Assembly (NCBI GenBank): GCA_963667035.1
Contig: OY762964.1
Location: forward strand, 480,001 to 544,000
Length of the DNA: 64,000 bases
DNA from: Candidatus Cloacimonadales bacterium
GTDB taxonomy: Bacteria > Cloacimonadota > Cloacimonadia > Cloacimonadales > JAFGVF01
Direction: 5' to 3'
The notes under the pieces were generated by a model, which made no database searches, was not told the DNA's origin, and was given only the letters and a program-made list of their open reading frames with translations. The position numbers and the translations under genes are program-made. Shown here piece by piece: positions 1 to 64,000 of the stretch; positions within the stretch are counted from its first letter, which is position 1, and every line of letters starts with the position of its first letter.

Positions 1-2156
1 CCATTTTCATTGGTCAAAATAATTCTTGTAATTCCTGTATGAGGTGGATTTCCCGTATAACCTTCTAATGATATATTTCCATTAATAAAATTAAGGACCT
101 TAATGGTTCTTATATAGCATTTATAGTTTGGGGCTGTTACAGTCAAAGTAATCGGACTATTTGTTTCAGGAGTAAATGTAAAGGTAATGCTACCATTAAC
201 ATCTGTTTTGCCATATTGATACACATCATCTTCACTTTTTAAACAAACTAGTGCATCAAACACACCAGTCTCGACTGTTATTGAATTCTCAATGTTAATT
301 CCAATATTACTATTGGATATATTCACTATAAAGTCTTGTGGATCTTCCGTTAGCAATGGAAGTTCAGGATCTCCCAACAGGTTATGAGAGTACATTAACC
401 AAGAGTATGAGTTAAATGAATCAGGAAGCATATTTTTTGAATAATTAAAACATGCTCCTAAATGAAACGATTGATTATCTGAGTTCTGCATAAACAGACA
501 TTGGTAGAAATCTTTTATCAAAGTTAATGAAGAACCTAAGTCGGCTGTAACTTGAAAACCATTCCCCCAGCCATAGCGAGAACTCCCTATATAAGCTACT
601 GCACCACCATTTTCTCTACGTGTAAAGCCTTCTCCTAAACTTAATTGGCTACTATCAAAACTATTTGTATTACATGCAGTTGTTGCTATGATACCTTGAG
701 TTGAACTATTTGATAGAGATGATAATGTTTCTGTGTCAAAATAATCACCAGATTCCATTACCCATAAGTTTGTACTTCCATGCGTGCACATTACCATAAA
801 TCCATATCCTGTGTTAATTCTATCCTTAACATGGTTTTCTGTTACATCATAACTTGCACCTTCAAAGCTAGTATCGCTATCATACAATTTGTCATGAGTT
901 CCACTCGACCAATAAGGGGATATGTAATTATTCCACATATTCTCTAAACGCCAATAAGCATCACTATTAATAGGATATCCCCAACTATGCCAACATTCAA
1001 TACCACTCATAAGCATTTCTGTAGCAAAATTACTACTTGGAGGATACTGTTCATAATTAACAGTTTTATTAACAAATGAATCAACTGTTGCATCTGTAAC
1101 AGAAGCTCTTCCTATGTAAACTTCTGGTCCTAAATCAATATTATCTGTTGTCTCTCCGCATATTCCATTATTATTGGCATCCCAATTGAATGAAAGGTCA
1201 AAACAGGAATAAAAAAGGTCTGCAGGGATAGTAGCATCTGCACAACTACCGCATTCTGCATAACAATCTTGGTCTGGTATTACATCAATATCTCCTCCTA
1301 GTAGAAACCATGTTGTCCCTTTGTTTAGGTAATAGTCATGTATGCAATTCTTAATCTTAAGCTGATTTGTTGCTCCTGGGAAATTAGAGTATATGAATTC
1401 GGTAGTAATAATTTCTGCTGGAACTCCTTTCTGAGTTTTCCAATCAGCTAATACTTCAAAATTATCAGAAAGTTCATTATTAGTCAGTATTAAATAACTA
1501 ACATCGTTGGGATTAGAGGGGGATCTGTTAGTGCAAGTACTAACATCATTAGGATTTACCACGATTCTCTTAAGCTCTTCTCCAAAGGAGCCATCATCCC
1601 AGTTCAGTGAGGTAGCATTTTTAAAATCAGAATACTCAATATCAATCTTGATATTTGTCACTATCCAAAGCTCTTTACTTGCCGGATAGTAAATAAATGG
1701 AGATTGGAGAAATGAGAGATATTTATAACATCTTATAATAGTAGAAGACGTATATGTACAATTCTTTTCCGGGAACATTTTTTGAGAATTATAAATCAAA
1801 GGATTAGGTTCTACTTTGACAATGTCTTTTTTACTAATTGATGTAGGGTACTCATTTTGAGCCTGAGCTATTGTAATATCTTTATCTACCAATTCCAAAT
1901 CATAACTTACATCTATACCAGTAAATTCAGCACCAATTGGGACGGAGTACCTTATTTGTTTATATGGCAAATTAGGAGAGCCTGCTTCACCTGAGTATAC
2001 ATAATCGAAATTGCTTCTAGGTTGAATCTGAGTACCATCTTCTGTCTCTAAAAATTCAAAGTTTTCTACTTGATAATTTAATGTGATTGAAGCTTTTGTT
2101 GCGGATAGCAAAGAAATAGCAACAAGTAACATCCATGTGATAACTCTACTTTTCAT
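1..2156 (-). CDS. Peptidase C25 (gingipain-like) cysteine protease with propeptide; 3' part runs off the window start
   Basis: Not in the ORF track because it is open-ended. ATG at 2156 with GGAGG RBS; signal peptide MKSRVITWMLLVAISLLSA; propeptide GSPNLP; C25 motifs YLILTNNEL..LADWKTQKGV, WFLLGGDIDVIP, EVYIGR, MCTHGS (His), TTACNT (Cys), HNLLGDPEL. Confidence 0.88.
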   Translation of the reverse strand, partial: MKSRVITWMLLVAISLLSATKASITLNYQVENFEFLETEDGTQIQPRSNFDYVYSGEAGSPNLPYKQIRYSVPIGAEFTGIDVSYDLELVDKDITIAQAQNEYPTSISKKDIVKVEPNPLIYNSQKMFPEKNCTYTSSTIIRCYKYLSFLQSPFIYYPASKELWIVTNIKIDIEYSDFKNATSLNWDDGSFGEELKRIVVNPNDVSTCTNRSPSNPNDVSYLILTNNELSDNFEVLADWKTQKGVPAEIITTEFIYSNFPGATNQLKIKNCIHDYYLNKGTTWFLLGGDIDVIPDQDCYAECGSCADATIPADLFYSCFDLSFNWDANNNGICGETTDNIDLGPEVYIGRASVTDATVDSFVNKTVNYEQYPPSSNFATEMLMSGIECWHSWGYPINSDAYWRLENMWNNYISPYWSSGTHDKLYDSDTSFEGASYDVTENHVKDRINTGYGFMVMCTHGSTNLWVMESGDYFDTETLSSLSNSSTQGIIATTACNTNSFDSSQLSLGEGFTRRENGGAVAYIGSSRYGWGNGFQVTADLGSSLTLIKDFYQCLFMQNSDNQSFHLGACFNYSKNMLPDSFNSYSWLMYSHNLLGDPELPLLTEDPQDFIVNISNSNIGINIENSITVETGVFDALVCLKSEDDVYQYGKTDVNGSITFTFTPETNSPITLTVTAPNYKCYIRTIKVLNFINGNISLEGYTGNPPHTGITRIILTNEN

Positions 2157-2474
2157 ACTTCCTCCAATAATAAATGCATTTGTGTCATTTTATTGTTTGC
2201 ACAACATCAAGTTGTCTTCCCAGTTCTCTTTCCTTTAGAATTGCTTATAGAGATAATTGTTTAATTATATTTTAATAAGTCAAGATATTTAAAAATCTAC
2301 TAGAAATGTAAATAGCATTTTATGAATATGTAGTTACATGCATACTAATAACTCAAAGAGCTATATTATGTCAGTATATTTAGCATACTTAGTCATAGCA
2401 TTAACTTGTGAGAGTTGCAGTATAATACAGAATGATTTTCTTCAGAGAGTGCTTACTCAGTGAGCTATTTATAT

Positions 2475-2543
2475 CTATTTGACAACCATCATCTTTCCAA
2501 TCGCTTCTTTACCTTCACAGCTAACTTTATAGAAGTATATCCC
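2475..2543 (-). pseudogene. Orphan 3' tail of a secreted-protein gene (GIYFYKVSCEGKEAIGKMMVVK*)
   Basis: Near-identical in DNA and protein to the last 22 codons of 19817..22243 and 22437..24869; homology stops at about 2545. Confidence 0.85.
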
Positions 2544-2792
2544 GAAGGCTAGAGATCTATGTATTATATTAAAGTCCATTTTAAGTAATTCAAGAATCAT
2601 CAGTTCAAATAGAGGAATAGGGAGTTACTTATCTCCCGGATTATAAATTGATTTTGGTTTGAAATCTTTAACGTAGATTTTTGTATTATTTTTATTATTA
2701 GATTTCATAGTATTCATTAGTTAAGTATCTGAAAGTAGATTGTAGATACACCTCTTAAATTATAAAAATAGCTCTTGTATGGGATTCATATT

Positions 2793-2835
2793 CCTGCTTC
2801 TTACGCCTCATGAGATACTCGTTAGCTTCCCGTTA
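2793..2835. repeat. Dispersed 43-bp repeat, copy 1 (copy 2 at 43470..43512)
   Basis: cctgcttcttacgcctcatgagatactcgttagcttcccgtta vs cctgctccttacttctcatgagatactcgttagtttcccgtta, 39/43 identical. Confidence 0.85.
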
Positions 2836-3013
2836 CAGGAGATGGAAAATAGATAAGTACAGTATGGGGTCTAGATTGACTATGAATTATTATTATGATA
2901 CAGCAATATAATTGCAAATAAAAAGGCAGATTATCTTGATAATCAGCCTCAGACTGTTGACAAAAACATTCTAATTTACATGGATATATTGTTGAAAGTC
3001 ATTTTTCTTCATT

Positions 3014-4486
3014 CTAACTGAGTCCAAACCCAAACATGCGAGATTTTGCTCTATTTTCGTGTAAATTGGAGTTGAAAATCATGTAATTGATGATAAATTT
3101 TGCTATTAATTTCCCTAATTTACCTTTGAAAAGGTATTTTACGAGTTTCTTGATATTTTGCACAATAGCTGTTAGATAAGCTTGTTCTCGAACTCGCTCT
3201 ATTCCTCGATATTTTGCATATCGGTAGCCATGAAGTTGCTTTGCATTGGCAAAGCTTCTCTCAATGGTTTCTTTTCTCCTCTTGTATATCTCTTTCCCAC
3301 ATAATGTTAACCTATTCTTGTGGATTATCTCTTTGCTCTCTTCCCAGACATGACGAGTGATTACTTTTTGAGAAGACTTACTTTCTGTACATTTACTTAG
3401 CATTGGACAATTCTTGCATTCACTAGGATTCGACTTGTATTCTTTATAGCCATCACGGCTCGTTGTTCTATAATTTAACTCTTTATTACATGGACAAAGG
3501 TAAACATCCTTCCGGGAATTATATGTAAATTTGTTCTTTTTAAATAGACCTTTCTTACCTCCCTGTCTTTTGTAGCCAAGGACTCCCATAATATTCATAT
3601 CTACCAGTTGCTTACAAATGCTAATTGTATCATATCCTGCATCAAGCCCTGCTGCCTGAACATTAAAACCATAAACCTTTTGTTGGAACTGTAACCTGTC
3701 AATATAGCAGGTGCCATCATTTACATTGCCGGGAGTAATGTGAACATCGGTTATATAGTTCGTTTTATGGTCGACTGTCCTATGATCTAAGTAGAAGAAG
3801 CCTTGAGGCTTTCTATCACGGGTCATAAAGCCACTATCGGGATCTGTTGTGCTAGACTTGATATTTTTTACTTTAGGTGATGCTCCTCCTTTACGATTGT
3901 TATCCTTAGGAGGTAAAGGTTTCTTACCATGAGCCTTCCGATCTTCATCAACGCTTGTGTTAAGATCTTCCAAGTAACTCTTGGAGGATACCTCAACTTC
4001 AATATCCTCGAATTTACCTTTATTAGCATTTGCCTTTAGATGGGTTGAGTCGCTATAAAGTATCTTCCCATCAACTAATCCATGTTTAATGCCTAACTTC
4101 ACTATATCTATAAAAATCTCTTCGAATACGCTGCTATCATTAAATCGCCTTCTACGATTTTGACTGAAGACTGAGTGATGAGGTACTTTATCAGTTAGTC
4201 CAAAGCCTAAGAACCAACGATAAGCCACATTGACCTCTATCTCTTTGACCAATTGTCTTTCCGAGCGAATACCGAATAGATAGCCAATAAAAAGCATTTT
4301 GAAAAGAGTAATAGGATGAATTGGAGGACGATCGGTAGTAGAACAATACAAATGCGCTGTTCTATCTAAAATGAATGAAAAATCTATTACGCTATCGATT
4401 TTCCTTAGTATGTGATCTACCGGTACTAAATCATCTATTATTACAAACTCCATTTGGGACTGTGTGTCAGAAACTTTTTTAAGCAT
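3014..4486 (-). CDS. IS1182-family DDE transposase
   Basis: Motifs LFGIRSER, YSDSTHLKANANK, STTDPDSG, LDAGY, CPC..C..CP...C Zn-like insert, IERSFANAKQLHG; ATG 4486 has a GAGG RBS (ORF track starts at GTG 4492). Confidence 0.95.
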   Translation of the reverse strand: MLKKVSDTQSQMEFVIIDDLVPVDHILRKIDSVIDFSFILDRTAHLYCSTTDRPPIHPITLFKMLFIGYLFGIRSERQLVKEIEVNVAYRWFLGFGLTDKVPHHSVFSQNRRRRFNDSSVFEEIFIDIVKLGIKHGLVDGKILYSDSTHLKANANKGKFEDIEVEVSSKSYLEDLNTSVDEDRKAHGKKPLPPKDNNRKGGASPKVKNIKSSTTDPDSGFMTRDRKPQGFFYLDHRTVDHKTNYITDVHITPGNVNDGTCYIDRLQFQQKVYGFNVQAAGLDAGYDTISICKQLVDMNIMGVLGYKRQGGKKGLFKKNKFTYNSRKDVYLCPCNKELNYRTTSRDGYKEYKSNPSECKNCPMLSKCTESKSSQKVITRHVWEESKEIIHKNRLTLCGKEIYKRRKETIERSFANAKQLHGYRYAKYRGIERVREQAYLTAIVQNIKKLVKYLFKGKLGKLIAKFIINYMIFNSNLHENRAKSRMFGFGLS

Positions 4487-4562
4487 AACCACCTCTAATT
4501 ATGATGGTTTAAGTATAATATTTGGAGAAATCTGTCAATGATTGATGTTCTTATTTTAAGCT

Positions 4563-4603
4563 AAAAAAAGACAAAGCTATGAAATATTACTCATAGCTTT
4601 GTC
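4563..4603 (-). terminator. Intrinsic terminator inside the IS end upstream of the transposase
   Basis: 13-bp stem GACAAAGCTATGA/TCATAGCTTTGTC followed by 7 U on the minus strand. Confidence 0.75.
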
Positions 4604-4612
4604 AGCAGTCTG

Positions 4613-4638
4613 AGGCAGATTATCAAGATAATCTGCCT
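4613..4638 (-). terminator. valS terminator hairpin, the IS target (second copy with U-tail at 2920..2949)
   Basis: AGGCAGATTATC-AA-GATAATCTGCCT 21 bp after the valS stop; the U-tail is now on the far side of the IS. Confidence 0.75.
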
Positions 4639-4659
4639 TAGTTGTTTAATCTTTATGTA

Positions 4660-7305
4660 TTAGTTTAAGCCGTCGAGGAGCTCTTTGGTTTTATCAAACT
4701 TCTCCTTAACTTCATCATACTTAGCTTTCTCTTTTTCTACAACCTCAGGTTTAGCATTACTCAAGAACTTCTCGTTGCTGAGTTTTCTTGTAATACCGCT
4801 CAACTCTTTTTCAAGTTTATCCAATTGCTTTTGGATTTTAGCTTTTTCAGCATCCATGTCGATTAATCCTTCCAAAGCAAGATAGAGAGTTGTTGAGCCT
4901 ACAACAGCTGCAATTGCACCTTTAGGTTTCTTAGCAACGAATACAATATCTGTAACTTTTGCAAGCTTATTCAAATAACCATTATACTCTTTATAAAGGG
5001 ATTCAACTGAAGAGTCATCAGTTAAAACGGTTATACTTACTTCTAGTCCGGGACTCAAATTTACTTGTTTCCTCAAATTTCTGATAGCAGTGATAGATTC
5101 TTGAATGAAGCTCATATCAGCAGATATTTTACTATCAATCATAGCATCATCAGCTATAGGGAATTGAGCAATGATAAGAGCTTCTTCGCTGTTAGGAAGT
5201 TGAGTCTTAATTCCCTGCCATACTTCCTCTGTAATGAATGGCATGATAGGATGAAGCATACGCATCGATTTCTGCATAACATCGAGAAGCATATATTTGG
5301 CAGTTAACTGACCAACTTTATCCTCTGCATTATAGATTCTGTCCTTTGTCAATTCCAGATACCATGAGCAGAACTCATTCCAGATGAAATGCATCAATGT
5401 AGAAGCCGCATCATTAAAACGAAGAGTTTCATAGTAGTCTCTAACCTCTTTAGCAACTTCATTCATTCGGCTATAAATCCATTTATCGGCAAGTTCCGGA
5501 CGAAGCTCAGTTTCGCTAGGTAATCCTTCTATTTGCTCAGCATTCATCATAATATATCTGTATGCATTCCAAATTTTATTAGCAAAATTTCTGCCATTCT
5601 CTAAGAGAGAATCCGAATAATAACTGTCTGCACCTTTAGGAGTATTAAAGATAATACCGAACCTAAGAGCATCAGCACCAACTTTCTCAATTATATCTAT
5701 AGGATCCGGTGAGTTACCAAGAGATTTACTCATCTTACGACCAATCTCATCTCTGACAATACCATGTAGATATACAGTATCAAATGGTATGGTACCTCTG
5801 AATTCAAGAGTTGACATAATCATTCTGGCAACCCAGAGATAGATAATTTCATGACCTGTAACAAGTAAGTTTGTAGGAAGAAAGTAGTTTAGCTCTTCTG
5901 TTTCTTCCGGCCAACCCATAGTCGAGAAGGGCCATAACCAACTTGAGAACCAAGTATCAAGAACGTCTTCATCTTGTCTGAATGAACCATGTCCGCATTT
6001 TGGACATTCAGTAGGAGTATCAACCGATACAACAAGTTCACCGCATTCTTCACAATAATAAGCGGGAATTCTATGCCCCCACCAGATTTGACGTGAGATA
6101 CACCAATCTCTTATATTGTTCATCCAGTGCATATATACTTTAGTCCAACGCTCAGGTTGGAATTTAATTTCACCTGATTCAACCTTTGCTATTGCTTCCT
6201 TTGCAAGAGGTTCCATCTTAACAAACCATTGGTCGGAAAGATATGGCTCAATAACCGTTTCACATCTGTAACAATGCCCAACAGAATGTACATGAGTGTC
6301 TATCTTTTCAAGCAGACCTTCATCTTCCATCATCTTAACCAGTTTCTTACGGCATTCATATCTATCGAGTCCGGCAAAGTCTTTGCCTGCCGTTTCATTC
6401 ATAACACCATGCTCATCTATAACGAGAATACGTTCAAGATTATGCCTGTTACCAACTTCAAAGTCATTAGGATCATGTGCGGGAGTAATCTTAACACATC
6501 CGGTTCCAAATTCCATATCAACGTAACTATCGGCAACAACAGGAATTTCACGACCTGTGAAAGGTAGAATTACATTCTTACCAATGAGGTCAGTATAACG
6601 CTCATCTTTCGGATTAACAGCAACAGCCGTATCACCAAGCATTGTTTCAGGACGAGTAGTTGCAATAACTACATATCCTTTGCCGTCAACACGTGGATAA
6701 CGGAAATGCCAAAGTCTTCCTTCTTCATCTTCATGGTCAACTTCGTCATTAGCAAGAGCTGTTACACAGCGAGGACACCAGTTGATTATATATTTACCTT
6801 TGTAAACTAAACCTTTCTCATATAAGTGAACAAATACTTCCCGAACTGCTTTTGACAAACCTTCGTCCATAGTAAAGCGTTCACGAGTCCAATCGCATGA
6901 AGCACCAAGCTGTTTGAGCTGTTCAATAATTCTTCCACCCTTCTCTTCTTTCCAAGCCCAAATACGCTTAACAAGCTCTTCACGCCCAATCTCATGACGC
7001 GTGAGATTCTCTTTTGCAAGTTGCTTCTCTACAACATTCTGGGTAGCAATACCGGCATGGTCAACTCCCGGAATCCAGAGAGTTGGAATACCGTTCATTC
7101 TCTTAAATCGAATGATAGTATCTTGCAAAGTATTGTTAAGTACATGTCCCATGTGTAGAATACCGGTTACGTTTGGTGGTGGTATTAAGATAGTAAAAGG
7201 CTCTTTGTCCTTATCAATAGTAGGGGAGAAGTACCCTTTATCATTCCAATGCTTATACCATTTCTTCTCAATTTGATTCGGCTCATAAGTTTTGTTAATA
7301 TCCAT
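4660..7305 (-). CDS. valS: Valine--tRNA ligase
   Basis: PPPNVTGILHMGH (HIGH), KMSKS, DWCISRQIWWGH, C-terminal coiled coil. Confidence 0.99.
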   Translation of the reverse strand: MDINKTYEPNQIEKKWYKHWNDKGYFSPTIDKDKEPFTILIPPPNVTGILHMGHVLNNTLQDTIIRFKRMNGIPTLWIPGVDHAGIATQNVVEKQLAKENLTRHEIGREELVKRIWAWKEEKGGRIIEQLKQLGASCDWTRERFTMDEGLSKAVREVFVHLYEKGLVYKGKYIINWCPRCVTALANDEVDHEDEEGRLWHFRYPRVDGKGYVVIATTRPETMLGDTAVAVNPKDERYTDLIGKNVILPFTGREIPVVADSYVDMEFGTGCVKITPAHDPNDFEVGNRHNLERILVIDEHGVMNETAGKDFAGLDRYECRKKLVKMMEDEGLLEKIDTHVHSVGHCYRCETVIEPYLSDQWFVKMEPLAKEAIAKVESGEIKFQPERWTKVYMHWMNNIRDWCISRQIWWGHRIPAYYCEECGELVVSVDTPTECPKCGHGSFRQDEDVLDTWFSSWLWPFSTMGWPEETEELNYFLPTNLLVTGHEIIYLWVARMIMSTLEFRGTIPFDTVYLHGIVRDEIGRKMSKSLGNSPDPIDIIEKVGADALRFGIIFNTPKGADSYYSDSLLENGRNFANKIWNAYRYIMMNAEQIEGLPSETELRPELADKWIYSRMNEVAKEVRDYYETLRFNDAASTLMHFIWNEFCSWYLELTKDRIYNAEDKVGQLTAKYMLLDVMQKSMRMLHPIMPFITEEVWQGIKTQLPNSEEALIIAQFPIADDAMIDSKISADMSFIQESITAIRNLRKQVNLSPGLEVSITVLTDDSSVESLYKEYNGYLNKLAKVTDIVFVAKKPKGAIAAVVGSTTLYLALEGLIDMDAEKAKIQKQLDKLEKELSGITRKLSNEKFLSNAKPEVVEKEKAKYDEVKEKFDKTKELLDGLN

Positions 7306-7412
7306 TTATAAAATCCTCTATATATTCTTAACTATTATTTTGGTGAATTAGTAGGCTATAAACGCTTCAATTTAGATTGTAATCTAATAACGATAATGTG
7401 GCTGTCTATAGA

Positions 7413-7976
7413 CTATTGGTTATTGTCTATGCAGTATGCTTTGTATGGCAAACCACGTCTTTCCAATTCTTTATCCAAAAACTCTTTCTGAGTTTCAAAA
7501 GCGACAGGAATCAGATTAGACAAAGGGACGAACCGGGCATCGATAGCATCATCACCGGCCCTTAATTCACCTCCTGTAATACGCATACAAAAACATAATG
7601 AAAGCACCTTGTGATAGAAAGGGTTATCACCAATAGTATAACCGACAAAATGGTCTACTTCCCCTATGAGACCTGTTTCTTCCAACATCTCATCAACAAC
7701 GGCGGTTTCGGGAGTTTGATAAATCTCCATATATCCGCTAGGAAGTGCCCATTCTCCTGCCGCAGGTGGAAGTCCTCTTTTAATCATAACAACCTCGTCC
7801 TTATCGTTGATAATCATAGCTGCAACGACAGGAACAGGATTACGATAGCATGTCCATCCGCATTCGGGGCATATTGCTCTGAGCTTATTCTCAGAGTCCT
7901 TTTTGAGTTCCATTCCTGCACCGCATCGCTGACAGAAATTGACTCCTTCATAGTGCTTTTTTGTTATTAAATCCAT
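7413..7976 (-). CDS. NUDIX hydrolase with N-terminal zinc ribbon
   Basis: FCQRCG..CPECGW, Nudix-box variant GYMEIYQTPETAVVDEMLEETG; start uncertain (ATG 7976 vs TTG 8012). Confidence 0.88.
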   Translation of the reverse strand: MDLITKKHYEGVNFCQRCGAGMELKKDSENKLRAICPECGWTCYRNPVPVVAAMIINDKDEVVMIKRGLPPAAGEWALPSGYMEIYQTPETAVVDEMLEETGLIGEVDHFVGYTIGDNPFYHKVLSLCFCMRITGGELRAGDDAIDARFVPLSNLIPVAFETQKEFLDKELERRGLPYKAYCIDNNQ

Positions 7977-8048
7977 AATAGTAACAAATTTAGGATGCGG
8001 GGATAATGTCAAGGATTATGGGATGGATAGTATAAAGGTGTTTGTAGT

Positions 8049-8363
8049 TTAGACAATTCCTAAAGATTCTAAAAGCAAATGAATATCTGAAAATGGTAGC
8101 CTGCAATCTTTATCCTTAACTCCTACTTTTATCTTTTTTTCTCTTGTTTTTGTAGCCCTCTTCGAATTACTTGCAACGTTATTAACTATAGGTTTCAAAT
8201 GTTAATATAGATCAAACTTAGGGTTACCATTCTTGTAGTTTGGAATATGGTTTCTTAAAAGATTAACCATTTCATCACACTTGCATACTTCTCATGAAAC
8301 TAACTCATAATGAAATAACACCCATGTCTCAAAGCATGGGAATGACTGTATAACATGAATATT
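8049..8363 (-). pseudogene. RloB-like protein fragment with two in-frame stops
   Basis: Manual translation NIHVIQSFPCFETWVLFHYELVS*EVCK...NHIPNYKNG...DLY*HLK...PFSDIHLLLESLGIV*; S.PCFE.W..LH[FY]-like RloB signature; no start codon. Confidence 0.7.
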
Positions 8364-8385
8364 CTAATTTACTGTGGAGAATAAT

Positions 8386-8652
8386 CTACTTTGTATGGAT
8401 TTGATTGAAAACAAAATTACCAAGAAAAATAGATTTGATAGAACCATCCATAATCATCATTAAAATAACTAGTTTTATTACAATCAATATTGCATATAAG
8501 AATTTATGGCGGCGTGGAACGAAGAATGAGAATGCTATGACTAATGGGATAACTCCCAAGAGGTAAACTGAAATAAGCATCAGTAATATTTCACCTGCAA
8601 AGCGAAGGTTAATTTCTCGATTATCCTCCTTATCCTTATTAAATCTACGCAT
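8386..8652 (-). CDS. Small membrane protein, unknown function
   Basis: 88 aa, two hydrophobic segments, AGGAGG RBS. Confidence 0.7.
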   Translation of the reverse strand: MRRFNKDKEDNREINLRFAGEILLMLISVYLLGVIPLVIAFSFFVPRRHKFLYAILIVIKLVILMMIMDGSIKSIFLGNFVFNQIHTK

Positions 8653-8769
8653 AAATACCTCCTAATATACCCCGTTCAATAGCAAAAAAAAGAAAAGCTG
8701 ATTAATCATTTTCTTAAGTATATGTTTCGTAGTGTAAATAATATTGTCAAGCTTTTGTAAACATGGCTA

Positions 8770-8799
8770 TTGACATAAACGGATGTTAAAACGTATTAT
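8770..8799 (+). promoter_or_regulatory. Putative sigma70 promoter
   Basis: TTGACA-N18-TATTAT upstream of 8826. Confidence 0.5.
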
Positions 8800-8825
8800 A
8801 TCCGAAAACAACCAAAGGATATATA

Positions 8826-9455
8826 ATGAAAGTCGTAGCCATTAATGGGAGTCCAAAATCGGAAGGGAACACAGCTTATGCCATTACTGTAGTGCTAAAA
8901 GAGTTGGAAAGCAAAGGAATTGAAACAGATGTTATACATATAGGTAATTCAACAGTTAAGGGATGTACCGGATGTGGTATGTGCTCTAAAAACAAGGATG
9001 AGAGATGCATTATTGATGACGATGTAAATATATGGATTCAACAAATGAAGAAAGCTGACGGCTTACTCTTTGCTTCACCTGTTTACTACTCGGGAATAAA
9101 TGGAACAATGAAAGCATTTATGGACAGAGTTTTCTATATAGGGGGAGCTAATGGAGGATTTTTTAGACATAAGGTAGGAGCTTCAATTGTTGCCGTTAGG
9201 AGATCAGGTGGTCTTCCCGCTTTTCAACAACTAAATACTTACCTTAATTATGCTGAAATGATGATACCTTCATCCAATTATTGGAATGTTATATATGGAA
9301 GAGTTCCCGGTGATGCCAGGAAAGATGAAGAAGGTAATCAAATCATGCGAGTACTGGGTCGTAACATGGCATGGCTGATGCAGATGATTGACAGTACCAA
9401 AGACGAAATCCCAAAACCAATTCCCGAAAAGAAGATATACACACATTTCTTATAA
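8826..9455 (+). CDS. Iron-sulfur flavoprotein / NADPH-dependent FMN reductase (flavodoxin-like)
   Basis: INGSPKSEGNT, CTGCGMC...C cluster motif, ASPVYY. Confidence 0.92.
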   Translation: MKVVAINGSPKSEGNTAYAITVVLKELESKGIETDVIHIGNSTVKGCTGCGMCSKNKDERCIIDDDVNIWIQQMKKADGLLFASPVYYSGINGTMKAFMDRVFYIGGANGGFFRHKVGASIVAVRRSGGLPAFQQLNTYLNYAEMMIPSSNYWNVIYGRVPGDARKDEEGNQIMRVLGRNMAWLMQMIDSTKDEIPKPIPEKKIYTHFL

Positions 9456-9474
9456 ACAAGAACAAGGAGATTTA

Positions 9475-9864
9475 ATGGATAAACTTAACAAGACAATGGA
9501 GTCATTGACTTTTGAGTTCTTCGGTAGTTCGGAATATAAAACCGATCCCTCAACTTTTCTTTACGATGATGATTCTGTCCTCGTTGACATTAGATGTAAG
9601 GAAGAAATAGAAACAATTTCACTAAACTTACTTCATCATATTCCCGTTATCAATATACCTCTTAATGAGTTACCTACAAGAATAAATGAATTACCTAAAG
9701 ATAAAAGACTGGGGCTTTTCTGTTCTTCAGGAGTCAGGATTGCAATGGCATTTCTATATTTGAAGACTGTAGGATTTGATAATGTCGTGATGCTTTCAGG
9801 TGGATTGAATGCAATTGTAAATGAGCTTAAGCCGGGGAAGATACATTATAGAATTAACAACTAA
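9475..9864 (+). CDS. Rhodanese-like domain protein
   Basis: LVDIR, FCSSGVR, LSGG; ATG 9475 with AGGAG RBS. Confidence 0.88.
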   Translation: MDKLNKTMESLTFEFFGSSEYKTDPSTFLYDDDSVLVDIRCKEEIETISLNLLHHIPVINIPLNELPTRINELPKDKRLGLFCSSGVRIAMAFLYLKTVGFDNVVMLSGGLNAIVNELKPGKIHYRINN

Positions 9865-9869
9865 TAAGT

Positions 9870-9896
9870 AAGGCTGTTGACTTGGTCAACAGCCTT
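9870..9896. terminator. Hairpin between convergent genes, probable bidirectional terminator
   Basis: 12-bp stem AAGGCTGTTGAC/GTCAACAGCCTT. Confidence 0.75.
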
Positions 9897-9902
9897 TATG
9901 TT

Positions 9903-10316
9903 TTACCATTCAATCGGTTCATCAATATTACTCCCTGAAGCCATGAATGTTACTTCATCGGGAATAATCTCAACTAATCCGAATCCGGGATGATCAGGAC
10001 TATCAAAATACCCGGAAATGAATGTAGCAATATTCCATATTGTTTTTCGATCTGCTTTATCATTGCTATATATAGCCTTACCCTTAACTCGGGCAAAACA
10101 TTCCTCGTTGTTTTGTTTCAAAGCGATACTCAAGGCTACTTTAGGATGATTGAGAATCTGTTTAGTTTTAGCATCTTCAATACCGGTAGCTAACCAGAAT
10201 CTATTTTCATGCTTTATGAGTATCATTGGACGTACTCTTGGATACTCTCCATCATAAGTTGCAAACCAGCAACGTTGCATTGGCTCAAACAATTGCAATA
10301 GCTCTTTTTTATTCAT
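9903..10316 (-). CDS. Pyridoxamine 5'-phosphate oxidase-like FMN-binding protein
   Basis: FATYDGEYPRVRPM, KTKQILNHPKV. Confidence 0.88.
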   Translation of the reverse strand: MNKKELLQLFEPMQRCWFATYDGEYPRVRPMILIKHENRFWLATGIEDAKTKQILNHPKVALSIALKQNNEECFARVKGKAIYSNDKADRKTIWNIATFISGYFDSPDHPGFGLVEIIPDEVTFMASGSNIDEPIEW

Positions 10317-10355
10317 TGAATCTCCTTTCTTTATATCATTTATTAATGTGCAGTT

Positions 10356-11156
10356 CTAAAACTTGTAGCTATCCCTGACAGTAGCAAATTTAATTATATT
10401 CCTTCTGAAGTTTGGAACAACCAAGGCATTATTTTTTTCAAAGTAGTAAATATCAGCAGGTCCATCTTGATGAGTTATGAACTTCAGTTTATTTTTAAAG
10501 CTCTTATCAAATACATAAACGGTACCATCCTCCCAGCATGATATATAGAAATAACCGTTCCGGTCTCTAGTTATACCATCAAGATATGAAAGCTTGGTTG
10601 TTGTAACTGTGCTCACTATTCCTGTATCTGTGTCTATGTAGTAGATAGGTGAATCAGTAGTATTACATACAACGTAAAGTCTTTGATCTTCCTCTGTATA
10701 GTATACCCCGTTGGGAGCAGTAATATCTTTAGTCAGTATCATACTATATCCGCTTCTTATATCTATTCGCAGTATATTGTCTTTCTCTGTGTCCGACACA
10801 TATAGATAGTTTTGATTATCCCAAACAATATCGTTTAGAAAACCAGAGTCTGGTATTAGTATTTGGACTTCCAGTTTAGAAGTATTGAGGTTTATACCAA
10901 ATACTCCTCCGTCTGCTGCACAATATAAAAGAGAATCAACTCTTGTTATGCCTCGTACTGATATTAAGTCTTGATTGAAAATCTCTTCATTTCCTTCCAT
11001 ATCTGATTTGATTATTGCACCGCCACTCTTGTTTGAGCTTAAAAAAGCATCCATCTCTTTAATATAAACAATGCTTTCTGGTAGTTTTAACAATGTTTCA
11101 ATTGAATTTAAACTACCTATTACAATACACAGTATTAGTAGGACTTTTAGTTTCAT
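10356..11156 (-). CDS. Secreted beta-propeller, SMP-30/gluconolactonase-like
   Basis: Signal peptide; PESI, FLNDI, LYVSDT, APNGV, LDGI, GPADI blade motifs. Confidence 0.75.
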   Translation of the reverse strand: MKLKVLLILCIVIGSLNSIETLLKLPESIVYIKEMDAFLSSNKSGGAIIKSDMEGNEEIFNQDLISVRGITRVDSLLYCAADGGVFGINLNTSKLEVQILIPDSGFLNDIVWDNQNYLYVSDTEKDNILRIDIRSGYSMILTKDITAPNGVYYTEEDQRLYVVCNTTDSPIYYIDTDTGIVSTVTTTKLSYLDGITRDRNGYFYISCWEDGTVYVFDKSFKNKLKFITHQDGPADIYYFEKNNALVVPNFRRNIIKFATVRDSYKF

Positions 11157-11163
11157 AGATAAC

Positions 11164-11946
11164 CTATCTTAGTGTTATTCTCTTACTTATTGTTTCATTT
11201 CCTGATTTAAGATTTAGGAGATAGATTCCCGAAGGTAATTTGTGACCTTTTGAATCAACTCCATTCCACACAAGTTTATCTGAGTCTATGATTTTTCTTT
11301 TATACAATAACTGACCTTTAACGTTGGTGACTGTTAATAAAGCATTCTTATTATCATTCTTGATAGAGATATTAAGAGGCTCGTTGTTCGAAAAGGGATT
11401 AGGATAACATTCCAATAACGAGGTTAGTTCTGACACGTTACCCGAATTGGAAGTAAGAGGGTTCATTACGATATTAACTCTTTCTGCATCATTAGAACCA
11501 ATAGTTATGTTTTCAATCGTGTAAGAATTGAAGTCGGGATGTGTCGTAGTTATTGAATAAGAACCTTGGGTAACTTCTAATGAGTAATCTCCATAGAAAT
11601 CGGTTGTAGCACTATCAATTCCATTGCTTACTGTTACCCCGTTTATTGCGAAGTTAGTTTCCGAATTGCAGACTCTACCAAAAATATAAGAACGACCGTC
11701 AGCTTCATAAATAGCAGACCTTGGACAGTTATGGAGGCAATCTCCACATCCGTCACAGAGATTCTGGTCTATTCGTAAGCACATTAACTCAACATCTGGT
11801 TGAATTGCTCCGGTGGGGCATGAATTCATGCAGCGACCGCACATATCACAGGCTGCAGGATTTATCTGAAAGTTTATTCTGCTGATTCCATGCAAAATAG
11901 CAGTAAAAACAACTATAAGAATAATGACTTTTACTATCCTTTTCAT
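11164..11946 (-). CDS. Secreted 2[4Fe-4S] ferredoxin + carboxypeptidase-regulatory-like domain + C-terminal sorting (T9SS-A/FlgD-Ig-like) domain
   Basis: MKRIVKVIILIVVFTAILHG signal; CDMCGRCMNSCP and CDGCGDCLHNCP; TTDFYGDYSL; YPNPF...WNGVDSKGHKLPSGIYLL. Confidence 0.8.
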   Translation of the reverse strand: MKRIVKVIILIVVFTAILHGISRINFQINPAACDMCGRCMNSCPTGAIQPDVELMCLRIDQNLCDGCGDCLHNCPRSAIYEADGRSYIFGRVCNSETNFAINGVTVSNGIDSATTDFYGDYSLEVTQGSYSITTTHPDFNSYTIENITIGSNDAERVNIVMNPLTSNSGNVSELTSLLECYPNPFSNNEPLNISIKNDNKNALLTVTNVKGQLLYKRKIIDSDKLVWNGVDSKGHKLPSGIYLLNLKSGNETISKRITLR

Positions 11947-12033
11947 AATCATCACCTTTATATTTATTGCGATCATTACAAATTAGATGAAGTTTGTGGT
12001 TCAAAGTCAAGTATAAACTTGTTTAAGAATTAG

Positions 12034-12948
12034 TTACATTTCTTTCTTAAGATAATCAGCTACTTGAAGAGCGGCTTGAGTATGACCATAGTGATTCCAG
12101 TGTTTATCATGTGAGAACTGCCATTCTTTGAGGTTGTTACATCTTAATTTAAGGCTTTTGAAATTAAACTCATTTGCTAAACTTTCATATCTACTATCTG
12201 TGTCCGGATGAAACACAAGAATTATTCTATCTAAATCAAAGTTTAGCTCAATATATTTCATCATTGAATATAGGTCTTCTTTATATTTTGAGAATTCATC
12301 TATCGGTTCGTTAGTATTATTTTCATTAGTTATGGGTCTATGTTTCCAGAATCTTAGATAACTGTAGTAAAGGAGTTTACTTGAATAAAGAATCTTTTTT
12401 AGTTGCGGAGATTTCAATTTAACTTCTGCAAGATCATTCGCTTTAGGATTATATTGTAATACATCTTTTTTTCTTCTAATTGTAGTTAAGCTTTCACTAA
12501 AATCTTTCTCTTCAACATATATTAGATGCTTATCGAATTTACATATCTCATTATCAATTTTTTCCGCTATTGCAAATGCTTCAATGAATGAGGCTCCAGA
12601 TCTACCTGCCTCAAAAAAACTTATCCACGAAAGCTCATTATCTAATATATATCCCTGATGAAATCTAATGGGATTCATTAAATTCTCAATGTAGGAATCA
12701 CCAATAATGGATACTTTTGTTTCTTTACTTAAATCAGATACTCCAGTCCATCCATATTTATTAACAACCCACTTTTCCTTTGCATTTTTAAAGTAGCCTG
12801 CTTGATTCGGGATATAGTCTTGAATGCCAGATGAATCTATTCTTCTCCTAGGAACATCCGAAGTAAGCCTGAAAACTCTTATGATAATCTCCGTAATTAA
12901 ACAAAATAGTAATGAAAAAAGTAAAAGTGTTCTTATAAATTTTATCAT
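12034..12948 (-). CDS. Membrane-anchored SGNH/AlgJ-like protein, partner of the MBOAT
   Basis: N-terminal TM, IIGDSY, DKHWNHYGH (DxHW); immediately downstream of the MBOAT gene. Confidence 0.7.
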   Translation of the reverse strand: MIKFIRTLLLFSLLFCLITEIIIRVFRLTSDVPRRRIDSSGIQDYIPNQAGYFKNAKEKWVVNKYGWTGVSDLSKETKVSIIGDSYIENLMNPIRFHQGYILDNELSWISFFEAGRSGASFIEAFAIAEKIDNEICKFDKHLIYVEEKDFSESLTTIRRKKDVLQYNPKANDLAEVKLKSPQLKKILYSSKLLYYSYLRFWKHRPITNENNTNEPIDEFSKYKEDLYSMMKYIELNFDLDRIILVFHPDTDSRYESLANEFNFKSLKLRCNNLKEWQFSHDKHWNHYGHTQAALQVADYLKKEM

Positions 12949-12956
12949 AATCAACC

Positions 12957-14396
12957 TTAAAATTGGAAATAAATGAATGCCTGTTCTTGACCGGTAAAAG
13001 CAAAGATTGCAAAAATAATGATGTAACTTACAATCCATCTTAAACTGTAATGAATTTTAGAAACACCTTCAATAGCAAACTCCTTCTCTCTTCCAATCCA
13101 TTCAATCAATGTAAAACAAACAAGAACAATTAATAATGGGTGAGAGTGCTCAGGAATAGTTGGTATACTTACAATCGAGGATGAAAATATTCTTGATAAG
13201 TATCCTAGGGCTATAGAAATACTTTCAGCTCTAAAAAAAATCCATGCAATAGTCACTAACATGAATGTGTTTAGAATCTGAAAGAATTCACGTATATCAG
13301 GCAGTATTTTGTTTTTAGCAACGACTTCGATGTACTTCCGATTATAACCAATCAACATTGATGGTAAAAAGTAGATAGCATGTAACAATCCCCATACTAT
13401 AAATGTCCAGTTAGCTCCATGCCAAAATCCACTAACAAGAAAAATAATGATTGTATTCCTAATCTTAGTAACCATTCTCCCTCTACTTCCTCCGAGGGGG
13501 ATATATAGATAATCTCTGAACCATGTAGAAAGTGAGATGTGCCATCTCCTCCAAAACTCTGCAATGTTCCTTGAAAAATATGGTGTGTTGAAGTTCCTCA
13601 TCAACTTAAATCCAAGTAATTTTGAGGAGCCTATGGCAATATCGGAATATCCTGAGAAATCACCGTAAATCTGAAAAGAAAAGAGAATAGCTCCTATCAG
13701 TAAGGTTGAACCTGATAGTGTTTGATATCGGGAGAAGATTTGATTTACTATTTCTGCACAATTATCTGCAATAACAACTTTTTTAAACAGTCCCCAAAGA
13801 ATTTGCCTTACACCATTTAACGAATTCTGATAGTCAAATACTCTTTTCTTACAAAATTGTGAAAGTAGGTTTGAAGCCCTTTCTATTGGACCTGCAACTA
13901 ACTGAGGAAAGAAACTAACAAAAGATAGGAATTCTATTAAGTTCTTATGAGGTTCTATACGCTTTCTAAATACATCTATCGAGTAGCTTAGAGTTTGAAA
14001 TGTGTAGAAGCTTATTCCAACAGGAAGTATTACATTGATTCTTTTTGAGGAGATTTCTTTCCCTAAAATCGAAAAAACACCATCGAAAGAATCAATAAAG
14101 AAATTGTAGTACTTGAAAACCATTAACAAACCGATATTAACAAAAATGCTAATAAATAAGTAAAACTTTCTTTTTCTCATATCGCTTTCTTGACCAAGTA
14201 GAAGTCCAATTGAATAATCAACAACTGAACTAAAAGCAATTAATGAAAGAAATCTATAGTCCCACCATCCATAAAATATGTAGCTAACAATCAAAAGCCA
14301 TATATTCTATAATTTATAGCTTTTCATTCCAAGAATCCAATAGATAGCGAACACTATAGGAAAGAAAATAGCATATTCCAAAGAGTTAAAAAACAA
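12957..14396 (-). pseudogene. MBOAT O-acyltransferase (AlgI/PatA-like) interrupted by an in-frame TAG at 14307..14309
   Basis: TTG 14396 with GGAGGG RBS gives MFFNSLEYAIFFP...SYKL*NIWLLIVSYIFYGWWD in frame with the 445-aa ORF; LPVGISFYTFQ, FWRRWHISLS, GFWHGA motifs. Confidence 0.8.
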
Positions 14397-14415
14397 TCAT
14401 CCCTCCAGTGTTAAC

Positions 14416-17115
14416 TCAATTCCTTAAGTAAACATCCACAATTTTATACATCTCTTTAGTGATAATCGGTTTTGTTAGGTATGCCGCAAAGTTTACGTTT
14501 TCAACAAACTCTCTATCCTCTTCGAGTGTATAGGCTGACTGAGCAATAATCTTTAACTCGGGTTTTACTTTATGCATTTCTTCAGCTGTTTCAGCTCCCG
14601 ATAGAACAGGCATTTGCAAATCCAAAAGAACAAGATCAATAAGAGATGAATTCTTTAATATTTCAATTGCTTCCATACCTGAATTCGCAGTAACAACAGA
14701 AGCTCCGTTTTTCTCCAGGAGTTTCTTTAGAAGGGTAGTAGTTGAACGGGTATCATCCACTACCATTATGGTTTTACCGTTCCAGTTAAATTCTCTTCCT
14801 GAGTTTGATTTAGTTTTGATACTATCTTTATTTTTATCTGTAATCTTCTTTTTTAAAGAAAAATAGAATGTAGACCCATTGTTGACTTCCGATTCCAGCC
14901 AAATTCTCCCCCCGAGAAGGTTAAGAATACTCTTTGTTAGGTAGAGACCTATTCCAAGACCGCTATATACTTTAGTGAGTGACATCTCGAGCTGGAAGAA
15001 CTTCTCAAAGATAGCTTTATGCATTGAACCGGGAATACCTATACCGGTATCTTTTACATAGAAGATAATTTCTGAATCATTCTCATCGAAATATCCGAAT
15101 TCTACTTCTCCGGTAGGAGTGAACTTTATAGCATTGGATGTTAAATATTGGAATATCTGAGTGATTCTTATTGAATCCGTGTATAAGGTTTTACTCTTCT
15201 CAGGATGCTTTCTAACATGAGATTTGATGTACGTTTTATCTAAATCGTTAGCGAGATTGTGGACACATTTATCCAAACTCTCAAGTATTTGGTTTACATT
15301 AACATCAGTTAGGTTTATATCGAATTGATTTGTTTCTATTCTGGAAATATCCATGATATCGCTAATCATCTGCAAGAGTTTCTGTGATGATTGATTCATA
15401 ATATCAATGTAATCTTCTTTTTCCTCATTATCCAACTCTGATTGTCCAAGCAGATTGGCAGAACCAATGATAGCATTCAAAGGAGTTCGTATCTCATGTG
15501 ATATGTTATTAATGAAGGCAGCTTTTAAACGATCACTTTCTTTGGCTTTCTCCAATGCTTTCTTTAACTCAAGTTCAGAATTCTTTGTTTTCGTTACATC
15601 ATGAGTCATTATCAATATGTATTCAACTTTACCTTTCTCAATAATTGGTATTTTGTTAGTATTTAAGAATCTGTTATTGAGATTAAGCATCTTGATTTTC
15701 TCTTCGCCAATTCTATAAGGTTTAGCTGTATTAAAAACAATTTCATCTGTAGAATCAAATAATGCTGTAAAATCAGGAGGAAAAATATCTTTATTTGTTC
15801 TGCCTATTGCTTCTTCTTTGGTAATACCTGTCAACCTTTCAGCTTCACTATTCCAAATCTCATATTTACCTGTATCAACTCTCTTAACAAAAATGGATAC
15901 GGGAAGATTATCGATCATTGTCTGCAAGAAAAGCTGATTCTCTCTTAACACTTTCTCTCGGAATTTCCTCTCAGTTATATCATGTATAATCAATAGTAAG
16001 TGTTTAGGTGAACCATCAGGATTTTTAATAAGTATTGACTTTGCTAACATATCTTGCCAGTAACCTTTCTGATGCCTAACCCTATACTCATAGCTGATTG
16101 AATCTTGTTTTGTTAAATCGTCTCTAATAGCTAAATAATAATCAAGGTCTTCGGGATGCACAAGTTCAAGAGCAGACATTCTATAGAATTGTTCTCTAGA
16201 ATAACCTAATGACTTATAATAAGCGGAATTTGACAGGATGATATTGTTTGCCATATCCTTGAGTACTATGCGCATATTAAGAGCTTCCAGAAGAGTTCTA
16301 TATCTGTTTTCACTCAAAGCAAGTTTGTTTTCATGTTCCTTCTCTATTGTTAAATCTACACAGATACCTATAATGAATTCTATTTCGTTGTTTCTTGATA
16401 GATTGGGTACTTTAATGATTTTTACTGACTTCTTTTCATTTCTTCTATTCCAAAATTTTTCTTCAAGAACAACAGAATCTTTTGACTTCAGGACTTCCAA
16501 ATCACCATCAATGTATGATTTGGCATCTTCGTCATTATAGATTTCAAAGTCTGTTTTACCGATAGCTTCTTCTCTTGGGATACCTGTCAATTCTGCCATT
16601 GCATGATTCCATGTGATATATCGGTGCTCTTTAGGATCTTTTGAGAAAACAGCAACAGGCAGAGAGTTAATAAGATTCTCAAGATACAATTTATAAAAGA
16701 AATCCTGATTACCTTCATAGTCACTGTTAAAATCAACTTCAATAGTATGTATTGCTTTCCCGCAAAAAATTACATTATCAATATCGGAATTGACTAGCTC
16801 TATCTTTGTCATGAATGATAGCCATTTCCCATCCGAGTTCTTTACTCTGAATTGTATGAAGGAGTTGTGACTTTGAAGGCGAGTAACTTCCCTGGAAGCT
16901 AATAATACATCATTCTCATAAATCACATCAACTTTATTGGGAAAATCAGGCTTGGAACACCCGTCATCAGAGATGATTACTCCTTTATAGCCTAACAAAT
17001 CTTGTAAATCGTTATTGAAATAAATTGTGCTATTGTTTCTGGTATAATACCAGACAAAATCCTTGCTCTGCAAAAAGCTATTTACTTCTTGTGGAAATGT
17101 ATTGTAGGTAGTCAT
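14416..17115 (-). CDS. Cytoplasmic multi-PAS hybrid sensor histidine kinase/response regulator
   Basis: Several PAS/PAC repeats, SHEIRTPLN H-box, NAIKFT, DTGIGI, receiver VLLDLQMP. Confidence 0.95.
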   Translation of the reverse strand: MTTYNTFPQEVNSFLQSKDFVWYYTRNNSTIYFNNDLQDLLGYKGVIISDDGCSKPDFPNKVDVIYENDVLLASREVTRLQSHNSFIQFRVKNSDGKWLSFMTKIELVNSDIDNVIFCGKAIHTIEVDFNSDYEGNQDFFYKLYLENLINSLPVAVFSKDPKEHRYITWNHAMAELTGIPREEAIGKTDFEIYNDEDAKSYIDGDLEVLKSKDSVVLEEKFWNRRNEKKSVKIIKVPNLSRNNEIEFIIGICVDLTIEKEHENKLALSENRYRTLLEALNMRIVLKDMANNIILSNSAYYKSLGYSREQFYRMSALELVHPEDLDYYLAIRDDLTKQDSISYEYRVRHQKGYWQDMLAKSILIKNPDGSPKHLLLIIHDITERKFREKVLRENQLFLQTMIDNLPVSIFVKRVDTGKYEIWNSEAERLTGITKEEAIGRTNKDIFPPDFTALFDSTDEIVFNTAKPYRIGEEKIKMLNLNNRFLNTNKIPIIEKGKVEYILIMTHDVTKTKNSELELKKALEKAKESDRLKAAFINNISHEIRTPLNAIIGSANLLGQSELDNEEKEDYIDIMNQSSQKLLQMISDIMDISRIETNQFDINLTDVNVNQILESLDKCVHNLANDLDKTYIKSHVRKHPEKSKTLYTDSIRITQIFQYLTSNAIKFTPTGEVEFGYFDENDSEIIFYVKDTGIGIPGSMHKAIFEKFFQLEMSLTKVYSGLGIGLYLTKSILNLLGGRIWLESEVNNGSTFYFSLKKKITDKNKDSIKTKSNSGREFNWNGKTIMVVDDTRSTTTLLKKLLEKNGASVVTANSGMEAIEILKNSSLIDLVLLDLQMPVLSGAETAEEMHKVKPELKIIAQSAYTLEEDREFVENVNFAAYLTKPIITKEMYKIVDVYLRN

Positions 17116-17154
17116 GAAAAGTCCTAAAGAGATTTACTAATAGAGTAGGGAAAG

Positions 17155-17180
17155 AGGAGCTTGTTTACTAACAAGCTCCT
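17155..17180 (-). terminator. Terminator-like hairpin after iorB
   Basis: 11-bp stem AGGAGCTTGTT/AACAAGCTCCT. Confidence 0.65.
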
Positions 17181-17187
17181 GATATAT

Positions 17188-17763
17188 TTATTTAGATGCA
17201 GCCTCACTTCCGGCTTTGAGAGCATTAAGGTTTAATTCTACAACCTTATCTCCTTTTGAACCGAAAATATCTTTAATCGCTGTAATGAGTTGTTCCATTG
17301 AGAAACAAGTCTTATCAGCAGCAGCTCCAACCATCACGATATTAGAGGCTAAAACATTACCAAGCTCTTTGGCAATATCTTCTGCGTCTATGAGAATGTG
17401 ATTCTTAACTTTTTTCACATCATTGTAGATAGTTTCTATCTCAGGATAGTTAGGGATGTTAACAAAAGGTTTTGAGTTTGTTATCAACCAACCGTCTTTT
17501 GATAATAAAGGAAGATATCTAAGTCCTTCCATAGGCTCAACAGATAAGATTATATCTGCTTCACCGTCAGGAATCAAGTCAGAATAGATTTCTTTATCAG
17601 AAATACGAAGATGTGACTGTACGTCTCCGCCACGTTGACTCATTCCGTGAACTTCCGCTTGTTTAAGGAAGAGGTTCTCTTTGATAGCAACTTGTCCGAA
17701 TACTTTTGCGATGGTAAGAATACCTTGTCCGCCAACACCGGCTAAAATAATATCTAATTTCAT
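17188..17763 (-). CDS. iorB: Indolepyruvate:ferredoxin oxidoreductase beta subunit
   Basis: GVGGQG, EVHGMSQRGG. Confidence 0.95.
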   Translation of the reverse strand: MKLDIILAGVGGQGILTIAKVFGQVAIKENLFLKQAEVHGMSQRGGDVQSHLRISDKEIYSDLIPDGEADIILSVEPMEGLRYLPLLSKDGWLITNSKPFVNIPNYPEIETIYNDVKKVKNHILIDAEDIAKELGNVLASNIVMVGAAADKTCFSMEQLITAIKDIFGSKGDKVVELNLNALKAGSEAASK

Positions 17764-17780
17764 TTATCTTACCTCCGTCT

Positions 17781-19391
17781 TTATTTCTTTTGAGCTTTCT
17801 TCTGAGCTCTCATTCTACGTGTCATTGTTTGGATGCATTCACGACGAGGGATAATCACGGATACACCTTCGTATGCAAATTCTTCTTTATAAACCTGTAT
17901 CATTTCTTCATGATGTCTCTTGAGAGGAGTTACGACTCTGATGTGGTCTTTCTCAACACCTAAACCGATACAGATATCTTCAAGTTTCTTCTCTGCTGTG
18001 TATGATTGACCACCGGTCATACCTGTTGTAGCGTTATCAAGAATAACAATAACTACGTTGGATTTATCATAGATACAATCAAGCAAACCTGTCATACCGC
18101 TATGTGAAAATGTTGAGTCACCTATAACAGCAACTGCAGGGAACAGACCTGCATCAGCAGCACCTTTAGCCATAGTGATTGATGCACCCATATCAAGACA
18201 TGTGTTAATTGAGTTATAAGGAGGCATAAATCCGAGAGTATAGCAACCTATATCTGAGAACACATGTCCGTCGCCATGCTCTTTTAAAGCTTCATTAAGA
18301 GTTGTGAATGAATCAATGTGAGGACAACCAACGCATAATGCAGGTGGTCTTCCTACGATGTCTTCTGGAATATCAAGTATTTCTTCTTTACCGAAACCAA
18401 GAGCTACGGCAACTTTATTAGGATCCATTTCTCCATCGCGAGAGAAAGTACCGTCAAGACGACCTTTAATTTTGTCGTTTCCTGAGATATAACCTTTAAG
18501 CATCTCTTCAACAACAGGCATACCGTCTTCTACAACGAGTATTTTGTCACATTCGTTATACATTCTTTCAACAAGCTTTCTGGGTAATGGATAATGACTG
18601 ATTTTTAAAATAGGGAAATTACATTCTCTGTTTACAAAGTTCTCCATTACATAGTTATAACCTAAACCACAAGCGATAATACCGAGTGATTTATCGGAAC
18701 CGTCTTTGTAGCTGTTGAATTGTGATTCTTCGGCAGCGGCTACAAGTTCTGATTGCAGGTTAAGAAGGTTCTTATATTTTCTACGTGAGAAAGCAGGTAA
18801 TAGCATGAATTGATTCTTGTCTTCAGGAAGTTGAAGTTTGTTCTCAGCAAGTCTTTCTCTTCTGATAACGCCTGCTCTGGAATGAGAAAGACGAGTTTCA
18901 AGTCTAATCATCACAGGAAGTTTGAATCTTTCAGATAACTCGAAAGCAAGGAAAGCCATATCATAGCATTCTTGCTGATTTGATGGCTCAAGACATGGAA
19001 TCATAGCGAATTTAGCGTAAAAACGTGAGTCTTGTTCGTTCTGTGAAGAGTGCATAGAAGGATCATCTGCAACTGCAACTATTAAACCACCGTTAGCTCC
19101 AACAAAGGCTGAATTCATAAATGGGTCTGCAGCTACATTCAATCCAACGTGCTTCATACATGTCATTGTACGCTTTCCGGCATAAGACATTCCAACAGCT
19201 TCTTCAACAGCTGTTTTTTCGTTTGAAGCCCAAGTTCTGTGAACATTACGCTCTGCTGCTTCTTTGTTATGTTGGATGTACTCCATTATTTCAGTGGATG
19301 GTGTTCCGGGATAGGCAAAACAACCTGACATTCCGGCGTCTAATGCACCTTGTGCCAATGCCTCATCTCCGAGTAACATCAATTTCTGCAT
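17781..19391 (-). CDS. iorA: Indolepyruvate:ferredoxin oxidoreductase alpha subunit
   Basis: YPGTPSTEI, MKHVGLNVA, SSQNEQD, CVGCPH, TPP motif GDSTF..N. Confidence 0.95.
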   Translation of the reverse strand: MQKLMLLGDEALAQGALDAGMSGCFAYPGTPSTEIMEYIQHNKEAAERNVHRTWASNEKTAVEEAVGMSYAGKRTMTCMKHVGLNVAADPFMNSAFVGANGGLIVAVADDPSMHSSQNEQDSRFYAKFAMIPCLEPSNQQECYDMAFLAFELSERFKLPVMIRLETRLSHSRAGVIRRERLAENKLQLPEDKNQFMLLPAFSRRKYKNLLNLQSELVAAAEESQFNSYKDGSDKSLGIIACGLGYNYVMENFVNRECNFPILKISHYPLPRKLVERMYNECDKILVVEDGMPVVEEMLKGYISGNDKIKGRLDGTFSRDGEMDPNKVAVALGFGKEEILDIPEDIVGRPPALCVGCPHIDSFTTLNEALKEHGDGHVFSDIGCYTLGFMPPYNSINTCLDMGASITMAKGAADAGLFPAVAVIGDSTFSHSGMTGLLDCIYDKSNVVIVILDNATTGMTGGQSYTAEKKLEDICIGLGVEKDHIRVVTPLKRHHEEMIQVYKEEFAYEGVSVIIPRRECIQTMTRRMRAQKKAQKK

Positions 19392-19685
19392 AGTATACTC
19401 CTTACTTATTTTATTGTAATTTATTCAAATAATCCACACTTGCTATTTTCAAGCAAGCATTTTTTGCATTGTTTAAATACTCTGTGTTATATAGTAAGTT
19501 ATAAGAACGAGTTGAAGTTACAGCTTTTTTTAATACTCCCTTTGTAACTATTAGACAAGCATGCTTTTTATAAGTGTAGTGGGAAGATAACACTTTATTA
19601 TTGATTTGCAATGTAACTTAATAGGTGTTACTTCTTTTGTATATGGCATGTAAAGACATGTTGGGAATTTGTCTACTTTATTCTT

Positions 19686-19800
19686 TACCGGATATGCGGA
19701 CATCACTTACCTGTCATTACGAAACCTATGGTAAAGTCCGGTTCGTATGTGTTGCAGGCAAGATGTCTACGAACAAAGAATGTCAGGACGTGCCTACCCT
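19686..19800. repeat. Degenerate REP-like hairpin cluster
   Basis: taccgga..gcggacatc ... gcaggcaagatgtctacgaacaaagaa..ggacgtgcctaccct, homologous to the 22263 and 24889 copies, with an internal insertion. Confidence 0.75.
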
Positions 19801-19816
19801 TCAATAATTATATTAT

Positions 19817-22243
19817 TTACTTCACTACCATCATCTTTCCAATGGCTTCACTACCTTCACAGCTGACTTTATAGAAGTATATCCCCGATGCTACAGATTT
19901 ACGATTATTATCCTTGCAATCCCATACTTGTGAGTAATACTCACCGGACTGCTTATCCTCGGATGATAAACCTGCACTTCTTACTAACTGTGAGAAACTC
20001 TGAGTTATCTTAATATCTCTAACCTTCTGACCTTTGATATTGTAAATCTCTAAGGTTGGTCTCTCTATAGGTTTCTTTGGTAATGTAAACTCAATGAATG
20101 CTACTTTCCCATTATTACCGTTAGGTGTTACCGGATTAGGAAAATGAGATACTTTTATTGCAGAAGGAGGGGTGGGGGCTGTTTCATTGTAAATATCTAC
20201 AGTAGGATTATATTCATGTGCTCCCATATCTATTATATTACCCCATACTCTCGGATTACCCGTTATATCCAATGCCGGTAAGTTCATACCTAGTGTATCA
20301 GGTGTTCCTGCATTCACACATGGAGAATTCTCTGTTAGTTGTACCCATCTTGTATCACCAACAGGTATATCACCTTCTACATCTCCACGAAACATCGGAT
20401 TTGCATCAATATTATTTACTCCCCACAATACATTATTGTTGGGATTATCAGCTCCCGGTACTCCTGAAATTCCGTTTCTTACAAGACTGTAATCTATATC
20501 AATATTCGACCATAATGGATTAGTATCTCCTTCTGCTGGAACCCATACACCCATTTCATAAGCTCCGTCAGGATTATAAATAATGCTGTTTCTGATAGTA
20601 TAATCCCCTCCAAATCTAGTCATTGCTATTGGACCTGTATTATGAGCAATTGTCATATTATTAACAAAACACTCATTATGATAAGATGATAACAGAACCA
20701 TTGGCATCCAACTGGTAAAAGATGAAGAGTTGTTATATACAAGTAGATTATTGAGCTCTATATTTCCAACAGTTTCGCTATAACTTGGATTACTATACTG
20801 AAAAATTGTTCCAACTCGATCAACGGTAGTATTTGAGATTACTATATTTGTTGCAGTAACATCACTTCTATCTAACATAACTAATAATGATGTGTTTTCA
20901 TCGTTAACGGTATAAATGTCATTAACCAGAAAATTGTTTATCACTAAATTGTCACACTCATAGAGCATTATACAATTAACACTTTCTTCATAGTTTACAA
21001 TATCCTTAGCGATAATGTTTTCTATTATACTATTATCACAAAATAGGAGACTTAATCCGCATTTTTCATTATAATTATCTGAAAAAATAATGTCATGAAT
21101 ATATAGATTGTTACACCAATTTATTCCCAAGGAGGGCGGGGCGTCAGATTCAACAAATGAAGACTTAAATCGTCCAATCTCAATGTGCTCAGCAGTCTTT
21201 ATATAAATACAGTTTGAATCATATACATCTCCAATAACTACATCTTCATTAGTATTGCCAGCCCCAAGTAACTTAGTGTGTGATTGCATTGATATAGGAA
21301 AGAATTGATTATTGTATACGTTATATGTACCGGGAAGTAGATGGATGGTATTAGGATTCAAACTATTCGGTTGAACAATCCTATTTGCATAAGCAATTGT
21401 TTGTAAAGCAGTTTCGGGAGTAAGACCATCATTGTTATCATTACCAAGAGGAGAGACATATAAATCAGAGTCAATCTGTATGATATATGGATTTAACACT
21501 GATACGTGAGGTGGCGGTGTTTCATTGCTAACAAATGAAATGAAATATCCGTCTGGTTCATCTATAATAATGCTGAGAGTATCAAGAATAATATCAGTAC
21601 TTATAGAAAACTGTAGATAAATATCCTGCACAGCACTATAATTATTGTAAATACTATTTAAGTTGATGGAATCAAAGTATACAGTTCCTTCATGTACTCC
21701 AAGACCACCGCCCCAACCTTTAGCTATGTTGTTTCTTATAATATTGCCAGATAAAGAGATATAGCTATTCTCATACACTCCTATACCCCCAGAATGACTA
21801 GAAGTACTATTCTGAATAATGGAATTATTTAATTCTAGCTGACTGTTATCGTGAACAAGAATGGCTCCACCATAATCATAGTTTTCATTGTAATGATACC
21901 CAATACCGTTTTCCATTAGAAATCCATTAATAATTACATTTGAATTTGTTTCTATCCTAATGCAATTTGACAGAAAGTTAGCATCAATTATTGTGTTTAG
22001 GACATCGTCCCAGTTATTAGTTATCTCATATTGACTTTGTAGTGTTACCGTCTTCTCAAGAATGTCAATATGTTCAAAATATCTACCGGGATAAACATGA
22101 ATGATATCACCATTATTTGCATCATCAACTGCCGATTGGATAGAAGTATATGAATGAGTACCGTCCAGTGATACTTCTCTTAAAGTTGAGTTAAGAAAAC
22201 ATAACGAGACAATAAATACTGTAAGTAATAAAACTCTTCTCAT
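19817..22243 (-). CDS. Secreted right-handed beta-helix (DUF1565/pectin-lyase-like) protein with C-terminal sorting domain, paralog 1
   Basis: Signal peptide, SIQSAVD..GD.I.V.PG.Y, GGAI/GGGL repeats, LYVSPLGND, SPCVNAG..DMGAHE, CTD ending KMMVVK. Confidence 0.85.
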   Translation of the reverse strand: MRRVLLLTVFIVSLCFLNSTLREVSLDGTHSYTSIQSAVDDANNGDIIHVYPGRYFEHIDILEKTVTLQSQYEITNNWDDVLNTIIDANFLSNCIRIETNSNVIINGFLMENGIGYHYNENYDYGGAILVHDNSQLELNNSIIQNSTSSHSGGIGVYENSYISLSGNIIRNNIAKGWGGGLGVHEGTVYFDSINLNSIYNNYSAVQDIYLQFSISTDIILDTLSIIIDEPDGYFISFVSNETPPPHVSVLNPYIIQIDSDLYVSPLGNDNNDGLTPETALQTIAYANRIVQPNSLNPNTIHLLPGTYNVYNNQFFPISMQSHTKLLGAGNTNEDVVIGDVYDSNCIYIKTAEHIEIGRFKSSFVESDAPPSLGINWCNNLYIHDIIFSDNYNEKCGLSLLFCDNSIIENIIAKDIVNYEESVNCIMLYECDNLVINNFLVNDIYTVNDENTSLLVMLDRSDVTATNIVISNTTVDRVGTIFQYSNPSYSETVGNIELNNLLVYNNSSSFTSWMPMVLLSSYHNECFVNNMTIAHNTGPIAMTRFGGDYTIRNSIIYNPDGAYEMGVWVPAEGDTNPLWSNIDIDYSLVRNGISGVPGADNPNNNVLWGVNNIDANPMFRGDVEGDIPVGDTRWVQLTENSPCVNAGTPDTLGMNLPALDITGNPRVWGNIIDMGAHEYNPTVDIYNETAPTPPSAIKVSHFPNPVTPNGNNGKVAFIEFTLPKKPIERPTLEIYNIKGQKVRDIKITQSFSQLVRSAGLSSEDKQSGEYYSQVWDCKDNNRKSVASGIYFYKVSCEGSEAIGKMMVVK

Positions 22244-22262
22244 AGTTCCTGCTTTTTATATA

Positions 22263-22345
22263 TACCGGGTACGCGGACATCCTTGTCCGCAATCTTTGCA
22301 GGCAAGATGCCTGCGAACAAAGAAGGGTAGGATATAGCTGCCCCC
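22263..22345. repeat. REP-like (BIME/REPIN-like) hairpin cluster
   Basis: GGTA-CGCGGACA-TCCT-TGTCCGC, an inverted GCAGGCA-AGA-TGCCTGC and a degenerate third hairpin. Confidence 0.8.
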
Positions 22346-22358
22346 AATATCTATAGTT

Positions 22359-22391
22359 TTATTTGAGTAGCATCATTTTCTTTGTCAAGAT
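22359..22391 (-). pseudogene. Orphan 3' tail (ILTKKMMLLK*) of the 24987-type gene
   Basis: ttatttgagtagcatcattttctttgtcaagat vs ttatttaagtaacatcattttctttgtcaagat at 24987..25019 (31/33 identical). Confidence 0.85.
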
Positions 22392-22436
22392 TTCCTCTTC
22401 TATAAAAAATATTGTGTAAATTATAAACATTTGCGA

Positions 22437-24869
22437 CTATTTCACCACCATCATCTTTCCAATCGCCTCACTTCCTTCACAGCTGACTTTATAGAAGTAT
22501 ATCCCTGATGCTACAGATTTACGATTATTATCCTTGCAATCCCATACTTGTGAGTAATACTCTCCGGCTTGCTTATCCTCGGATGATAAACCTGCACTTC
22601 TTACTAACTGTGAGAAACTCTGAGTTATCTTAATATCTATAACCTTTTGCCCTCTGATATTATAAATCTCTAAGGTTGGTCTCTCTATAGGTTTCTTTGG
22701 TAATGTAAACTCAATGAATGCTACTTTCCCATTATTACCGTTAGGTGTTACAGGATTAGGAAAATGAGATACTTGTATCGAAGAAAGTGGGGTTGGTGCT
22801 GTTTCATTGTAAACATCTACAGTAGGATTATATTCATGTGCTCCCATATCTATTATATTACCCCATACTCTCGGATTACCCGTTATATCCAATGCCGGTA
22901 AGTTCATACCTAGTGTATCAGGTGTTCCGGTATTCACACATGGAGAATTCTCTGTTAGTTGTACCCATCTCGGGTCTCCAACAGGTATATCACCTTCTAC
23001 ATCTCCACGGAACATCGGATTTGCATCAATATTATTTACTCCCCACAATACATTATTATTAGGATTATCTGCTCCCGGTACTCCTGAAATTCCGTTTCTT
23101 ACAAGACTGTAATCTATATCAGTATTCGACCATAATGGATTAGTATCTCCACTTGCCGGAGTCCAGACACTCATTTCACATCCTCCTTCCGGATTATGAA
23201 TTATACTGTTTCTGATAGCATAATCTCCTCCAAATCTTGTGATTGCTGTGGGACTTGTATTGTTTGCAATTGTCATATTATTGAGAAGACATTCATTATG
23301 ATAGGTAGAGAAGTTAAACATAGGCATATGAGCCCAATAATAAGCAGCAGTATTATTATATGCTATGAAATTACTTAATTCAAGGTTACCATATGTATAA
23401 CTGTAACTCGGATTAGAATATTGGAAGATTATACCACTTCCATAAGTTGTGCAATTTGAGATTATCATATTGTTCACAGTAACATCACTTCTGGAAAATG
23501 AAACACAATGATGAAATGCATCATAATTTGTATTTGTCACATTGTTGACAATTACGTTGCTAAAATTGATATTATCACATTCATATGTTTTTATGCAAAT
23601 TAGTCTATCAATATTGTTTTGTATATTTTTTATTGTTACATTTTCAATCAAACAATTAGAACTAGAGCTCAAATTTATTCCAGGAATATAATTGTAGTTG
23701 GTCTCAAACATCATATCATGAAGATATAATCTATTACAACTCCCTACACCTAATGTTGATTCTGTCCCGGCTTGAGAGAATGTAAATCTAATCTTGCTAA
23801 TTTCAACATTTTCAACCATGTATAGTTTAACACTATTCATACCATATATATCCCCAATGGTCACTTCTTCAATCATACTACCTGTACCAAGTAACTTAGT
23901 GTGTGATTGCATTGATATAGGAAAGAATTGATTATTGTATGTATTATATGTACCGGGAAGTAGATGAATGGTATTAGGATTCAAACTATTCGGTTGAACA
24001 ATCCTATTTGCATAAGCAATTGTTTGTAATGCCGTTTCGGGAGTAAGACCATCATTGTTATCATTACCAAGAGGAGAGACATATAAATCTGCATCAATTT
24101 GTGTTAGCCAACTGTTTTGAGCTGAAACAGCAGGTGGACTTGAGCCATCATCATGATAGTAGGAGACAAAGTAACCGTCTGGCTCATCCAATGTGATGCT
24201 TAATGTATCAAGAATAATATCTGTACTTGTAGAGAACTGTAAATATATATCCTGGACAATACTATAATTATTGTATATACTATTCAAATTAGATTGATCA
24301 AAGATTATGTCACCATTTTTGACTCCAAGACCACCACCCCAATAAATAGCCCTGTTATTTCTTATTGTATTGTTTGAGAGAGAAACAGTGCTACCATTAT
24401 TACATAAAACTCCACCATTATACATCCCATAATTATTTTCAATAATGCAGTTTACTATGTCTACATCACACTCGTTATTAATAGAAATACCGCCACCATA
24501 ACTTACATCATCTCCATAAGAAAAACCAATCCCATTAGTTAATACAAATCCATTTAACAGAACTGTGCAATTGTCCTCAATCCTAATGCAGTTTGATTGG
24601 GAGTCTGCATCAATTATTGTGTTTAGGACATCGTCCCAGTTATTAGTTATCCCATATTGGCTTCGTAGTGTTACTGTCTTCTCAAGAATGTCAATATGTT
24701 CAAAATATCTACCTGGATAAACATGAATGATATCACCATTATTCGCATCATCGACTGCCGATTGGATAGATATATATGAATGAGTACCGTCCAGTGATAC
24801 TTCTCTTAAAGTTGAGTTAAGAAAACATAACGAGACAATAAATACTGTAAGTAATAAAACTCTTCTCAT
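22437..24869 (-). CDS. Secreted beta-helix protein with C-terminal sorting domain, paralog 2
   Basis: Tandem paralog of 19817..22243 with near-identical N-terminus, internal block and C-terminus. Confidence 0.85.
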   Translation of the reverse strand: MRRVLLLTVFIVSLCFLNSTLREVSLDGTHSYISIQSAVDDANNGDIIHVYPGRYFEHIDILEKTVTLRSQYGITNNWDDVLNTIIDADSQSNCIRIEDNCTVLLNGFVLTNGIGFSYGDDVSYGGGISINNECDVDIVNCIIENNYGMYNGGVLCNNGSTVSLSNNTIRNNRAIYWGGGLGVKNGDIIFDQSNLNSIYNNYSIVQDIYLQFSTSTDIILDTLSITLDEPDGYFVSYYHDDGSSPPAVSAQNSWLTQIDADLYVSPLGNDNNDGLTPETALQTIAYANRIVQPNSLNPNTIHLLPGTYNTYNNQFFPISMQSHTKLLGTGSMIEEVTIGDIYGMNSVKLYMVENVEISKIRFTFSQAGTESTLGVGSCNRLYLHDMMFETNYNYIPGINLSSSSNCLIENVTIKNIQNNIDRLICIKTYECDNINFSNVIVNNVTNTNYDAFHHCVSFSRSDVTVNNMIISNCTTYGSGIIFQYSNPSYSYTYGNLELSNFIAYNNTAAYYWAHMPMFNFSTYHNECLLNNMTIANNTSPTAITRFGGDYAIRNSIIHNPEGGCEMSVWTPASGDTNPLWSNTDIDYSLVRNGISGVPGADNPNNNVLWGVNNIDANPMFRGDVEGDIPVGDPRWVQLTENSPCVNTGTPDTLGMNLPALDITGNPRVWGNIIDMGAHEYNPTVDVYNETAPTPLSSIQVSHFPNPVTPNGNNGKVAFIEFTLPKKPIERPTLEIYNIRGQKVIDIKITQSFSQLVRSAGLSSEDKQAGEYYSQVWDCKDNNRKSVASGIYFYKVSCEGSEAIGKMMVVK

Positions 24870-24888
24870 AGTTCCTGCTTTTTATATA

Positions 24889-24970
24889 TACCGGGTACGC
24901 GGACATCCTTGTCCGCAATCCTTGCAGGCAAGATGCCTGCGAACAAAGAAGGGTAGGACATGCCTACCCT
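24889..24970. repeat. REP-like hairpin cluster, best-preserved copy
   Basis: Three stems: GCGGACA/TGTCCGC, GCAGGCA/TGCCTGC, AGGGTAGG/CCTACCCT. Confidence 0.85.
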
Positions 24971-24986
24971 CTAACGATTATATTGT

Positions 24987-27900
24987 TTATTTAAGTAACA
25001 TCATTTTCTTTGTCAAGATTTTATCGTCTGCTTTGAGGCGATAAAAATAAACTCCGGACGAAACTTTCTTATTATCATTATCAATACCATCCCATGTAAC
25101 CGAATGATATCCCGGTTGCATCCTATCATTAATCAGAGTAGTAACTCTTTGACCTTTTACATTATAAACATTAAGCTCGACATTCGTTTCATTAGCTATA
25201 TTATAATTAATTGTTGTTGTTGGATTAAAAGGATTAGGATAGTTACCCATAAGGTTAGTTTTTAAAGGTACTAAACCATTCTCAACATCCCCTTTTTTAA
25301 ATGATACAAAGGCAACATCTGTGCTTGAATTAGGAGAGACTCGCAATTTCTTAGTCACATATCTTTTTTCAACTTCATCCATTACTGCATAATTAGATAT
25401 TCTTGATTTCGACTTGCTATATGAATATGCAAGCTGGAAAGTAAGTTCTTCACCAATTAATGAAGGATCATCAACAACATAAGCTTTCAGAATTACATCA
25501 TCGGATTTTATTACTTCAGCTCCTTTGCATTCGTTATCGACAAACACTGCAATCTCTATCGGCTTATCGCCTTCATCATAACCGTCCATGTCAAATTTAC
25601 AAACGATCGGATAATATCCGGATTGTGGTTGATATGAGAATACCGTAGGTAAATCTATTACTACAGGACTTCCATTGGAATTTGTATCTTGCCATTCTAA
25701 ATCAAAGGTACTTGTACTAGGATTACCATCACTATAATTAGTAACAAATCTCACAGCTTCACCATATTTAAAAGTAGGAGAAACTCCTACTCCCATACTA
25801 GTTAGCCAAGTAGAACCAACTGTTGACTGCCCCTGCGGACAGTTACGCTCGGAAAGATTAATTGCACACCAATCCTTAGTATCTATTCTAGAAAGCTTAT
25901 CTAAAGTATTTTGTTCAATTGCTTCAAAGATATTCTGATTACTATGTAAGAAATATCCAGCTAAAGTTCGTGCAGGTTCTCCAGCTACAGTTAACTCTTC
26001 TACCTTAACAGTTTTCTCATCATTATTTGTTGATCCTGCTTTGAAACCATCAAACTCAATATAAATTGGAGCTTCCACGACTAATTCATTTAAATCAATT
26101 AGATAGCCCATAGTAGATTTAACTGTATCATTAATGTTTTCCCAGATATTATTATCAATATCCCAAATGATAGAACCTTCAAAATCATAATCAAACTCAA
26201 TTTCAGTCAGATAAAATGGATTATCACTAAACAAATACTCACTTGCTTGTTCACCAAACACATAGTTTGCTTTAGTAAAACTGCTTCCCCTTAAACCATC
26301 AAGACCGGGTATACATACCCAGTTTATTTCGTCGGGATTAAGCTCTATAACACTGTTCTCAACAACATACTCACCATTTTCTTGAGGTAAAAATGGCTTA
26401 GCTCCAATATCCATTCTAGACATATCAGAATCTCTGTCTTCGAATTGTGTCAGCATATCTCCGTTTGTGTCTACTACGTTTTCTTTATACCAAGGAATTG
26501 TATCTCCGTCTAAATCAGGATTTCCCGAATTGATACACGGCGATTTAGTTGTGCTATTCCAGATAGGTATGTAGTTAGAGTCAAGTTGTGTACTGGTACC
26601 AGTCATGCAATTATTTCCGGTTATACTTAGATTGGAATAACAGTAAGAAAATGTGTTAAGTTGTGATAATATTTCTTGTGATAGTGAATTGTAACCAAAA
26701 ATAATACAATTAACTATATTGTTTGTTGTTGATGTATTAAGAATTAATCTACTTGGATAGATTATGTTATATATACTATTTATAACAGTATTATTAAAGA
26801 TGTCACAATTTTGGGAACTATTGATAATAACTGGAGTTGAAGTAACAACTCTAGCAAGTTCAGTAGGATTCGATAACTCAAGAATATTACTTTTTAATAA
26901 GATATCTCTATTATCAGAGCCTATTTCTGGTAACTCTTGGAGAATTCCTTCAATGAACCCAGAGAAGACGTTATTAGAAATTAGAATAGGCTCAGTAAGT
27001 TGGTCATTTCTGGTATCAAATTCTGCAATTGTATAAACATTCTTTACGTAGTTATTCATAATGCTTGATGAGTTATAGTTTCTTGTTTCATCGTAACAGT
27101 AAAGACCTGTTTCGTTCTGAAAATCATAAGTATATGATTCCTCTGATTTAAAAAAAGTAGTTTCATTATTATATTCATTAATTCTGATGTCATTCTGGAA
27201 TTTGTTATTGATTATACAAAAATCTGATGCTCTTTCTAAACAGATGCCAAATCCACATTCTGTGAATTTGTTACCATCAATAATAGTAAGATAATAGCGA
27301 TAATAACTATTATTCGCTTGGTTGAAAGCAACATCCATCTTAATTGGATACTCATTTAAGGATGAAGCTGCTTTGAATATACTATCTAAAATAATCCATT
27401 GAGGAACACTCATATTATTATTCGTATTATAAATACTATTTGCATAGTTTAAATTCTCTCTCAAATGGCTGTTACTAATACGTTCACCAAAACTACATTT
27501 TACAATTTCACAATTTCTAGTAAATGCTCTAACTCCTGCCCCAAGTCTTTCAATAGGTAGTCCAGTAGGATTTCTTTGCTGAATTGTAAATCCACCTACA
27601 ACAACTGTTGACTCATTGTAAATTGGACATGTTTGCCAGTCTGACAGGATTTCTATTCCATTTACAATCTGTTGCATATTTGGTTCAGTTACTAGAAAAC
27701 AATAATCAGTTGCGTATTCTGTAACTTCTATTGGAGAGCTATTTATATATGATTTAACAGAAACAAATTCAACTAAATCTGGAGTCTCATCATCATCATC
27801 AATTGACCTGATAATAAATGCTTGGTTGAAGTATGTTTCTATTGGCAAACCATTATTATCGTAATTCACAAAAAAATGGAACTGACTGTTCTCATTATAA

Positions 27901-28109
27901 GGACTTCCATAAGTCGTAATAACATCTGGATACCCATTGTAATGATTAGGTAAAGATGGAGCATTATTAAATGGATAGTAAAATTCATCATAATAATGTA
28001 ACAGGCTATTGTATCCAGGAACATCTGGATTCAAGTTTATTGCAATTTTTATACTATATAGCGAAATGCAAATTAATGCAACAATTATCAGTAATATAAC
28101 TTTTTTCAT
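24987..28109 (-). CDS. Large secreted protein, beta-helix-like region plus C-terminal FlgD-Ig/T9SS-A-like sorting domain
   Basis: MKKVILLIIVALICISLYS signal; SPCINSG..MDIGA; NYPNPFNPTTTI...SSGVYFYRL...KKMMLLK. Confidence 0.82.
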   Translation of the reverse strand: MKKVILLIIVALICISLYSIKIAINLNPDVPGYNSLLHYYDEFYYPFNNAPSLPNHYNGYPDVITTYGSPYNENSQFHFFVNYDNNGLPIETYFNQAFIIRSIDDDDETPDLVEFVSVKSYINSSPIEVTEYATDYCFLVTEPNMQQIVNGIEILSDWQTCPIYNESTVVVGGFTIQQRNPTGLPIERLGAGVRAFTRNCEIVKCSFGERISNSHLRENLNYANSIYNTNNNMSVPQWIILDSIFKAASSLNEYPIKMDVAFNQANNSYYRYYLTIIDGNKFTECGFGICLERASDFCIINNKFQNDIRINEYNNETTFFKSEESYTYDFQNETGLYCYDETRNYNSSSIMNNYVKNVYTIAEFDTRNDQLTEPILISNNVFSGFIEGILQELPEIGSDNRDILLKSNILELSNPTELARVVTSTPVIINSSQNCDIFNNTVINSIYNIIYPSRLILNTSTTNNIVNCIIFGYNSLSQEILSQLNTFSYCYSNLSITGNNCMTGTSTQLDSNYIPIWNSTTKSPCINSGNPDLDGDTIPWYKENVVDTNGDMLTQFEDRDSDMSRMDIGAKPFLPQENGEYVVENSVIELNPDEINWVCIPGLDGLRGSSFTKANYVFGEQASEYLFSDNPFYLTEIEFDYDFEGSIIWDIDNNIWENINDTVKSTMGYLIDLNELVVEAPIYIEFDGFKAGSTNNDEKTVKVEELTVAGEPARTLAGYFLHSNQNIFEAIEQNTLDKLSRIDTKDWCAINLSERNCPQGQSTVGSTWLTSMGVGVSPTFKYGEAVRFVTNYSDGNPSTSTFDLEWQDTNSNGSPVVIDLPTVFSYQPQSGYYPIVCKFDMDGYDEGDKPIEIAVFVDNECKGAEVIKSDDVILKAYVVDDPSLIGEELTFQLAYSYSKSKSRISNYAVMDEVEKRYVTKKLRVSPNSSTDVAFVSFKKGDVENGLVPLKTNLMGNYPNPFNPTTTINYNIANETNVELNVYNVKGQRVTTLINDRMQPGYHSVTWDGIDNDNKKVSSGVYFYRLKADDKILTKKMMLLK

Positions 28110-28750
28110 ATGAATCTCCAAAGGTTTAAATTAATAGAAAATTACAGACTATGTAATACATCAATAATAGAGATTAGGATTATCCAAATTAACAGAGATT
28201 CTATTTAATTGGATCCCTCATTGAGTAGATTCAAGAATCTATGTCATAATTACCCCCAATAATCAAAGCTTATTATAAGATTCCAGTTTTCACATAATCT
28301 AATAAATGGTTATAGAATATGTCATTGCATTTTTAATAACTAGTTCATTGATAGTCTATCTGGCAGTGCCAAAACTTTATATAATAAGTATATCTACTAC
28401 TAGTGATAATAAGAAATATTTATTAAATCCTAATTCTTAGTGCCAATGTTATATTATGAAAATATATGTGTCAAACAATTTTAATCTTATAAATAATAGC
28501 TAAAAACTAATATACTACCGGCAATCTCTGCTTACCCTAATTTTTCTCTATGACGACACCTGTTGATAACATGAACAATCATCTAAGAATAAATCTTTTT
28601 GGCTTCAGTGAATAAAATGAAGAAATAGACTGTGGGTTGTTACATAGTTAGTATATAGATTTTCCTTTATTATGATAAATGACTAACCAATGTAGTATAT
28701 CAACATGTACCAAGCTCAATCGATGGTAGCTTATCATTCTTCAAACCAAT

Positions 28751-28781
28751 AAAAAAAGCCCGTACTTAATCGTACGGGCTT
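28751..28781 (-). terminator. Intrinsic terminator of the oxidoreductase-mce operon
   Basis: AAGCCCGTAC/GTACGGGCTT stem plus U run on the minus strand. Confidence 0.85.
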
Positions 28782-28802
28782 AAAGAATTATCTATAAATT
28801 AC

Positions 28803-29213
28803 TTAGTCGTGATGTTTTTCCTTACAGAGTTCTAGTAATACACCACCTGTTGATTTAGGATGCAAGAAAGCTATATCAGCTCCATGTGCCCCTGGTCTGG
28901 GTTCCTTATCAATAAGGCGTATTCCTTTTTCTTCAGCTTTTTGAAGCTCAGCAGGTAAATCATCAACAGCAAGGGCTATATGCTGAATGCCTTCACCCTT
29001 TTTCTCTATGAATTTAGCCACGGGGCTATCTTCACTGGTCGGACATAGAAGTTCAAGACGGCACTCTTTTCCTACAGTGAAGAAAGCAACTTTGATTTTC
29101 TGAGATTCAACAACTTCTATACTTTCCAGTTCCAATCCCATGCTTTGATAAAATTCAATAGCTTTATCAAGGTCTTTCACTGCAATTCCGATATGACTAA
29201 GTTTATTTATCAT
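28803..29213 (-). CDS. mce: Methylmalonyl-CoA epimerase
   Basis: HIGIAV, GEGIQHIAL, GAHGADIAFLHPKSTGGVLLEL; ATG 29213 likely start. Confidence 0.95.
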   Translation of the reverse strand: MINKLSHIGIAVKDLDKAIEFYQSMGLELESIEVVESQKIKVAFFTVGKECRLELLCPTSEDSPVAKFIEKKGEGIQHIALAVDDLPAELQKAEEKGIRLIDKEPRPGAHGADIAFLHPKSTGGVLLELCKEKHHD

Positions 29214-29796
29214 CGTTAGTCTCCTCTTCATCAGAAACTTCTCGTTCTTTCAGCTCTTTAGCTGCAAAGCTGAATCCCAGTTTCATTGCTTTTATGTTTA
29301 AATCAACAAAAGCAGGTTTAACTGTTGAACGGATAGCTTTCTCAAGAGATTTCTCATCAACAATTCCCGATATTTTTACCAAGAATGATAATGAAAGAAT
29401 ATTTGTCACAAGTTCTGTTCCGAGTTCGTTTTGAGCAATGTCGGTGAAAGGTAGCTCATAAGTATTAGGAGCTTGAATAGCAATATGCTTAACATGAGAT
29501 GAATCAACAATAAGGATTCCACCCGGTTTAAGATCAAGAACGTATTTATCACAAGCTTCCTGAGTCAGACTAAGAAGTATGTCCTGTCTGATTGCTTCAG
29601 GGAAGTTAATATCTTCGTTACTGATAATAACATCGGCTCTTGAATAACCACCGCGTGATTCAGGTCCGTAACTTTGAGTTTGAGTTACTTTGTTGCCTTC
29701 TAAAACTGCGGCATTGGCAAGGATAATTCCACCAAGGATGAGTCCCTGACCACCACTTCCACTGAGTCTGATCTCTTTGAATAATGTTTCGCTCAT
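29203..29796 (-). CDS. korC: 2-oxoacid:ferredoxin oxidoreductase gamma subunit
   Basis: GSGGQG, QSYGPESRGG. Confidence 0.9.
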   Translation of the reverse strand: MSETLFKEIRLSGSGGQGLILGGIILANAAVLEGNKVTQTQSYGPESRGGYSRADVIISNEDINFPEAIRQDILLSLTQEACDKYVLDLKPGGILIVDSSHVKHIAIQAPNTYELPFTDIAQNELGTELVTNILSLSFLVKISGIVDEKSLEKAIRSTVKPAFVDLNIKAMKLGFSFAAKELKEREVSDEEETNDDK

Positions 29797-29804
29797 GGGT
29801 ACTC

Positions 29805-30635
29805 CTATTTGCCTTTAACTTTGTCAACTAGAGCCTGATACTTATCACAGTATTCAGGGACTTCTACTTGCTTCATGACGCCACGAATAATCTTACCTTC
29901 GATTTTCTCGGGAGGTAATTTATCCATTGCAGTATTAAGAATTGAGTTATCTCTCATGTGCATCATCATCTCGGGAGCTCCGCCTTTTTTATTCAGACGC
30001 CCAAAGATAACAGGACATGCACTTACAACATCAATAATTGAGAATCCTTTGTGTTGCATAGCATCAACAATCATCTTCTGTAATTCGATTGTATGGAAAG
30101 CAGTTGTTCGTGCAACATAGGTAGCACCGGCACCGATAGCTAAATTACAAAGGTCAAAAGGAGCATCTAAATTACCATAAGGAGCTGTAGTTGCTCTTGC
30201 ATCTACAGGAGTTGTAGGAGAGTATTGTCCACCGGTCATACCATAGATATTATTATTAATAACTATAACAGTGATGTCAATATTTCTTCTAGCGGCATGA
30301 ATAAGGTGATTACCACCGATAGCGGAACTGTCACCGTCTCCTGTAACAACAATCACTTTCATATCAGGGTTATAGGTCTTAACACCTGTAGCAAATGCGA
30401 TAGCTCTTCCATGAAGAGTATGTAATGTATTAAGATCAATGTAAACAGGCATACGGCTTGAACAACCGATTCCTGAAACCATTGTAATATTATTTCTGTC
30501 TAAGTTTTGTTCTGCTATGGCTCTGATGATTGTACCAAGGATTGTTCCATTGCTACAACCTGCACACCATACGTGTGGGAACTTTTTGTCATGACGGAGG
30601 AAATTATGTACTACTCTTTGCGGTACCTTTTTCAT
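29805..30635 (-). CDS. korB: 2-oxoacid:ferredoxin oxidoreductase beta subunit
   Basis: WCAGC, GIGCS, GDGD..IGGNH, YGMTGGQ. Confidence 0.92.
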   Translation of the reverse strand: MKKVPQRVVHNFLRHDKKFPHVWCAGCSNGTILGTIIRAIAEQNLDRNNITMVSGIGCSSRMPVYIDLNTLHTLHGRAIAFATGVKTYNPDMKVIVVTGDGDSSAIGGNHLIHAARRNIDITVIVINNNIYGMTGGQYSPTTPVDARATTAPYGNLDAPFDLCNLAIGAGATYVARTTAFHTIELQKMIVDAMQHKGFSIIDVVSACPVIFGRLNKKGGAPEMMMHMRDNSILNTAMDKLPPEKIEGKIIRGVMKQVEVPEYCDKYQALVDKVKGK

Positions 30636-31789
30636 TACAATACCTCCTTAATTTTTTGAAGAATCTGGGTTGGAGTGATAAGAGTACCGTTTACTCTTTG
30701 GAATCCGATAAGTTTGGAATCTGATTCACTCTTAACAAGTCTTCTAAGCTCATGAAGCAATTGACCTTGATTAAGCTCAGGAACAACTACATATTCTACG
30801 TTCTTAAGCATTTTACGAACTGCATCGTCCGGGAATGGCCAAATTGTTAAAGGTCTTAACAATCCGACTTTGAGTCCTTCACTTCTAGCAATCTTAACTG
30901 CAGCTTTAGCTGAACGTGACATGATACCGGCAGCAAAAATAGCTATTTTTGCATCTTCCATCATGTAACTTTCAATTTGCACAAGGTCTCTGATGTTATG
31001 AACTATCTTCTTTTCAAGACGCTCCATCATTGCACCGGCTTCGGCAGGTTTGTTTGTTGGAAAACCGTGTTGGTCATGAGAAAGACCGGTAACATGGAAT
31101 CTGTAACCGTCTCCATAACTTGCTAGAGGTGAAAGATACTTTTGGTTTTCATCATAATGTTTATACCAGTGGGCAGGTACAGTCGGCTTAATACGATTTA
31201 TAATAGGAATTTCAGAAGCATCAGGTATTGATATTGCTTCACGCATGTGTCCGATTACTTCGTCTAAAAGTAAAACAACACAAGTTCTATATTTTTCAGC
31301 CAAATTAAAGGCCCTAATAGTTAAAGCATAGCTTTCCTTAACCGAGCAAGGATACAGAACTATAGCCGGAGCATCACCGTGTGAACCCCAACGAGACTGC
31401 ATAATGTCTCCTTGTCCAGGGCTTGTTGGCATACCTGTACTTGGTCCGTTTCTTTGAACATCAACAACAACGCATGGAGTTTCGGTTATTTTAGCAAATC
31501 CGATACCTTCTTGCATAAGAGAGAAACCCGGACCACTTGTTGCAGTCATTGATTTAGCTCCTGCCAAAGATGCACCTATAATAGCTGCAATACTGGCGAT
31601 TTCATCTTCCATCTGTATGAAAGCTTTACCTTTTTTAGGTAATTCTTTAGCAAGAATCTCGGCAATTTCTGTTGAAGGAGTAATGGGGTAACCTGCAAAA
31701 TAATCGCAACCTGCAGCTAATGCTCCGGCTGCAACCGCTTCGTTTCCTTGCATTAATACAAGACCTGGTTTACTAGTTTTGCGAGCCAT
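30635..31789 (-). CDS. korA: 2-oxoacid:ferredoxin oxidoreductase alpha subunit
   Basis: GYPITPSTE, QMEDE, TSGPG, GPSTGMPT; substrate specificity cannot be fixed from sequence alone. Confidence 0.92.
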   Translation of the reverse strand: MARKTSKPGLVLMQGNEAVAAGALAAGCDYFAGYPITPSTEIAEILAKELPKKGKAFIQMEDEIASIAAIIGASLAGAKSMTATSGPGFSLMQEGIGFAKITETPCVVVDVQRNGPSTGMPTSPGQGDIMQSRWGSHGDAPAIVLYPCSVKESYALTIRAFNLAEKYRTCVVLLLDEVIGHMREAISIPDASEIPIINRIKPTVPAHWYKHYDENQKYLSPLASYGDGYRFHVTGLSHDQHGFPTNKPAEAGAMMERLEKKIVHNIRDLVQIESYMMEDAKIAIFAAGIMSRSAKAAVKIARSEGLKVGLLRPLTIWPFPDDAVRKMLKNVEYVVVPELNQGQLLHELRRLVKSESDSKLIGFQRVNGTLITPTQILQKIKEVL

Positions 31790-32099
31790 ATACTTCCTCC
31801 CGTTTGTCTTTTGCGCCGGTTATAGCAAAGTCCGGGCACAATCTGTCACATGTTTCACAGTGAATACATTTTTCCGGGTCTTTCACGTACGGTGAACCGT
31901 CTGCCTTCCTAGCAAGACACTTTGTCGGGCAGAATGCCACGCAAATACCGCACTTCTTACACCAATTGTAGTAGATGTAGACCGGGGCGTTAAAATCTCC
32001 TGTTGATTTCACTTCATTCAGTTCAACAGTCATTTTCTCAGAGGAGTCTTCTTCCCTGATTATCGTTCCGGTACGGTCCTTTTCTACTTTTTCGGACAT
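31773..32099 (-). CDS. korD: 2[4Fe-4S] ferredoxin, delta subunit of the oxidoreductase
   Basis: CKKCGICVAFCP and CIHCETCDRLCPD. Confidence 0.9.
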   Translation of the reverse strand: MSEKVEKDRTGTIIREEDSSEKMTVELNEVKSTGDFNAPVYIYYNWCKKCGICVAFCPTKCLARKADGSPYVKDPEKCIHCETCDRLCPDFAITGAKDKREEVYGSQN

Positions 32100-32316
32100 C
32101 GTTTTCCTCCAATGTTAAACAAAATTGAAGTCAACATACTCATGTTTATATAAATAGCAAGCTTTTTCGACTTTTTTAACATTGCTCCTGTAGTCGTAAT
32201 TCCGCTTAAAACCCTCTACTAAAGGCTTTAACATGGTTTTGTGTAACTTTGGATTTTTTTGTAATGACAGCTCTCTAATATACCTATTCACCTTTTTTAC
32301 AAAATTTATACCTTTA

Positions 32317-32718
32317 TTAACCCTCTGTAATTGCTAAGATTATTTCCCTGTTTCTTGCTCCGTCGAATTCGCAGAAATACACGCCTTGCCAGCGTCCGAG
32401 TAACAACTCGTTGTTATGGATTATTATCCTGCAATCGGTTCCTGTTAATGTAGATAGAAGATGAGCATCCGAGTTGCCTTCATAGTGTTTGAACTCCGGT
32501 CTATCGGGTGAAAGAATATCAAAACTGTGGAGTAAATCCTTAACAACATCCGGATCGGCACATTCGTTTATTGTTATACCTGCAGTAGTGTGAGGACAGA
32601 AAACCGTTATAATACCATTATCTATTCCCGAGTCTTTAACAATAGACTCTATCTTTTGGGTAATATTCACCATCTGTTTTCTGCTATTCGTTTTTATAGC
32701 AATTCTTTTTATTATCAT
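32317..32718 (-). CDS. yjbQ: YjbQ/UPF0047 family protein
   Basis: PHTTAGITINE, HYEGNSDAH, LGRWQGVYFCEFDG. Confidence 0.93.
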   Translation of the reverse strand: MIIKRIAIKTNSRKQMVNITQKIESIVKDSGIDNGIITVFCPHTTAGITINECADPDVVKDLLHSFDILSPDRPEFKHYEGNSDAHLLSTLTGTDCRIIIHNNELLLGRWQGVYFCEFDGARNREIILAITEG

Positions 32719-32898
32719 AAATCCTCCCAATGGTAGGTTGAATATGGTTTAATAATTTGTCAATCTGATGTCTGATTTAGTGTAAATGGACTTCCTTATG
32801 ATAATATTGTTTAAAAAAGGAATCTACAGTGCGTTTTATGCATAGTTTCAGAGATGCTACGATCTTCAACTGAACTTACTTTTCTCGATTTACCAACG

Positions 32899-32988
32899 CA
32901 CTATGTTCGCACTGTGAATGCACTGTGTTCCCGGTATCCACTCACTGAAACACTGGGTTAGCAGTGCTTTTACAGTGCGAACGCAGTG
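32899..32988. repeat. 90-bp imperfect palindrome with 11-bp-phased CACTG/CAGTG motifs, copy A
   Basis: CACTG-like at 32899, 32910, 32921, 32932, 32943; CAGTG at 32962, 32973, 32984; collinear with 54526..54615. Confidence 0.9.
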
Positions 32989-33238
32989 GGAAGAAAGGAC
33001 TTTGGTTAAGAGTCTGCTGAATGGGAAAAAAGTGAATAAATATACACATTTTTGGAATATTTCCAAAACAAAAATACATAGTTTAGAACAGAAAAGAGTG
33101 GAGATTAACTTAATGAAATCTATCAATAATGCAAAATTAACACGAAAAGTGTTGAAAAATATTGAGGTGTAAGGAAAAGTAATATTTGGTTTGACAAGAA
33201 TACATAATCTTCAATATTAAGAAGAATCGGGAGGAATA

Positions 33239-33550
33239 ATGAAAAGGAAAAATGAAAAGTCCAAGAAATCAACTGTTCGTATAGTAGTGATTTGTATATT
33301 TCTTTCGATTATGTATCTTTCTTTTATCGACCATTTCAGTTTGGTTAAAGTAATTAAAGCAAAGCTAAAAACATCCCGGCTGGAAAGTAAGCTTGCAGAA
33401 GTAAATAAAGCAAACGAAGAGCTTAAAGATAAGAATGAATCTCTCAAGAAGAGCGATGATGAGATAGAGAGAATCGCCCGAGAGCAATTTGGTTATCGCA
33501 AGAAAGATGAGAATGAAGTTAGATTTATTGATAAAAAAGAAATAGAGTAG
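33239..33550 (+). CDS. Septum formation initiator (FtsB/DivIC family)
   Basis: One TM, coiled coil, IERIAREQFGY..ENE. Confidence 0.85.
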   Translation: MKRKNEKSKKSTVRIVVICIFLSIMYLSFIDHFSLVKVIKAKLKTSRLESKLAEVNKANEELKDKNESLKKSDDEIERIAREQFGYRKKDENEVRFIDKKEIE

Positions 33551-33558
33551 AGGAATTT

Positions 33559-34662
33559 ATGGCAAAAGTTGTAGTATCGAATGTAAACAAGATTTATGAA
33601 AATGGATTTCATGCGGTCAAAGGTGCAGACTTTGTAGCTGAAGATAAAGAGTTTGTAGTACTTGTCGGTCCGTCAGGTTGTGGTAAGACAACAACTTTAC
33701 GCTTAATTGCAGGATTGGAGGATATCACTGACGGAAAGATTTTGATTGGTGAAAAAGTGGTAAATGATGTGTTACCCAAAGATAGAGATATTGCTATGGT
33801 ATTCCAGAACTATGCACTGTATCCTCATATGACTGTTTTCAATAATATGGCTTTTGCACTTAAATTACGTAAAACTCCTAAAGACGAGATAAAAAAGAAA
33901 GTTCAAGATGCTGCTGATTTATTGGGTATAGGGCATCTACTTGATAGAAAACCAAAACAGCTTTCGGGTGGACAAAGACAACGTGTAGCTCTAGGTCGTG
34001 CGATTGTTAGAAACCCTAAAGTATTCTTGTTTGATGAACCTTTGTCCAATCTTGATGCCAAGTTACGTGTACAAATGAGAGCTGAAATCTCAAAGTTAAG
34101 CAAGAAACTAGCTACTACAATGATTTATGTTACACATGATCAAGTTGAAGCAATGACAATGGCTGATAAGATTGTTGTCATGAAAGATGGAGTTGTTAAT
34201 CAAATTGACTCTCCACTGAATGTTTATAATCAACCGGCGAATCTTTTCGTAGCAGGTTTTATAGGAAGTCCTTCTATTAACATCTTTAACGGAAAATTGA
34301 AACGCAATGGAGAAACACTGATATTTGTCGCAGATAATTTTGAATTGGAGTTATCTCCCAAACAGATAGCTAAAGTAAAACATCTTGAAGGCAAAGAAGC
34401 TATCATGGGAATAAGACCGGAAGATATTTATGATTCGGAATTCGATTCAATGGCTACTTCACCTCAGAAGATAAAGGCTGTGTGCGATCTTGTAGAACCA
34501 ATGGGTAATGAGTTTACTGTATTCTTTATTTGTGGGGATGATAAGTTTACAGCTAGATTCGACCCTAAGAAATTCCCTGCTCTCAATGCAGAGATGTCAG
34601 TTACTTTCGATATGGAGAAAATACATTTCTTTGATAAAGATTCAGAGGAGTGCATTTACTAA
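33559..34662 (+). CDS. Sugar ABC transporter ATP-binding protein (MalK/UgpC/MsmX family)
   Basis: GPSGCGKT, MVFQNYALYPHM, LSGGQRQR, DEPLSNLDAKLR, C-terminal TOBE. Confidence 0.95.
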   Translation: MAKVVVSNVNKIYENGFHAVKGADFVAEDKEFVVLVGPSGCGKTTTLRLIAGLEDITDGKILIGEKVVNDVLPKDRDIAMVFQNYALYPHMTVFNNMAFALKLRKTPKDEIKKKVQDAADLLGIGHLLDRKPKQLSGGQRQRVALGRAIVRNPKVFLFDEPLSNLDAKLRVQMRAEISKLSKKLATTMIYVTHDQVEAMTMADKIVVMKDGVVNQIDSPLNVYNQPANLFVAGFIGSPSINIFNGKLKRNGETLIFVADNFELELSPKQIAKVKHLEGKEAIMGIRPEDIYDSEFDSMATSPQKIKAVCDLVEPMGNEFTVFFICGDDKFTARFDPKKFPALNAEMSVTFDMEKIHFFDKDSEECIY

Positions 34663-34719
34663 ATAAACTATCCCGGCCCCTGATTGTCAGGGGCTTAATT
34701 CTTCCCATCAATTCGAGGC

Positions 34720-35475
34720 ATGCTAAAGAAGTACTATATCCTGATGGGATTGATATTAATCTCAATACTTTATCTAGACTGCAAGCAAGTCTATCTTTCT
34801 AATACTCCTTACACAATAGCTACTTCCGGTATACCTGAAGCAGATAAATTATCATTTAGCTTATCTTCTGGTGTAACTTGTTACTTTAGCGAATCGGATT
34901 TGTTTGTTAAGAACCTGATATGGTCTCAACGAAGAAAATACACAACAAACTCACTAAAGGTAAGTAATCTATCCAATCAGTATATCAATGAGATACAGAC
35001 AGAATTCGAAATCGGTTATTGGTCGGAGAATATAGCCTTAAGCTCGAATGCCGGTGTCAGCTATTCCAAAGCTAAAGGATATGATTCAATTGAAACATAT
35101 TCGCTGGATTTTATAGCAAATTGGAAGCTGTGGATTGTTGATTACTATTTTAAAACTGACAACTTGATTAACAAATCCAAAGAAAGAGTTCATCCGCTTA
35201 GAAGAGTAAGTAGTGGACTAATCTACAATGAATTGGATTTTGCAGAGTTAGGGATCGGGGCGTTCTTCGAAGAGGAACATCCATTTGCTCTATCTATGTA
35301 TTCAAAAGTAAAAGTAACTCCCTTAGTTTCCCTTATTGCCAGCTTCAGAACTGATACGGATGCACTAAGCTATGGAATGGAGTTGAAGAAACTACCATTT
35401 AAAGTTCTGTATGCAGTTAGGTCTCATCCTGAACTGAAACTAACCCATGCAATATCCATCTCTTATTCAAAGTAA
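34720..35475 (+). CDS. Hypothetical exported protein, probable outer-membrane beta-barrel
   Basis: Signal peptide, alternating beta-strand pattern, C-terminal SHPELKLTHAISISY. Confidence 0.55.
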   Translation: MLKKYYILMGLILISILYLDCKQVYLSNTPYTIATSGIPEADKLSFSLSSGVTCYFSESDLFVKNLIWSQRRKYTTNSLKVSNLSNQYINEIQTEFEIGYWSENIALSSNAGVSYSKAKGYDSIETYSLDFIANWKLWIVDYYFKTDNLINKSKERVHPLRRVSSGLIYNELDFAELGIGAFFEEEHPFALSMYSKVKVTPLVSLIASFRTDTDALSYGMELKKLPFKVLYAVRSHPELKLTHAISISYSK

Positions 35476-37003
35476 ACTACCGATTGTACTCCTATTTGTA
35501 TTTGCTTATACATCAATTCTATCTCTGGAAATGTTTACAGATTATTCAGAGTTTGATAATGATACGGAAGATTACATCATACTCCAAAGCATACTTGATT
35601 CCGGTATAAATATAAACACTGTGAGCATAGAGGAGCTTGAAATACTTGGATTAGACAGGAATGAGATAGACGAATTGGTGAAATTGAGAGAAATGAACGA
35701 TGATATTACCGTCAGCGATTTAAGAGCAAAACTAAGCATTGGTAACAAGCTGTTTGTATATGAGGAGTATCTTTTACTGTCTGATAAAAGAGATTTTAAA
35801 GCTAAATCAGTTATAACAGGCAAAATGACGGATGGGAAGTACAGAATCTCTACGATAGAAGAGCTTAAAGTAAACAATTGTGTTACTTCATTGTCAGTTA
35901 ATAATGATAGAATTAAGTTTTGTTCGTATTCAAAGCAATTGGGGTTATTGGATTATTCCTTAGGAAGTTTTAAGTATAACTTTGGGAATGGTCTGATATT
36001 GCAAGCAACACAGAGAACCGGGATTTACTATACTCCGGAAATTTCATTGTGGAGTGATAAAAGATATGCCGGAGGTTTAATTAAATTACAACATAAAGCT
36101 TTGACTGTTAATGCTTTTTGCTTGTCAGATGCTAAAATCCCGGAACAAACAATAGTAACACCTGAGCAGGACAGAACTGCTGAGATCTCAGGCATAACTC
36201 TTAAATATAAAACTGTTTCATTACTTGCAAGTAGGCAGACAATACAAGGAGAAAGGGAAAGATACTTCTACAGTTTTTTCTATCAATGTAATAGTAAATT
36301 CGGTTCAATTGAATTGGAAGGAATTATCAATGAAAAACCTTCAATAAGCTCGAAAGTGGTTACAAAATACAAACAATTTAAGCAGACGGTTAAAATCAAT
36401 CACGTGAATGAATCCCAGAAAAGACCATTCTCAAACTATTATAATGATTTCTATTATTACGACTCTTTTCAATGCTTTTTATGGAAAATCGAAAGGATTG
36501 GATTTATAAAACCTGAGATAGATATCAGCTATTACAAGAGTTCGGAATACAAACATATCAAAAGCAGTAAGAAGATTGGTATAAAAGTGGGAACGGATAG
36601 TTATGTTAAACTATACTTGAAGCACATTGACAGAGTTGGTACGGAGGAATTGAAATTCGGTATGGAGACAGGTGCAACAATTTCAAAAATGCTAAGAAAC
36701 AGAACTGTTTTCAGTTTTCTTAATAAAGCTGATAAAAGGTCATATTCCCTTTTAAGCAGATTCTACCTTACCTTTAGCAAAGCTAATTGCTTCTTTGAGA
36801 TAAAAGCAACTAAATCAGAGATAAATCTGTATAGCTCTAATGATTATCTTGAATACAATGAAATAACAGTAAACGATATATTTACCATTGCCGGAGGACT
36901 AAATTACAGCCCCATAGAAGTGATTACTGTAAATGCAGTTATAAAGAAACAGTTAAGTAGTAATGAGATGAATGCCAGGATAACACTTTACGTCAGAATA
37001 TAA
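35447..37003 (+). CDS. Helix-hairpin-helix (ComEA-like) domain fused to a probable beta-barrel
   Basis: ININTVSIEELEILGL (ComEA-like), SLGSFKYNFGNGL, beta-rich C-terminus. Confidence 0.6.
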   Translation: MQYPSLIQSKLPIVLLFVFAYTSILSLEMFTDYSEFDNDTEDYIILQSILDSGININTVSIEELEILGLDRNEIDELVKLREMNDDITVSDLRAKLSIGNKLFVYEEYLLLSDKRDFKAKSVITGKMTDGKYRISTIEELKVNNCVTSLSVNNDRIKFCSYSKQLGLLDYSLGSFKYNFGNGLILQATQRTGIYYTPEISLWSDKRYAGGLIKLQHKALTVNAFCLSDAKIPEQTIVTPEQDRTAEISGITLKYKTVSLLASRQTIQGERERYFYSFFYQCNSKFGSIELEGIINEKPSISSKVVTKYKQFKQTVKINHVNESQKRPFSNYYNDFYYYDSFQCFLWKIERIGFIKPEIDISYYKSSEYKHIKSSKKIGIKVGTDSYVKLYLKHIDRVGTEELKFGMETGATISKMLRNRTVFSFLNKADKRSYSLLSRFYLTFSKANCFFEIKATKSEINLYSSNDYLEYNEITVNDIFTIAGGLNYSPIEVITVNAVIKKQLSSNEMNARITLYVRI

Positions 37004-37131
37004 AAGTTTTTTTATAAACATTTGTCCCATATTATATTACAATTATGGTGGTCTTAAAGAATAAAACAACTACTAATTAGTTATTGACAATTCTATAATC
37101 GGACATATCGATTGGTAAACGGGGAAGACAA

Positions 37132-40100
37132 ATGACAAAGAAAGAGAAAAGACTGGCAGGAAGCTTTCAAAAGATTCTAATCATTAGTACAATCTTGAGT
37201 GTAGCAATAATCTTTGCTTTCAGAATGGTGTGGCACTATTCATTCCTGAAATCGGGATTAAGCTCAACAGAAGATAGTATTAAGAAACTGTATCAGAAAG
37301 AAGTTAAGAATTATGCTAAGTATAATGCAAGATACTTAGATGAGTTTTTAGATGATCTACAGAATATTATTGAAAGAGAAATAGGTTTATGTGGTAACTC
37401 GCTACACAGTGTTACCGAATCAATCTACAGAGAGAATAGTTTTAAGCTTGGAGAAGTTGAAACCAAGAGAAAAATAGAAGAGAACCTCTGGCATCTGAAA
37501 GATTCATACTTCTTAAATTCTATTACTATCATAGATTCTAATGGCACTATTATAATGACAAATGGAATTGACGGTATTGAAGGAAAGAGTGTTTACAGTT
37601 TTCTCAGTCATGAAGCACAAGATTATACCAGAAAAGAGATTAGAAATTTGTTCAATTCTCCCGATTTGACTAAGAATAAATATCTCAGCTATTTTTGGAT
37701 TTTATGGTTACATAATTATAGGAACAATATATATTCTGATGAAGAAGAAACTTTAGGAGCTGTACCTCCTGTTATTATAACCGATAAGCTCAAGCAGACA
37801 ATCCCCCCGTTTAGAAGCATTATCATAAATCATTATGTAAATGATAGAGAGATAGGAACCGTTTTAGGATTCAGAGAATTCAAACCATATAAATGGGGAA
37901 TCATATATGAATACAACATGGGAGATAGATGGTCTGAAACTTTAAATAGGAAGCTAGACGAGGTTTATACCTTGGTTCAAGGACTGTATGAAGATGTAAA
38001 GGTAATGTCTCTTTTTATTGATAGTAGAACCGAGAAGCATATATTTCTTGGGAATAAAGATTACTGGCTTGCTAAAAAAGATTTAATTTCATTCATAAAA
38101 AAGACTCTAATTGAAAATTATAAAGATAGGGAAGAAAAAGAAGGATTCTTCTCCTTTGAATATCCCTACGGTAAGAATTCAAAGAACTACATTTGTAGTT
38201 ACAAATTCACGACCAATCCTAAAGGGGTCTCTGTAACCGTCATAGAAGAAGGTGCCAAGTTTATGGGCACAGATTACTTAGGGACGATGTTCAAGAAACA
38301 GACAGTAGTAGAGGTTTTAATCATTATATTATTGTTAAGTATATTACTTGTAATAGTACTATTTTGGACACGTTATATAAGAAGGAAGCTAGAGCATTAT
38401 GTTGACTATATTTGCAATGCTTTCAATTCATATACCCCGGGAGTAGTCCCTTTTGAAATGTCTGAATTCAGGTATTGGGAATGGCAGAAAGTTGCTGATG
38501 CTGCGAACAATATGTTGGAGCAAAGATCTAAGATAGAATATGAATTAGATAGTGAAAGAGCATTAACAGAGCAGCTTTTTTCTAGGAATATAAATGCTGT
38601 GGTTTTGATAACTCCCAGTGGGAAAATCATGAAAGCCAACCCTTCCTTTAACATACTGTTTGGATATGAGGATGAAGAGGTCGTCGGTAAGAACATTGAT
38701 GATTTGATTGTTCCTGATGGTATGATGGCAGAGGCTACATGTTATACTAATCAAGCGGTAACAATTGATAATATAAGCTTTGAAGCTAGAAGGAAGCATA
38801 AATGCGGTAGATTGATTGATGTACAAGTTTATACTACTCCCGTTATCGTTAATGATAATGTTGTTGCAATCTATAGTATATATGAAGACATATCATTAAA
38901 GAAGAAAGCCGAACAGCAGATTATAAAGGCTAAAGAAGAAGCCTTAGCAGCATCGAAAGCTAAATCAAGCTTCTTAGCAACTGTAAGTCATGAAATACGC
39001 ACACCTTTAAATGGTATTATTGGTATGACAGAAGTCATGACAAATACTGCACTCAATAAAGAACAGCATGAATACCTGGAGATTATACAGAATAGTGGAG
39101 AAACTCTATTGGTTATTATTAATGATATTCTTGATTTATCTAAGATGGAATCTGGTAACTTGGATATTGTAGATAAGATGTTTGATTTGGATAGATGTCT
39201 TGCTTCTTGCTTGGATGTTATCAGCTCAGAAGCCGAACATAAAGGAATTGAAACAATACTAGCTATCGAACCTTCAGTTCCTAAATTAATATCAGCAGAT
39301 GAGTTCAGGATAAGGCAGGTTTTACTTAATTTCATTAGTAATGCAATCAAGTTTACCGAAAATGGTGAGATACAACTTAGGGTTAGTATAGTAGAGGAAA
39401 ATAGCTCCAATATGCAACTACGATTTGAGCTCTCAGATACCGGTATTGGAATACCGGAAGACAAACTTGAGAGTATATTTGATACATTTACTCAAGCCGA
39501 TTCTACAATAACCCGTAAGTATGGAGGAACCGGATTAGGTCTGGCAATATCTCGTAAGATTATCCAGTTACTGGGAGGGGAAATCAATGTCCAAAGTAAA
39601 GTAGGTGAAGGGACAGTTTTTAGTTTTGAACTCAATGTGGGCGAGTGGGAGAGAGTTCCTCTCGATGCAAAGATTATTAGTAACATTAAGAATAACAAAG
39701 CTTTACTTGTTGATTCCAACGATAATTCTATTCAAGTACATAGAAAGTATTTAGAAAGCTTCTCATTGAAAGTAGAAGTGGTCAAAACTTGCATTGAAGC
39801 AAAAAGCTTGTTAAGCAATGGTTCTAACTATGACTATTGCATAATAAACGACAACATACCTGATAATGGGTACTTTAAACTGGCTAAAGAGATACGTAAA
39901 GTTAATAGTAGTGAACATTTAAAACTAATTTTTCTAAAGTATCCAGGAGCAACTTCAAGTACCTTATCATACTTCCAAGCGATTTTGAGAAAACCGGTTT
40001 CTCTATATAGACTTTTACCTGCATTTATGGAAGATAACAGAGAGCTTAGAGAGCAAAAGTCTCAAATTAGCAGGGAGCTCTATAATGCTTTTGCTGAAGA

Positions 40101-40482
40101 GTTTCCTCTAAGAATACTATTAGCGGAAGATAATATAGTTAATCAAAAACTTGCATATCACCTACTTGGAAAACTTGGGTATTCTTTAGATATTGTTGAT
40201 AATGGTCAGATTGCTTTAGAATATTGTCTAAGAGATAAGTATGATATTGTGCTTATGGATCTACAAATGCCGGTTATGGACGGCATAACTGCCTCAAAAG
40301 AGATAATCGCTCGTATCCCAAAAAAGGAACGACCGTATCTCATTGCTCTAACTGCTAACTCTGCTGAGTTAAACAGAAAAGAGTGCCTTGATATTGGTAT
40401 GGACGATTTTATCTCAAAACCTTTTAAAGCTAGAGAGTTAAAAGAAAGATTCGTAAAAGTCTATAACGAGAAATATATGTAA
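37132..40482 (+). CDS. Membrane hybrid sensor histidine kinase (extracytoplasmic sensor, PAS, HisKA, HATPase, degenerate plus intact receiver)
   Basis: Two TMs, SHEIRTPLNG, NAIKFT, GGTGLGLAI, LLAEDN..VLMDLQMP. Confidence 0.95.
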   Translation: MTKKEKRLAGSFQKILIISTILSVAIIFAFRMVWHYSFLKSGLSSTEDSIKKLYQKEVKNYAKYNARYLDEFLDDLQNIIEREIGLCGNSLHSVTESIYRENSFKLGEVETKRKIEENLWHLKDSYFLNSITIIDSNGTIIMTNGIDGIEGKSVYSFLSHEAQDYTRKEIRNLFNSPDLTKNKYLSYFWILWLHNYRNNIYSDEEETLGAVPPVIITDKLKQTIPPFRSIIINHYVNDREIGTVLGFREFKPYKWGIIYEYNMGDRWSETLNRKLDEVYTLVQGLYEDVKVMSLFIDSRTEKHIFLGNKDYWLAKKDLISFIKKTLIENYKDREEKEGFFSFEYPYGKNSKNYICSYKFTTNPKGVSVTVIEEGAKFMGTDYLGTMFKKQTVVEVLIIILLLSILLVIVLFWTRYIRRKLEHYVDYICNAFNSYTPGVVPFEMSEFRYWEWQKVADAANNMLEQRSKIEYELDSERALTEQLFSRNINAVVLITPSGKIMKANPSFNILFGYEDEEVVGKNIDDLIVPDGMMAEATCYTNQAVTIDNISFEARRKHKCGRLIDVQVYTTPVIVNDNVVAIYSIYEDISLKKKAEQQIIKAKEEALAASKAKSSFLATVSHEIRTPLNGIIGMTEVMTNTALNKEQHEYLEIIQNSGETLLVIINDILDLSKMESGNLDIVDKMFDLDRCLASCLDVISSEAEHKGIETILAIEPSVPKLISADEFRIRQVLLNFISNAIKFTENGEIQLRVSIVEENSSNMQLRFELSDTGIGIPEDKLESIFDTFTQADSTITRKYGGTGLGLAISRKIIQLLGGEINVQSKVGEGTVFSFELNVGEWERVPLDAKIISNIKNNKALLVDSNDNSIQVHRKYLESFSLKVEVVKTCIEAKSLLSNGSNYDYCIINDNIPDNGYFKLAKEIRKVNSSEHLKLIFLKYPGATSSTLSYFQAILRKPVSLYRLLPAFMEDNRELREQKSQISRELYNAFAEEFPLRILLAEDNIVNQKLAYHLLGKLGYSLDIVDNGQIALEYCLRDKYDIVLMDLQMPVMDGITASKEIIARIPKKERPYLIALTANSAELNRKECLDIGMDDFISKPFKARELKERFVKVYNEKYM

Positions 40483-40511
40483 TCTACAAGTAAGGTTGCA
40501 GAAAGTATCTT

Positions 40512-42497
40512 TTACCACAATCCTTTCTTATAGTTGAATGTAGAGCTATTAGGAGGATTTGTGCCTTTGCCATAGAAACTCAATAATTGCTTTATAAGCT
40601 GATTACCGGGTTTGGTATAGGATAAGTCAATCAGAAAGCTCTTGAATCCTTTATCTTGAAGTCTTTTCTTTAAATTAAAGATTGCAATTGGATTTTTCGG
40701 CATGACATAAGTTATCCCATTTCTGTGATCCATCAGATACTTATTATCTTCATCTTTAAATTCATCTGAATACACAGGCATGCGACTTATAAATAGTTCC
40801 GGATAGAAATACAGAGGAACTATTCCACCCTTCAATCTATATTGAGTAAGATTCGGAAAGTCGTTTTCCAATGGATATACAAATGAGGATATGCCCTGAC
40901 GTTGAAGAAAGTCTATACTCAAATCATTCAGACAGTATTCCTTTTCATTAGTTATAAACACGAGCTTCTGTTCAGAAGGGAAAAGCTCTTTTTGGCTAAT
41001 ACTACTTAGTGAATAGTTATAATAACCCAAAGATATTAATTGTGAAAGAACATCCTTAACTTGTTCCAAATTATATTCCGGAATAAAATAAGGTAGCTCT
41101 AAGAATATGTTTTTAAGTAAACTTGATTTTAATTGGGGAACTTGAAGTGCTTTATCAAACTCAATCCTAATGATTACCCCTGCAAACTTCCTTACATCCA
41201 ATACATCTAGCCAATCCAGTTTGTTTATTCTTAGGAACAATCCTTTGGAAACTCCGGTAGGCTTATATTTAAGATCGGTTACAAGTTTCTTTTGCTTCTC
41301 TTGAGAAAGCGGTGTTAGATGTTTGCTGTTTTTTAAGCGTATCCTAGGTGGTTTATAACTATTGTCCGAAACCAGATATACTTGCTCTCCCTTACGTACA
41401 TACATGTTTACATCCGGTATATAAATCTGGTCTCCTGAATGAGCAAAATTAGTATCTTCACCTGTTGTTGCATCAATCATGTGCTTAACTTTTATCGGCT
41501 GAGCATCTCTACCGTCAACAGGACGTACTCTAATCATACTTCCCTTTTCTAGTGGAAAGTCAAGTACCATAGTGAGAACTTGTTTTCCCGTAACAGTTAC
41601 TTCTCCTATTCTTTTACCGGTGAAAACATCAGAGCCAATAGCTTTGCTTATATTGCCTCCCATGAAGTAACCTGTTTTCTCTCTGGCATAATCATCCTGA
41701 AGTATAAGTTTTGCTTCTTCAATTCTAGTGGAATCATCAATAACCATTCTATATGCCTTGGCAACTCTATAAACATACTCAGGACGCTTCATGCGTCCTT
41801 CTATCTTGAGACTTTTTACACCAATTTCAGCTAATAATGGTACTACCTCTATTGATTCCAAGTCTTTTAGACTGAATAAATATTCACTTCCCTTTTTATT
41901 CTGATAGATTCTTCTACAAGGTTGACGGCATTGTCCCCTATTTGCACTCATACCTCCGCAGTAACTACTAAACAAACATTTACCGGAAAATGAATAGCAT
42001 AGAGCTCCATGTATGAAAGTTTCAATATCAATGTTAGACTCATCATGTACTGATCTTATCTCAGGAATTGTTAACTCACGAGCCAGAATTACTCTCGGCA
42101 TCTTTAATGATTCACACAGATGAGCTCCTGCTGAGTTATGAAATCCCATTTGTGTGCTTGCATGAATTTCAACATCAGTTAGTCTTTTTGCTAATGAATA
42201 TACCGCCCAATCTTGGATAATGAAAGCATCTACACCTGTTTGTCCCAGCATGTGTATAGTATCGGCTAAATGCATTAACTCATTGTTTTTGATTAATGTG
42301 TTTAGAGTTAAGTATATCTTAGTATTATTCTTATGAGCATACTCAACAAGAGATGCCAGTTCAAACAATTTAAAATTTACAGCTCTGTTTCTAGCATTAA
42401 ATCTATCAATTCCAAGATAAATAGCATCGGCACCGCCATCAATAGCAGCGGCAAGAGCTTCAGTATTTCCCGCAGGTAGTAATAATTCCGGTTTCAT
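40512..42497 (-). CDS. Peptidase U32 family protein, RlhA-like RNA hydroxylation protein
   Basis: ELLLPAG, HASTQ, FIHGALCYSFSGKC, NRGQCRQPCR, SLKIEGRMK; ATG 42497 likely start. Confidence 0.88.
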   Translation of the reverse strand: MKPELLLPAGNTEALAAAIDGGADAIYLGIDRFNARNRAVNFKLFELASLVEYAHKNNTKIYLTLNTLIKNNELMHLADTIHMLGQTGVDAFIIQDWAVYSLAKRLTDVEIHASTQMGFHNSAGAHLCESLKMPRVILARELTIPEIRSVHDESNIDIETFIHGALCYSFSGKCLFSSYCGGMSANRGQCRQPCRRIYQNKKGSEYLFSLKDLESIEVVPLLAEIGVKSLKIEGRMKRPEYVYRVAKAYRMVIDDSTRIEEAKLILQDDYAREKTGYFMGGNISKAIGSDVFTGKRIGEVTVTGKQVLTMVLDFPLEKGSMIRVRPVDGRDAQPIKVKHMIDATTGEDTNFAHSGDQIYIPDVNMYVRKGEQVYLVSDNSYKPPRIRLKNSKHLTPLSQEKQKKLVTDLKYKPTGVSKGLFLRINKLDWLDVLDVRKFAGVIIRIEFDKALQVPQLKSSLLKNIFLELPYFIPEYNLEQVKDVLSQLISLGYYNYSLSSISQKELFPSEQKLVFITNEKEYCLNDLSIDFLQRQGISSFVYPLENDFPNLTQYRLKGGIVPLYFYPELFISRMPVYSDEFKDEDNKYLMDHRNGITYVMPKNPIAIFNLKKRLQDKGFKSFLIDLSYTKPGNQLIKQLLSFYGKGTNPPNSSTFNYKKGLW

Positions 42498-42594
42498 TAA
42501 CTTATAAATCTCCAAAGCATTTCTAAATGTCATGATTTTCGCAGTGGTTTTATTAGCAAGGTTTTAAATAAATGGGACAAATGACTTATTATAG

Positions 42595-42778
42595 AAAAAA
42601 GGAATCCACCTGATAAGTCTCGACTCCTTACCGGGTGGATTATTGAGGCAGATCCATTACTGCATGAACTAAAGTGTTTAAGTAATCATACTATCTCTGC
42701 AATTGTATGCAGAGATAGTATCCACAAGTAAAGTGGAGTTCAGCTTAATACCAAACCGGATTACTTTATGTTACCCTC
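42595..42778 (-). ncRNA. Candidate structured RNA or leader with intrinsic terminator, family not identified
   Basis: Nested stems including a perfect 14-bp hairpin 42688..42721, terminator stem 42603..42641 plus U run, upstream TTGTTT-N17-TATATA. Confidence 0.5.
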
Positions 42779-43469
42779 TATATATAACAAATTAACGTGT
42801 ATAAAACAAGATTATTTAAGAATGAATGAGATATTAGGATAATTGCCAATGATTCAGTTGGGATGACTCTTACTTTTTTATGTTCAAAAGTGACAGTATG
42901 ATGAATATTATGATGAGGAAGCCACTTTTGAATCTTAAGTATTTTTTTGACAGGATGTTATCATCGCCAAAGACAGATTCATTGGCAAAATCCTAACTAT
43001 CAAATAGAGCATATATGATAAACTGAATGATAAAAGAGTATTCAATATATTAGTATCAGACTAAGCTATATAGGCATGAGTTTCGCAATAATAGATTAAC
43101 TCAATGTGATTGATTATATTCCGCCTGCAGAACCTTTAGTTAACAAAAGGGATAGAATCAATAAGAATGATAAAACTTCTATCATAAACTATATCATTAT
43201 TAGTTCTAATCAGCACTTCAAAGATCCATAAACAATTAGACACAATTATTATTATTGTGTCAAAGGATTTCTGAGTTTTTTTGTTAATGAAGTGATTTTC
43301 AATATAGATTCTGTCCTCATAAAAGTGGGAGTACTAGAAAATACTATTAATTTAAATATGTTTTCCAAGCTTTATTGGGGTGTCTACTTATTGATTATAT
43401 GCCTTGTGAGTTGCAGTATTTGTAGGAGTTTAGAGTCCTCAATAGCATTGAAGAAATATTTGTTTTTTA

Positions 43470-43512
43470 CCTGCTCCTTACTTCTCATGAGATACTCGTT
43501 AGTTTCCCGTTA
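43470..43512. repeat. Dispersed 43-bp repeat, copy 2
   Basis: 39/43 identical to 2793..2835. Confidence 0.85.
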
Positions 43513-43779
43513 GAAACTTGTTACGGTAGATGGGAATCGGATTAGGAGTGGATGACTATCAGAAACTATTAATTTGGTTAGTAACGAACTCATAAGAAAA
43601 AATAATCTCAGGGGGTAAACTATCTATGAAAATAAATTCAAGCGAATATCGGAAGCTCTCATTCAATTTAAAAGAGTATTTACATCATAAATTATTACTT
43701 ATATGCTAATTGACAAAAAACTTGACTCAACGCTTGATTAATCAATGTTAGCAAAATCATAATATAAAAAGGATTAGAG

Positions 43780-45567
43780 ATGTTAGATTTACTCGGAAAT
43801 ATAAAAAGAACAGATTATTGCACTGCTCTGAATGCTGAAGCTATTGGTAAAGAAGTTGTCGTCATGGGTTGGGTACACAGAAGAAGAGACCTTGGTGGTC
43901 TTATTTTCGTAGATTTAAGAGACAGAACCGGAATTGTTCAGGTAGTTTTTGACCCGGAAAATGAGGAAGTTCTTACAAAAGCTCAGAGACTCAGGAACGA
44001 GTATGTAATGGCTGTGAAAGGTGAAGTCATTGCCAGAGAAGGCAATGTAAACGAAAAAATGGCAACAGGTGCGATAGAAATAAAAGCTATCGAGTTGTAT
44101 CTTCTCAACGAAAGCTCTCCCCTTCCCGTACAGGTAAATGAGGGAACCCTTGCAGATGAAGACCTGAGACTTGAATATCGTTATCTGGATTTGAGAAGAG
44201 AAGCTATAAAAAGTAAAATCATGCTTAGACATGAGATTATAGCAAGAATTAGGGAATTTCTCAATGGAGCAGGCTTTCTTGATATTGAAACTCCAATCCT
44301 TATGAAATCAACTCCGGAAGGAGCTCGAGATTATTTGGTGCCAAGTAGAATCCATCCCGGTACGTTCTTTGCTCTTCCACAATCACCCCAGCTTTATAAA
44401 CAGCTACTAATGATTTCAGGGTTTGATAAGTATTATCAGATTGCCCGTTGCTTCCGTGATGAAGATCTGAGAGCTGATAGACAACCAGAGTTCACTCAGC
44501 TTGACCTTGAGATGAGCTTTGTAACCGAAGAGGACATTTATAAAGTGATTGAAGACCTTTTAGTTTATGTATATAAATTAACCATCAATGCTGATATTGT
44601 TAAGAAATTTCCAAGGATTACTTATAAAGAAGCAATGGAAAGATACGGTTGTGATAAACCTGATACTCGCTTTGAGATGGAACTTAATGACCTTTCCGAT
44701 GTGCTAGCTAACTCTGAGTTCAAAGTGTTTGCCGGAGCATTATCCGAAAATGGAACAGTTCGTTGTATTGTCGCTCCCGGTTGTGCTTCATACAGCAGAA
44801 AGCAGATTGACGGTCTTACTGATATTGCAAAACATCTTGGAGGAAAAGGTCTTGCTTTTGCAAAGGTTGCTGACGGTACGCTTGAGGCAGGAATCTCAAA
44901 ATTCCTTACTGAAGATGAAAAGATAGGAGTCTTAGCAAGAACAGAAGCTAATGACGGTGATTTAATTCTCTTTGGGGCAGATTCAAAAGAGATAGTCTTG
45001 AAAGTGCTTGCAGGTATTAGAAACCATCTTGGAACAGAGCTTGGACTTATTGATGAAAATAAGTTTAACTTCTTATGGGTTACTCGTTTTCCGATGTTTG
45101 AGTTCAATGCAGACCAAAACAGATGGGAACCTCTTCATCACATGTTTAGTATGCCACAAGAGGAACACCTTGAATATCTTAACGATTCCAGTCGTTATGC
45201 TGAAATTGAAGGTCAGATTTATGATTTAGTATGCAATGGTGTAGAGCTTGCATCTGGTAGTATAAGATGCCATAGACAGGATATTCAAGAGAAGATATTC
45301 AATATTGTTGGTTTCTCTAAAGAGGAGCAAGAGATGAAGTTCGGTTTCTTCCTTAACGCTTTGAGATACGGAACTCCGCCACATGGTGGTATTGCTCCAG
45401 GAATTGACAGAATTGTGATGCAGATGACAAAAGCAGAATCCATTCGCGATGTGATAGCATTCCCTAAAACTCTTAAAGCGGTAGATTTAATGAGTAAAGC
45501 TCCGGGACTTGTAGATAAAGCTCAGCTTGATGAGCTTCATATAAGTATTATCGAAAAAAGTGAATAG
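43780..45567 (+). CDS. aspS: Aspartate--tRNA ligase
   Basis: [50 protein letters not shown]. Confidence 0.99.
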
Positions 45568-46153
45568 AATGGAAGATTATAAAATAGCAGTTTTCACTTC
45601 AGGAATGAGTCGTGGCTCTAACTTTGAAGCTATGGTGAATGTATTCAAGGGAATGGATCTGCCTATTACAATAGAATTTGTACTTATTACCAGACGCAAC
45701 GCTCCAATTAAGGAGCGTTGTGAGCGTCTTGGTATACCTGTTTATTATGCCCCCACAAAGGATTGGAATTCATTTGAAGAAAAAGTGATTTCCAGATGTA
45801 GAGAATCTAATCTTGATTTAGTTGCTCTGGCAGGTTTTATGAAACAGATTACTCCACATATCATTGACGGTATTGGATGTCCGATGCTGAATATTCATCC
45901 TGCTCTTTTACCAAACTACGGAGGCAAAGGTATGTTCGGTATGAATGTACATAAAGCTGTTTTTGCTGATGGATGCAAAGAATCGGGAGTTACTGTTCAC
46001 CAAGTTAATGATGCATACGATGAGGGAGATATTGTTGCTCAAGAGCAGGTGGATATAACCAAATGTAGTTCTCCGGAAGAGATAGCTAAAACAGTCTTGA
46101 AGATTGAGCACTCCCTCTATGGAAGAGCAATTTGGAGTTTTCTTAAAAAATAA
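45560..46153 (+). CDS. purN: Phosphoribosylglycinamide formyltransferase
   Basis: [29 protein letters not shown]. Confidence 0.95.
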
Positions 46154-47436
46154 TGAAAATAGCAATTAAAACTCTTGGGTGTAAGATTAATCAATACGAA
46201 TCATCCTGCATTCTCGAACCTTTCGTAAATGACGGATATGCTGTTGTTCCGTTTGAATCGGAAGCTGATATTTATATAGTAAACACTTGTACTGTAACTA
46301 ATAGAACGGATTTCAAATCCCGTAACTTCATACGTAAGGCCCTTAAACATAAAGAATCGAATCCTCATATTAAGATAGTTGTGACCGGCTGTTTTGCTCA
46401 AAGAGAACCTGAGCAGATTGAGGATATGGGTGAGATTGATTACATTGTGGATAATCAACAGAAAGGTCTAATATACAGCCTTCTTAAGACTCAAAAGTTT
46501 GAGTTTCATGATATTCTAACAGAACAATACTTCCCTGAAATGCAAACTTCTGCTATGAATGAGCATAGCCGTGTCTTTTTGAAAGTTCAGGACGGATGTG
46601 ACTTTTATTGTTCATACTGTGCTATACCTTATGCACGTGGACACTCAAGAAGTAGAGAACCGGAAAAGGTAATAGAGCAAGTGGAACTATTAACAAAGCA
46701 AGGTTATCATGAATTTGTGCTTGGTGGTATCAACATGGGTTTGTATGGAAGAGATTTGAATCAAGGTTACTATCTGGAATCATTGATTAAAGATATTAGT
46801 TCTGTCTCAGGTGTTGAGTTAATAAGACTCAGTTCTGTAGAACCACAACTCTTTACCGATGGTATGAAACAGGAAATAGAAAGAAATAGCAAGATATGTT
46901 CTCATTTACATATCCCTTTACAATCCGGATGTGATACAATTTTAAAAGCAATGAAAAGACGCTATACAACTTCGCAATTCATATCTCAGATTAATGATCT
47001 ACTGAGTATCAGACCTGATTTGGCACTTGGTTTTGATGTGATAACCGGATTCCCGGGAGAAACAGATAAGCTTTTTTCAGAGACTTTTGAATTCTTAGAG
47101 AATATTCCATTTACTTACTTGCATAACTTCACTTATTCCCGTCGAAATGGAACTCCTGCTGCTAAACTGAAAGGACAGGTAAACGGTAAAGTGGCTAATG
47201 AGAGAGTGAATAGAATGGAAGCTTTATCACAGAATAAAAAGCAAGTTTATACTCGGAGACTGGTAGATGATAAAATATTGCTCAGAGGTGTAGTCGAAAA
47301 TATTAACAGTGGTATTTGGACTTCTCTTTCTGACCACTACATTCGCATGAACGGAGAGAATTGCGATGTTAAGCAAGGAGATATGATTTCGATAGTACCT
47401 ACTATTATTCAAAAAGATGGGGTAGAGGTGAAATAG
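46153..47436 (+). CDS. mtaB: tRNA t6A37 methylthiotransferase
   Basis: TLGCKINQYES, NTCTVT, KVQDGCDFYCSYCAIPYARG. Confidence 0.93.
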   Translation: MKIAIKTLGCKINQYESSCILEPFVNDGYAVVPFESEADIYIVNTCTVTNRTDFKSRNFIRKALKHKESNPHIKIVVTGCFAQREPEQIEDMGEIDYIVDNQQKGLIYSLLKTQKFEFHDILTEQYFPEMQTSAMNEHSRVFLKVQDGCDFYCSYCAIPYARGHSRSREPEKVIEQVELLTKQGYHEFVLGGINMGLYGRDLNQGYYLESLIKDISSVSGVELIRLSSVEPQLFTDGMKQEIERNSKICSHLHIPLQSGCDTILKAMKRRYTTSQFISQINDLLSIRPDLALGFDVITGFPGETDKLFSETFEFLENIPFTYLHNFTYSRRNGTPAAKLKGQVNGKVANERVNRMEALSQNKKQVYTRRLVDDKILLRGVVENINSGIWTSLSDHYIRMNGENCDVKQGDMISIVPTIIQKDGVEVK

Positions 47437-47437
47437 G

Positions 47438-48130
47438 ATGATTAAAGTTGAGAATTTATATGTAGGTTTCGGTGATAAACCTGTATTGAATAATATTAGT
47501 CTTACTATACCGAAGGGAAAATCAACTGTAGTTATTGGTCGTAGCGGTTGTGGTAAAACGGTTCTGATTAAGAGTATTATTGGTCTCGTAGAATATCAGC
47601 AAGGTAGGATTGAAGTTTCTGGTATTGTTCATGAAGTGGGTAATAATAAAAATCTTGTGAATGTAAGAAAGAAGATATCCATGGTGTTTCAGAATTCAGC
47701 CCTCTTTGATTCCATGAATGTTTTCCAGAACGTAGCGTTTCCATTAGTAGAGCATACTGATTTTAAGCCGACCTTAATCAAGAATATTGTCAGTGATAAG
47801 TTAGCTATGGTTGGCTTAAAAGGTATCGAAGAATTGATGCCGTCGGAACTCTCCGGTGGTATGAAGAAAAGAGTTGGACTTGCAAGAGCAATAGTTTTAG
47901 AGCCTGAATATGTTTTCTATGATGAACCAACTACCGGACTTGATCCCGAAACAACAGAAGAGATAATATCGCTTATGAAGGAGCTGGATGATAATGGTAA
48001 CTGGACTTCAGTTATTATTACTCATGATAGAAAAGTTTTGGAAGCATTCCCTGAAAATATCGTACTGCTAGAAAATGGAGTAATTGGGTTTGAAGGACAC
48101 TTTAGTAAATTGACTAATCATAAGTTTTAA
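47438..48130 (+). CDS. ABC transporter ATP-binding protein (MlaF/Ttg2A-like)
   Basis: GRSGCGKT, FQNSALFDSM, LSGGMKKRVGLAR, DEPTTGLDP. Confidence 0.9.
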   Translation: MIKVENLYVGFGDKPVLNNISLTIPKGKSTVVIGRSGCGKTVLIKSIIGLVEYQQGRIEVSGIVHEVGNNKNLVNVRKKISMVFQNSALFDSMNVFQNVAFPLVEHTDFKPTLIKNIVSDKLAMVGLKGIEELMPSELSGGMKKRVGLARAIVLEPEYVFYDEPTTGLDPETTEEIISLMKELDDNGNWTSVIITHDRKVLEAFPENIVLLENGVIGFEGHFSKLTNHKF

Positions 48131-48144
48131 GAACATCTATATAT

Positions 48145-48174
48145 AAAAAGGGGAGTGCATTTTGCATTCCCCTT
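48145..48174. terminator. Terminator hairpin between convergent genes
   Basis: AAGGGGAGTGCA/TGCATTCCCCTT. Confidence 0.75.
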
Positions 48175-48191
48175 AATTTATAATAGAATGA

Positions 48192-51100
48192 TTACTTCAT
48201 GAGAACCATTTTATTAACTTTAGTTTGTCCGCCATTCTCAAGTTTGTAGAAGTAAACACCACTTGTATGGTTATCAGCTTTCCAAACTATTTCATTTGAA
48301 CCCTTAGTAACATTACCATTAACAAGAGTGTCAACTAACTGACCTCTCATGTTATAGATCTTAAGTGTTGTGTGACCTGTTGTAGGAACACTATACTTAA
48401 TTGTTGTTTCAGGATTGAATGGGTTAGGGAAGTTGTTAAGTTCAAATTTCTGAACAGCAACTTGCTCATTTGTGTCAGTACTGTTATTAACAGTTGCACG
48501 AATCATTATGTTACCATCAGTGATAGGAGTCCATTCAGAAGTTCCTACTTGTAAGAATGAGTATCCGTTTGAACTGGTATCTTTACCAATTACACTTACA
48601 TTTCCAATTTCTACGATACAAACATAGAAAATACCATCTTCTTCATCTGTATATTCCTGTCCTTCAGGAAGAAGGATTGTATTCCAACCGGTAACAATGC
48701 TTGCAGGACTTACAGTTGATTGAAGTACTTGTGAAAGAGGTGTTCCATTAGGACCATCATTATCATAAATACGATAGATTAGTGGTGAAGTACCTGGAGT
48801 ATCAATATACAAATGAATCATTTCAAGTTGAGCACCGGCTTGGGCACTAAATTTAACAGCCATTTTATTTGTAGGACCTGCAGTAACTCCAATTTCTGAT
48901 GTGTTGTCATCATGTAATAGAGTTTCATAATAATCAGGCATTACGAAAAGGTTAACTTCAGCGGGATTTGATGGAGAACCATCATATACAGCTTTAACTT
49001 GATAATAATTAAAAGCTTCAGGAGCAGGAACGTCATGTGTATATGTTAATTCAGTAGTAGTTCCTAACATAGTGAAGTCAGTTCCATTAGATGAGTGATA
49101 TACTTCATAGCTATCAGCATCTCTATCAGGTGTGATATCATATACAGTTCTGGCTTTGATATTCCAGTTGCCACTAATAGGAGTTTCACCACCTGCAGTG
49201 TCTTCAGTAATTGAAACCCATGAGTTGCTTAATCTAATCATATCACCACGACCGGCAACTGCTGGACCTGCATCGATAGGAGCAGGATTTGTTCCATTAG
49301 AAACCATGTGTAAACCAAACCATAACTCTTCTGTCATATCAATTTGAATAGGAGTTGGTAATGTAATTGTGTTCCATGCGTTGATTGTAGGATTAGTAAC
49401 AGGAACTTCTGCTACTGTGTTAATAGCATTATTACCTGTCCATACTTTAACAGTGTAATCACATGTTGCTTCGCGAGCATAGAAATCAATTTCAGTAAGA
49501 TACATTCCATGATAAGGAATCAATTCTGCTAAAGTCCAACGTGAGGCTACATCAAAGCTCATAATGGTTGGGCCACCAATACCATCATAGTTCTCATCAG
49601 AACAATATGACATAGTCTCATAATCAGGTACTATCGGAGCAACCCAATCTAACTGAACACCTGTATCATTCTGAACAGCAGTAAGGTCAGTAGGTTCATA
49701 GAAGAAACCTGCAGGATAATATGTGAATGGAAGTTCTACTACATCAGATTCACCTTCATGATATACAGATGCAACACCTGCTAAGTGGGTTGAACCTGAA
49801 GTAAGACCTGTAAACACATAAGAATCTGTAAGAACATCTTCACCTACTAGCTGACCATCAAGGTATACATTGTAAGATGTTAATGATCTTTCTACCGGAG
49901 TAGCTTCAGTATTGATATTTGTAGCTAACTCATAGCTGTTAGTATCAATTGTCTGTGGTAATGAGCTGGAATGAGAAAGAGTTCTTGTTGCAGTGCCGTC
50001 AAAAGTAAGAGCACCAATCATCCAGTTATTGCTGAAACTAGCTCCGAATGCTACAGAAGCATCAAGCCATTGTCCACCATTGAGAACTTTGTCACCTTTT
50101 CCAACAACTGAGTCTGTGTTATCGTAAGCAGCCGGGAATTCATCATCAGCATGAATAGCAGTATAACCAACCCAAATCTCTTGAGAACCGTCAATAGGAA
50201 TAGCAGTTGGTAGTAATATTTCGTTCCAAACACCACTAACAACATCATCAACTTCTTGTTGCCAAATCAAATTTGCAGCATTTGCTCCGGTCCAGATTTT
50301 CATTGTATAAATGCATGCTGAGTTTCCAGGTACAAAACGTGCTTTAATAATACTTGTGTTAGTGTAATCTGCAAGGTCGGTTGTTGCCCATCTGTTAGCA
50401 ACGGTAATTGAACCTCCACCTTCCCAACCAATACTACCTAGCATAGTATCATTGGACCAACCAATCCATGTTCCGTCAATAATAGGTTCATCCCAAGTCA
50501 AAACACCGCCTGTTTCAATAACAGAAACATTTGATGGAGGGAAGATACCATAGAAAGGAGGTTGGTATGTGAATGTAACATTTACAGGAGTAGATTCACC
50601 GGAATCATGAGTAGCACTTACTCCAACTATATGCTCAGCATTAGGAATTAAATCTATCGGGTCGAGCAAAAACTCATGTGCCTGAATATTTGAAGCAACA
50701 GCTGTACCGTCAAGGTATACATTGAAACCAAGTAAAGTACGTTCAACACGTGAACTTGCTACATATTCAAAACCGGGATTAACAACTGGAGTTGCAGGTA
50801 TTGATTCAGGATTGTAGTTAGCAATTGCAACGGGACGACCTGAATTATCTGCAGCATAAGCTTGGATATTCCAGTTCCCAACTAATTCAGGGTTAATAGA
50901 TGTTAACTGTCTCCATGATCCTTGATAGTACATCATATTTCCGTAACCGCCAATAGTTGGTGAAGAATCATCTGTGCCAGCAGGATGACCTGTTGTTGTA
51001 TTACAATTATAACCGATCCAAAGTTCTTCAGTTCCTGAGATTTGATATGGAGTTGTAAGCGTTACGCTGTTCCATTCGTTAATTGAAGGTGCTGCTACAA

Positions 51101-51449
51101 CTTGACTCATTACTTCATTAGCAGCATTAGCACCAGTCCAGATTTTCAGTGTATAATCACACTGAGCTTCACTAGGATGGAATCTAATTTGTTCAATAGT
51201 TAATCCTGCATAAGGAGCGATGCCCGTAACATCCCATCTTATAGCAGCATCGAAATTTGCTGCAGCACCCGTACCAATATTACCTGTGTTGTGACCATTG
51301 TCATAATGCATCCAACCCGGGGTACCTGCCGGGTCATCCCATGTTACTAAACCTGTGTAACTATCAACTTCTACATCAGTAGGAGCATTCTGTGCGAACA
51401 GACCTACTGCTAAGAAGCAGACTAGTAAAAGAAGAATTGATTTTTTCAT
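48192..51449 (-). CDS. Secreted multi-module surface protein (repeated jelly-roll-like and FN3-like modules) with C-terminal sorting domain
   Basis: Signal peptide; three to four repeats with A.RW..KIWTG.NA..WN...L.TP..I..EELW.G..GNW.I.A; CTD NFPNPFNPETTI..SGVYFYK..KMVLMK. Confidence 0.82.
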   Translation of the reverse strand: MKKSILLLLVCFLAVGLFAQNAPTDVEVDSYTGLVTWDDPAGTPGWMHYDNGHNTGNIGTGAAANFDAAIRWDVTGIAPYAGLTIEQIRFHPSEAQCDYTLKIWTGANAANEVMSQVVAAPSINEWNSVTLTTPYQISGTEELWIGYNCNTTTGHPAGTDDSSPTIGGYGNMMYYQGSWRQLTSINPELVGNWNIQAYAADNSGRPVAIANYNPESIPATPVVNPGFEYVASSRVERTLLGFNVYLDGTAVASNIQAHEFLLDPIDLIPNAEHIVGVSATHDSGESTPVNVTFTYQPPFYGIFPPSNVSVIETGGVLTWDEPIIDGTWIGWSNDTMLGSIGWEGGGSITVANRWATTDLADYTNTSIIKARFVPGNSACIYTMKIWTGANAANLIWQQEVDDVVSGVWNEILLPTAIPIDGSQEIWVGYTAIHADDEFPAAYDNTDSVVGKGDKVLNGGQWLDASVAFGASFSNNWMIGALTFDGTATRTLSHSSSLPQTIDTNSYELATNINTEATPVERSLTSYNVYLDGQLVGEDVLTDSYVFTGLTSGSTHLAGVASVYHEGESDVVELPFTYYPAGFFYEPTDLTAVQNDTGVQLDWVAPIVPDYETMSYCSDENYDGIGGPTIMSFDVASRWTLAELIPYHGMYLTEIDFYAREATCDYTVKVWTGNNAINTVAEVPVTNPTINAWNTITLPTPIQIDMTEELWFGLHMVSNGTNPAPIDAGPAVAGRGDMIRLSNSWVSITEDTAGGETPISGNWNIKARTVYDITPDRDADSYEVYHSSNGTDFTMLGTTTELTYTHDVPAPEAFNYYQVKAVYDGSPSNPAEVNLFVMPDYYETLLHDDNTSEIGVTAGPTNKMAVKFSAQAGAQLEMIHLYIDTPGTSPLIYRIYDNDGPNGTPLSQVLQSTVSPASIVTGWNTILLPEGQEYTDEEDGIFYVCIVEIGNVSVIGKDTSSNGYSFLQVGTSEWTPITDGNIMIRATVNNSTDTNEQVAVQKFELNNFPNPFNPETTIKYSVPTTGHTTLKIYNMRGQLVDTLVNGNVTKGSNEIVWKADNHTSGVYFYKLENGGQTKVNKMVLMK

Positions 51450-51493
51450 CAATTTGCCTCCACTTATTTTTTTTCTGGTTGTATCTAAATCTT

Positions 51494-52051
51494 TTAAAGA
51501 TTATTACAAAATTCTCTCTCGGAGAATATCTCCGCTGAAAAGCGGAATATTTTAGTTCCATTTTCTTTCCAGGAGTATTTAGGTAAGCCTGCTTTTATAC
51601 AGGTCTCCCGGAGCAATGTTTCGACATCAAAATTATGTTCAATAGCAACTTGGGGTAACAACAAACCCGAGTAAAAGTCCTTTACTATGAACAAACCATC
51701 TCTTCCAATGACAATCTCATTCTCATTAGTAACAGCATTCATTTCGCTTAGAATTGAAATCTCTATTGAAACATCATTTAATTCTCCAACACCAACAGTT
51801 GGGAATCTGGGATCTTCTGTCGCTGCCGCTACTGCCATTCTCTTTACTGTGTTATAAACTGAATCCACAGCTTTGACAAAACCTATGCAACCTCTCAAGT
51901 TGCCATTCTTATGGAGAGTTACAAACCCTCCGGCTTTTCTTTGAAATACCGGATTATCGGGAACAGATGTTATAACTTCCTGTCCTCTTAAATGTGTTGA
52001 TATAGACTCTCTTGCTAATCTAAGAAGGAATCTCTTCTCTTCACTATTCAT
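51494..52051 (-). CDS. amrA: AmmeMemoRadiSam system protein A (AMMECR1 domain)
   Basis: FVTL..LRGCIG, DPRF, GLLLPQVA, CIKAG. Confidence 0.93.
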   Translation of the reverse strand: MNSEEKRFLLRLARESISTHLRGQEVITSVPDNPVFQRKAGGFVTLHKNGNLRGCIGFVKAVDSVYNTVKRMAVAAATEDPRFPTVGVGELNDVSIEISILSEMNAVTNENEIVIGRDGLFIVKDFYSGLLLPQVAIEHNFDVETLLRETCIKAGLPKYSWKENGTKIFRFSAEIFSEREFCNNL

Positions 52052-52874
52052 TATCGTCTACCAAACTTTCCATAACAATTGAAGTGTAACCAACAACATT
52101 ATCATAATCCTTATTTATCTGCCCGGAATTAGAGTAGCATAATTTTCGGAATTTTGCCTTCTTGACCTCTCTGGCAATCTGCATAAGGGTTAATACTCCG
52201 CCCATCCCACAGGCTTCGCATTTTCCTAAGCTTTTAGCATCCAATAATGCTTCTATATTTCCGGAAAGAACCAGATTAATAAATATATTATCTTTTTTCT
52301 CTGCTAAATCTACAGGGAAATAGTGTGATAAATCCGTTGAAATAACGATCTTTGTTCTCTCACGGTCTTTACTATATAAATCAAAAATCTTTTCTGCCAG
52401 AATCTTACTATTATTAAGAGTCTGATTTGCAAATATCACAGGTATTATCTTTGCTTCGGGAGCAACCATCTTGATGAATGGAAGTTGAACTTCCATTGAA
52501 TGTTCTCTTTCATGGAGCATCGGGTCAAAAATAAAACCTTCATGCGATAATAGAGTTTCAACACCTTCTCTGTCAACTTTTAGTTTTCCAAGAGGTGTTT
52601 CATAGAAGTTATAATCCCCTACAGAAAAGGCTATATGATTTGATATATGTGAAGGAGCAATCAGAATTATTCGTTCAATATTTTCACCATAAAATGTCTT
52701 GTAGCCGTAAGCTGCACATTGTCCGGAGTAGAGATATCCGGCATGAGGTACTATAATTCCGAGAGCTTTTCCGAAGTAATCGGGAGCGTGTTCTAACAGA
52801 TTTGTTAACTCACGGGTTAACTCGTCCGCTCTTCTCGGATAGAAGTGACCGGCAACATAGGCTTTTCTATTCAT
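52044..52874 (-). CDS. amrB: AmmeMemoRadiSam system protein B (MEMO1 family)
   Basis: AGHFYP, VPHAGY.YSG, EHSMEVQLPF, STDLSHY, ACG. Confidence 0.93.
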   Translation of the reverse strand: MNRKAYVAGHFYPRRADELTRELTNLLEHAPDYFGKALGIIVPHAGYLYSGQCAAYGYKTFYGENIERIILIAPSHISNHIAFSVGDYNFYETPLGKLKVDREGVETLLSHEGFIFDPMLHEREHSMEVQLPFIKMVAPEAKIIPVIFANQTLNNSKILAEKIFDLYSKDRERTKIVISTDLSHYFPVDLAEKKDNIFINLVLSGNIEALLDAKSLGKCEACGMGGVLTLMQIAREVKKAKFRKLCYSNSGQINKDYDNVVGYTSIVMESLVDDNE

Positions 52875-52981
52875 AAAGTGCTCTTCCTTATCATTTTCTC
52901 AAGGATATTTTTTTGTTGTTAATTTATCAAGAACTTTTTTTATTAGCACTAATTAATATCAACATTCAGAGTTAGAATATC

Positions 52982-54277
52982 CTATTTATTATTGAATAGA
53001 TTAGCTTTCTCCTTGAGTATCTCTGCAACTGTATATAGAGAACCGCAGACTATTATAATATCGTCATTAGTGCTATCGGATAGGAGTGCTTTAGCTCCTT
53101 CGTAAAGGGTGTCGTATGGTTTAAAGGGCACATTGGTTTTCTTAACAACAGGTAACAATTCCTCCACAAGAGCTGAGCGTTGTGAGTTGCTCTGTGAAAT
53201 TGAGAAAGATTCTGCAATCTTAGCCATGGAATTTATCATAAATTCATAAGGTTTATCTCTTAGAATGGCAGTAAGGAATTTAAATTTACGTCCGGGGAAA
53301 ATCTCTCTCAGGTTATCAATCAGGAATGTTAATCCCTCTTCATTATGGGCTCCGTCGAGAATTACAAGGGGTTGCTTGTTCAATATCTGCATTCTACCCT
53401 GCCAGTTAACACTGTTTAGACCTTTTCTAAGAATCTCTTCCTTCCATTGCATTCCTTTCCCTTTTAAATATAAAAGATAGCAGGTTAAAGCAACGGAAGC
53501 ATTGTATGCTTGATGTTTTCCAAGCAAGTTTACAGTTAAATCCTTGAATTCAACGCCTAACTCCGGGAAGGAATAATCGAAGTGAGTACCTTCCGCATCA
53601 AGTTTTATGTTTGATACTTTGAATTCTTCATTATAGCGATACATAGGAGCTTGCATCTCCATTGCTTTATCTGAAATAATTTGTAAAGCTTCGGTAGGGA
53701 TGTTTCCTGTTGCGATAGGAACATTCTTTTTAATAATACCGGCTTTTTCATAAGCAATCTTAGCGATTGAATCTCCTAAACTCTTTACATGATCAAGAGC
53801 AATACTGGTTATTGCTGTTACTGAAGAGTTAAAAGGTTTAGTAGCATCGAGTCTACCGCCCAGACCAACTTCAAATATTGCCACATCCAGTTTTTTTTCT
53901 GCAAACAAAGAGAAAGCCATTGAAGTGGAGATCTCGAAGAATGATGCTTCAGTTTTCTCAATCACATTTTCCCACTTCATGTATGTTTCCACAATCTCAT
54001 CAAAAGTAATGTTTTCTCCGTTTATACGGAAACGTTCCATATACTCAACAAGATGAGGAGAAGAGTTAAATCCGGTTGTGAATCCTTGTTGTAAAGCTAA
54101 TGCCTCCAAAGTAGCACAAGTAGAACCTTTGCCGTTAGTTCCTCCGATATGAAATCCTTCAAGCTTCATATTTGGATAATCCATGATTTCCATAATTTTG
54201 TACATTCTATCAAGACCTAGTTTTACATTTCCTGAATAGCGCTGATAGATATATTCCAACAACTTATCGTATTCCAC
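52982..54277 (-). CDS. folC: Bifunctional folylpolyglutamate synthase/dihydrofolate synthase
   Basis: GTNGKGS, SPHL, EVGLGGRLDAT, LDGAHN, GSLY. Confidence 0.96.
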   Translation of the reverse strand: MEYDKLLEYIYQRYSGNVKLGLDRMYKIMEIMDYPNMKLEGFHIGGTNGKGSTCATLEALALQQGFTTGFNSSPHLVEYMERFRINGENITFDEIVETYMKWENVIEKTEASFFEISTSMAFSLFAEKKLDVAIFEVGLGGRLDATKPFNSSVTAITSIALDHVKSLGDSIAKIAYEKAGIIKKNVPIATGNIPTEALQIISDKAMEMQAPMYRYNEEFKVSNIKLDAEGTHFDYSFPELGVEFKDLTVNLLGKHQAYNASVALTCYLLYLKGKGMQWKEEILRKGLNSVNWQGRMQILNKQPLVILDGAHNEEGLTFLIDNLREIFPGRKFKFLTAILRDKPYEFMINSMAKIAESFSISQSNSQRSALVEELLPVVKKTNVPFKPYDTLYEGAKALLSDSTNDDIIIVCGSLYTVAEILKEKANLFNNK

Positions 54278-54525
54278 ATTAACTCCTTAGCATGCGTATT
54301 TTCAAAATACATTTGTGTACTTAAGAAAAGATAGTGATTTTACGGTCAATCTAAATGTTTATGTTCTTTACACAATTATAAATATACAATGTAAAGCATT
54401 ATTTACAATCAGTTAGTTTATCAATACAATAATACTTATTCGCAGTGCGATTTGCAAGCACTTATGCCTTTTCCTTGTCCTTTTTTTGCTCTTTTTCTCC
54501 CCATGCTGTGCAGTCACAATTAACG

Positions 54526-54615
54526 CACTGTTTTTGCACTGCTTTCCCGCTGTGAACACGCTGTCCACCCACTGAAACACCGGGTTGACAGTGCCTGCAC
54601 AGTGCAAAAACAGTG
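54526..54615. repeat. 90-bp imperfect palindrome with 11-bp-phased CACTG/CAGTG motifs, copy B
   Basis: C(A/G)CTG at 54526, 54537, 54548, 54559, 54570; CAGTG at 54589, 54600, 54611; collinear with copy A. Confidence 0.9.
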
Positions 54616-54955
54616 GGAAAACTCTACTTTGGTAGAATATTTATAAAGAGAGCCGGTAGAGCGATCAGAAAACGATAGATTAAGTGACAGAAAATTGCTT
54701 GCCTATAAGAAATAATATGAGCAAATTAACAAACATAGGATAAGATTCTTCAGCATATATTCACTTCCTTTTATAAGGCTATTCGGATATTATATTGATT
54801 GTGCTTTACCCAAAAGGTTTCGAACATGCTCGGGTTAGATTCTCTTACATATTGATTGACATTGATAGAAAATCAGGCAAAATGACATTTGGAATGCTAT
54901 GTTCCATTTAACAATAATTAAATCGTATCGGGAGATACCGGCATAAGGAGTAATA

Positions 54956-56206
54956 ATGAGTTCAGTTGCGATACTGGGTTGTATTTGGGGTGATGAGGCT
55001 AAGGCAAAAATAGTTGATGTAATAGGTACGGATGCGGATATTGTAGTTAGGTTCCAAGGTGGCAGTAATGCCGGGCATACAATAATCTGCGATGGTAAGA
55101 AATATGTTTTACATATGGTTCCTTCCGGTATAGTAAACCCTGATCTAACATGTGTGATAGCTCCCGGAGTAGTAATGAATCCGATTGAAGTTATTGATGA
55201 GATTAAAGGACTGGAAGATATGGGAGTGAACTTCGAAGGACGTTTACTTATTGACCCGAGAGTCAGCTTGGTTTTACCTATCCACAAATTACTTGATTGT
55301 AAATCGGAAGACGATTGTAATCAAAAGAAGATTGGAACAACGAAAAGAGGTATCGGACCTGCTTATTCAGATGCAATAGCCAGGAATGGCTTGAAGCTTT
55401 ATCAACTATACGATGAAGCAAATCTTGAAGCTAATCTTACTAAATTATACAGTTTTCATAATATAATCCCGGAAGACCTTGAGAATGAGATTAAAGAGCT
55501 CAAGGTAGCCGCTACTTATCTGAAGCCTTTTGTTAAACAGACTCCCTATTTCTTAAATGAACAATATAATGAGGGAAAGAAAATTATCTTTGAAGGAGCT
55601 CAGGGTTCTCTTTTAGACATTACTTATGGTAGTTATCCTTTTGTAACTTCATCTCACACAATATCTGGCGGAATATCAATCGGTTCCGGTATGGCTCCCG
55701 GTAAAATAGATAAGATTATCGGAGTCTACAAAGCCTACTTTACCAGAGTGGGAGAAGGTCCTTTCCCTACAGAACTTTTTGATGCAACAGGAGATAAGAT
55801 TAGAGAACAAGGGCATGAATTCGGTTCTACTACGGGAAGACCTCGCAGATGTGGATGGTTTGATGCCGTAGCTAGCAGATATACCGCAATGCTAAACGGA
55901 TTGGATGAAATAGCTGTTACTCTTGTTGATGTGCTATCAGGAGTCGGTGATATTAAGATTTGTCATTCTTATAGAATAGACGGGGAAGAGGTTACAGAGT
56001 TTCCTGCAGATGCCACTATGCTAGCAAAAGCAGAGCCTTTATATGAAACATTGCCCGGTTGGAACGAAGATATCAGTTCTATAACTGATTATGACGATTT
56101 ACCCGAGAATGCTAAACAGTACATAAAAAGGATAGAAGAATTGTTGCAAGTTCCTGTGAAGATAGTTTCAGTGGGACCGGACAGAAAACAAACAATCTTT
56201 TTATAA
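54956..56206 (+). CDS. purA: Adenylosuccinate synthetase
   Basis: WGDEAKAK, GGSNAGHT, IGTTKRGIGP, TTGRPRRCGW. Confidence 0.98.
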   Translation: MSSVAILGCIWGDEAKAKIVDVIGTDADIVVRFQGGSNAGHTIICDGKKYVLHMVPSGIVNPDLTCVIAPGVVMNPIEVIDEIKGLEDMGVNFEGRLLIDPRVSLVLPIHKLLDCKSEDDCNQKKIGTTKRGIGPAYSDAIARNGLKLYQLYDEANLEANLTKLYSFHNIIPEDLENEIKELKVAATYLKPFVKQTPYFLNEQYNEGKKIIFEGAQGSLLDITYGSYPFVTSSHTISGGISIGSGMAPGKIDKIIGVYKAYFTRVGEGPFPTELFDATGDKIREQGHEFGSTTGRPRRCGWFDAVASRYTAMLNGLDEIAVTLVDVLSGVGDIKICHSYRIDGEEVTEFPADATMLAKAEPLYETLPGWNEDISSITDYDDLPENAKQYIKRIEELLQVPVKIVSVGPDRKQTIFL

Positions 56207-56221
56207 AGTCATGGAGGACTT

Positions 56222-57406
56222 ATGAAACGGATGCTATTAACAGCACTTGTTTGTGCTATAGGTTTATTAAGTGCCCAATATCTTGAATTCCCTGCACCTT
56301 GGTATCTTAACAGTTTTTATGATTATTATGCCGATAACTATATCGGGACAAAAGATGCAGGAAGAGGTTATACCGGAACTTCTGTGATGGGTAATATCGA
56401 TAATGTTTATTTGAATCCGGCAGCATTTAAAACGGATTGTTTTCACGTGTATTACGAAATGAATGCTAAGATGCCTTATGACGAGATTAATAAGAATGCG
56501 ACAGGTGATTTAACTTCTCCTTCCGCTCTAGGAATGGTAGGCGTAAGCTCTCAGTTAATGAAGAACCTTAATGTTGGTTTCTCCTATGCTATTCTTAAAT
56601 CGGCACAGTACGACAGAATAAGAGTTGAACTAATGCAAGCTCCGGGTAACTATGTCTTCAGAGACCCTACTTTCATGGACAAAGCTCTTACATTATCAGC
56701 ATCATACCAATTGAATGATTTCTCTTTCGGAATTAATGTTATCAACCATATTTATGACTTCCAAGACTATGTAATCTATGGGTCATATCCTTTTGCAATA
56801 AACGATTTCCGAGAGAATATAGTAAGATTACAACCGGGTTTTTACTGGTCGGACGGCAAGATTGCTGCGGGTTTATCATATACACCTTCAACTAACCATG
56901 AATTTGCAACGGATTACATAACTTACGATACAACCTTGCCCTCTGTTCTTAACAGTGGTGTGTCTTTACAATTAAACAAGCTTTTATTAGCACTCGAAAT
57001 GACAAATGAGTTCTGCTCTGAAATGGATAGTGCATTTGATGATAGAATTAACCTAAAAGCAGGTCTGGAATATAAAGTTGATTCCTACACCTATAGAGTT
57101 GGCTATATTAAACGTTCGGAAGTATGGAACGGAAACTTTGCCATCCCTACATACTATACTCCGGATGATAACGGAAACATTGAATATGAAGTTGATGAGA
57201 TTTTTGGTTTCGAAGATGGACTTGTTGGGAATACGGAACAAAACCTTGTAACAATAGGTTTCGGATGGGAAAGTGAATTCTTTGGTTTGGACGGAGCTTT
57301 GACTCAAGATGTTACGGGAGATGCAGGGAATACCCAATTGCATTTAGGATGTTTCATGAATCTTGATCCTATCTTTAATGTTGTTCTTAAAACCAGAGAG
57401 AACTGA
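56222..57406 (+). CDS. Outer-membrane beta-barrel protein (FadL/PorV-like)
   Basis: Signal peptide, AGRGYTG...YLNPAA N-terminal motif typical of FadL/PorV-type barrels, beta-strand pattern. Confidence 0.6.
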   Translation: MKRMLLTALVCAIGLLSAQYLEFPAPWYLNSFYDYYADNYIGTKDAGRGYTGTSVMGNIDNVYLNPAAFKTDCFHVYYEMNAKMPYDEINKNATGDLTSPSALGMVGVSSQLMKNLNVGFSYAILKSAQYDRIRVELMQAPGNYVFRDPTFMDKALTLSASYQLNDFSFGINVINHIYDFQDYVIYGSYPFAINDFRENIVRLQPGFYWSDGKIAAGLSYTPSTNHEFATDYITYDTTLPSVLNSGVSLQLNKLLLALEMTNEFCSEMDSAFDDRINLKAGLEYKVDSYTYRVGYIKRSEVWNGNFAIPTYYTPDDNGNIEYEVDEIFGFEDGLVGNTEQNLVTIGFGWESEFFGLDGALTQDVTGDAGNTQLHLGCFMNLDPIFNVVLKTREN

Positions 57407-58539
57407 TGACAAAACTGTTTGTAGGTGAGTTTCAAGAATATGATACAGAAAGTATCTATTCATACTTCAAAGAGCATTTTGAGTATATAGGTCTTTGGGA
57501 AAAGCTGAAAGATAAGAAAACAGTTCTCTTGAAACCTAACTTGTTAGGAGCATTTGCTCCCGAAAGATCCGTTACCACTCATCCCTCTGTTGTAGACGCT
57601 ATTATGCGATTATTGGTTGAAAACGATAAGGAAGTGTGGATTGGTGATAGCCCGGGAGGGACGGTTAAACCTCAAAAAGCTTGGAAAGCATCCGGATTGA
57701 GTGATGTCGCTGAAAAGTATAATGCAAAGATTATTCGATTTGGTGAAAACGGCGTCAGAGAAGTTATATACAATGGTGATAAATATCATATCACAGAAGA
57801 TATCTTTCTTGCCGATGCTTGCATTAATCTATGTAAATACAAAACTCATAGTATGGCACGCTATACGGGAGCGGTAAAAAATCTCTACGGACTGATACCC
57901 GGACTTGAAAAAGTAACCCTTCATACCAGATATACCAATATAAAAGATTTCGGTGATTTTGTTGCCGATGTTTATAAACAAGCCAAAGATAGGTTTGTTT
58001 ACCACATATTGGACGGAATTATAGGCATGGAAGGGGAAGGTCCCTCTTCCGGTAATCCCAGAACATTTGGAGTGTTGATTCATTCAGAGAAAGCTTCAGC
58101 AGTGGATTACCTTGCATCTAAGATGATGGGATTTGATTGGCGGGAGTTACCAATGGTGACCAAAGCAATGCATCATGACGGACTTTTGCCTTCAATGATT
58201 GATGTAGAGGACAAGTGGAAGAACTTTGTGTTTAGTAATGTGGATACTGCCTCGGTGGATTTAAGAAGCAAACTTATGTCTATGCTTCCAAGTAGAACCG
58301 AACAGGTTGTGACTAAAATCATGAAGTACTATCCCGACTTTAATGACCAATGCAGATTATGCAAGATATGTGTGAAGAGCTGTCCTGAGCAAGCAATAAG
58401 CTATACAAGAGGGGATAAACATCCTGTGATTAATCTAAACAAATGCATAAGATGTATGTGCTGTCACGAGTTTTGCCCTTATGGTGCAATCTATATTCAT
58501 AAGTCTTTCCTTACCAAACTGGTATTTGGAGATAGATAG
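57406..58539 (+). CDS. DUF362 domain protein with C-terminal 2[4Fe-4S] ferredoxin
   Basis: LLKPNL, TTHP, KTH..TGAVKN, MEGEGP; CRLCKICVKSCP, CIRCMCCHEFCP. Confidence 0.92.
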   Translation: MTKLFVGEFQEYDTESIYSYFKEHFEYIGLWEKLKDKKTVLLKPNLLGAFAPERSVTTHPSVVDAIMRLLVENDKEVWIGDSPGGTVKPQKAWKASGLSDVAEKYNAKIIRFGENGVREVIYNGDKYHITEDIFLADACINLCKYKTHSMARYTGAVKNLYGLIPGLEKVTLHTRYTNIKDFGDFVADVYKQAKDRFVYHILDGIIGMEGEGPSSGNPRTFGVLIHSEKASAVDYLASKMMGFDWRELPMVTKAMHHDGLLPSMIDVEDKWKNFVFSNVDTASVDLRSKLMSMLPSRTEQVVTKIMKYYPDFNDQCRLCKICVKSCPEQAISYTRGDKHPVINLNKCIRCMCCHEFCPYGAIYIHKSFLTKLVFGDR

Positions 58540-58559
58540 AAATTATTAATTACTGTTAT

Positions 58560-58595
58560 AAAGACCGATATGCTTTTAGTGTATCGGTCTTTTTT
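58560..58595 (+). terminator. Intrinsic terminator of the purA operon
   Basis: AAAGACCGATA/TATCGGTCTTT plus T run. Confidence 0.85.
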
Positions 58596-58609
58596 ATTTC
58601 AAAGAAGAT

Positions 58610-58636
58610 GCGGACAGGATGTCCGCGTACCCGGTA
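58610..58636 (-). repeat. Single REP-like element
   Basis: Reverse complement TACCGGGTACGCGGACATCCTGTCCGC matches the first hairpin of the 22263 and 24889 clusters. Confidence 0.85.
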
Positions 58637-58647
58637 TGACAATTTAA

Positions 58648-58676
58648 TTGACTTTAAAACGTGAGTATGTTATACG
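58648..58676 (+). promoter_or_regulatory. Putative sigma70 promoter for pdp
   Basis: TTGACT-N17-TATACG with TG extension. Confidence 0.45.
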
Positions 58677-58706
58677 TGGAATGTATTAAAATCAAGGAAG
58701 TAAACT

Positions 58707-60011
58707 ATGCAGAATCCTACAAAAACAATACTAAAAAAAAGAGACGGAGGGCAGTTAACAGCCCTAGAAATAAAGCATTTTATTGAATCGTATTTAAAAG
58801 GAATTATACCTGAATACCAGATGTCAGCTATGTTGATGGCAATATACATGAAGGGTATGGTTCCCGACGAGATAGCCACACTAACTGATGTGTACATTAA
58901 ATCGGGTGATTTCATTGAGTTTCCAAGTGATATAATCACGGTTGATAAGCATTCAACAGGTGGGGTAGGAGACAAAATATCTTTAATGCTTGCCCCTCTT
59001 GTTGCTTCTTTTGGGGTTCATGTCCCGATGATTTCAGGTCGAGGATTAGGTCACACGGGTGGTACTTTAGATAAACTAGATTCAATACCCGGTTTCAAAA
59101 CTGATATATCAACTGATGAGTTTAAGAGGATTGTCTCGGAGATTGGGCTTTCAATAATCGGACAAACTGACCGATTAGTTCCTGCAGATAAGAGAATTTA
59201 TGCTTTAAGAGACGTAACGGCTACAGTTGAAAGTTTACCGTTAATTACAGCAAGTATCATGAGTAAGAAGATTGCTGAAGGAACTAAGAACCTGGTTGTG
59301 GATTTGAAAGTGGGAGAAGGTGCTTTCATGGATTCAATGGAGAAAGCCGAACAACTAGCAGAACTACTAATCACTACAGGTGAGAAGTTTGGTCAGAAAG
59401 TGACAGTTGTGTTTACTAACATGAATGCTCCGATAGGTTTTTATGTAGGAAACTCATTGGAAGTTATTGAGACTTTCGAATACTTGAAAGGAAAACACAT
59501 CCCGGATGTGGACTTGATAACCCGTACACTTGCAACCGAGATGCTTATAATGACAGGGAAATATAGTGATTGGAACAAGGCTTTTAATGAGACCGGTGTG
59601 AGAGTTGCAGACGGTACGGCTCTGAAGTATTGGGAGAAAATGCTGGAAGTGCAGGGTTCAAATATGAATGTTTGCAATGATTACAGTTTATTTCCCCAAG
59701 CAAAGTATGAAATACCGATTGTTGCTCACACGTCCGGAAGGATAAAGAGTATTGACAGTCGAGGAATCGGGTATGCTTTGATAGACGTTAAAGCGGGACG
59801 TAGAAAGATTACGGATGAGCTGGATTACAGTTCCGGAGCTATGTTAACCCACAAAATCGGTAATGGTGTTTTTGAGAATGAGGATTTAGGTGTTGTGTAT
59901 TGTAATGATAAAGTTGAGGGAGAACGAGTCGCTAAAGTTATAGCGGGATGTTATGAGATTGTTTCGGAGGAAGTTGAAAGAGAGGATATTATTCTGGGAA
60001 TCTGGAGATAA
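58707..60011 (+). CDS. pdp: Pyrimidine-nucleoside (thymidine) phosphorylase
   Basis: DKHSTGGVGDK, SGRGLGHTGGTLDKL, SIMSKK. Confidence 0.96.
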   Translation: MQNPTKTILKKRDGGQLTALEIKHFIESYLKGIIPEYQMSAMLMAIYMKGMVPDEIATLTDVYIKSGDFIEFPSDIITVDKHSTGGVGDKISLMLAPLVASFGVHVPMISGRGLGHTGGTLDKLDSIPGFKTDISTDEFKRIVSEIGLSIIGQTDRLVPADKRIYALRDVTATVESLPLITASIMSKKIAEGTKNLVVDLKVGEGAFMDSMEKAEQLAELLITTGEKFGQKVTVVFTNMNAPIGFYVGNSLEVIETFEYLKGKHIPDVDLITRTLATEMLIMTGKYSDWNKAFNETGVRVADGTALKYWEKMLEVQGSNMNVCNDYSLFPQAKYEIPIVAHTSGRIKSIDSRGIGYALIDVKAGRRKITDELDYSSGAMLTHKIGNGVFENEDLGVVYCNDKVEGERVAKVIAGCYEIVSEEVEREDIILGIWR

Positions 60012-60152
60012 ACAATTTGTGAGGTATTTATCACAGTTTCGTAAAGCGAATAACTATCGGAATTAAACTAAAGGAATAGTATAAAAGCAATAAGGATATT
60101 AGCTTGACAATATAAGCTAATGAATATTTCTGGATATATAGAAGAAATCAAC

Positions 60153-60228
60153 TGCTGGCTCTGGTTTAAAGTCAGCATGTTTTTTGTATATAAATTAGCG
60201 TAATAAACCACTGTCAAGCAGTGGTTTA
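60153..60228 (+). promoter_or_regulatory. Structured leader of the rimP-nusA-infB operon
   Basis: Hairpin 60153..60177 plus T run, and a perfect 10-bp hairpin 60204..60228. Confidence 0.5.
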
Positions 60229-60250
60229 AACTTTATAAAGAGAAGATAAT

Positions 60251-60724
60251 ATGAGAAGTGAATATTTGGTGAAGATTGAAGATTTTGCTATGCAAGCATG
60301 CACTGAACATGGAGTTTCCTTGTATGACGTAGAGGAAAAAGAAACCTCTAAAGGCTTAGTGATTCTAATATATATTAATAAAATAGGTGGAGTCTCAGTG
60401 GATGATTGTACTGCCGTAAGTAGAGATGTGGATACAAGAATTGAAGCTGAGAGTCTTATTAAAGAAGCTTACATGCTTGAAGTTTCTTCTCCCGGTATCG
60501 AAAGAGAATTAAAGTTTAAAAAGCACTATGCAAGTGCAATAAACGAGATAATAAAAGTTGAATATTCCGTAGGAGAAAAGCGGGAAACAATAATTGGTGT
60601 TTTAGAAGAAGTCTCTCCCGAAGTCATCAGGATTAAAGGAGAAGATGATCAACAGATAATATCCTTTGAGTCAATACACAAGGCTCGGACCTATTTTGAT
60701 TTTAAAAAAGGGAGTGGGAAATGA
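60251..60724 (+). CDS. rimP: Ribosome maturation factor RimP
   Basis: GVSVDDC..VSR, YMLEVSSPGIER; synteny with nusA. Confidence 0.96.
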   Translation: MRSEYLVKIEDFAMQACTEHGVSLYDVEEKETSKGLVILIYINKIGGVSVDDCTAVSRDVDTRIEAESLIKEAYMLEVSSPGIERELKFKKHYASAINEIIKVEYSVGEKRETIIGVLEEVSPEVIRIKGEDDQQIISFESIHKARTYFDFKKGSGK

Positions 60725-61956
60725 GTTCCAATATCGCTTCAATACTTTCCAATTTAGCCAATATAAAACAGTTAGATGCTAAAGCATTGCAGACTATTAT
60801 TGCCGAAAGTATTCATAGTGCTCTAGCAAAAAAAATGGTTCCTGAGAATGAATTGGAAGTAATTGCAGATTTTGAAAATAATGATTTCTTCGTACGTTTA
60901 AAGAAAATTGTTGTGCTTACAGACAGAAATCTGGGAGAGCTTTCTTTAGCTCAAGCCAGAGCAATGTATGGAGACCATGTTGATTTAGGTGATTGTTATG
61001 AAACAGTTATTCCGATTGGAGATTTGGAACCCAAGATTATTAAAATTGCCAGAAAAGCTATACTGGAACGCATCAAAGATTTGGAAGAAGATAGAATCAG
61101 ATATGACTATGAAAAACAAAAAAATACAATTGTTTCGGGCATAGTCAGAAGAATTGATTATAATGGCATAGTTGTAAATATTGGTTATACTGATGCTCTG
61201 CTTGCTAATGACCAACAGATTGAAGATGAATATTTCAAGGTTGGTGATGTGATAAGAGCTTATGTTGTGAATATTGCTCAAAAGAGAAGTGGAATTCAGG
61301 TTGTTCTTTCCAGAACAAATCCGGAGTTTGTACATAAATTGTTTGAATTGGAAGTTCCTGAAATATATAAAAGTGATGTTGAAATCATAAAAATAGTTCG
61401 TGAACCCGGAATACGCTCAAAGATTGTTGTTGTTTCGCATAACTCTAAGATTGATCCTTACGGAGCTTGCTTAGGAGAGAAGGGAAATCGCATTGATCAG
61501 GTTAGAAAAGAGCTTCATGGTGAGCAAATTGATATTATTGTCCATGATGATAATCCTGAAGAGATGATTGCTAATGCAGTAGGTAATGACCTTGTAGAGA
61601 GAATTATTGTTGCGGAAAGAGGTAAATTTGCAAGCGTAATCGTAACTGAAAGAAATAAGAACCTAGCTATTGGTAAGAGTGGTAAGAACGTTAAACTTGC
61701 AGCCAAATTAACAGGTTATAAATTGGATATATACACATTCGAAGAATATGAAGGCAAATTGGCCGCTGAAAGAAGAATTACAAGTTATGTGACAGAGTTA
61801 GACGGTGTAACCGATAAAATCGGTAATATCTTGAGAGAACATGGGTATACAGCTGTACAAGATATTTACAATGCTTCTGTTGACGAATTGTGTAGACTTG
61901 AAGGTATTGGAGAGAAAACAGCTGAGAAATTAATTGAAGCTGCTCAATCATTCTAA
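60721..61956 (+). CDS. nusA: Transcription termination/antitermination factor NusA
   Basis: LSRT, LEVPEI, REPGIRSK, AIGKSGKNVKLA; C-terminal HhH/AR-like domain. Confidence 0.98.
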   Translation: MSSNIASILSNLANIKQLDAKALQTIIAESIHSALAKKMVPENELEVIADFENNDFFVRLKKIVVLTDRNLGELSLAQARAMYGDHVDLGDCYETVIPIGDLEPKIIKIARKAILERIKDLEEDRIRYDYEKQKNTIVSGIVRRIDYNGIVVNIGYTDALLANDQQIEDEYFKVGDVIRAYVVNIAQKRSGIQVVLSRTNPEFVHKLFELEVPEIYKSDVEIIKIVREPGIRSKIVVVSHNSKIDPYGACLGEKGNRIDQVRKELHGEQIDIIVHDDNPEEMIANAVGNDLVERIIVAERGKFASVIVTERNKNLAIGKSGKNVKLAAKLTGYKLDIYTFEEYEGKLAAERRITSYVTELDGVTDKIGNILREHGYTAVQDIYNASVDELCRLEGIGEKTAEKLIEAAQSF

Positions 61957-62204
61957 TGCCTAATAAATCATCAAAGGCAAATCATATTGTTGAAAGAAGT
62001 TGTGTGATTTGCAGAGTGAAAAAGAATAAAAGTGAATTATTGAGATTTATCTCATTTGACGGAAGACAGGTTTTTGACCTTAAAAATGTAATCCAGGCAC
62101 GAGGATTTTATATATGTAATGATAATGCATGTTTGAGTCGTCTGGAACAGTGGATAAAAAAGAAGAGACCGTGGTTAATAAAGAAAAAACTAAAGATAAG
62201 TTAA
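61956..62204 (+). CDS. ylxR: YlxR/DUF448 family RNA-binding protein
   Basis: RSCVICR..K.ELLRF, ARGFYIC...C; synteny. Confidence 0.88.
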   Translation: MPNKSSKANHIVERSCVICRVKKNKSELLRFISFDGRQVFDLKNVIQARGFYICNDNACLSRLEQWIKKKRPWLIKKKLKIS

Positions 62205-62497
62205 AGAGCTTATTGCAGTTTGCCAGAAAAGCCGGAGTAGTTCAGGTTGGCTTTGATGCAACAGTAAGGTGTTGTTTGAAAGGCAAGAGTTATCTTATAC
62301 TATATGCAGAAGATTTAGCTGAGAATAGTAGAAAGAGATTGCTGAGAGTTATCGAAGAGACCGGCTTACCTGCTTATGAAGTGTTAACCAAGAAAGATAT
62401 GAGTGAATTGTTTGACCGCCAAGAGATTGGTATAATCAGTGTCAATGATGTGAACTTTGCAAATGGATTGAAAAAGCATTTGAAGTCCATTGAATAA
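62171..62497 (+). CDS. ylxQ: L7Ae/YlxQ family RNA-binding protein
   Basis: LQFARKAG..QVG, ILYAEDLAENS; GTG 62171 likely start; synteny. Confidence 0.85.
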   Translation: MVNKEKTKDKLKSLLQFARKAGVVQVGFDATVRCCLKGKSYLILYAEDLAENSRKRLLRVIEETGLPAYEVLTKKDMSELFDRQEIGIISVNDVNFANGLKKHLKSIE

Positions 62498-62517
62498 AAT
62501 TTAAATTGGAGGATGTT

Positions 62518-64000
62518 GTGCCATCCAGAGTACATGAACTTGCAAAAGAACTAAAAATTTCGACAACTGCTCTGAAAAAGCATTTGGCTGATGTTGGGGT
62601 TAAAGTTAAAAGCCACATGAGTATTGTTGAAGATGATGTTGCCGTAAAGATAAGAAAGATGTTTGATGATCAGGTAAAAGCTGTCAAAATGATGGAAACT
62701 GACAGAAGAAGATTGCACACTCCTCGTCCCAAGATGAATGAATCAGTGAAGATTGAAGAACCCTTACAAAAGGAAGAATCAATCATCGAAACCCCAAAAG
62801 TTAGTCAGAACGAGGAGCCAATTAAATCTGAGTCTGCCCCCAAGTCGCAACCACAACAACAAAGAAAACCGGAAGCTCCGAGACAAGAAAAGCCGGCTTA
62901 TTTGAAAAACTTTGGTGAGCAAAGTAGAAATGATGACCGACGCGGTGAAAGAGATAATCGTCAGAGAGCACCTCGTGACAATCGTAGTTATCAACCTAGA
63001 GATAATCAAAGTCGTGATAATAGTCAAAGACCACCTCGTGACAATCGTGGTTATCAATCTAGAGATAATAGAGACAGTAGAGGTTATCAACCTAGAGATA
63101 ATCAAAGTCGTGATAATGGTCAAAGACCACCTCGTGATAATCGTGGTTATCAACCAAGAGATAACAGAGACAGTAGAGGTTATCAACCTAGAGATAGTCA
63201 AGGTCGTGATAATGGTCAAAGACCACCTCGCGATAATCGTGGTTATCAACCAAGAGATAACAGAGACAGTAGAGGTTACCAGCCTAGAGATAATTCGGGT
63301 TATCAACCTCGAGGCAATAGAAATGACCAGCAGAAACCTTACGATAATAGAAACAGTAATTATAAAGGTAGAACAGATAATAGGAATCGTATTGAAGGTA
63401 AGGATGCTTACGGTAAAAATGATAATCGTGACAGCAGACCTTCCAGACCAAGACCTCCAAGAGAGAATAGAACTGACAAACAAACTCAGGAATTGGTGGT
63501 TCCTAATACCAGTGTAGTAAATAAAAGATACGATAAAAAGAAAAAAGCCGATGAGTATGGTGATCAAAGTCGTCATATTAAGGCAAAGCAAATGTCCATG
63601 AAGAAGAAAGGGGCAAAGTACAGTGTTGTTGATGTTGATGAAGCAGCAAGGACTATTAAATCTACCCTTTCTAAGAAAAAGAAAAAGAAATACGAGAAGA
63701 GAACTCAATCTACAGACCATTTAAAAGAAAGAGAGATTACTGTTAGTGAGTTCACCTCGGTAAATGAACTTGCAAAACTAATGGATATTAATCCATCTGA
63801 GATTATCGCTAAATTCTTCCTCATGGGTAAGATGGTGACCATAAATCAAAGATTGGATAAAGATTCTCTTGAGCTTATTTGTGATGAATTTGAAGTAAAT
63901 TTCAAGTTTGCCGATGAGTTTGGAACAGAGATTTTATCAACTGATGAAGAGGAATTCGAAAATGCTGAAGATGTTTCAAGACCACCAATTGTAACTATAA
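62518..64000 (+). CDS. infB: Translation initiation factor IF-2, 3' truncated by the window end
   Basis: GTG with GGAGG RBS, MPSRVHELAKEL, later SVNELAKLMDI..IIAKFFLMGKMVTINQRLD, ends RPPIVTI just before the G-domain. Confidence 0.96.
   Translation, partial: MPSRVHELAKELKISTTALKKHLADVGVKVKSHMSIVEDDVAVKIRKMFDDQVKAVKMMETDRRRLHTPRPKMNESVKIEEPLQKEESIIETPKVSQNEEPIKSESAPKSQPQQQRKPEAPRQEKPAYLKNFGEQSRNDDRRGERDNRQRAPRDNRSYQPRDNQSRDNSQRPPRDNRGYQSRDNRDSRGYQPRDNQSRDNGQRPPRDNRGYQPRDNRDSRGYQPRDSQGRDNGQRPPRDNRGYQPRDNRDSRGYQPRDNSGYQPRGNRNDQQKPYDNRNSNYKGRTDNRNRIEGKDAYGKNDNRDSRPSRPRPPRENRTDKQTQELVVPNTSVVNKRYDKKKKADEYGDQSRHIKAKQMSMKKKGAKYSVVDVDEAARTIKSTLSKKKKKKYEKRTQSTDHLKEREITVSEFTSVNELAKLMDINPSEIIAKFFLMGKMVTINQRLDKDSLELICDEFEVNFKFADEFGTEILSTDEEEFENAEDVSRPPIVTI
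62965..63312 (+). repeat. In-frame 96-bp (32-aa) tandem repeat in the IF-2 N-terminal linker
   Basis: caaagaccacctcg recurs at 63025, 63121 and 63217; unit QRPPRDNRGYQ(S/P)RDNRDSRGYQPRD(N/S)Q(S/G)RDNG. Confidence 0.9.

What the first reader, a model, noticed from the sequence alone, without database searches (positions are those of the whole stretch)
19686..28109. Cassette-like array of secreted proteins: gene-CTD-stop-REP spacer units with orphan-tail scars
Seen: three co-oriented large secreted genes, each followed by a homologous multi-hairpin spacer (24889, 22263, 19686). Two different genes (24987 and 19817) have their stops at a near-identical distance from the third hairpin (cctaccct..attatatt.ttta). 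The middle spacer retains a scar of the 24987-type tail (ILTKKMMLLK*), and a tail of the other type sits at 2475. Inference: an expanding or shuffling surface-protein array in which recombination occurs at conserved CTD-coding ends and REP-like spacers, loosely integron-like. No integrase or RAYT is in the window.
Basis: partly seen in the sequence, partly recalled or inferred. Interest (0 to 1): 0.7.

Follow-up and report, generated by a model that had tools for sequence, protein, structure and literature searches.

The report
Duplicated secreted-protein genes with passenger REP hairpins
Three neighbouring genes for secreted beta-helix proteins in an uncultured Cloacimonadales bacterium are ordinary tandem copies kept alike at their ends by gene conversion, and the hairpins between them are a transcription terminator plus two copies of a genome-wide mobile repeat, not an integron-like cassette machine.

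Summary
Three co-oriented T9SS cargo genes (A 1044 aa, B 810 aa, C 808 aa) are each followed by a homologous hairpin spacer. The middle spacer holds an A-type tail scar, and an orphan B-type tail lies at 2475-2558.

The stop-proximal hairpin is an intrinsic terminator. The other two are a REP doublet of a genus-restricted family, about 96 units, with two RAYT-like transposase genes flanked by the same hairpins elsewhere in the genome.

The array is one of seven A-B(n) arrays in this genome, and A-then-B order is conserved across Cloacimonadales. Synonymous divergence within one gene pair runs from 0.00-0.04 at the ends to 0.6-0.75 in the centre, which shows patchy gene conversion.

Two arrays lack REPs yet show the same mosaic. 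46 of 57 REP clusters are not next to CTD genes. No tyrosine recombinase lies within 60 kb of any array. REPs are therefore passengers, and the integron-like reading is not supported.

A congeneric genome carries a different gene at the syntenic site, so arrays are gained and lost.

The parts
24987..28121 (-). Gene A: 1044-aa T9SS cargo (type A sorting domain, tail ...ILTKKMMLLK*). It is the lead gene of the array; paralogs A6 and A7 carry Beta_helix domains.
24949..24971 (-). H1 of spacer 1: intrinsic terminator of gene A (GAGGGTAGGCATGTCCTACCCTT followed by CTTTGTT). It starts 18 nt after the stop.
   Evidence: Flagged by the terminator scan. Folds as a 9-bp stem. Stem keeps pairing through T/C with A/G double changes in other arrays.
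24924..24940 (-). H2 of spacer 1: REP unit GCAGGC-ATCTT-GCCTGC, inverted relative to H3.
   Evidence: the same doublet flanks the RAYT-like gene
24889..24916 (-). H3 of spacer 1: REP unit GCGGAC-AAGGAT-GTCCGC with its GTACCCGGTA tag.
24867..24888 (-). Short leader with an AGCAGGA Shine-Dalgarno-like motif and the ATG of gene B. It is conserved in front of B-type genes of arrays 1-5.
22437..24869 (-). Gene B: 810-aa T9SS cargo with two right-handed beta-helix domains, a choice-of-anchor Q domain and a CTD (tail ...GKMMVVK*).
22358..22429 (-). 72-nt scar: remnant of the last ~20 codons and stop of an A-type gene (...YTIFFIEEEILTKKMMLLK*). It is 94-96% identical in arrays 2 and 7.
22325..22345 (-). 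H1 of spacer 2: terminator copy with two stem mismatches (the copy in array 2 is perfect).
22263..22314 (-). REP doublet of spacer 2 (H2 at 22298-22314; H3 plus tag at 22263-22290).
19817..22243 (-). Gene C: 808-aa paralog of B (72.6% aa identity overall; mosaic of 50-100% nt identity).
19677..19816 (-). Spacer 3: decayed copy of the A-type downstream spacer. H1 and H2 are mismatched and H3 is split by about 45 nt. No B-type gene follows.
2475..2558 (-). Orphan B-type CTD tail with stop. The gene body is gone. It lies about 400 nt from an IS element.
58610..58635 (+). Solitary REP unit of the same family (GCGGAC-AGGAT-GTCCGC-GTACCCGGT), just after a terminator-like hairpin and unrelated to CTD genes.

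Best explanation
The region is one of seven copies in this genome of an old, order-wide gene module. In each copy a roughly 1,050-aa beta-helix T9SS cargo gene (A) is followed by one to three roughly 810-aa double-beta-helix T9SS cargo genes (B type).

Shown:
- B and C are tandem paralogs.
- The duplicated unit carried along the last ~20 codons of A. That is the scar.
- The ends of the genes and the spacers are kept near-identical by repeated short-patch gene conversion, within arrays and between arrays, while the central beta-helix part is saturated with change.
- Copies also die: there are an orphan tail, broken genes and truncated 5' remnants.
- Each spacer has three parts: (i) the intrinsic terminator of the upstream gene; (ii) a doublet of inverted REP units from a genus-restricted REP family, whose RAYT-like transposase genes lie elsewhere in the genome flanked by the same units; (iii) a ~25-nt leader with the ribosome-binding site of the next gene.

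Inferred:
- The REP doublet entered one spacer in this lineage and was then spread to eight spacers by the same duplication and conversion that homogenises the gene ends. It is a passenger, not the engine.
- The genes are transcribed from A's promoter, with partial termination at H1.
- The REP hairpins may stabilise or modulate the message, as REPs do in E. coli operons.
For: Paralogy and arrays: tblastn finds 13 close and 3 distant B paralogs in 7 loci, each headed by an A-type gene or its remnant.

Order-wide module: B is found in 28 of 31 related genomes. Of 21 distinct A matches, 18 have a B match directly downstream on the same strand, 2 sit at contig ends and 1 has none listed.

Gene conversion:
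- The proportion of synonymous differences within one pair varies strongly along the gene. B1/C1: 0.04 (aa 0-35), 0.75 (aa 330-500), 0.16-0.18 (aa 560-811). B2/C2: 0.72 falling to 0.03. C7/D7: 0.00, then 0.69, then 0.00.
- Runs of identical third-codon positions are 186 codons (B2/C2), 144 (B7/C7), 111 (C7/D7) and 43 (B1/C1). The permutation maxima are 32-44, with 0 of 2000 permutations reaching the observed value. The distant control pair B1/B3 shows no excess (1181 of 2000).
- The spacers of arrays 1 and 2 are 94.6-95.7% identical while the proteins are 61-65% identical.
- The scar is 95.8% identical in array 7, whose proteins are 38% identical.

Terminator: H1 is flagged by the scan. GGGYAGG-type hairpins follow only 7 of 139 CTD stops, all in this family, and the other CTD genes have their own terminators.

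REP family:
- 96 strict units in 57 clusters, with at least 9 stem variants that all stay complementary.
- 66 of 96 units lie outside any ORF of 120 aa or more, although only 11.8% of the genome does.
- The GCGGAC-type unit is found in 4 of 4 genomes of the genus and 0 of 27 genomes of 19 other genera; the reversed control gives 0.

RAYT: a 184-aa ORF scores 50 bits on Y1_Tnp (cut-off 23), and its best NCBIfam match is REP_Tyr_transpos. It is flanked on both sides by REP doublets. A second such gene lies at 2.952 Mb.

Passenger status: arrays 6 and 7 have no REPs yet show the same tandem copies and the same mosaic. The four B-type genes of congener G001 whose upstream regions I read have the A-tail remnant and terminator but no REP.

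Gene death: an orphan tail, B5 with an internal stop, A3 and A5 remnants, and a decayed 5' fragment after C3.
Against: - No transcript data exist, so operon structure, H1 efficiency and any REP effect on mRNA are inferred. No RNA run is listed.
- No promoter for B or C was found between H1 and the ATG. That fits read-through from A, but it could also mean an unrecognised promoter type.
- The history of spacer 3 is unresolved.
- REP clusters are about 4-fold enriched after CTD stops: 11 of 57 clusters, against 139 CTD genes in a genome whose gene total I did not count (a few thousand assumed for 3.1 Mb). I explain this by co-duplication in two paralog families, not by a test that removes phylogenetic dependence.
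- The RAYT-like ORF is below NCBIfam's curated cut-off (70.5 vs 80 bits).
- High conservation of the spacers could in part reflect selection on a regulatory role rather than conversion alone.
Confidence: 0.8

Rival explanations
1. One reading: an integron-like or REP/RAYT-driven cassette array. Units of gene, CTD end, stop and REP spacer are inserted, excised or shuffled by site-specific or single-strand recombination at the hairpins.
For: The spacers do contain genuine REP doublets, identical in type to those flanking a RAYT-like gene. A and C have identical stop-to-hairpin spacing. Orphan tails and scars exist. The syntenic site in a congener lacks the array.
Against: - All 'cassettes' are paralogs of one family in an ancient conserved A-B(n) order.
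- Arrays 6 and 7 expand and convert without REPs.
- 46 of 57 REP clusters are not near CTD genes.
- The 4 tyrosine recombinase matches are all more than 60 kb from any array.
- No Y1 transposase lies in the window, and none of the 13 PF01797 match positions lies beside any of the seven arrays.
- The hairpin with the fixed distance to the stop is a terminator, not a REP.
- The spacer folds as three short independent hairpins, not as one long bulged attC-like stem.
- Identity between arrays 1 and 2 ends at the ATG of the next gene, not at a hairpin.
Confidence: 0.05
2. A selected surface-variation system. The conserved 3' third, spacer and signal-peptide-coding 5' end serve as recombination handles, so the 13 paralogs can exchange or renew their variable beta-helix cores. 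The benefit would be escape from phage or grazers, or new glycan specificities.
For: Variable centre between homogenised ends. Short converted patches also occur inside the centre: 96% identity at nt 796-943 in B1/C1 and 95% at nt 943-1093 in B3/C3. The fold class is shared with phage tailspikes, polysaccharide lyases and adhesins. A precedent exists for T9SS cargo in Porphyromonas gingivalis, read in passages of PMC5266723.
Against: Segment trees for the 5' end, centre and 3' end give the same unrooted groupings, so no core swap between arrays is visible. pN in the centre (0.3-0.5) stays below pS (0.6-0.8), so positive selection is not shown. Homogenised ends are the expected by-product of conversion among tandem paralogs without any selected function.
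Confidence: 0.2
3. The spacers are conserved mainly because they are regulatory RNA or DNA (attenuator plus REP stabiliser in an A-B-C operon), not because of gene conversion.
For: The terminator stem shows compensatory changes across arrays and species. sp1 folds far better than shuffles. REPs in E. coli 3'UTRs and intercistronic regions are reported to affect mRNA; I saw only the abstracts listed.
Against: Conservation extends over about 750 nt of coding sequence, including synonymous sites, which regulation cannot explain. Arrays 6 and 7 and congener G001 do without the REPs. sp3 has decayed where no gene follows, which fits either view.
Confidence: 0.15
4. Assembly artefact: the repeated units were produced by mis-assembly of paralogs.
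For: Short-read contigs of the holder runs break at the repeated parts, and none spans the array.
Against: B and C differ at 27% of residues, with long unique central parts. Contigs of three runs of one sample cover the unique parts with no differing letters (table 8). The same architecture (B tail, scar, terminator, REP) stands in a contig of a second study (X4) and in six other loci.
Confidence: 0.02

Closest known systems
REP / BIME elements and their RAYT transposases (Nunvar et al. 2010, PMC2817692; REPINs, PMC3116915)
   Same: Short GC-rich palindromes with a conserved head next to the stem. About 100 copies, mostly extragenic. Often in inverted doublets or clusters. Stem variants keep complementarity. 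IS200-like Y1 transposase genes are flanked by the same units. Lineage-restricted.
   Different: The head is GTAC/GTTC(C), as in GTACCCGGTA, instead of GT(A/G)G. The host is Cloacimonadota: none of the 12 REP/RAYT papers listed contains 'Cloacimon', the other 22 were not shown, and Nunvar et al. proposed an origin within Gammaproteobacteria. At least two RAYT-like genes have different flanking stems, and the ORF scores below NCBIfam's RAYT cut-off.
Concerted evolution and gene conversion in tandem surface-protein paralogs, including T9SS cargo of Porphyromonas gingivalis (kgp/rgpA/hagA domain rearrangements, PMC5266723)
   Same: Paralogous secreted or surface proteins with conserved C-terminal regions that exchange sequence by homologous recombination, giving mosaics.
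   Different: Here the family is a beta-helix family in an uncultured anaerobe, arranged as A-B(n) modules at seven loci. Conversion also covers the intergenic spacers. No link to a host immune system is known.
Integron gene cassettes (IntI, attI, attC)
   Same: Co-oriented genes, each followed by a structured repeat. No promoter is evident in front of the downstream genes.
   Different: There is no integrase or attI. The repeats are a terminator plus REPs, not attC. All genes belong to one family. The unit boundaries lie inside genes (the scar), as expected for unequal or illegitimate recombination.
Right-handed parallel beta-helix carbohydrate-active enzymes, tailspikes and adhesins (such as pectate lyase Pel9A 1ru4, PL6 alginate lyase 7dmk, P22 tailspike 1tsp, PfbA 4mr0)
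   Same: The AlphaFold model of B (pLDDT 80.1) shows two beta-helix domains. Foldseek gives 20 matches at E <= 0.001, among them these proteins.
   Different: TM-scores are low (0.1-0.25 by query length) and identities are 8-16%. No catalytic residues were examined, and there are no sequence relatives in the PDB. Enzyme versus adhesin remains open.

Membership tests
REP elements | Short imperfect palindrome present in many copies | tested here: met
   96 strict units in 57 clusters. 25 exact GCGGAC...GTCCGC and 11 GCAGGCA...TGCCTGC hairpins in a 35% GC genome.
REP elements | Predominantly extragenic location | tested here: met
   66 of 96 units lie outside every ORF of 120 aa or more, against 11.8% of genome positions. 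ORFs were called mechanically, so some 'inside' cases are over-extended ORFs.
REP elements | Conserved GT(A/G)G head next to the palindrome (Nunvar 2010, passage seen) | tested here: not met
   The conserved flank is GTACC (54 cases) or GTTCC (22 cases) among the 2,792 candidate GC-stem hairpins scanned on both strands. That makes the head GTAC/GTTC, not GTAG/GTGG: a variant head.
REP elements | Stem variants keep complementarity | tested here: met
   Stems GCGGAC, GCAGGC, GCGAGC, GCCGGC, GCGAAC, GCCAGC, GCAAGC, GCAGAC and GCCTGC each pair with their exact complement.
RAYT (REP-associated tyrosine transposase) | IS200/IS605-type Y1 (HUH) transposase domain | tested here: met
   PF01797 scores 50 bits (cut-off 23) for the ORF at genome 1509010-1509567. 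The translation contains HVHVLI.
RAYT (REP-associated tyrosine transposase) | Passes the curated RAYT model | tested here: inconclusive
   NF047646 is the best NCBIfam match but scores 70.5 bits against a cut-off of 80.
RAYT (REP-associated tyrosine transposase) | Gene flanked by REPs on both sides | tested here: met
   REP doublets lie at 1508863-1508990 and 1509600-1509642. The second gene, at 2952221-2952475, is flanked by doublets at 2952095-2952194 and 2952815-2952885. The strict inverted orientation of the nearest units holds for the second gene but not clearly for the first.
Integron | IntI tyrosine recombinase with attI next to the array | tested here: not met
   There are 4 PF00589 matches in the genome (600035, 818902, 905259, 2317991). 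All are more than 60 kb from each of the seven arrays.
Integron | One attC (single long imperfect hairpin) per cassette | tested here: not met
   sp1 folds as three separate short stem-loops: one is a terminator and two are REPs. No attC covariance model was run.
Integron | Cassettes carry unrelated genes | tested here: not met
   B and C are 72.6% identical paralogs, and 13 close paralogs occupy all arrays.
T9SS cargo (type A CTD) | C-terminal sorting domain (TIGR04183 / PF18962) | tested here: met
   A scores 42.2 bits and B 24.0 bits (cut-off 23). C scores 16.1, below the cut-off, but its last 90 residues are nearly identical to B's. The CTD of the model matches the PorU CTD at rmsd 3.6 over 119 columns.
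T9SS cargo (type A CTD) | A T9SS machinery is present in the organism | not tested
   I did not search for PorK/L/M/N/SprA/PorU/PorV. 139 CTD-bearing gene ends in the genome and a literature statement that T9SS may occur in Cloacimonadota (PMC11285876, passage seen) make it likely.
Intrinsic (Rho-independent) terminator | GC-rich stem-loop followed by a T-rich run just after a stop codon | tested here: met
   24971-24949 has 9 pairs and the tail CTTTGTT. Homologous hairpins with TTTTTT tails follow A3, A5, A6 and C3. Function as a terminator was not tested.

The most novel reading that the evidence does not exclude
The conserved block made of the CTD-coding 3' third, A-tail scar, terminator, REP doublet and signal-peptide 5' end is a dedicated recombination handle. 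RAYT nicking at the REP doublet would start gene-conversion tracts that run into the flanking genes. The REP/RAYT system would then be co-opted to drive diversification and copy-number change of a 13-member secreted beta-helix family. That would be a first case of REPs acting as recombination initiators for a surface-protein repertoire.
Probability: 0.07. Interest if true: 0.7.

Novelty: new member of a known kind. Interest (0 to 1): 0.35.

Why it matters
The finding splits a suggestive 'cassette array' into known parts: a terminator, REPs, tandem paralogs and gene conversion. Similar gene-plus-hairpin arrays elsewhere need not be read as new mobile systems.

Three modest points appear to be undescribed, as far as the searches show:
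- A REP/RAYT system in Cloacimonadota with a GTAC-type head, restricted to one genus.
- An order-wide A-B(n) module of T9SS beta-helix cargo, amplified to seven loci in one 3.1-Mb genome.
- Very sharp mosaic conversion, with synonymous divergence from 0 to saturation inside one gene pair, extending across the intergenic spacers.

For people studying these uncultured digester and sediment bacteria, the family is a candidate for variable cell-surface glycan binding or degradation.

Tried and rejected
- Rfam. An E-value scan of 17000-31000 gave only two chance-level hits (mir-885 at E 0.16, SpF43 at E 0.85), neither on a spacer.
- PDB by sequence. No relatives for A or B at E <= 0.01.
- Sequencing runs. 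Five runs were listed and no RNA holder is on record.
- Reads laid on the array. The four runs I laid (X1-X4) are all Logan contigs. They break at the repeats and none spans the array. The joints seen have sides of 20-32 nt or come from a 90-95% relative (X4), so they show no structural variant. One X4 contig does show a B tail, scar and sp1-like terminator in a second study.
- Segment trees. The 5' end, centre and 3' end give the same unrooted groupings, so there is no evidence for swapped cores between arrays. Only the branch lengths differ: median end branch 0.26 in the centre, 0.018 at the 3' end and 0.032 at the 5' end.
- Read-through of B's TAG into the scar. The scar is in frame in arrays 1 and 2, but in array 7 a TAA follows after six codons. 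I take the in-frame reading as coincidence.
- A promoter inside the A tail (the TTGACA of codons Leu-Thr). No match meeting the scan's criteria is listed there, though 28 weaker matches were not shown, and a terminator would lie downstream of it. Left as an open idea only.
- Conversion boundary at the REP. Between arrays 1 and 2, identity continues through the REPs and the RBS and stops just after the ATG. The boundary is therefore not REP-linked.
- REP-to-CTD association. 11 of 57 clusters lie within 260 nt after a CTD stop. One of these is a false positive (the terminator at 1302103), and two true cases (476807, 2077694) were missed by the strict filter. All true cases fall in two paralog families, so I do not count this as a functional link.
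- Strain-level comparison of array order. The closest genome held (G001, neighbouring housekeeping proteins 89-95% identical) has B-type genes only 60% identical or less. No close strain was available.


Full report
**What is there.**
On the minus strand of the window lie three genes: A (24987-28121, 1044 aa), B (22437-24869, 810 aa) and C (19817-22243, 808 aa).
- A carries a clear T9SS type A sorting domain: TIGR04183 42.2 bits (cut-off 23), and Pfam Por_Secre_tail 33.3 bits.
- B passes TIGR04183 at 24.0 bits and has a choice-of-anchor Q domain.
- C scores 16.1 bits, below the cut-off, but shares B's last 90 residues almost exactly.
- An AlphaFold model of B, built from 21 aligned family members (mean pLDDT 80.1), shows two right-handed beta-helix domains, a disordered linker at residues 618-693 and a C-terminal beta-sandwich.
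- Foldseek matches pectate and alginate lyases, pectin methylesterases, phage tailspikes, the adhesin PfbA and the PorU CTD. TM-scores are low, so only the fold class is assigned.
- A's paralogs A6 and A7 carry Pfam Beta_helix domains.
- Relatives fetched from public genomes are titled Candidatus Cloacimonadales and Candidatus Zophobacter.

**The spacers.**
Read in gene orientation, spacer 1 has these parts in order:
- the stop of A;
- 18 nt;
- H1, GAGGGTAGGCATGTCCTACCCTT followed by CTTTGTT;
- H2, GCAGGC-ATCTT-GCCTGC;
- H3, GCGGAC-AAGGAT-GTCCGC followed by GTACCCGGTA;
- 22 nt with AGCAGGA and the ATG of B.

Spacer 2 has the same H2, H3 and leader, and an H1 with two stem mismatches. Between B's TAG and H1 it carries the scar, a 72-nt element ending in ...ILTKKMMLLK*.

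Spacer 3 follows C's stop after the same 18 nt, but all three hairpins are damaged. H3 is split by about 45 nt, and no gene follows.

sp1 folds into three separate stem-loops (z -3.59, 0 of 200 shuffles as stable). sp3 does not stand out (z -0.92).

**The hairpins are two different things.**

*H1 is a terminator.*
- The terminator scan flags it.
- Homologous hairpins after other A-type genes have TTTTTT tails.
- The stem changes by paired substitutions (GGGTAGG/CCTACCC versus GGGCAGG/CCTGCCC) across arrays and in another species.
- Among 139 CTD-gene ends in the genome, only 7 are followed by this hairpin type, all in this gene family. Most other CTD genes have their own unrelated terminators.

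*H2 and H3 are REPs.*
- The genome holds 25 GCGGAC...GTCCGC and 11 GCAGGCA...TGCCTGC hairpins.
- A stricter census gives 96 units in 57 clusters. They have a purine-rich loop (AAGGAT, AGGGAT, AAGAT, TGGAA), the flank GTACC/GTTCC and at least nine stem variants that all remain complementary.
- 66 of 96 lie outside any ORF of 120 aa or more, while only 11.8% of the genome does.
- A 184-aa ORF at genome 1509010-1509567 has a Y1_Tnp domain (50 bits, cut-off 23). Its best NCBIfam match is the REP-associated tyrosine transposase model, although below the cut-off (70.5 vs 80 bits).
- That ORF is flanked on both sides by REP doublets, including the same GCAGGC and GCGGAC pair as the spacers.
- A second such gene at 2.952 Mb is flanked by GCGAAC/GCGAGC doublets.
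- The GCGGAC-type unit occurs in all 4 genomes of the genus (18, 4, 11 and 1 copies) and in none of 27 genomes of 19 other genera of the order.
- This fits what Nunvar et al. describe for REPs and RAYTs, except that the head is GTAC rather than GT(A/G)G. I read passages of PMC2817692.

**The array is one of seven, in an old module.**
- tblastn finds 13 close and 3 distant B paralogs at seven loci: genome 499.8-508.1 kb (the window), 471.8-479.1, 433.5-439.2, 664.6-672.9, 206.0-216.9, 1198.6-1208.9 and 2075.3-2078.0 kb. Each is headed by an A-type gene or its remnant.
- The B family is found in 28 of 31 related genomes, often in runs of two or three.
- Of 21 distinct A matches in 12 genomes, 18 have a B match directly downstream on the same strand, 2 lie at contig ends and 1 has none among the listed matches.

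**How the copies evolve.**
- Nucleotide identity between copies is strongly mosaic. For B1/C1 it is 100% around the start, 50-65% in the centre, one 96% patch at nt 796-943, and 89-97% over the last 750 nt.
- The proportion of synonymous differences in one pair ranges from 0.00-0.04 to 0.6-0.75.
- Runs of identical third-codon positions reach 186, 144, 111 and 43 codons. Permutation maxima are 32-44, with 0 of 2000 permutations as long. The distant pair B1/B3 shows nothing.
- Conversion also acts between arrays. The spacers of arrays 1 and 2 are 94.6-95.7% identical while their proteins are 61-65% identical. The scar with the preceding roughly 190 nt of coding sequence is 91-96% identical in array 7, whose proteins are 38% identical.
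- The scar marks a duplication junction: B's stop joined to a point about 20-28 codons before an A-type stop. All four orphan A-type scars lie between two B-type genes.
- Copies also decay: the orphan B tail in the window about 400 nt from a DDE-transposase IS element, B5 with an internal stop, A3 and A5 remnants, and a decayed 5' fragment after C3.

**Are the REPs the engine?** The evidence says no.
- Arrays 6 and 7 have no REP in any spacer, yet they have two and three tandem copies and the same end-homogenised mosaic.
- The four B-type genes of congener G001 whose upstream regions I read have the truncated A tail and terminator upstream but no REP.
- 46 of 57 REP clusters are not within 260 nt of a CTD stop. 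The rest fall in the B arrays and in one trio of paralogs.
- Identity between arrays 1 and 2 runs through the REPs and stops just after the next ATG.
- No tyrosine recombinase lies within 60 kb of any array.
- The simplest account is that a REP doublet landed between terminator and ribosome-binding site in this lineage and was copied with the rest of the block.

**Locus dynamics.**
In congener G001 the flanking genes are 89-95% identical. Between the glyoxalase gene and the 536-aa oxidoreductase gene lies a 549-aa ORF that gave no match to A, B or C, not the array. Its translation looks PEGA/FGE-sulfatase-like to my eye; I ran no family search on it. Arrays are thus gained or lost between species. 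No closer strain was available.

**Mechanism, with status.**

Shown:
- tandem paralogy;
- the scar junction;
- mosaic conversion;
- REP family membership of H2 and H3;
- the terminator-like nature of H1;
- gene decay.

Inferred:
- transcription of A-B-C from a promoter upstream of A, with partial termination at H1;
- a possible REP effect on mRNA;
- the REP doublet as a passenger;
- an extra recombination at the CTD-coding tail to explain why A-type downstream sequence abuts C's stop.

No RNA data could be found.

**Literature.**
- No paper held both 'Cloacimon' and T9SS beyond three general ones.
- None of the 12 listed REP/RAYT papers mentions Cloacimonadota; 34 papers held two of the three terms.
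- One paper links T9SS cargo with gene conversion, in P. gingivalis (passages read).
- Supplements were not consulted.

**Verdict.**
The 'REP-like' and 'recombination at conserved ends' parts of the reading hold. The integron-like cassette mechanism does not. The finding is a new member of known kinds, of moderate interest.

Noticed in passing
window 2954-4608: A 1.65-kb IS element with a 492-aa DDE transposase (DUF772 + DDE_Tnp_1_6). One end motif has 28 copies in the genome and the other has 14. Copies often sit directly after the terminators of CTD genes. This one lies about 400 nt from the orphan B-type tail and may have caused the loss of that gene's body.
   Followed up: partly
genome 471842-479054 (just before the window start; L002:1842-9054): A second A-B-C array only 21 kb from the first. 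Its spacers, including the scar, are 94.6-95.7% identical to the window's, but its proteins are 61-65% identical.
   Followed up: yes
genome 1651373-1651471, 1653554-1653596 and 1660482-1661165: Runs of up to four same-strand REP units at about 27-nt spacing lie inside mechanically called ORFs of 120 aa or more. Either REPs have invaded a coding region or the ORF is spurious.
   Followed up: no
L036, L038, L039 (G001), about 130-260 nt upstream of B-type genes: Another repeat (…AATAGCCCCGGGTTTTGTGAACCCGGGGTCA…GGGGTTCAACGATT) abuts the truncated A tail exactly at TTGACAAAG in three separate loci of the congeneric genome. Its nature is unknown.
   Followed up: no
genome 2075468-2077810 (L007): In array 5 the A-type tail has lost its stop (TAA to TTA), so an open frame runs through the terminator and REP spacer into B5. 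B5 itself has an internal TGA. The array appears to be decaying.
   Followed up: partly
genome 1780265, 1782343 and 2362299: Three paralogous CTD genes (tail QRSNKMLLMK*) are each followed 53 nt downstream by a REP doublet of other stem types (GCCGGC/GCGAGC). This is the only other CTD-REP association in the genome.
   Followed up: partly
window 3-2156 (-), continuing before the window start: A gingipain-like Peptidase_C25 gene with propeptide and Ig-like domains lies between the orphan tail and array 2.
   Followed up: no
L034:1018-2667 (G001): At the site syntenic to the array, the congener has a 549-aa ORF. Its translation looks like repeated PEGA-type segments plus a C-terminal FGE-sulfatase-like domain. 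This is judged by eye from the translation; no family search was run.
   Followed up: no
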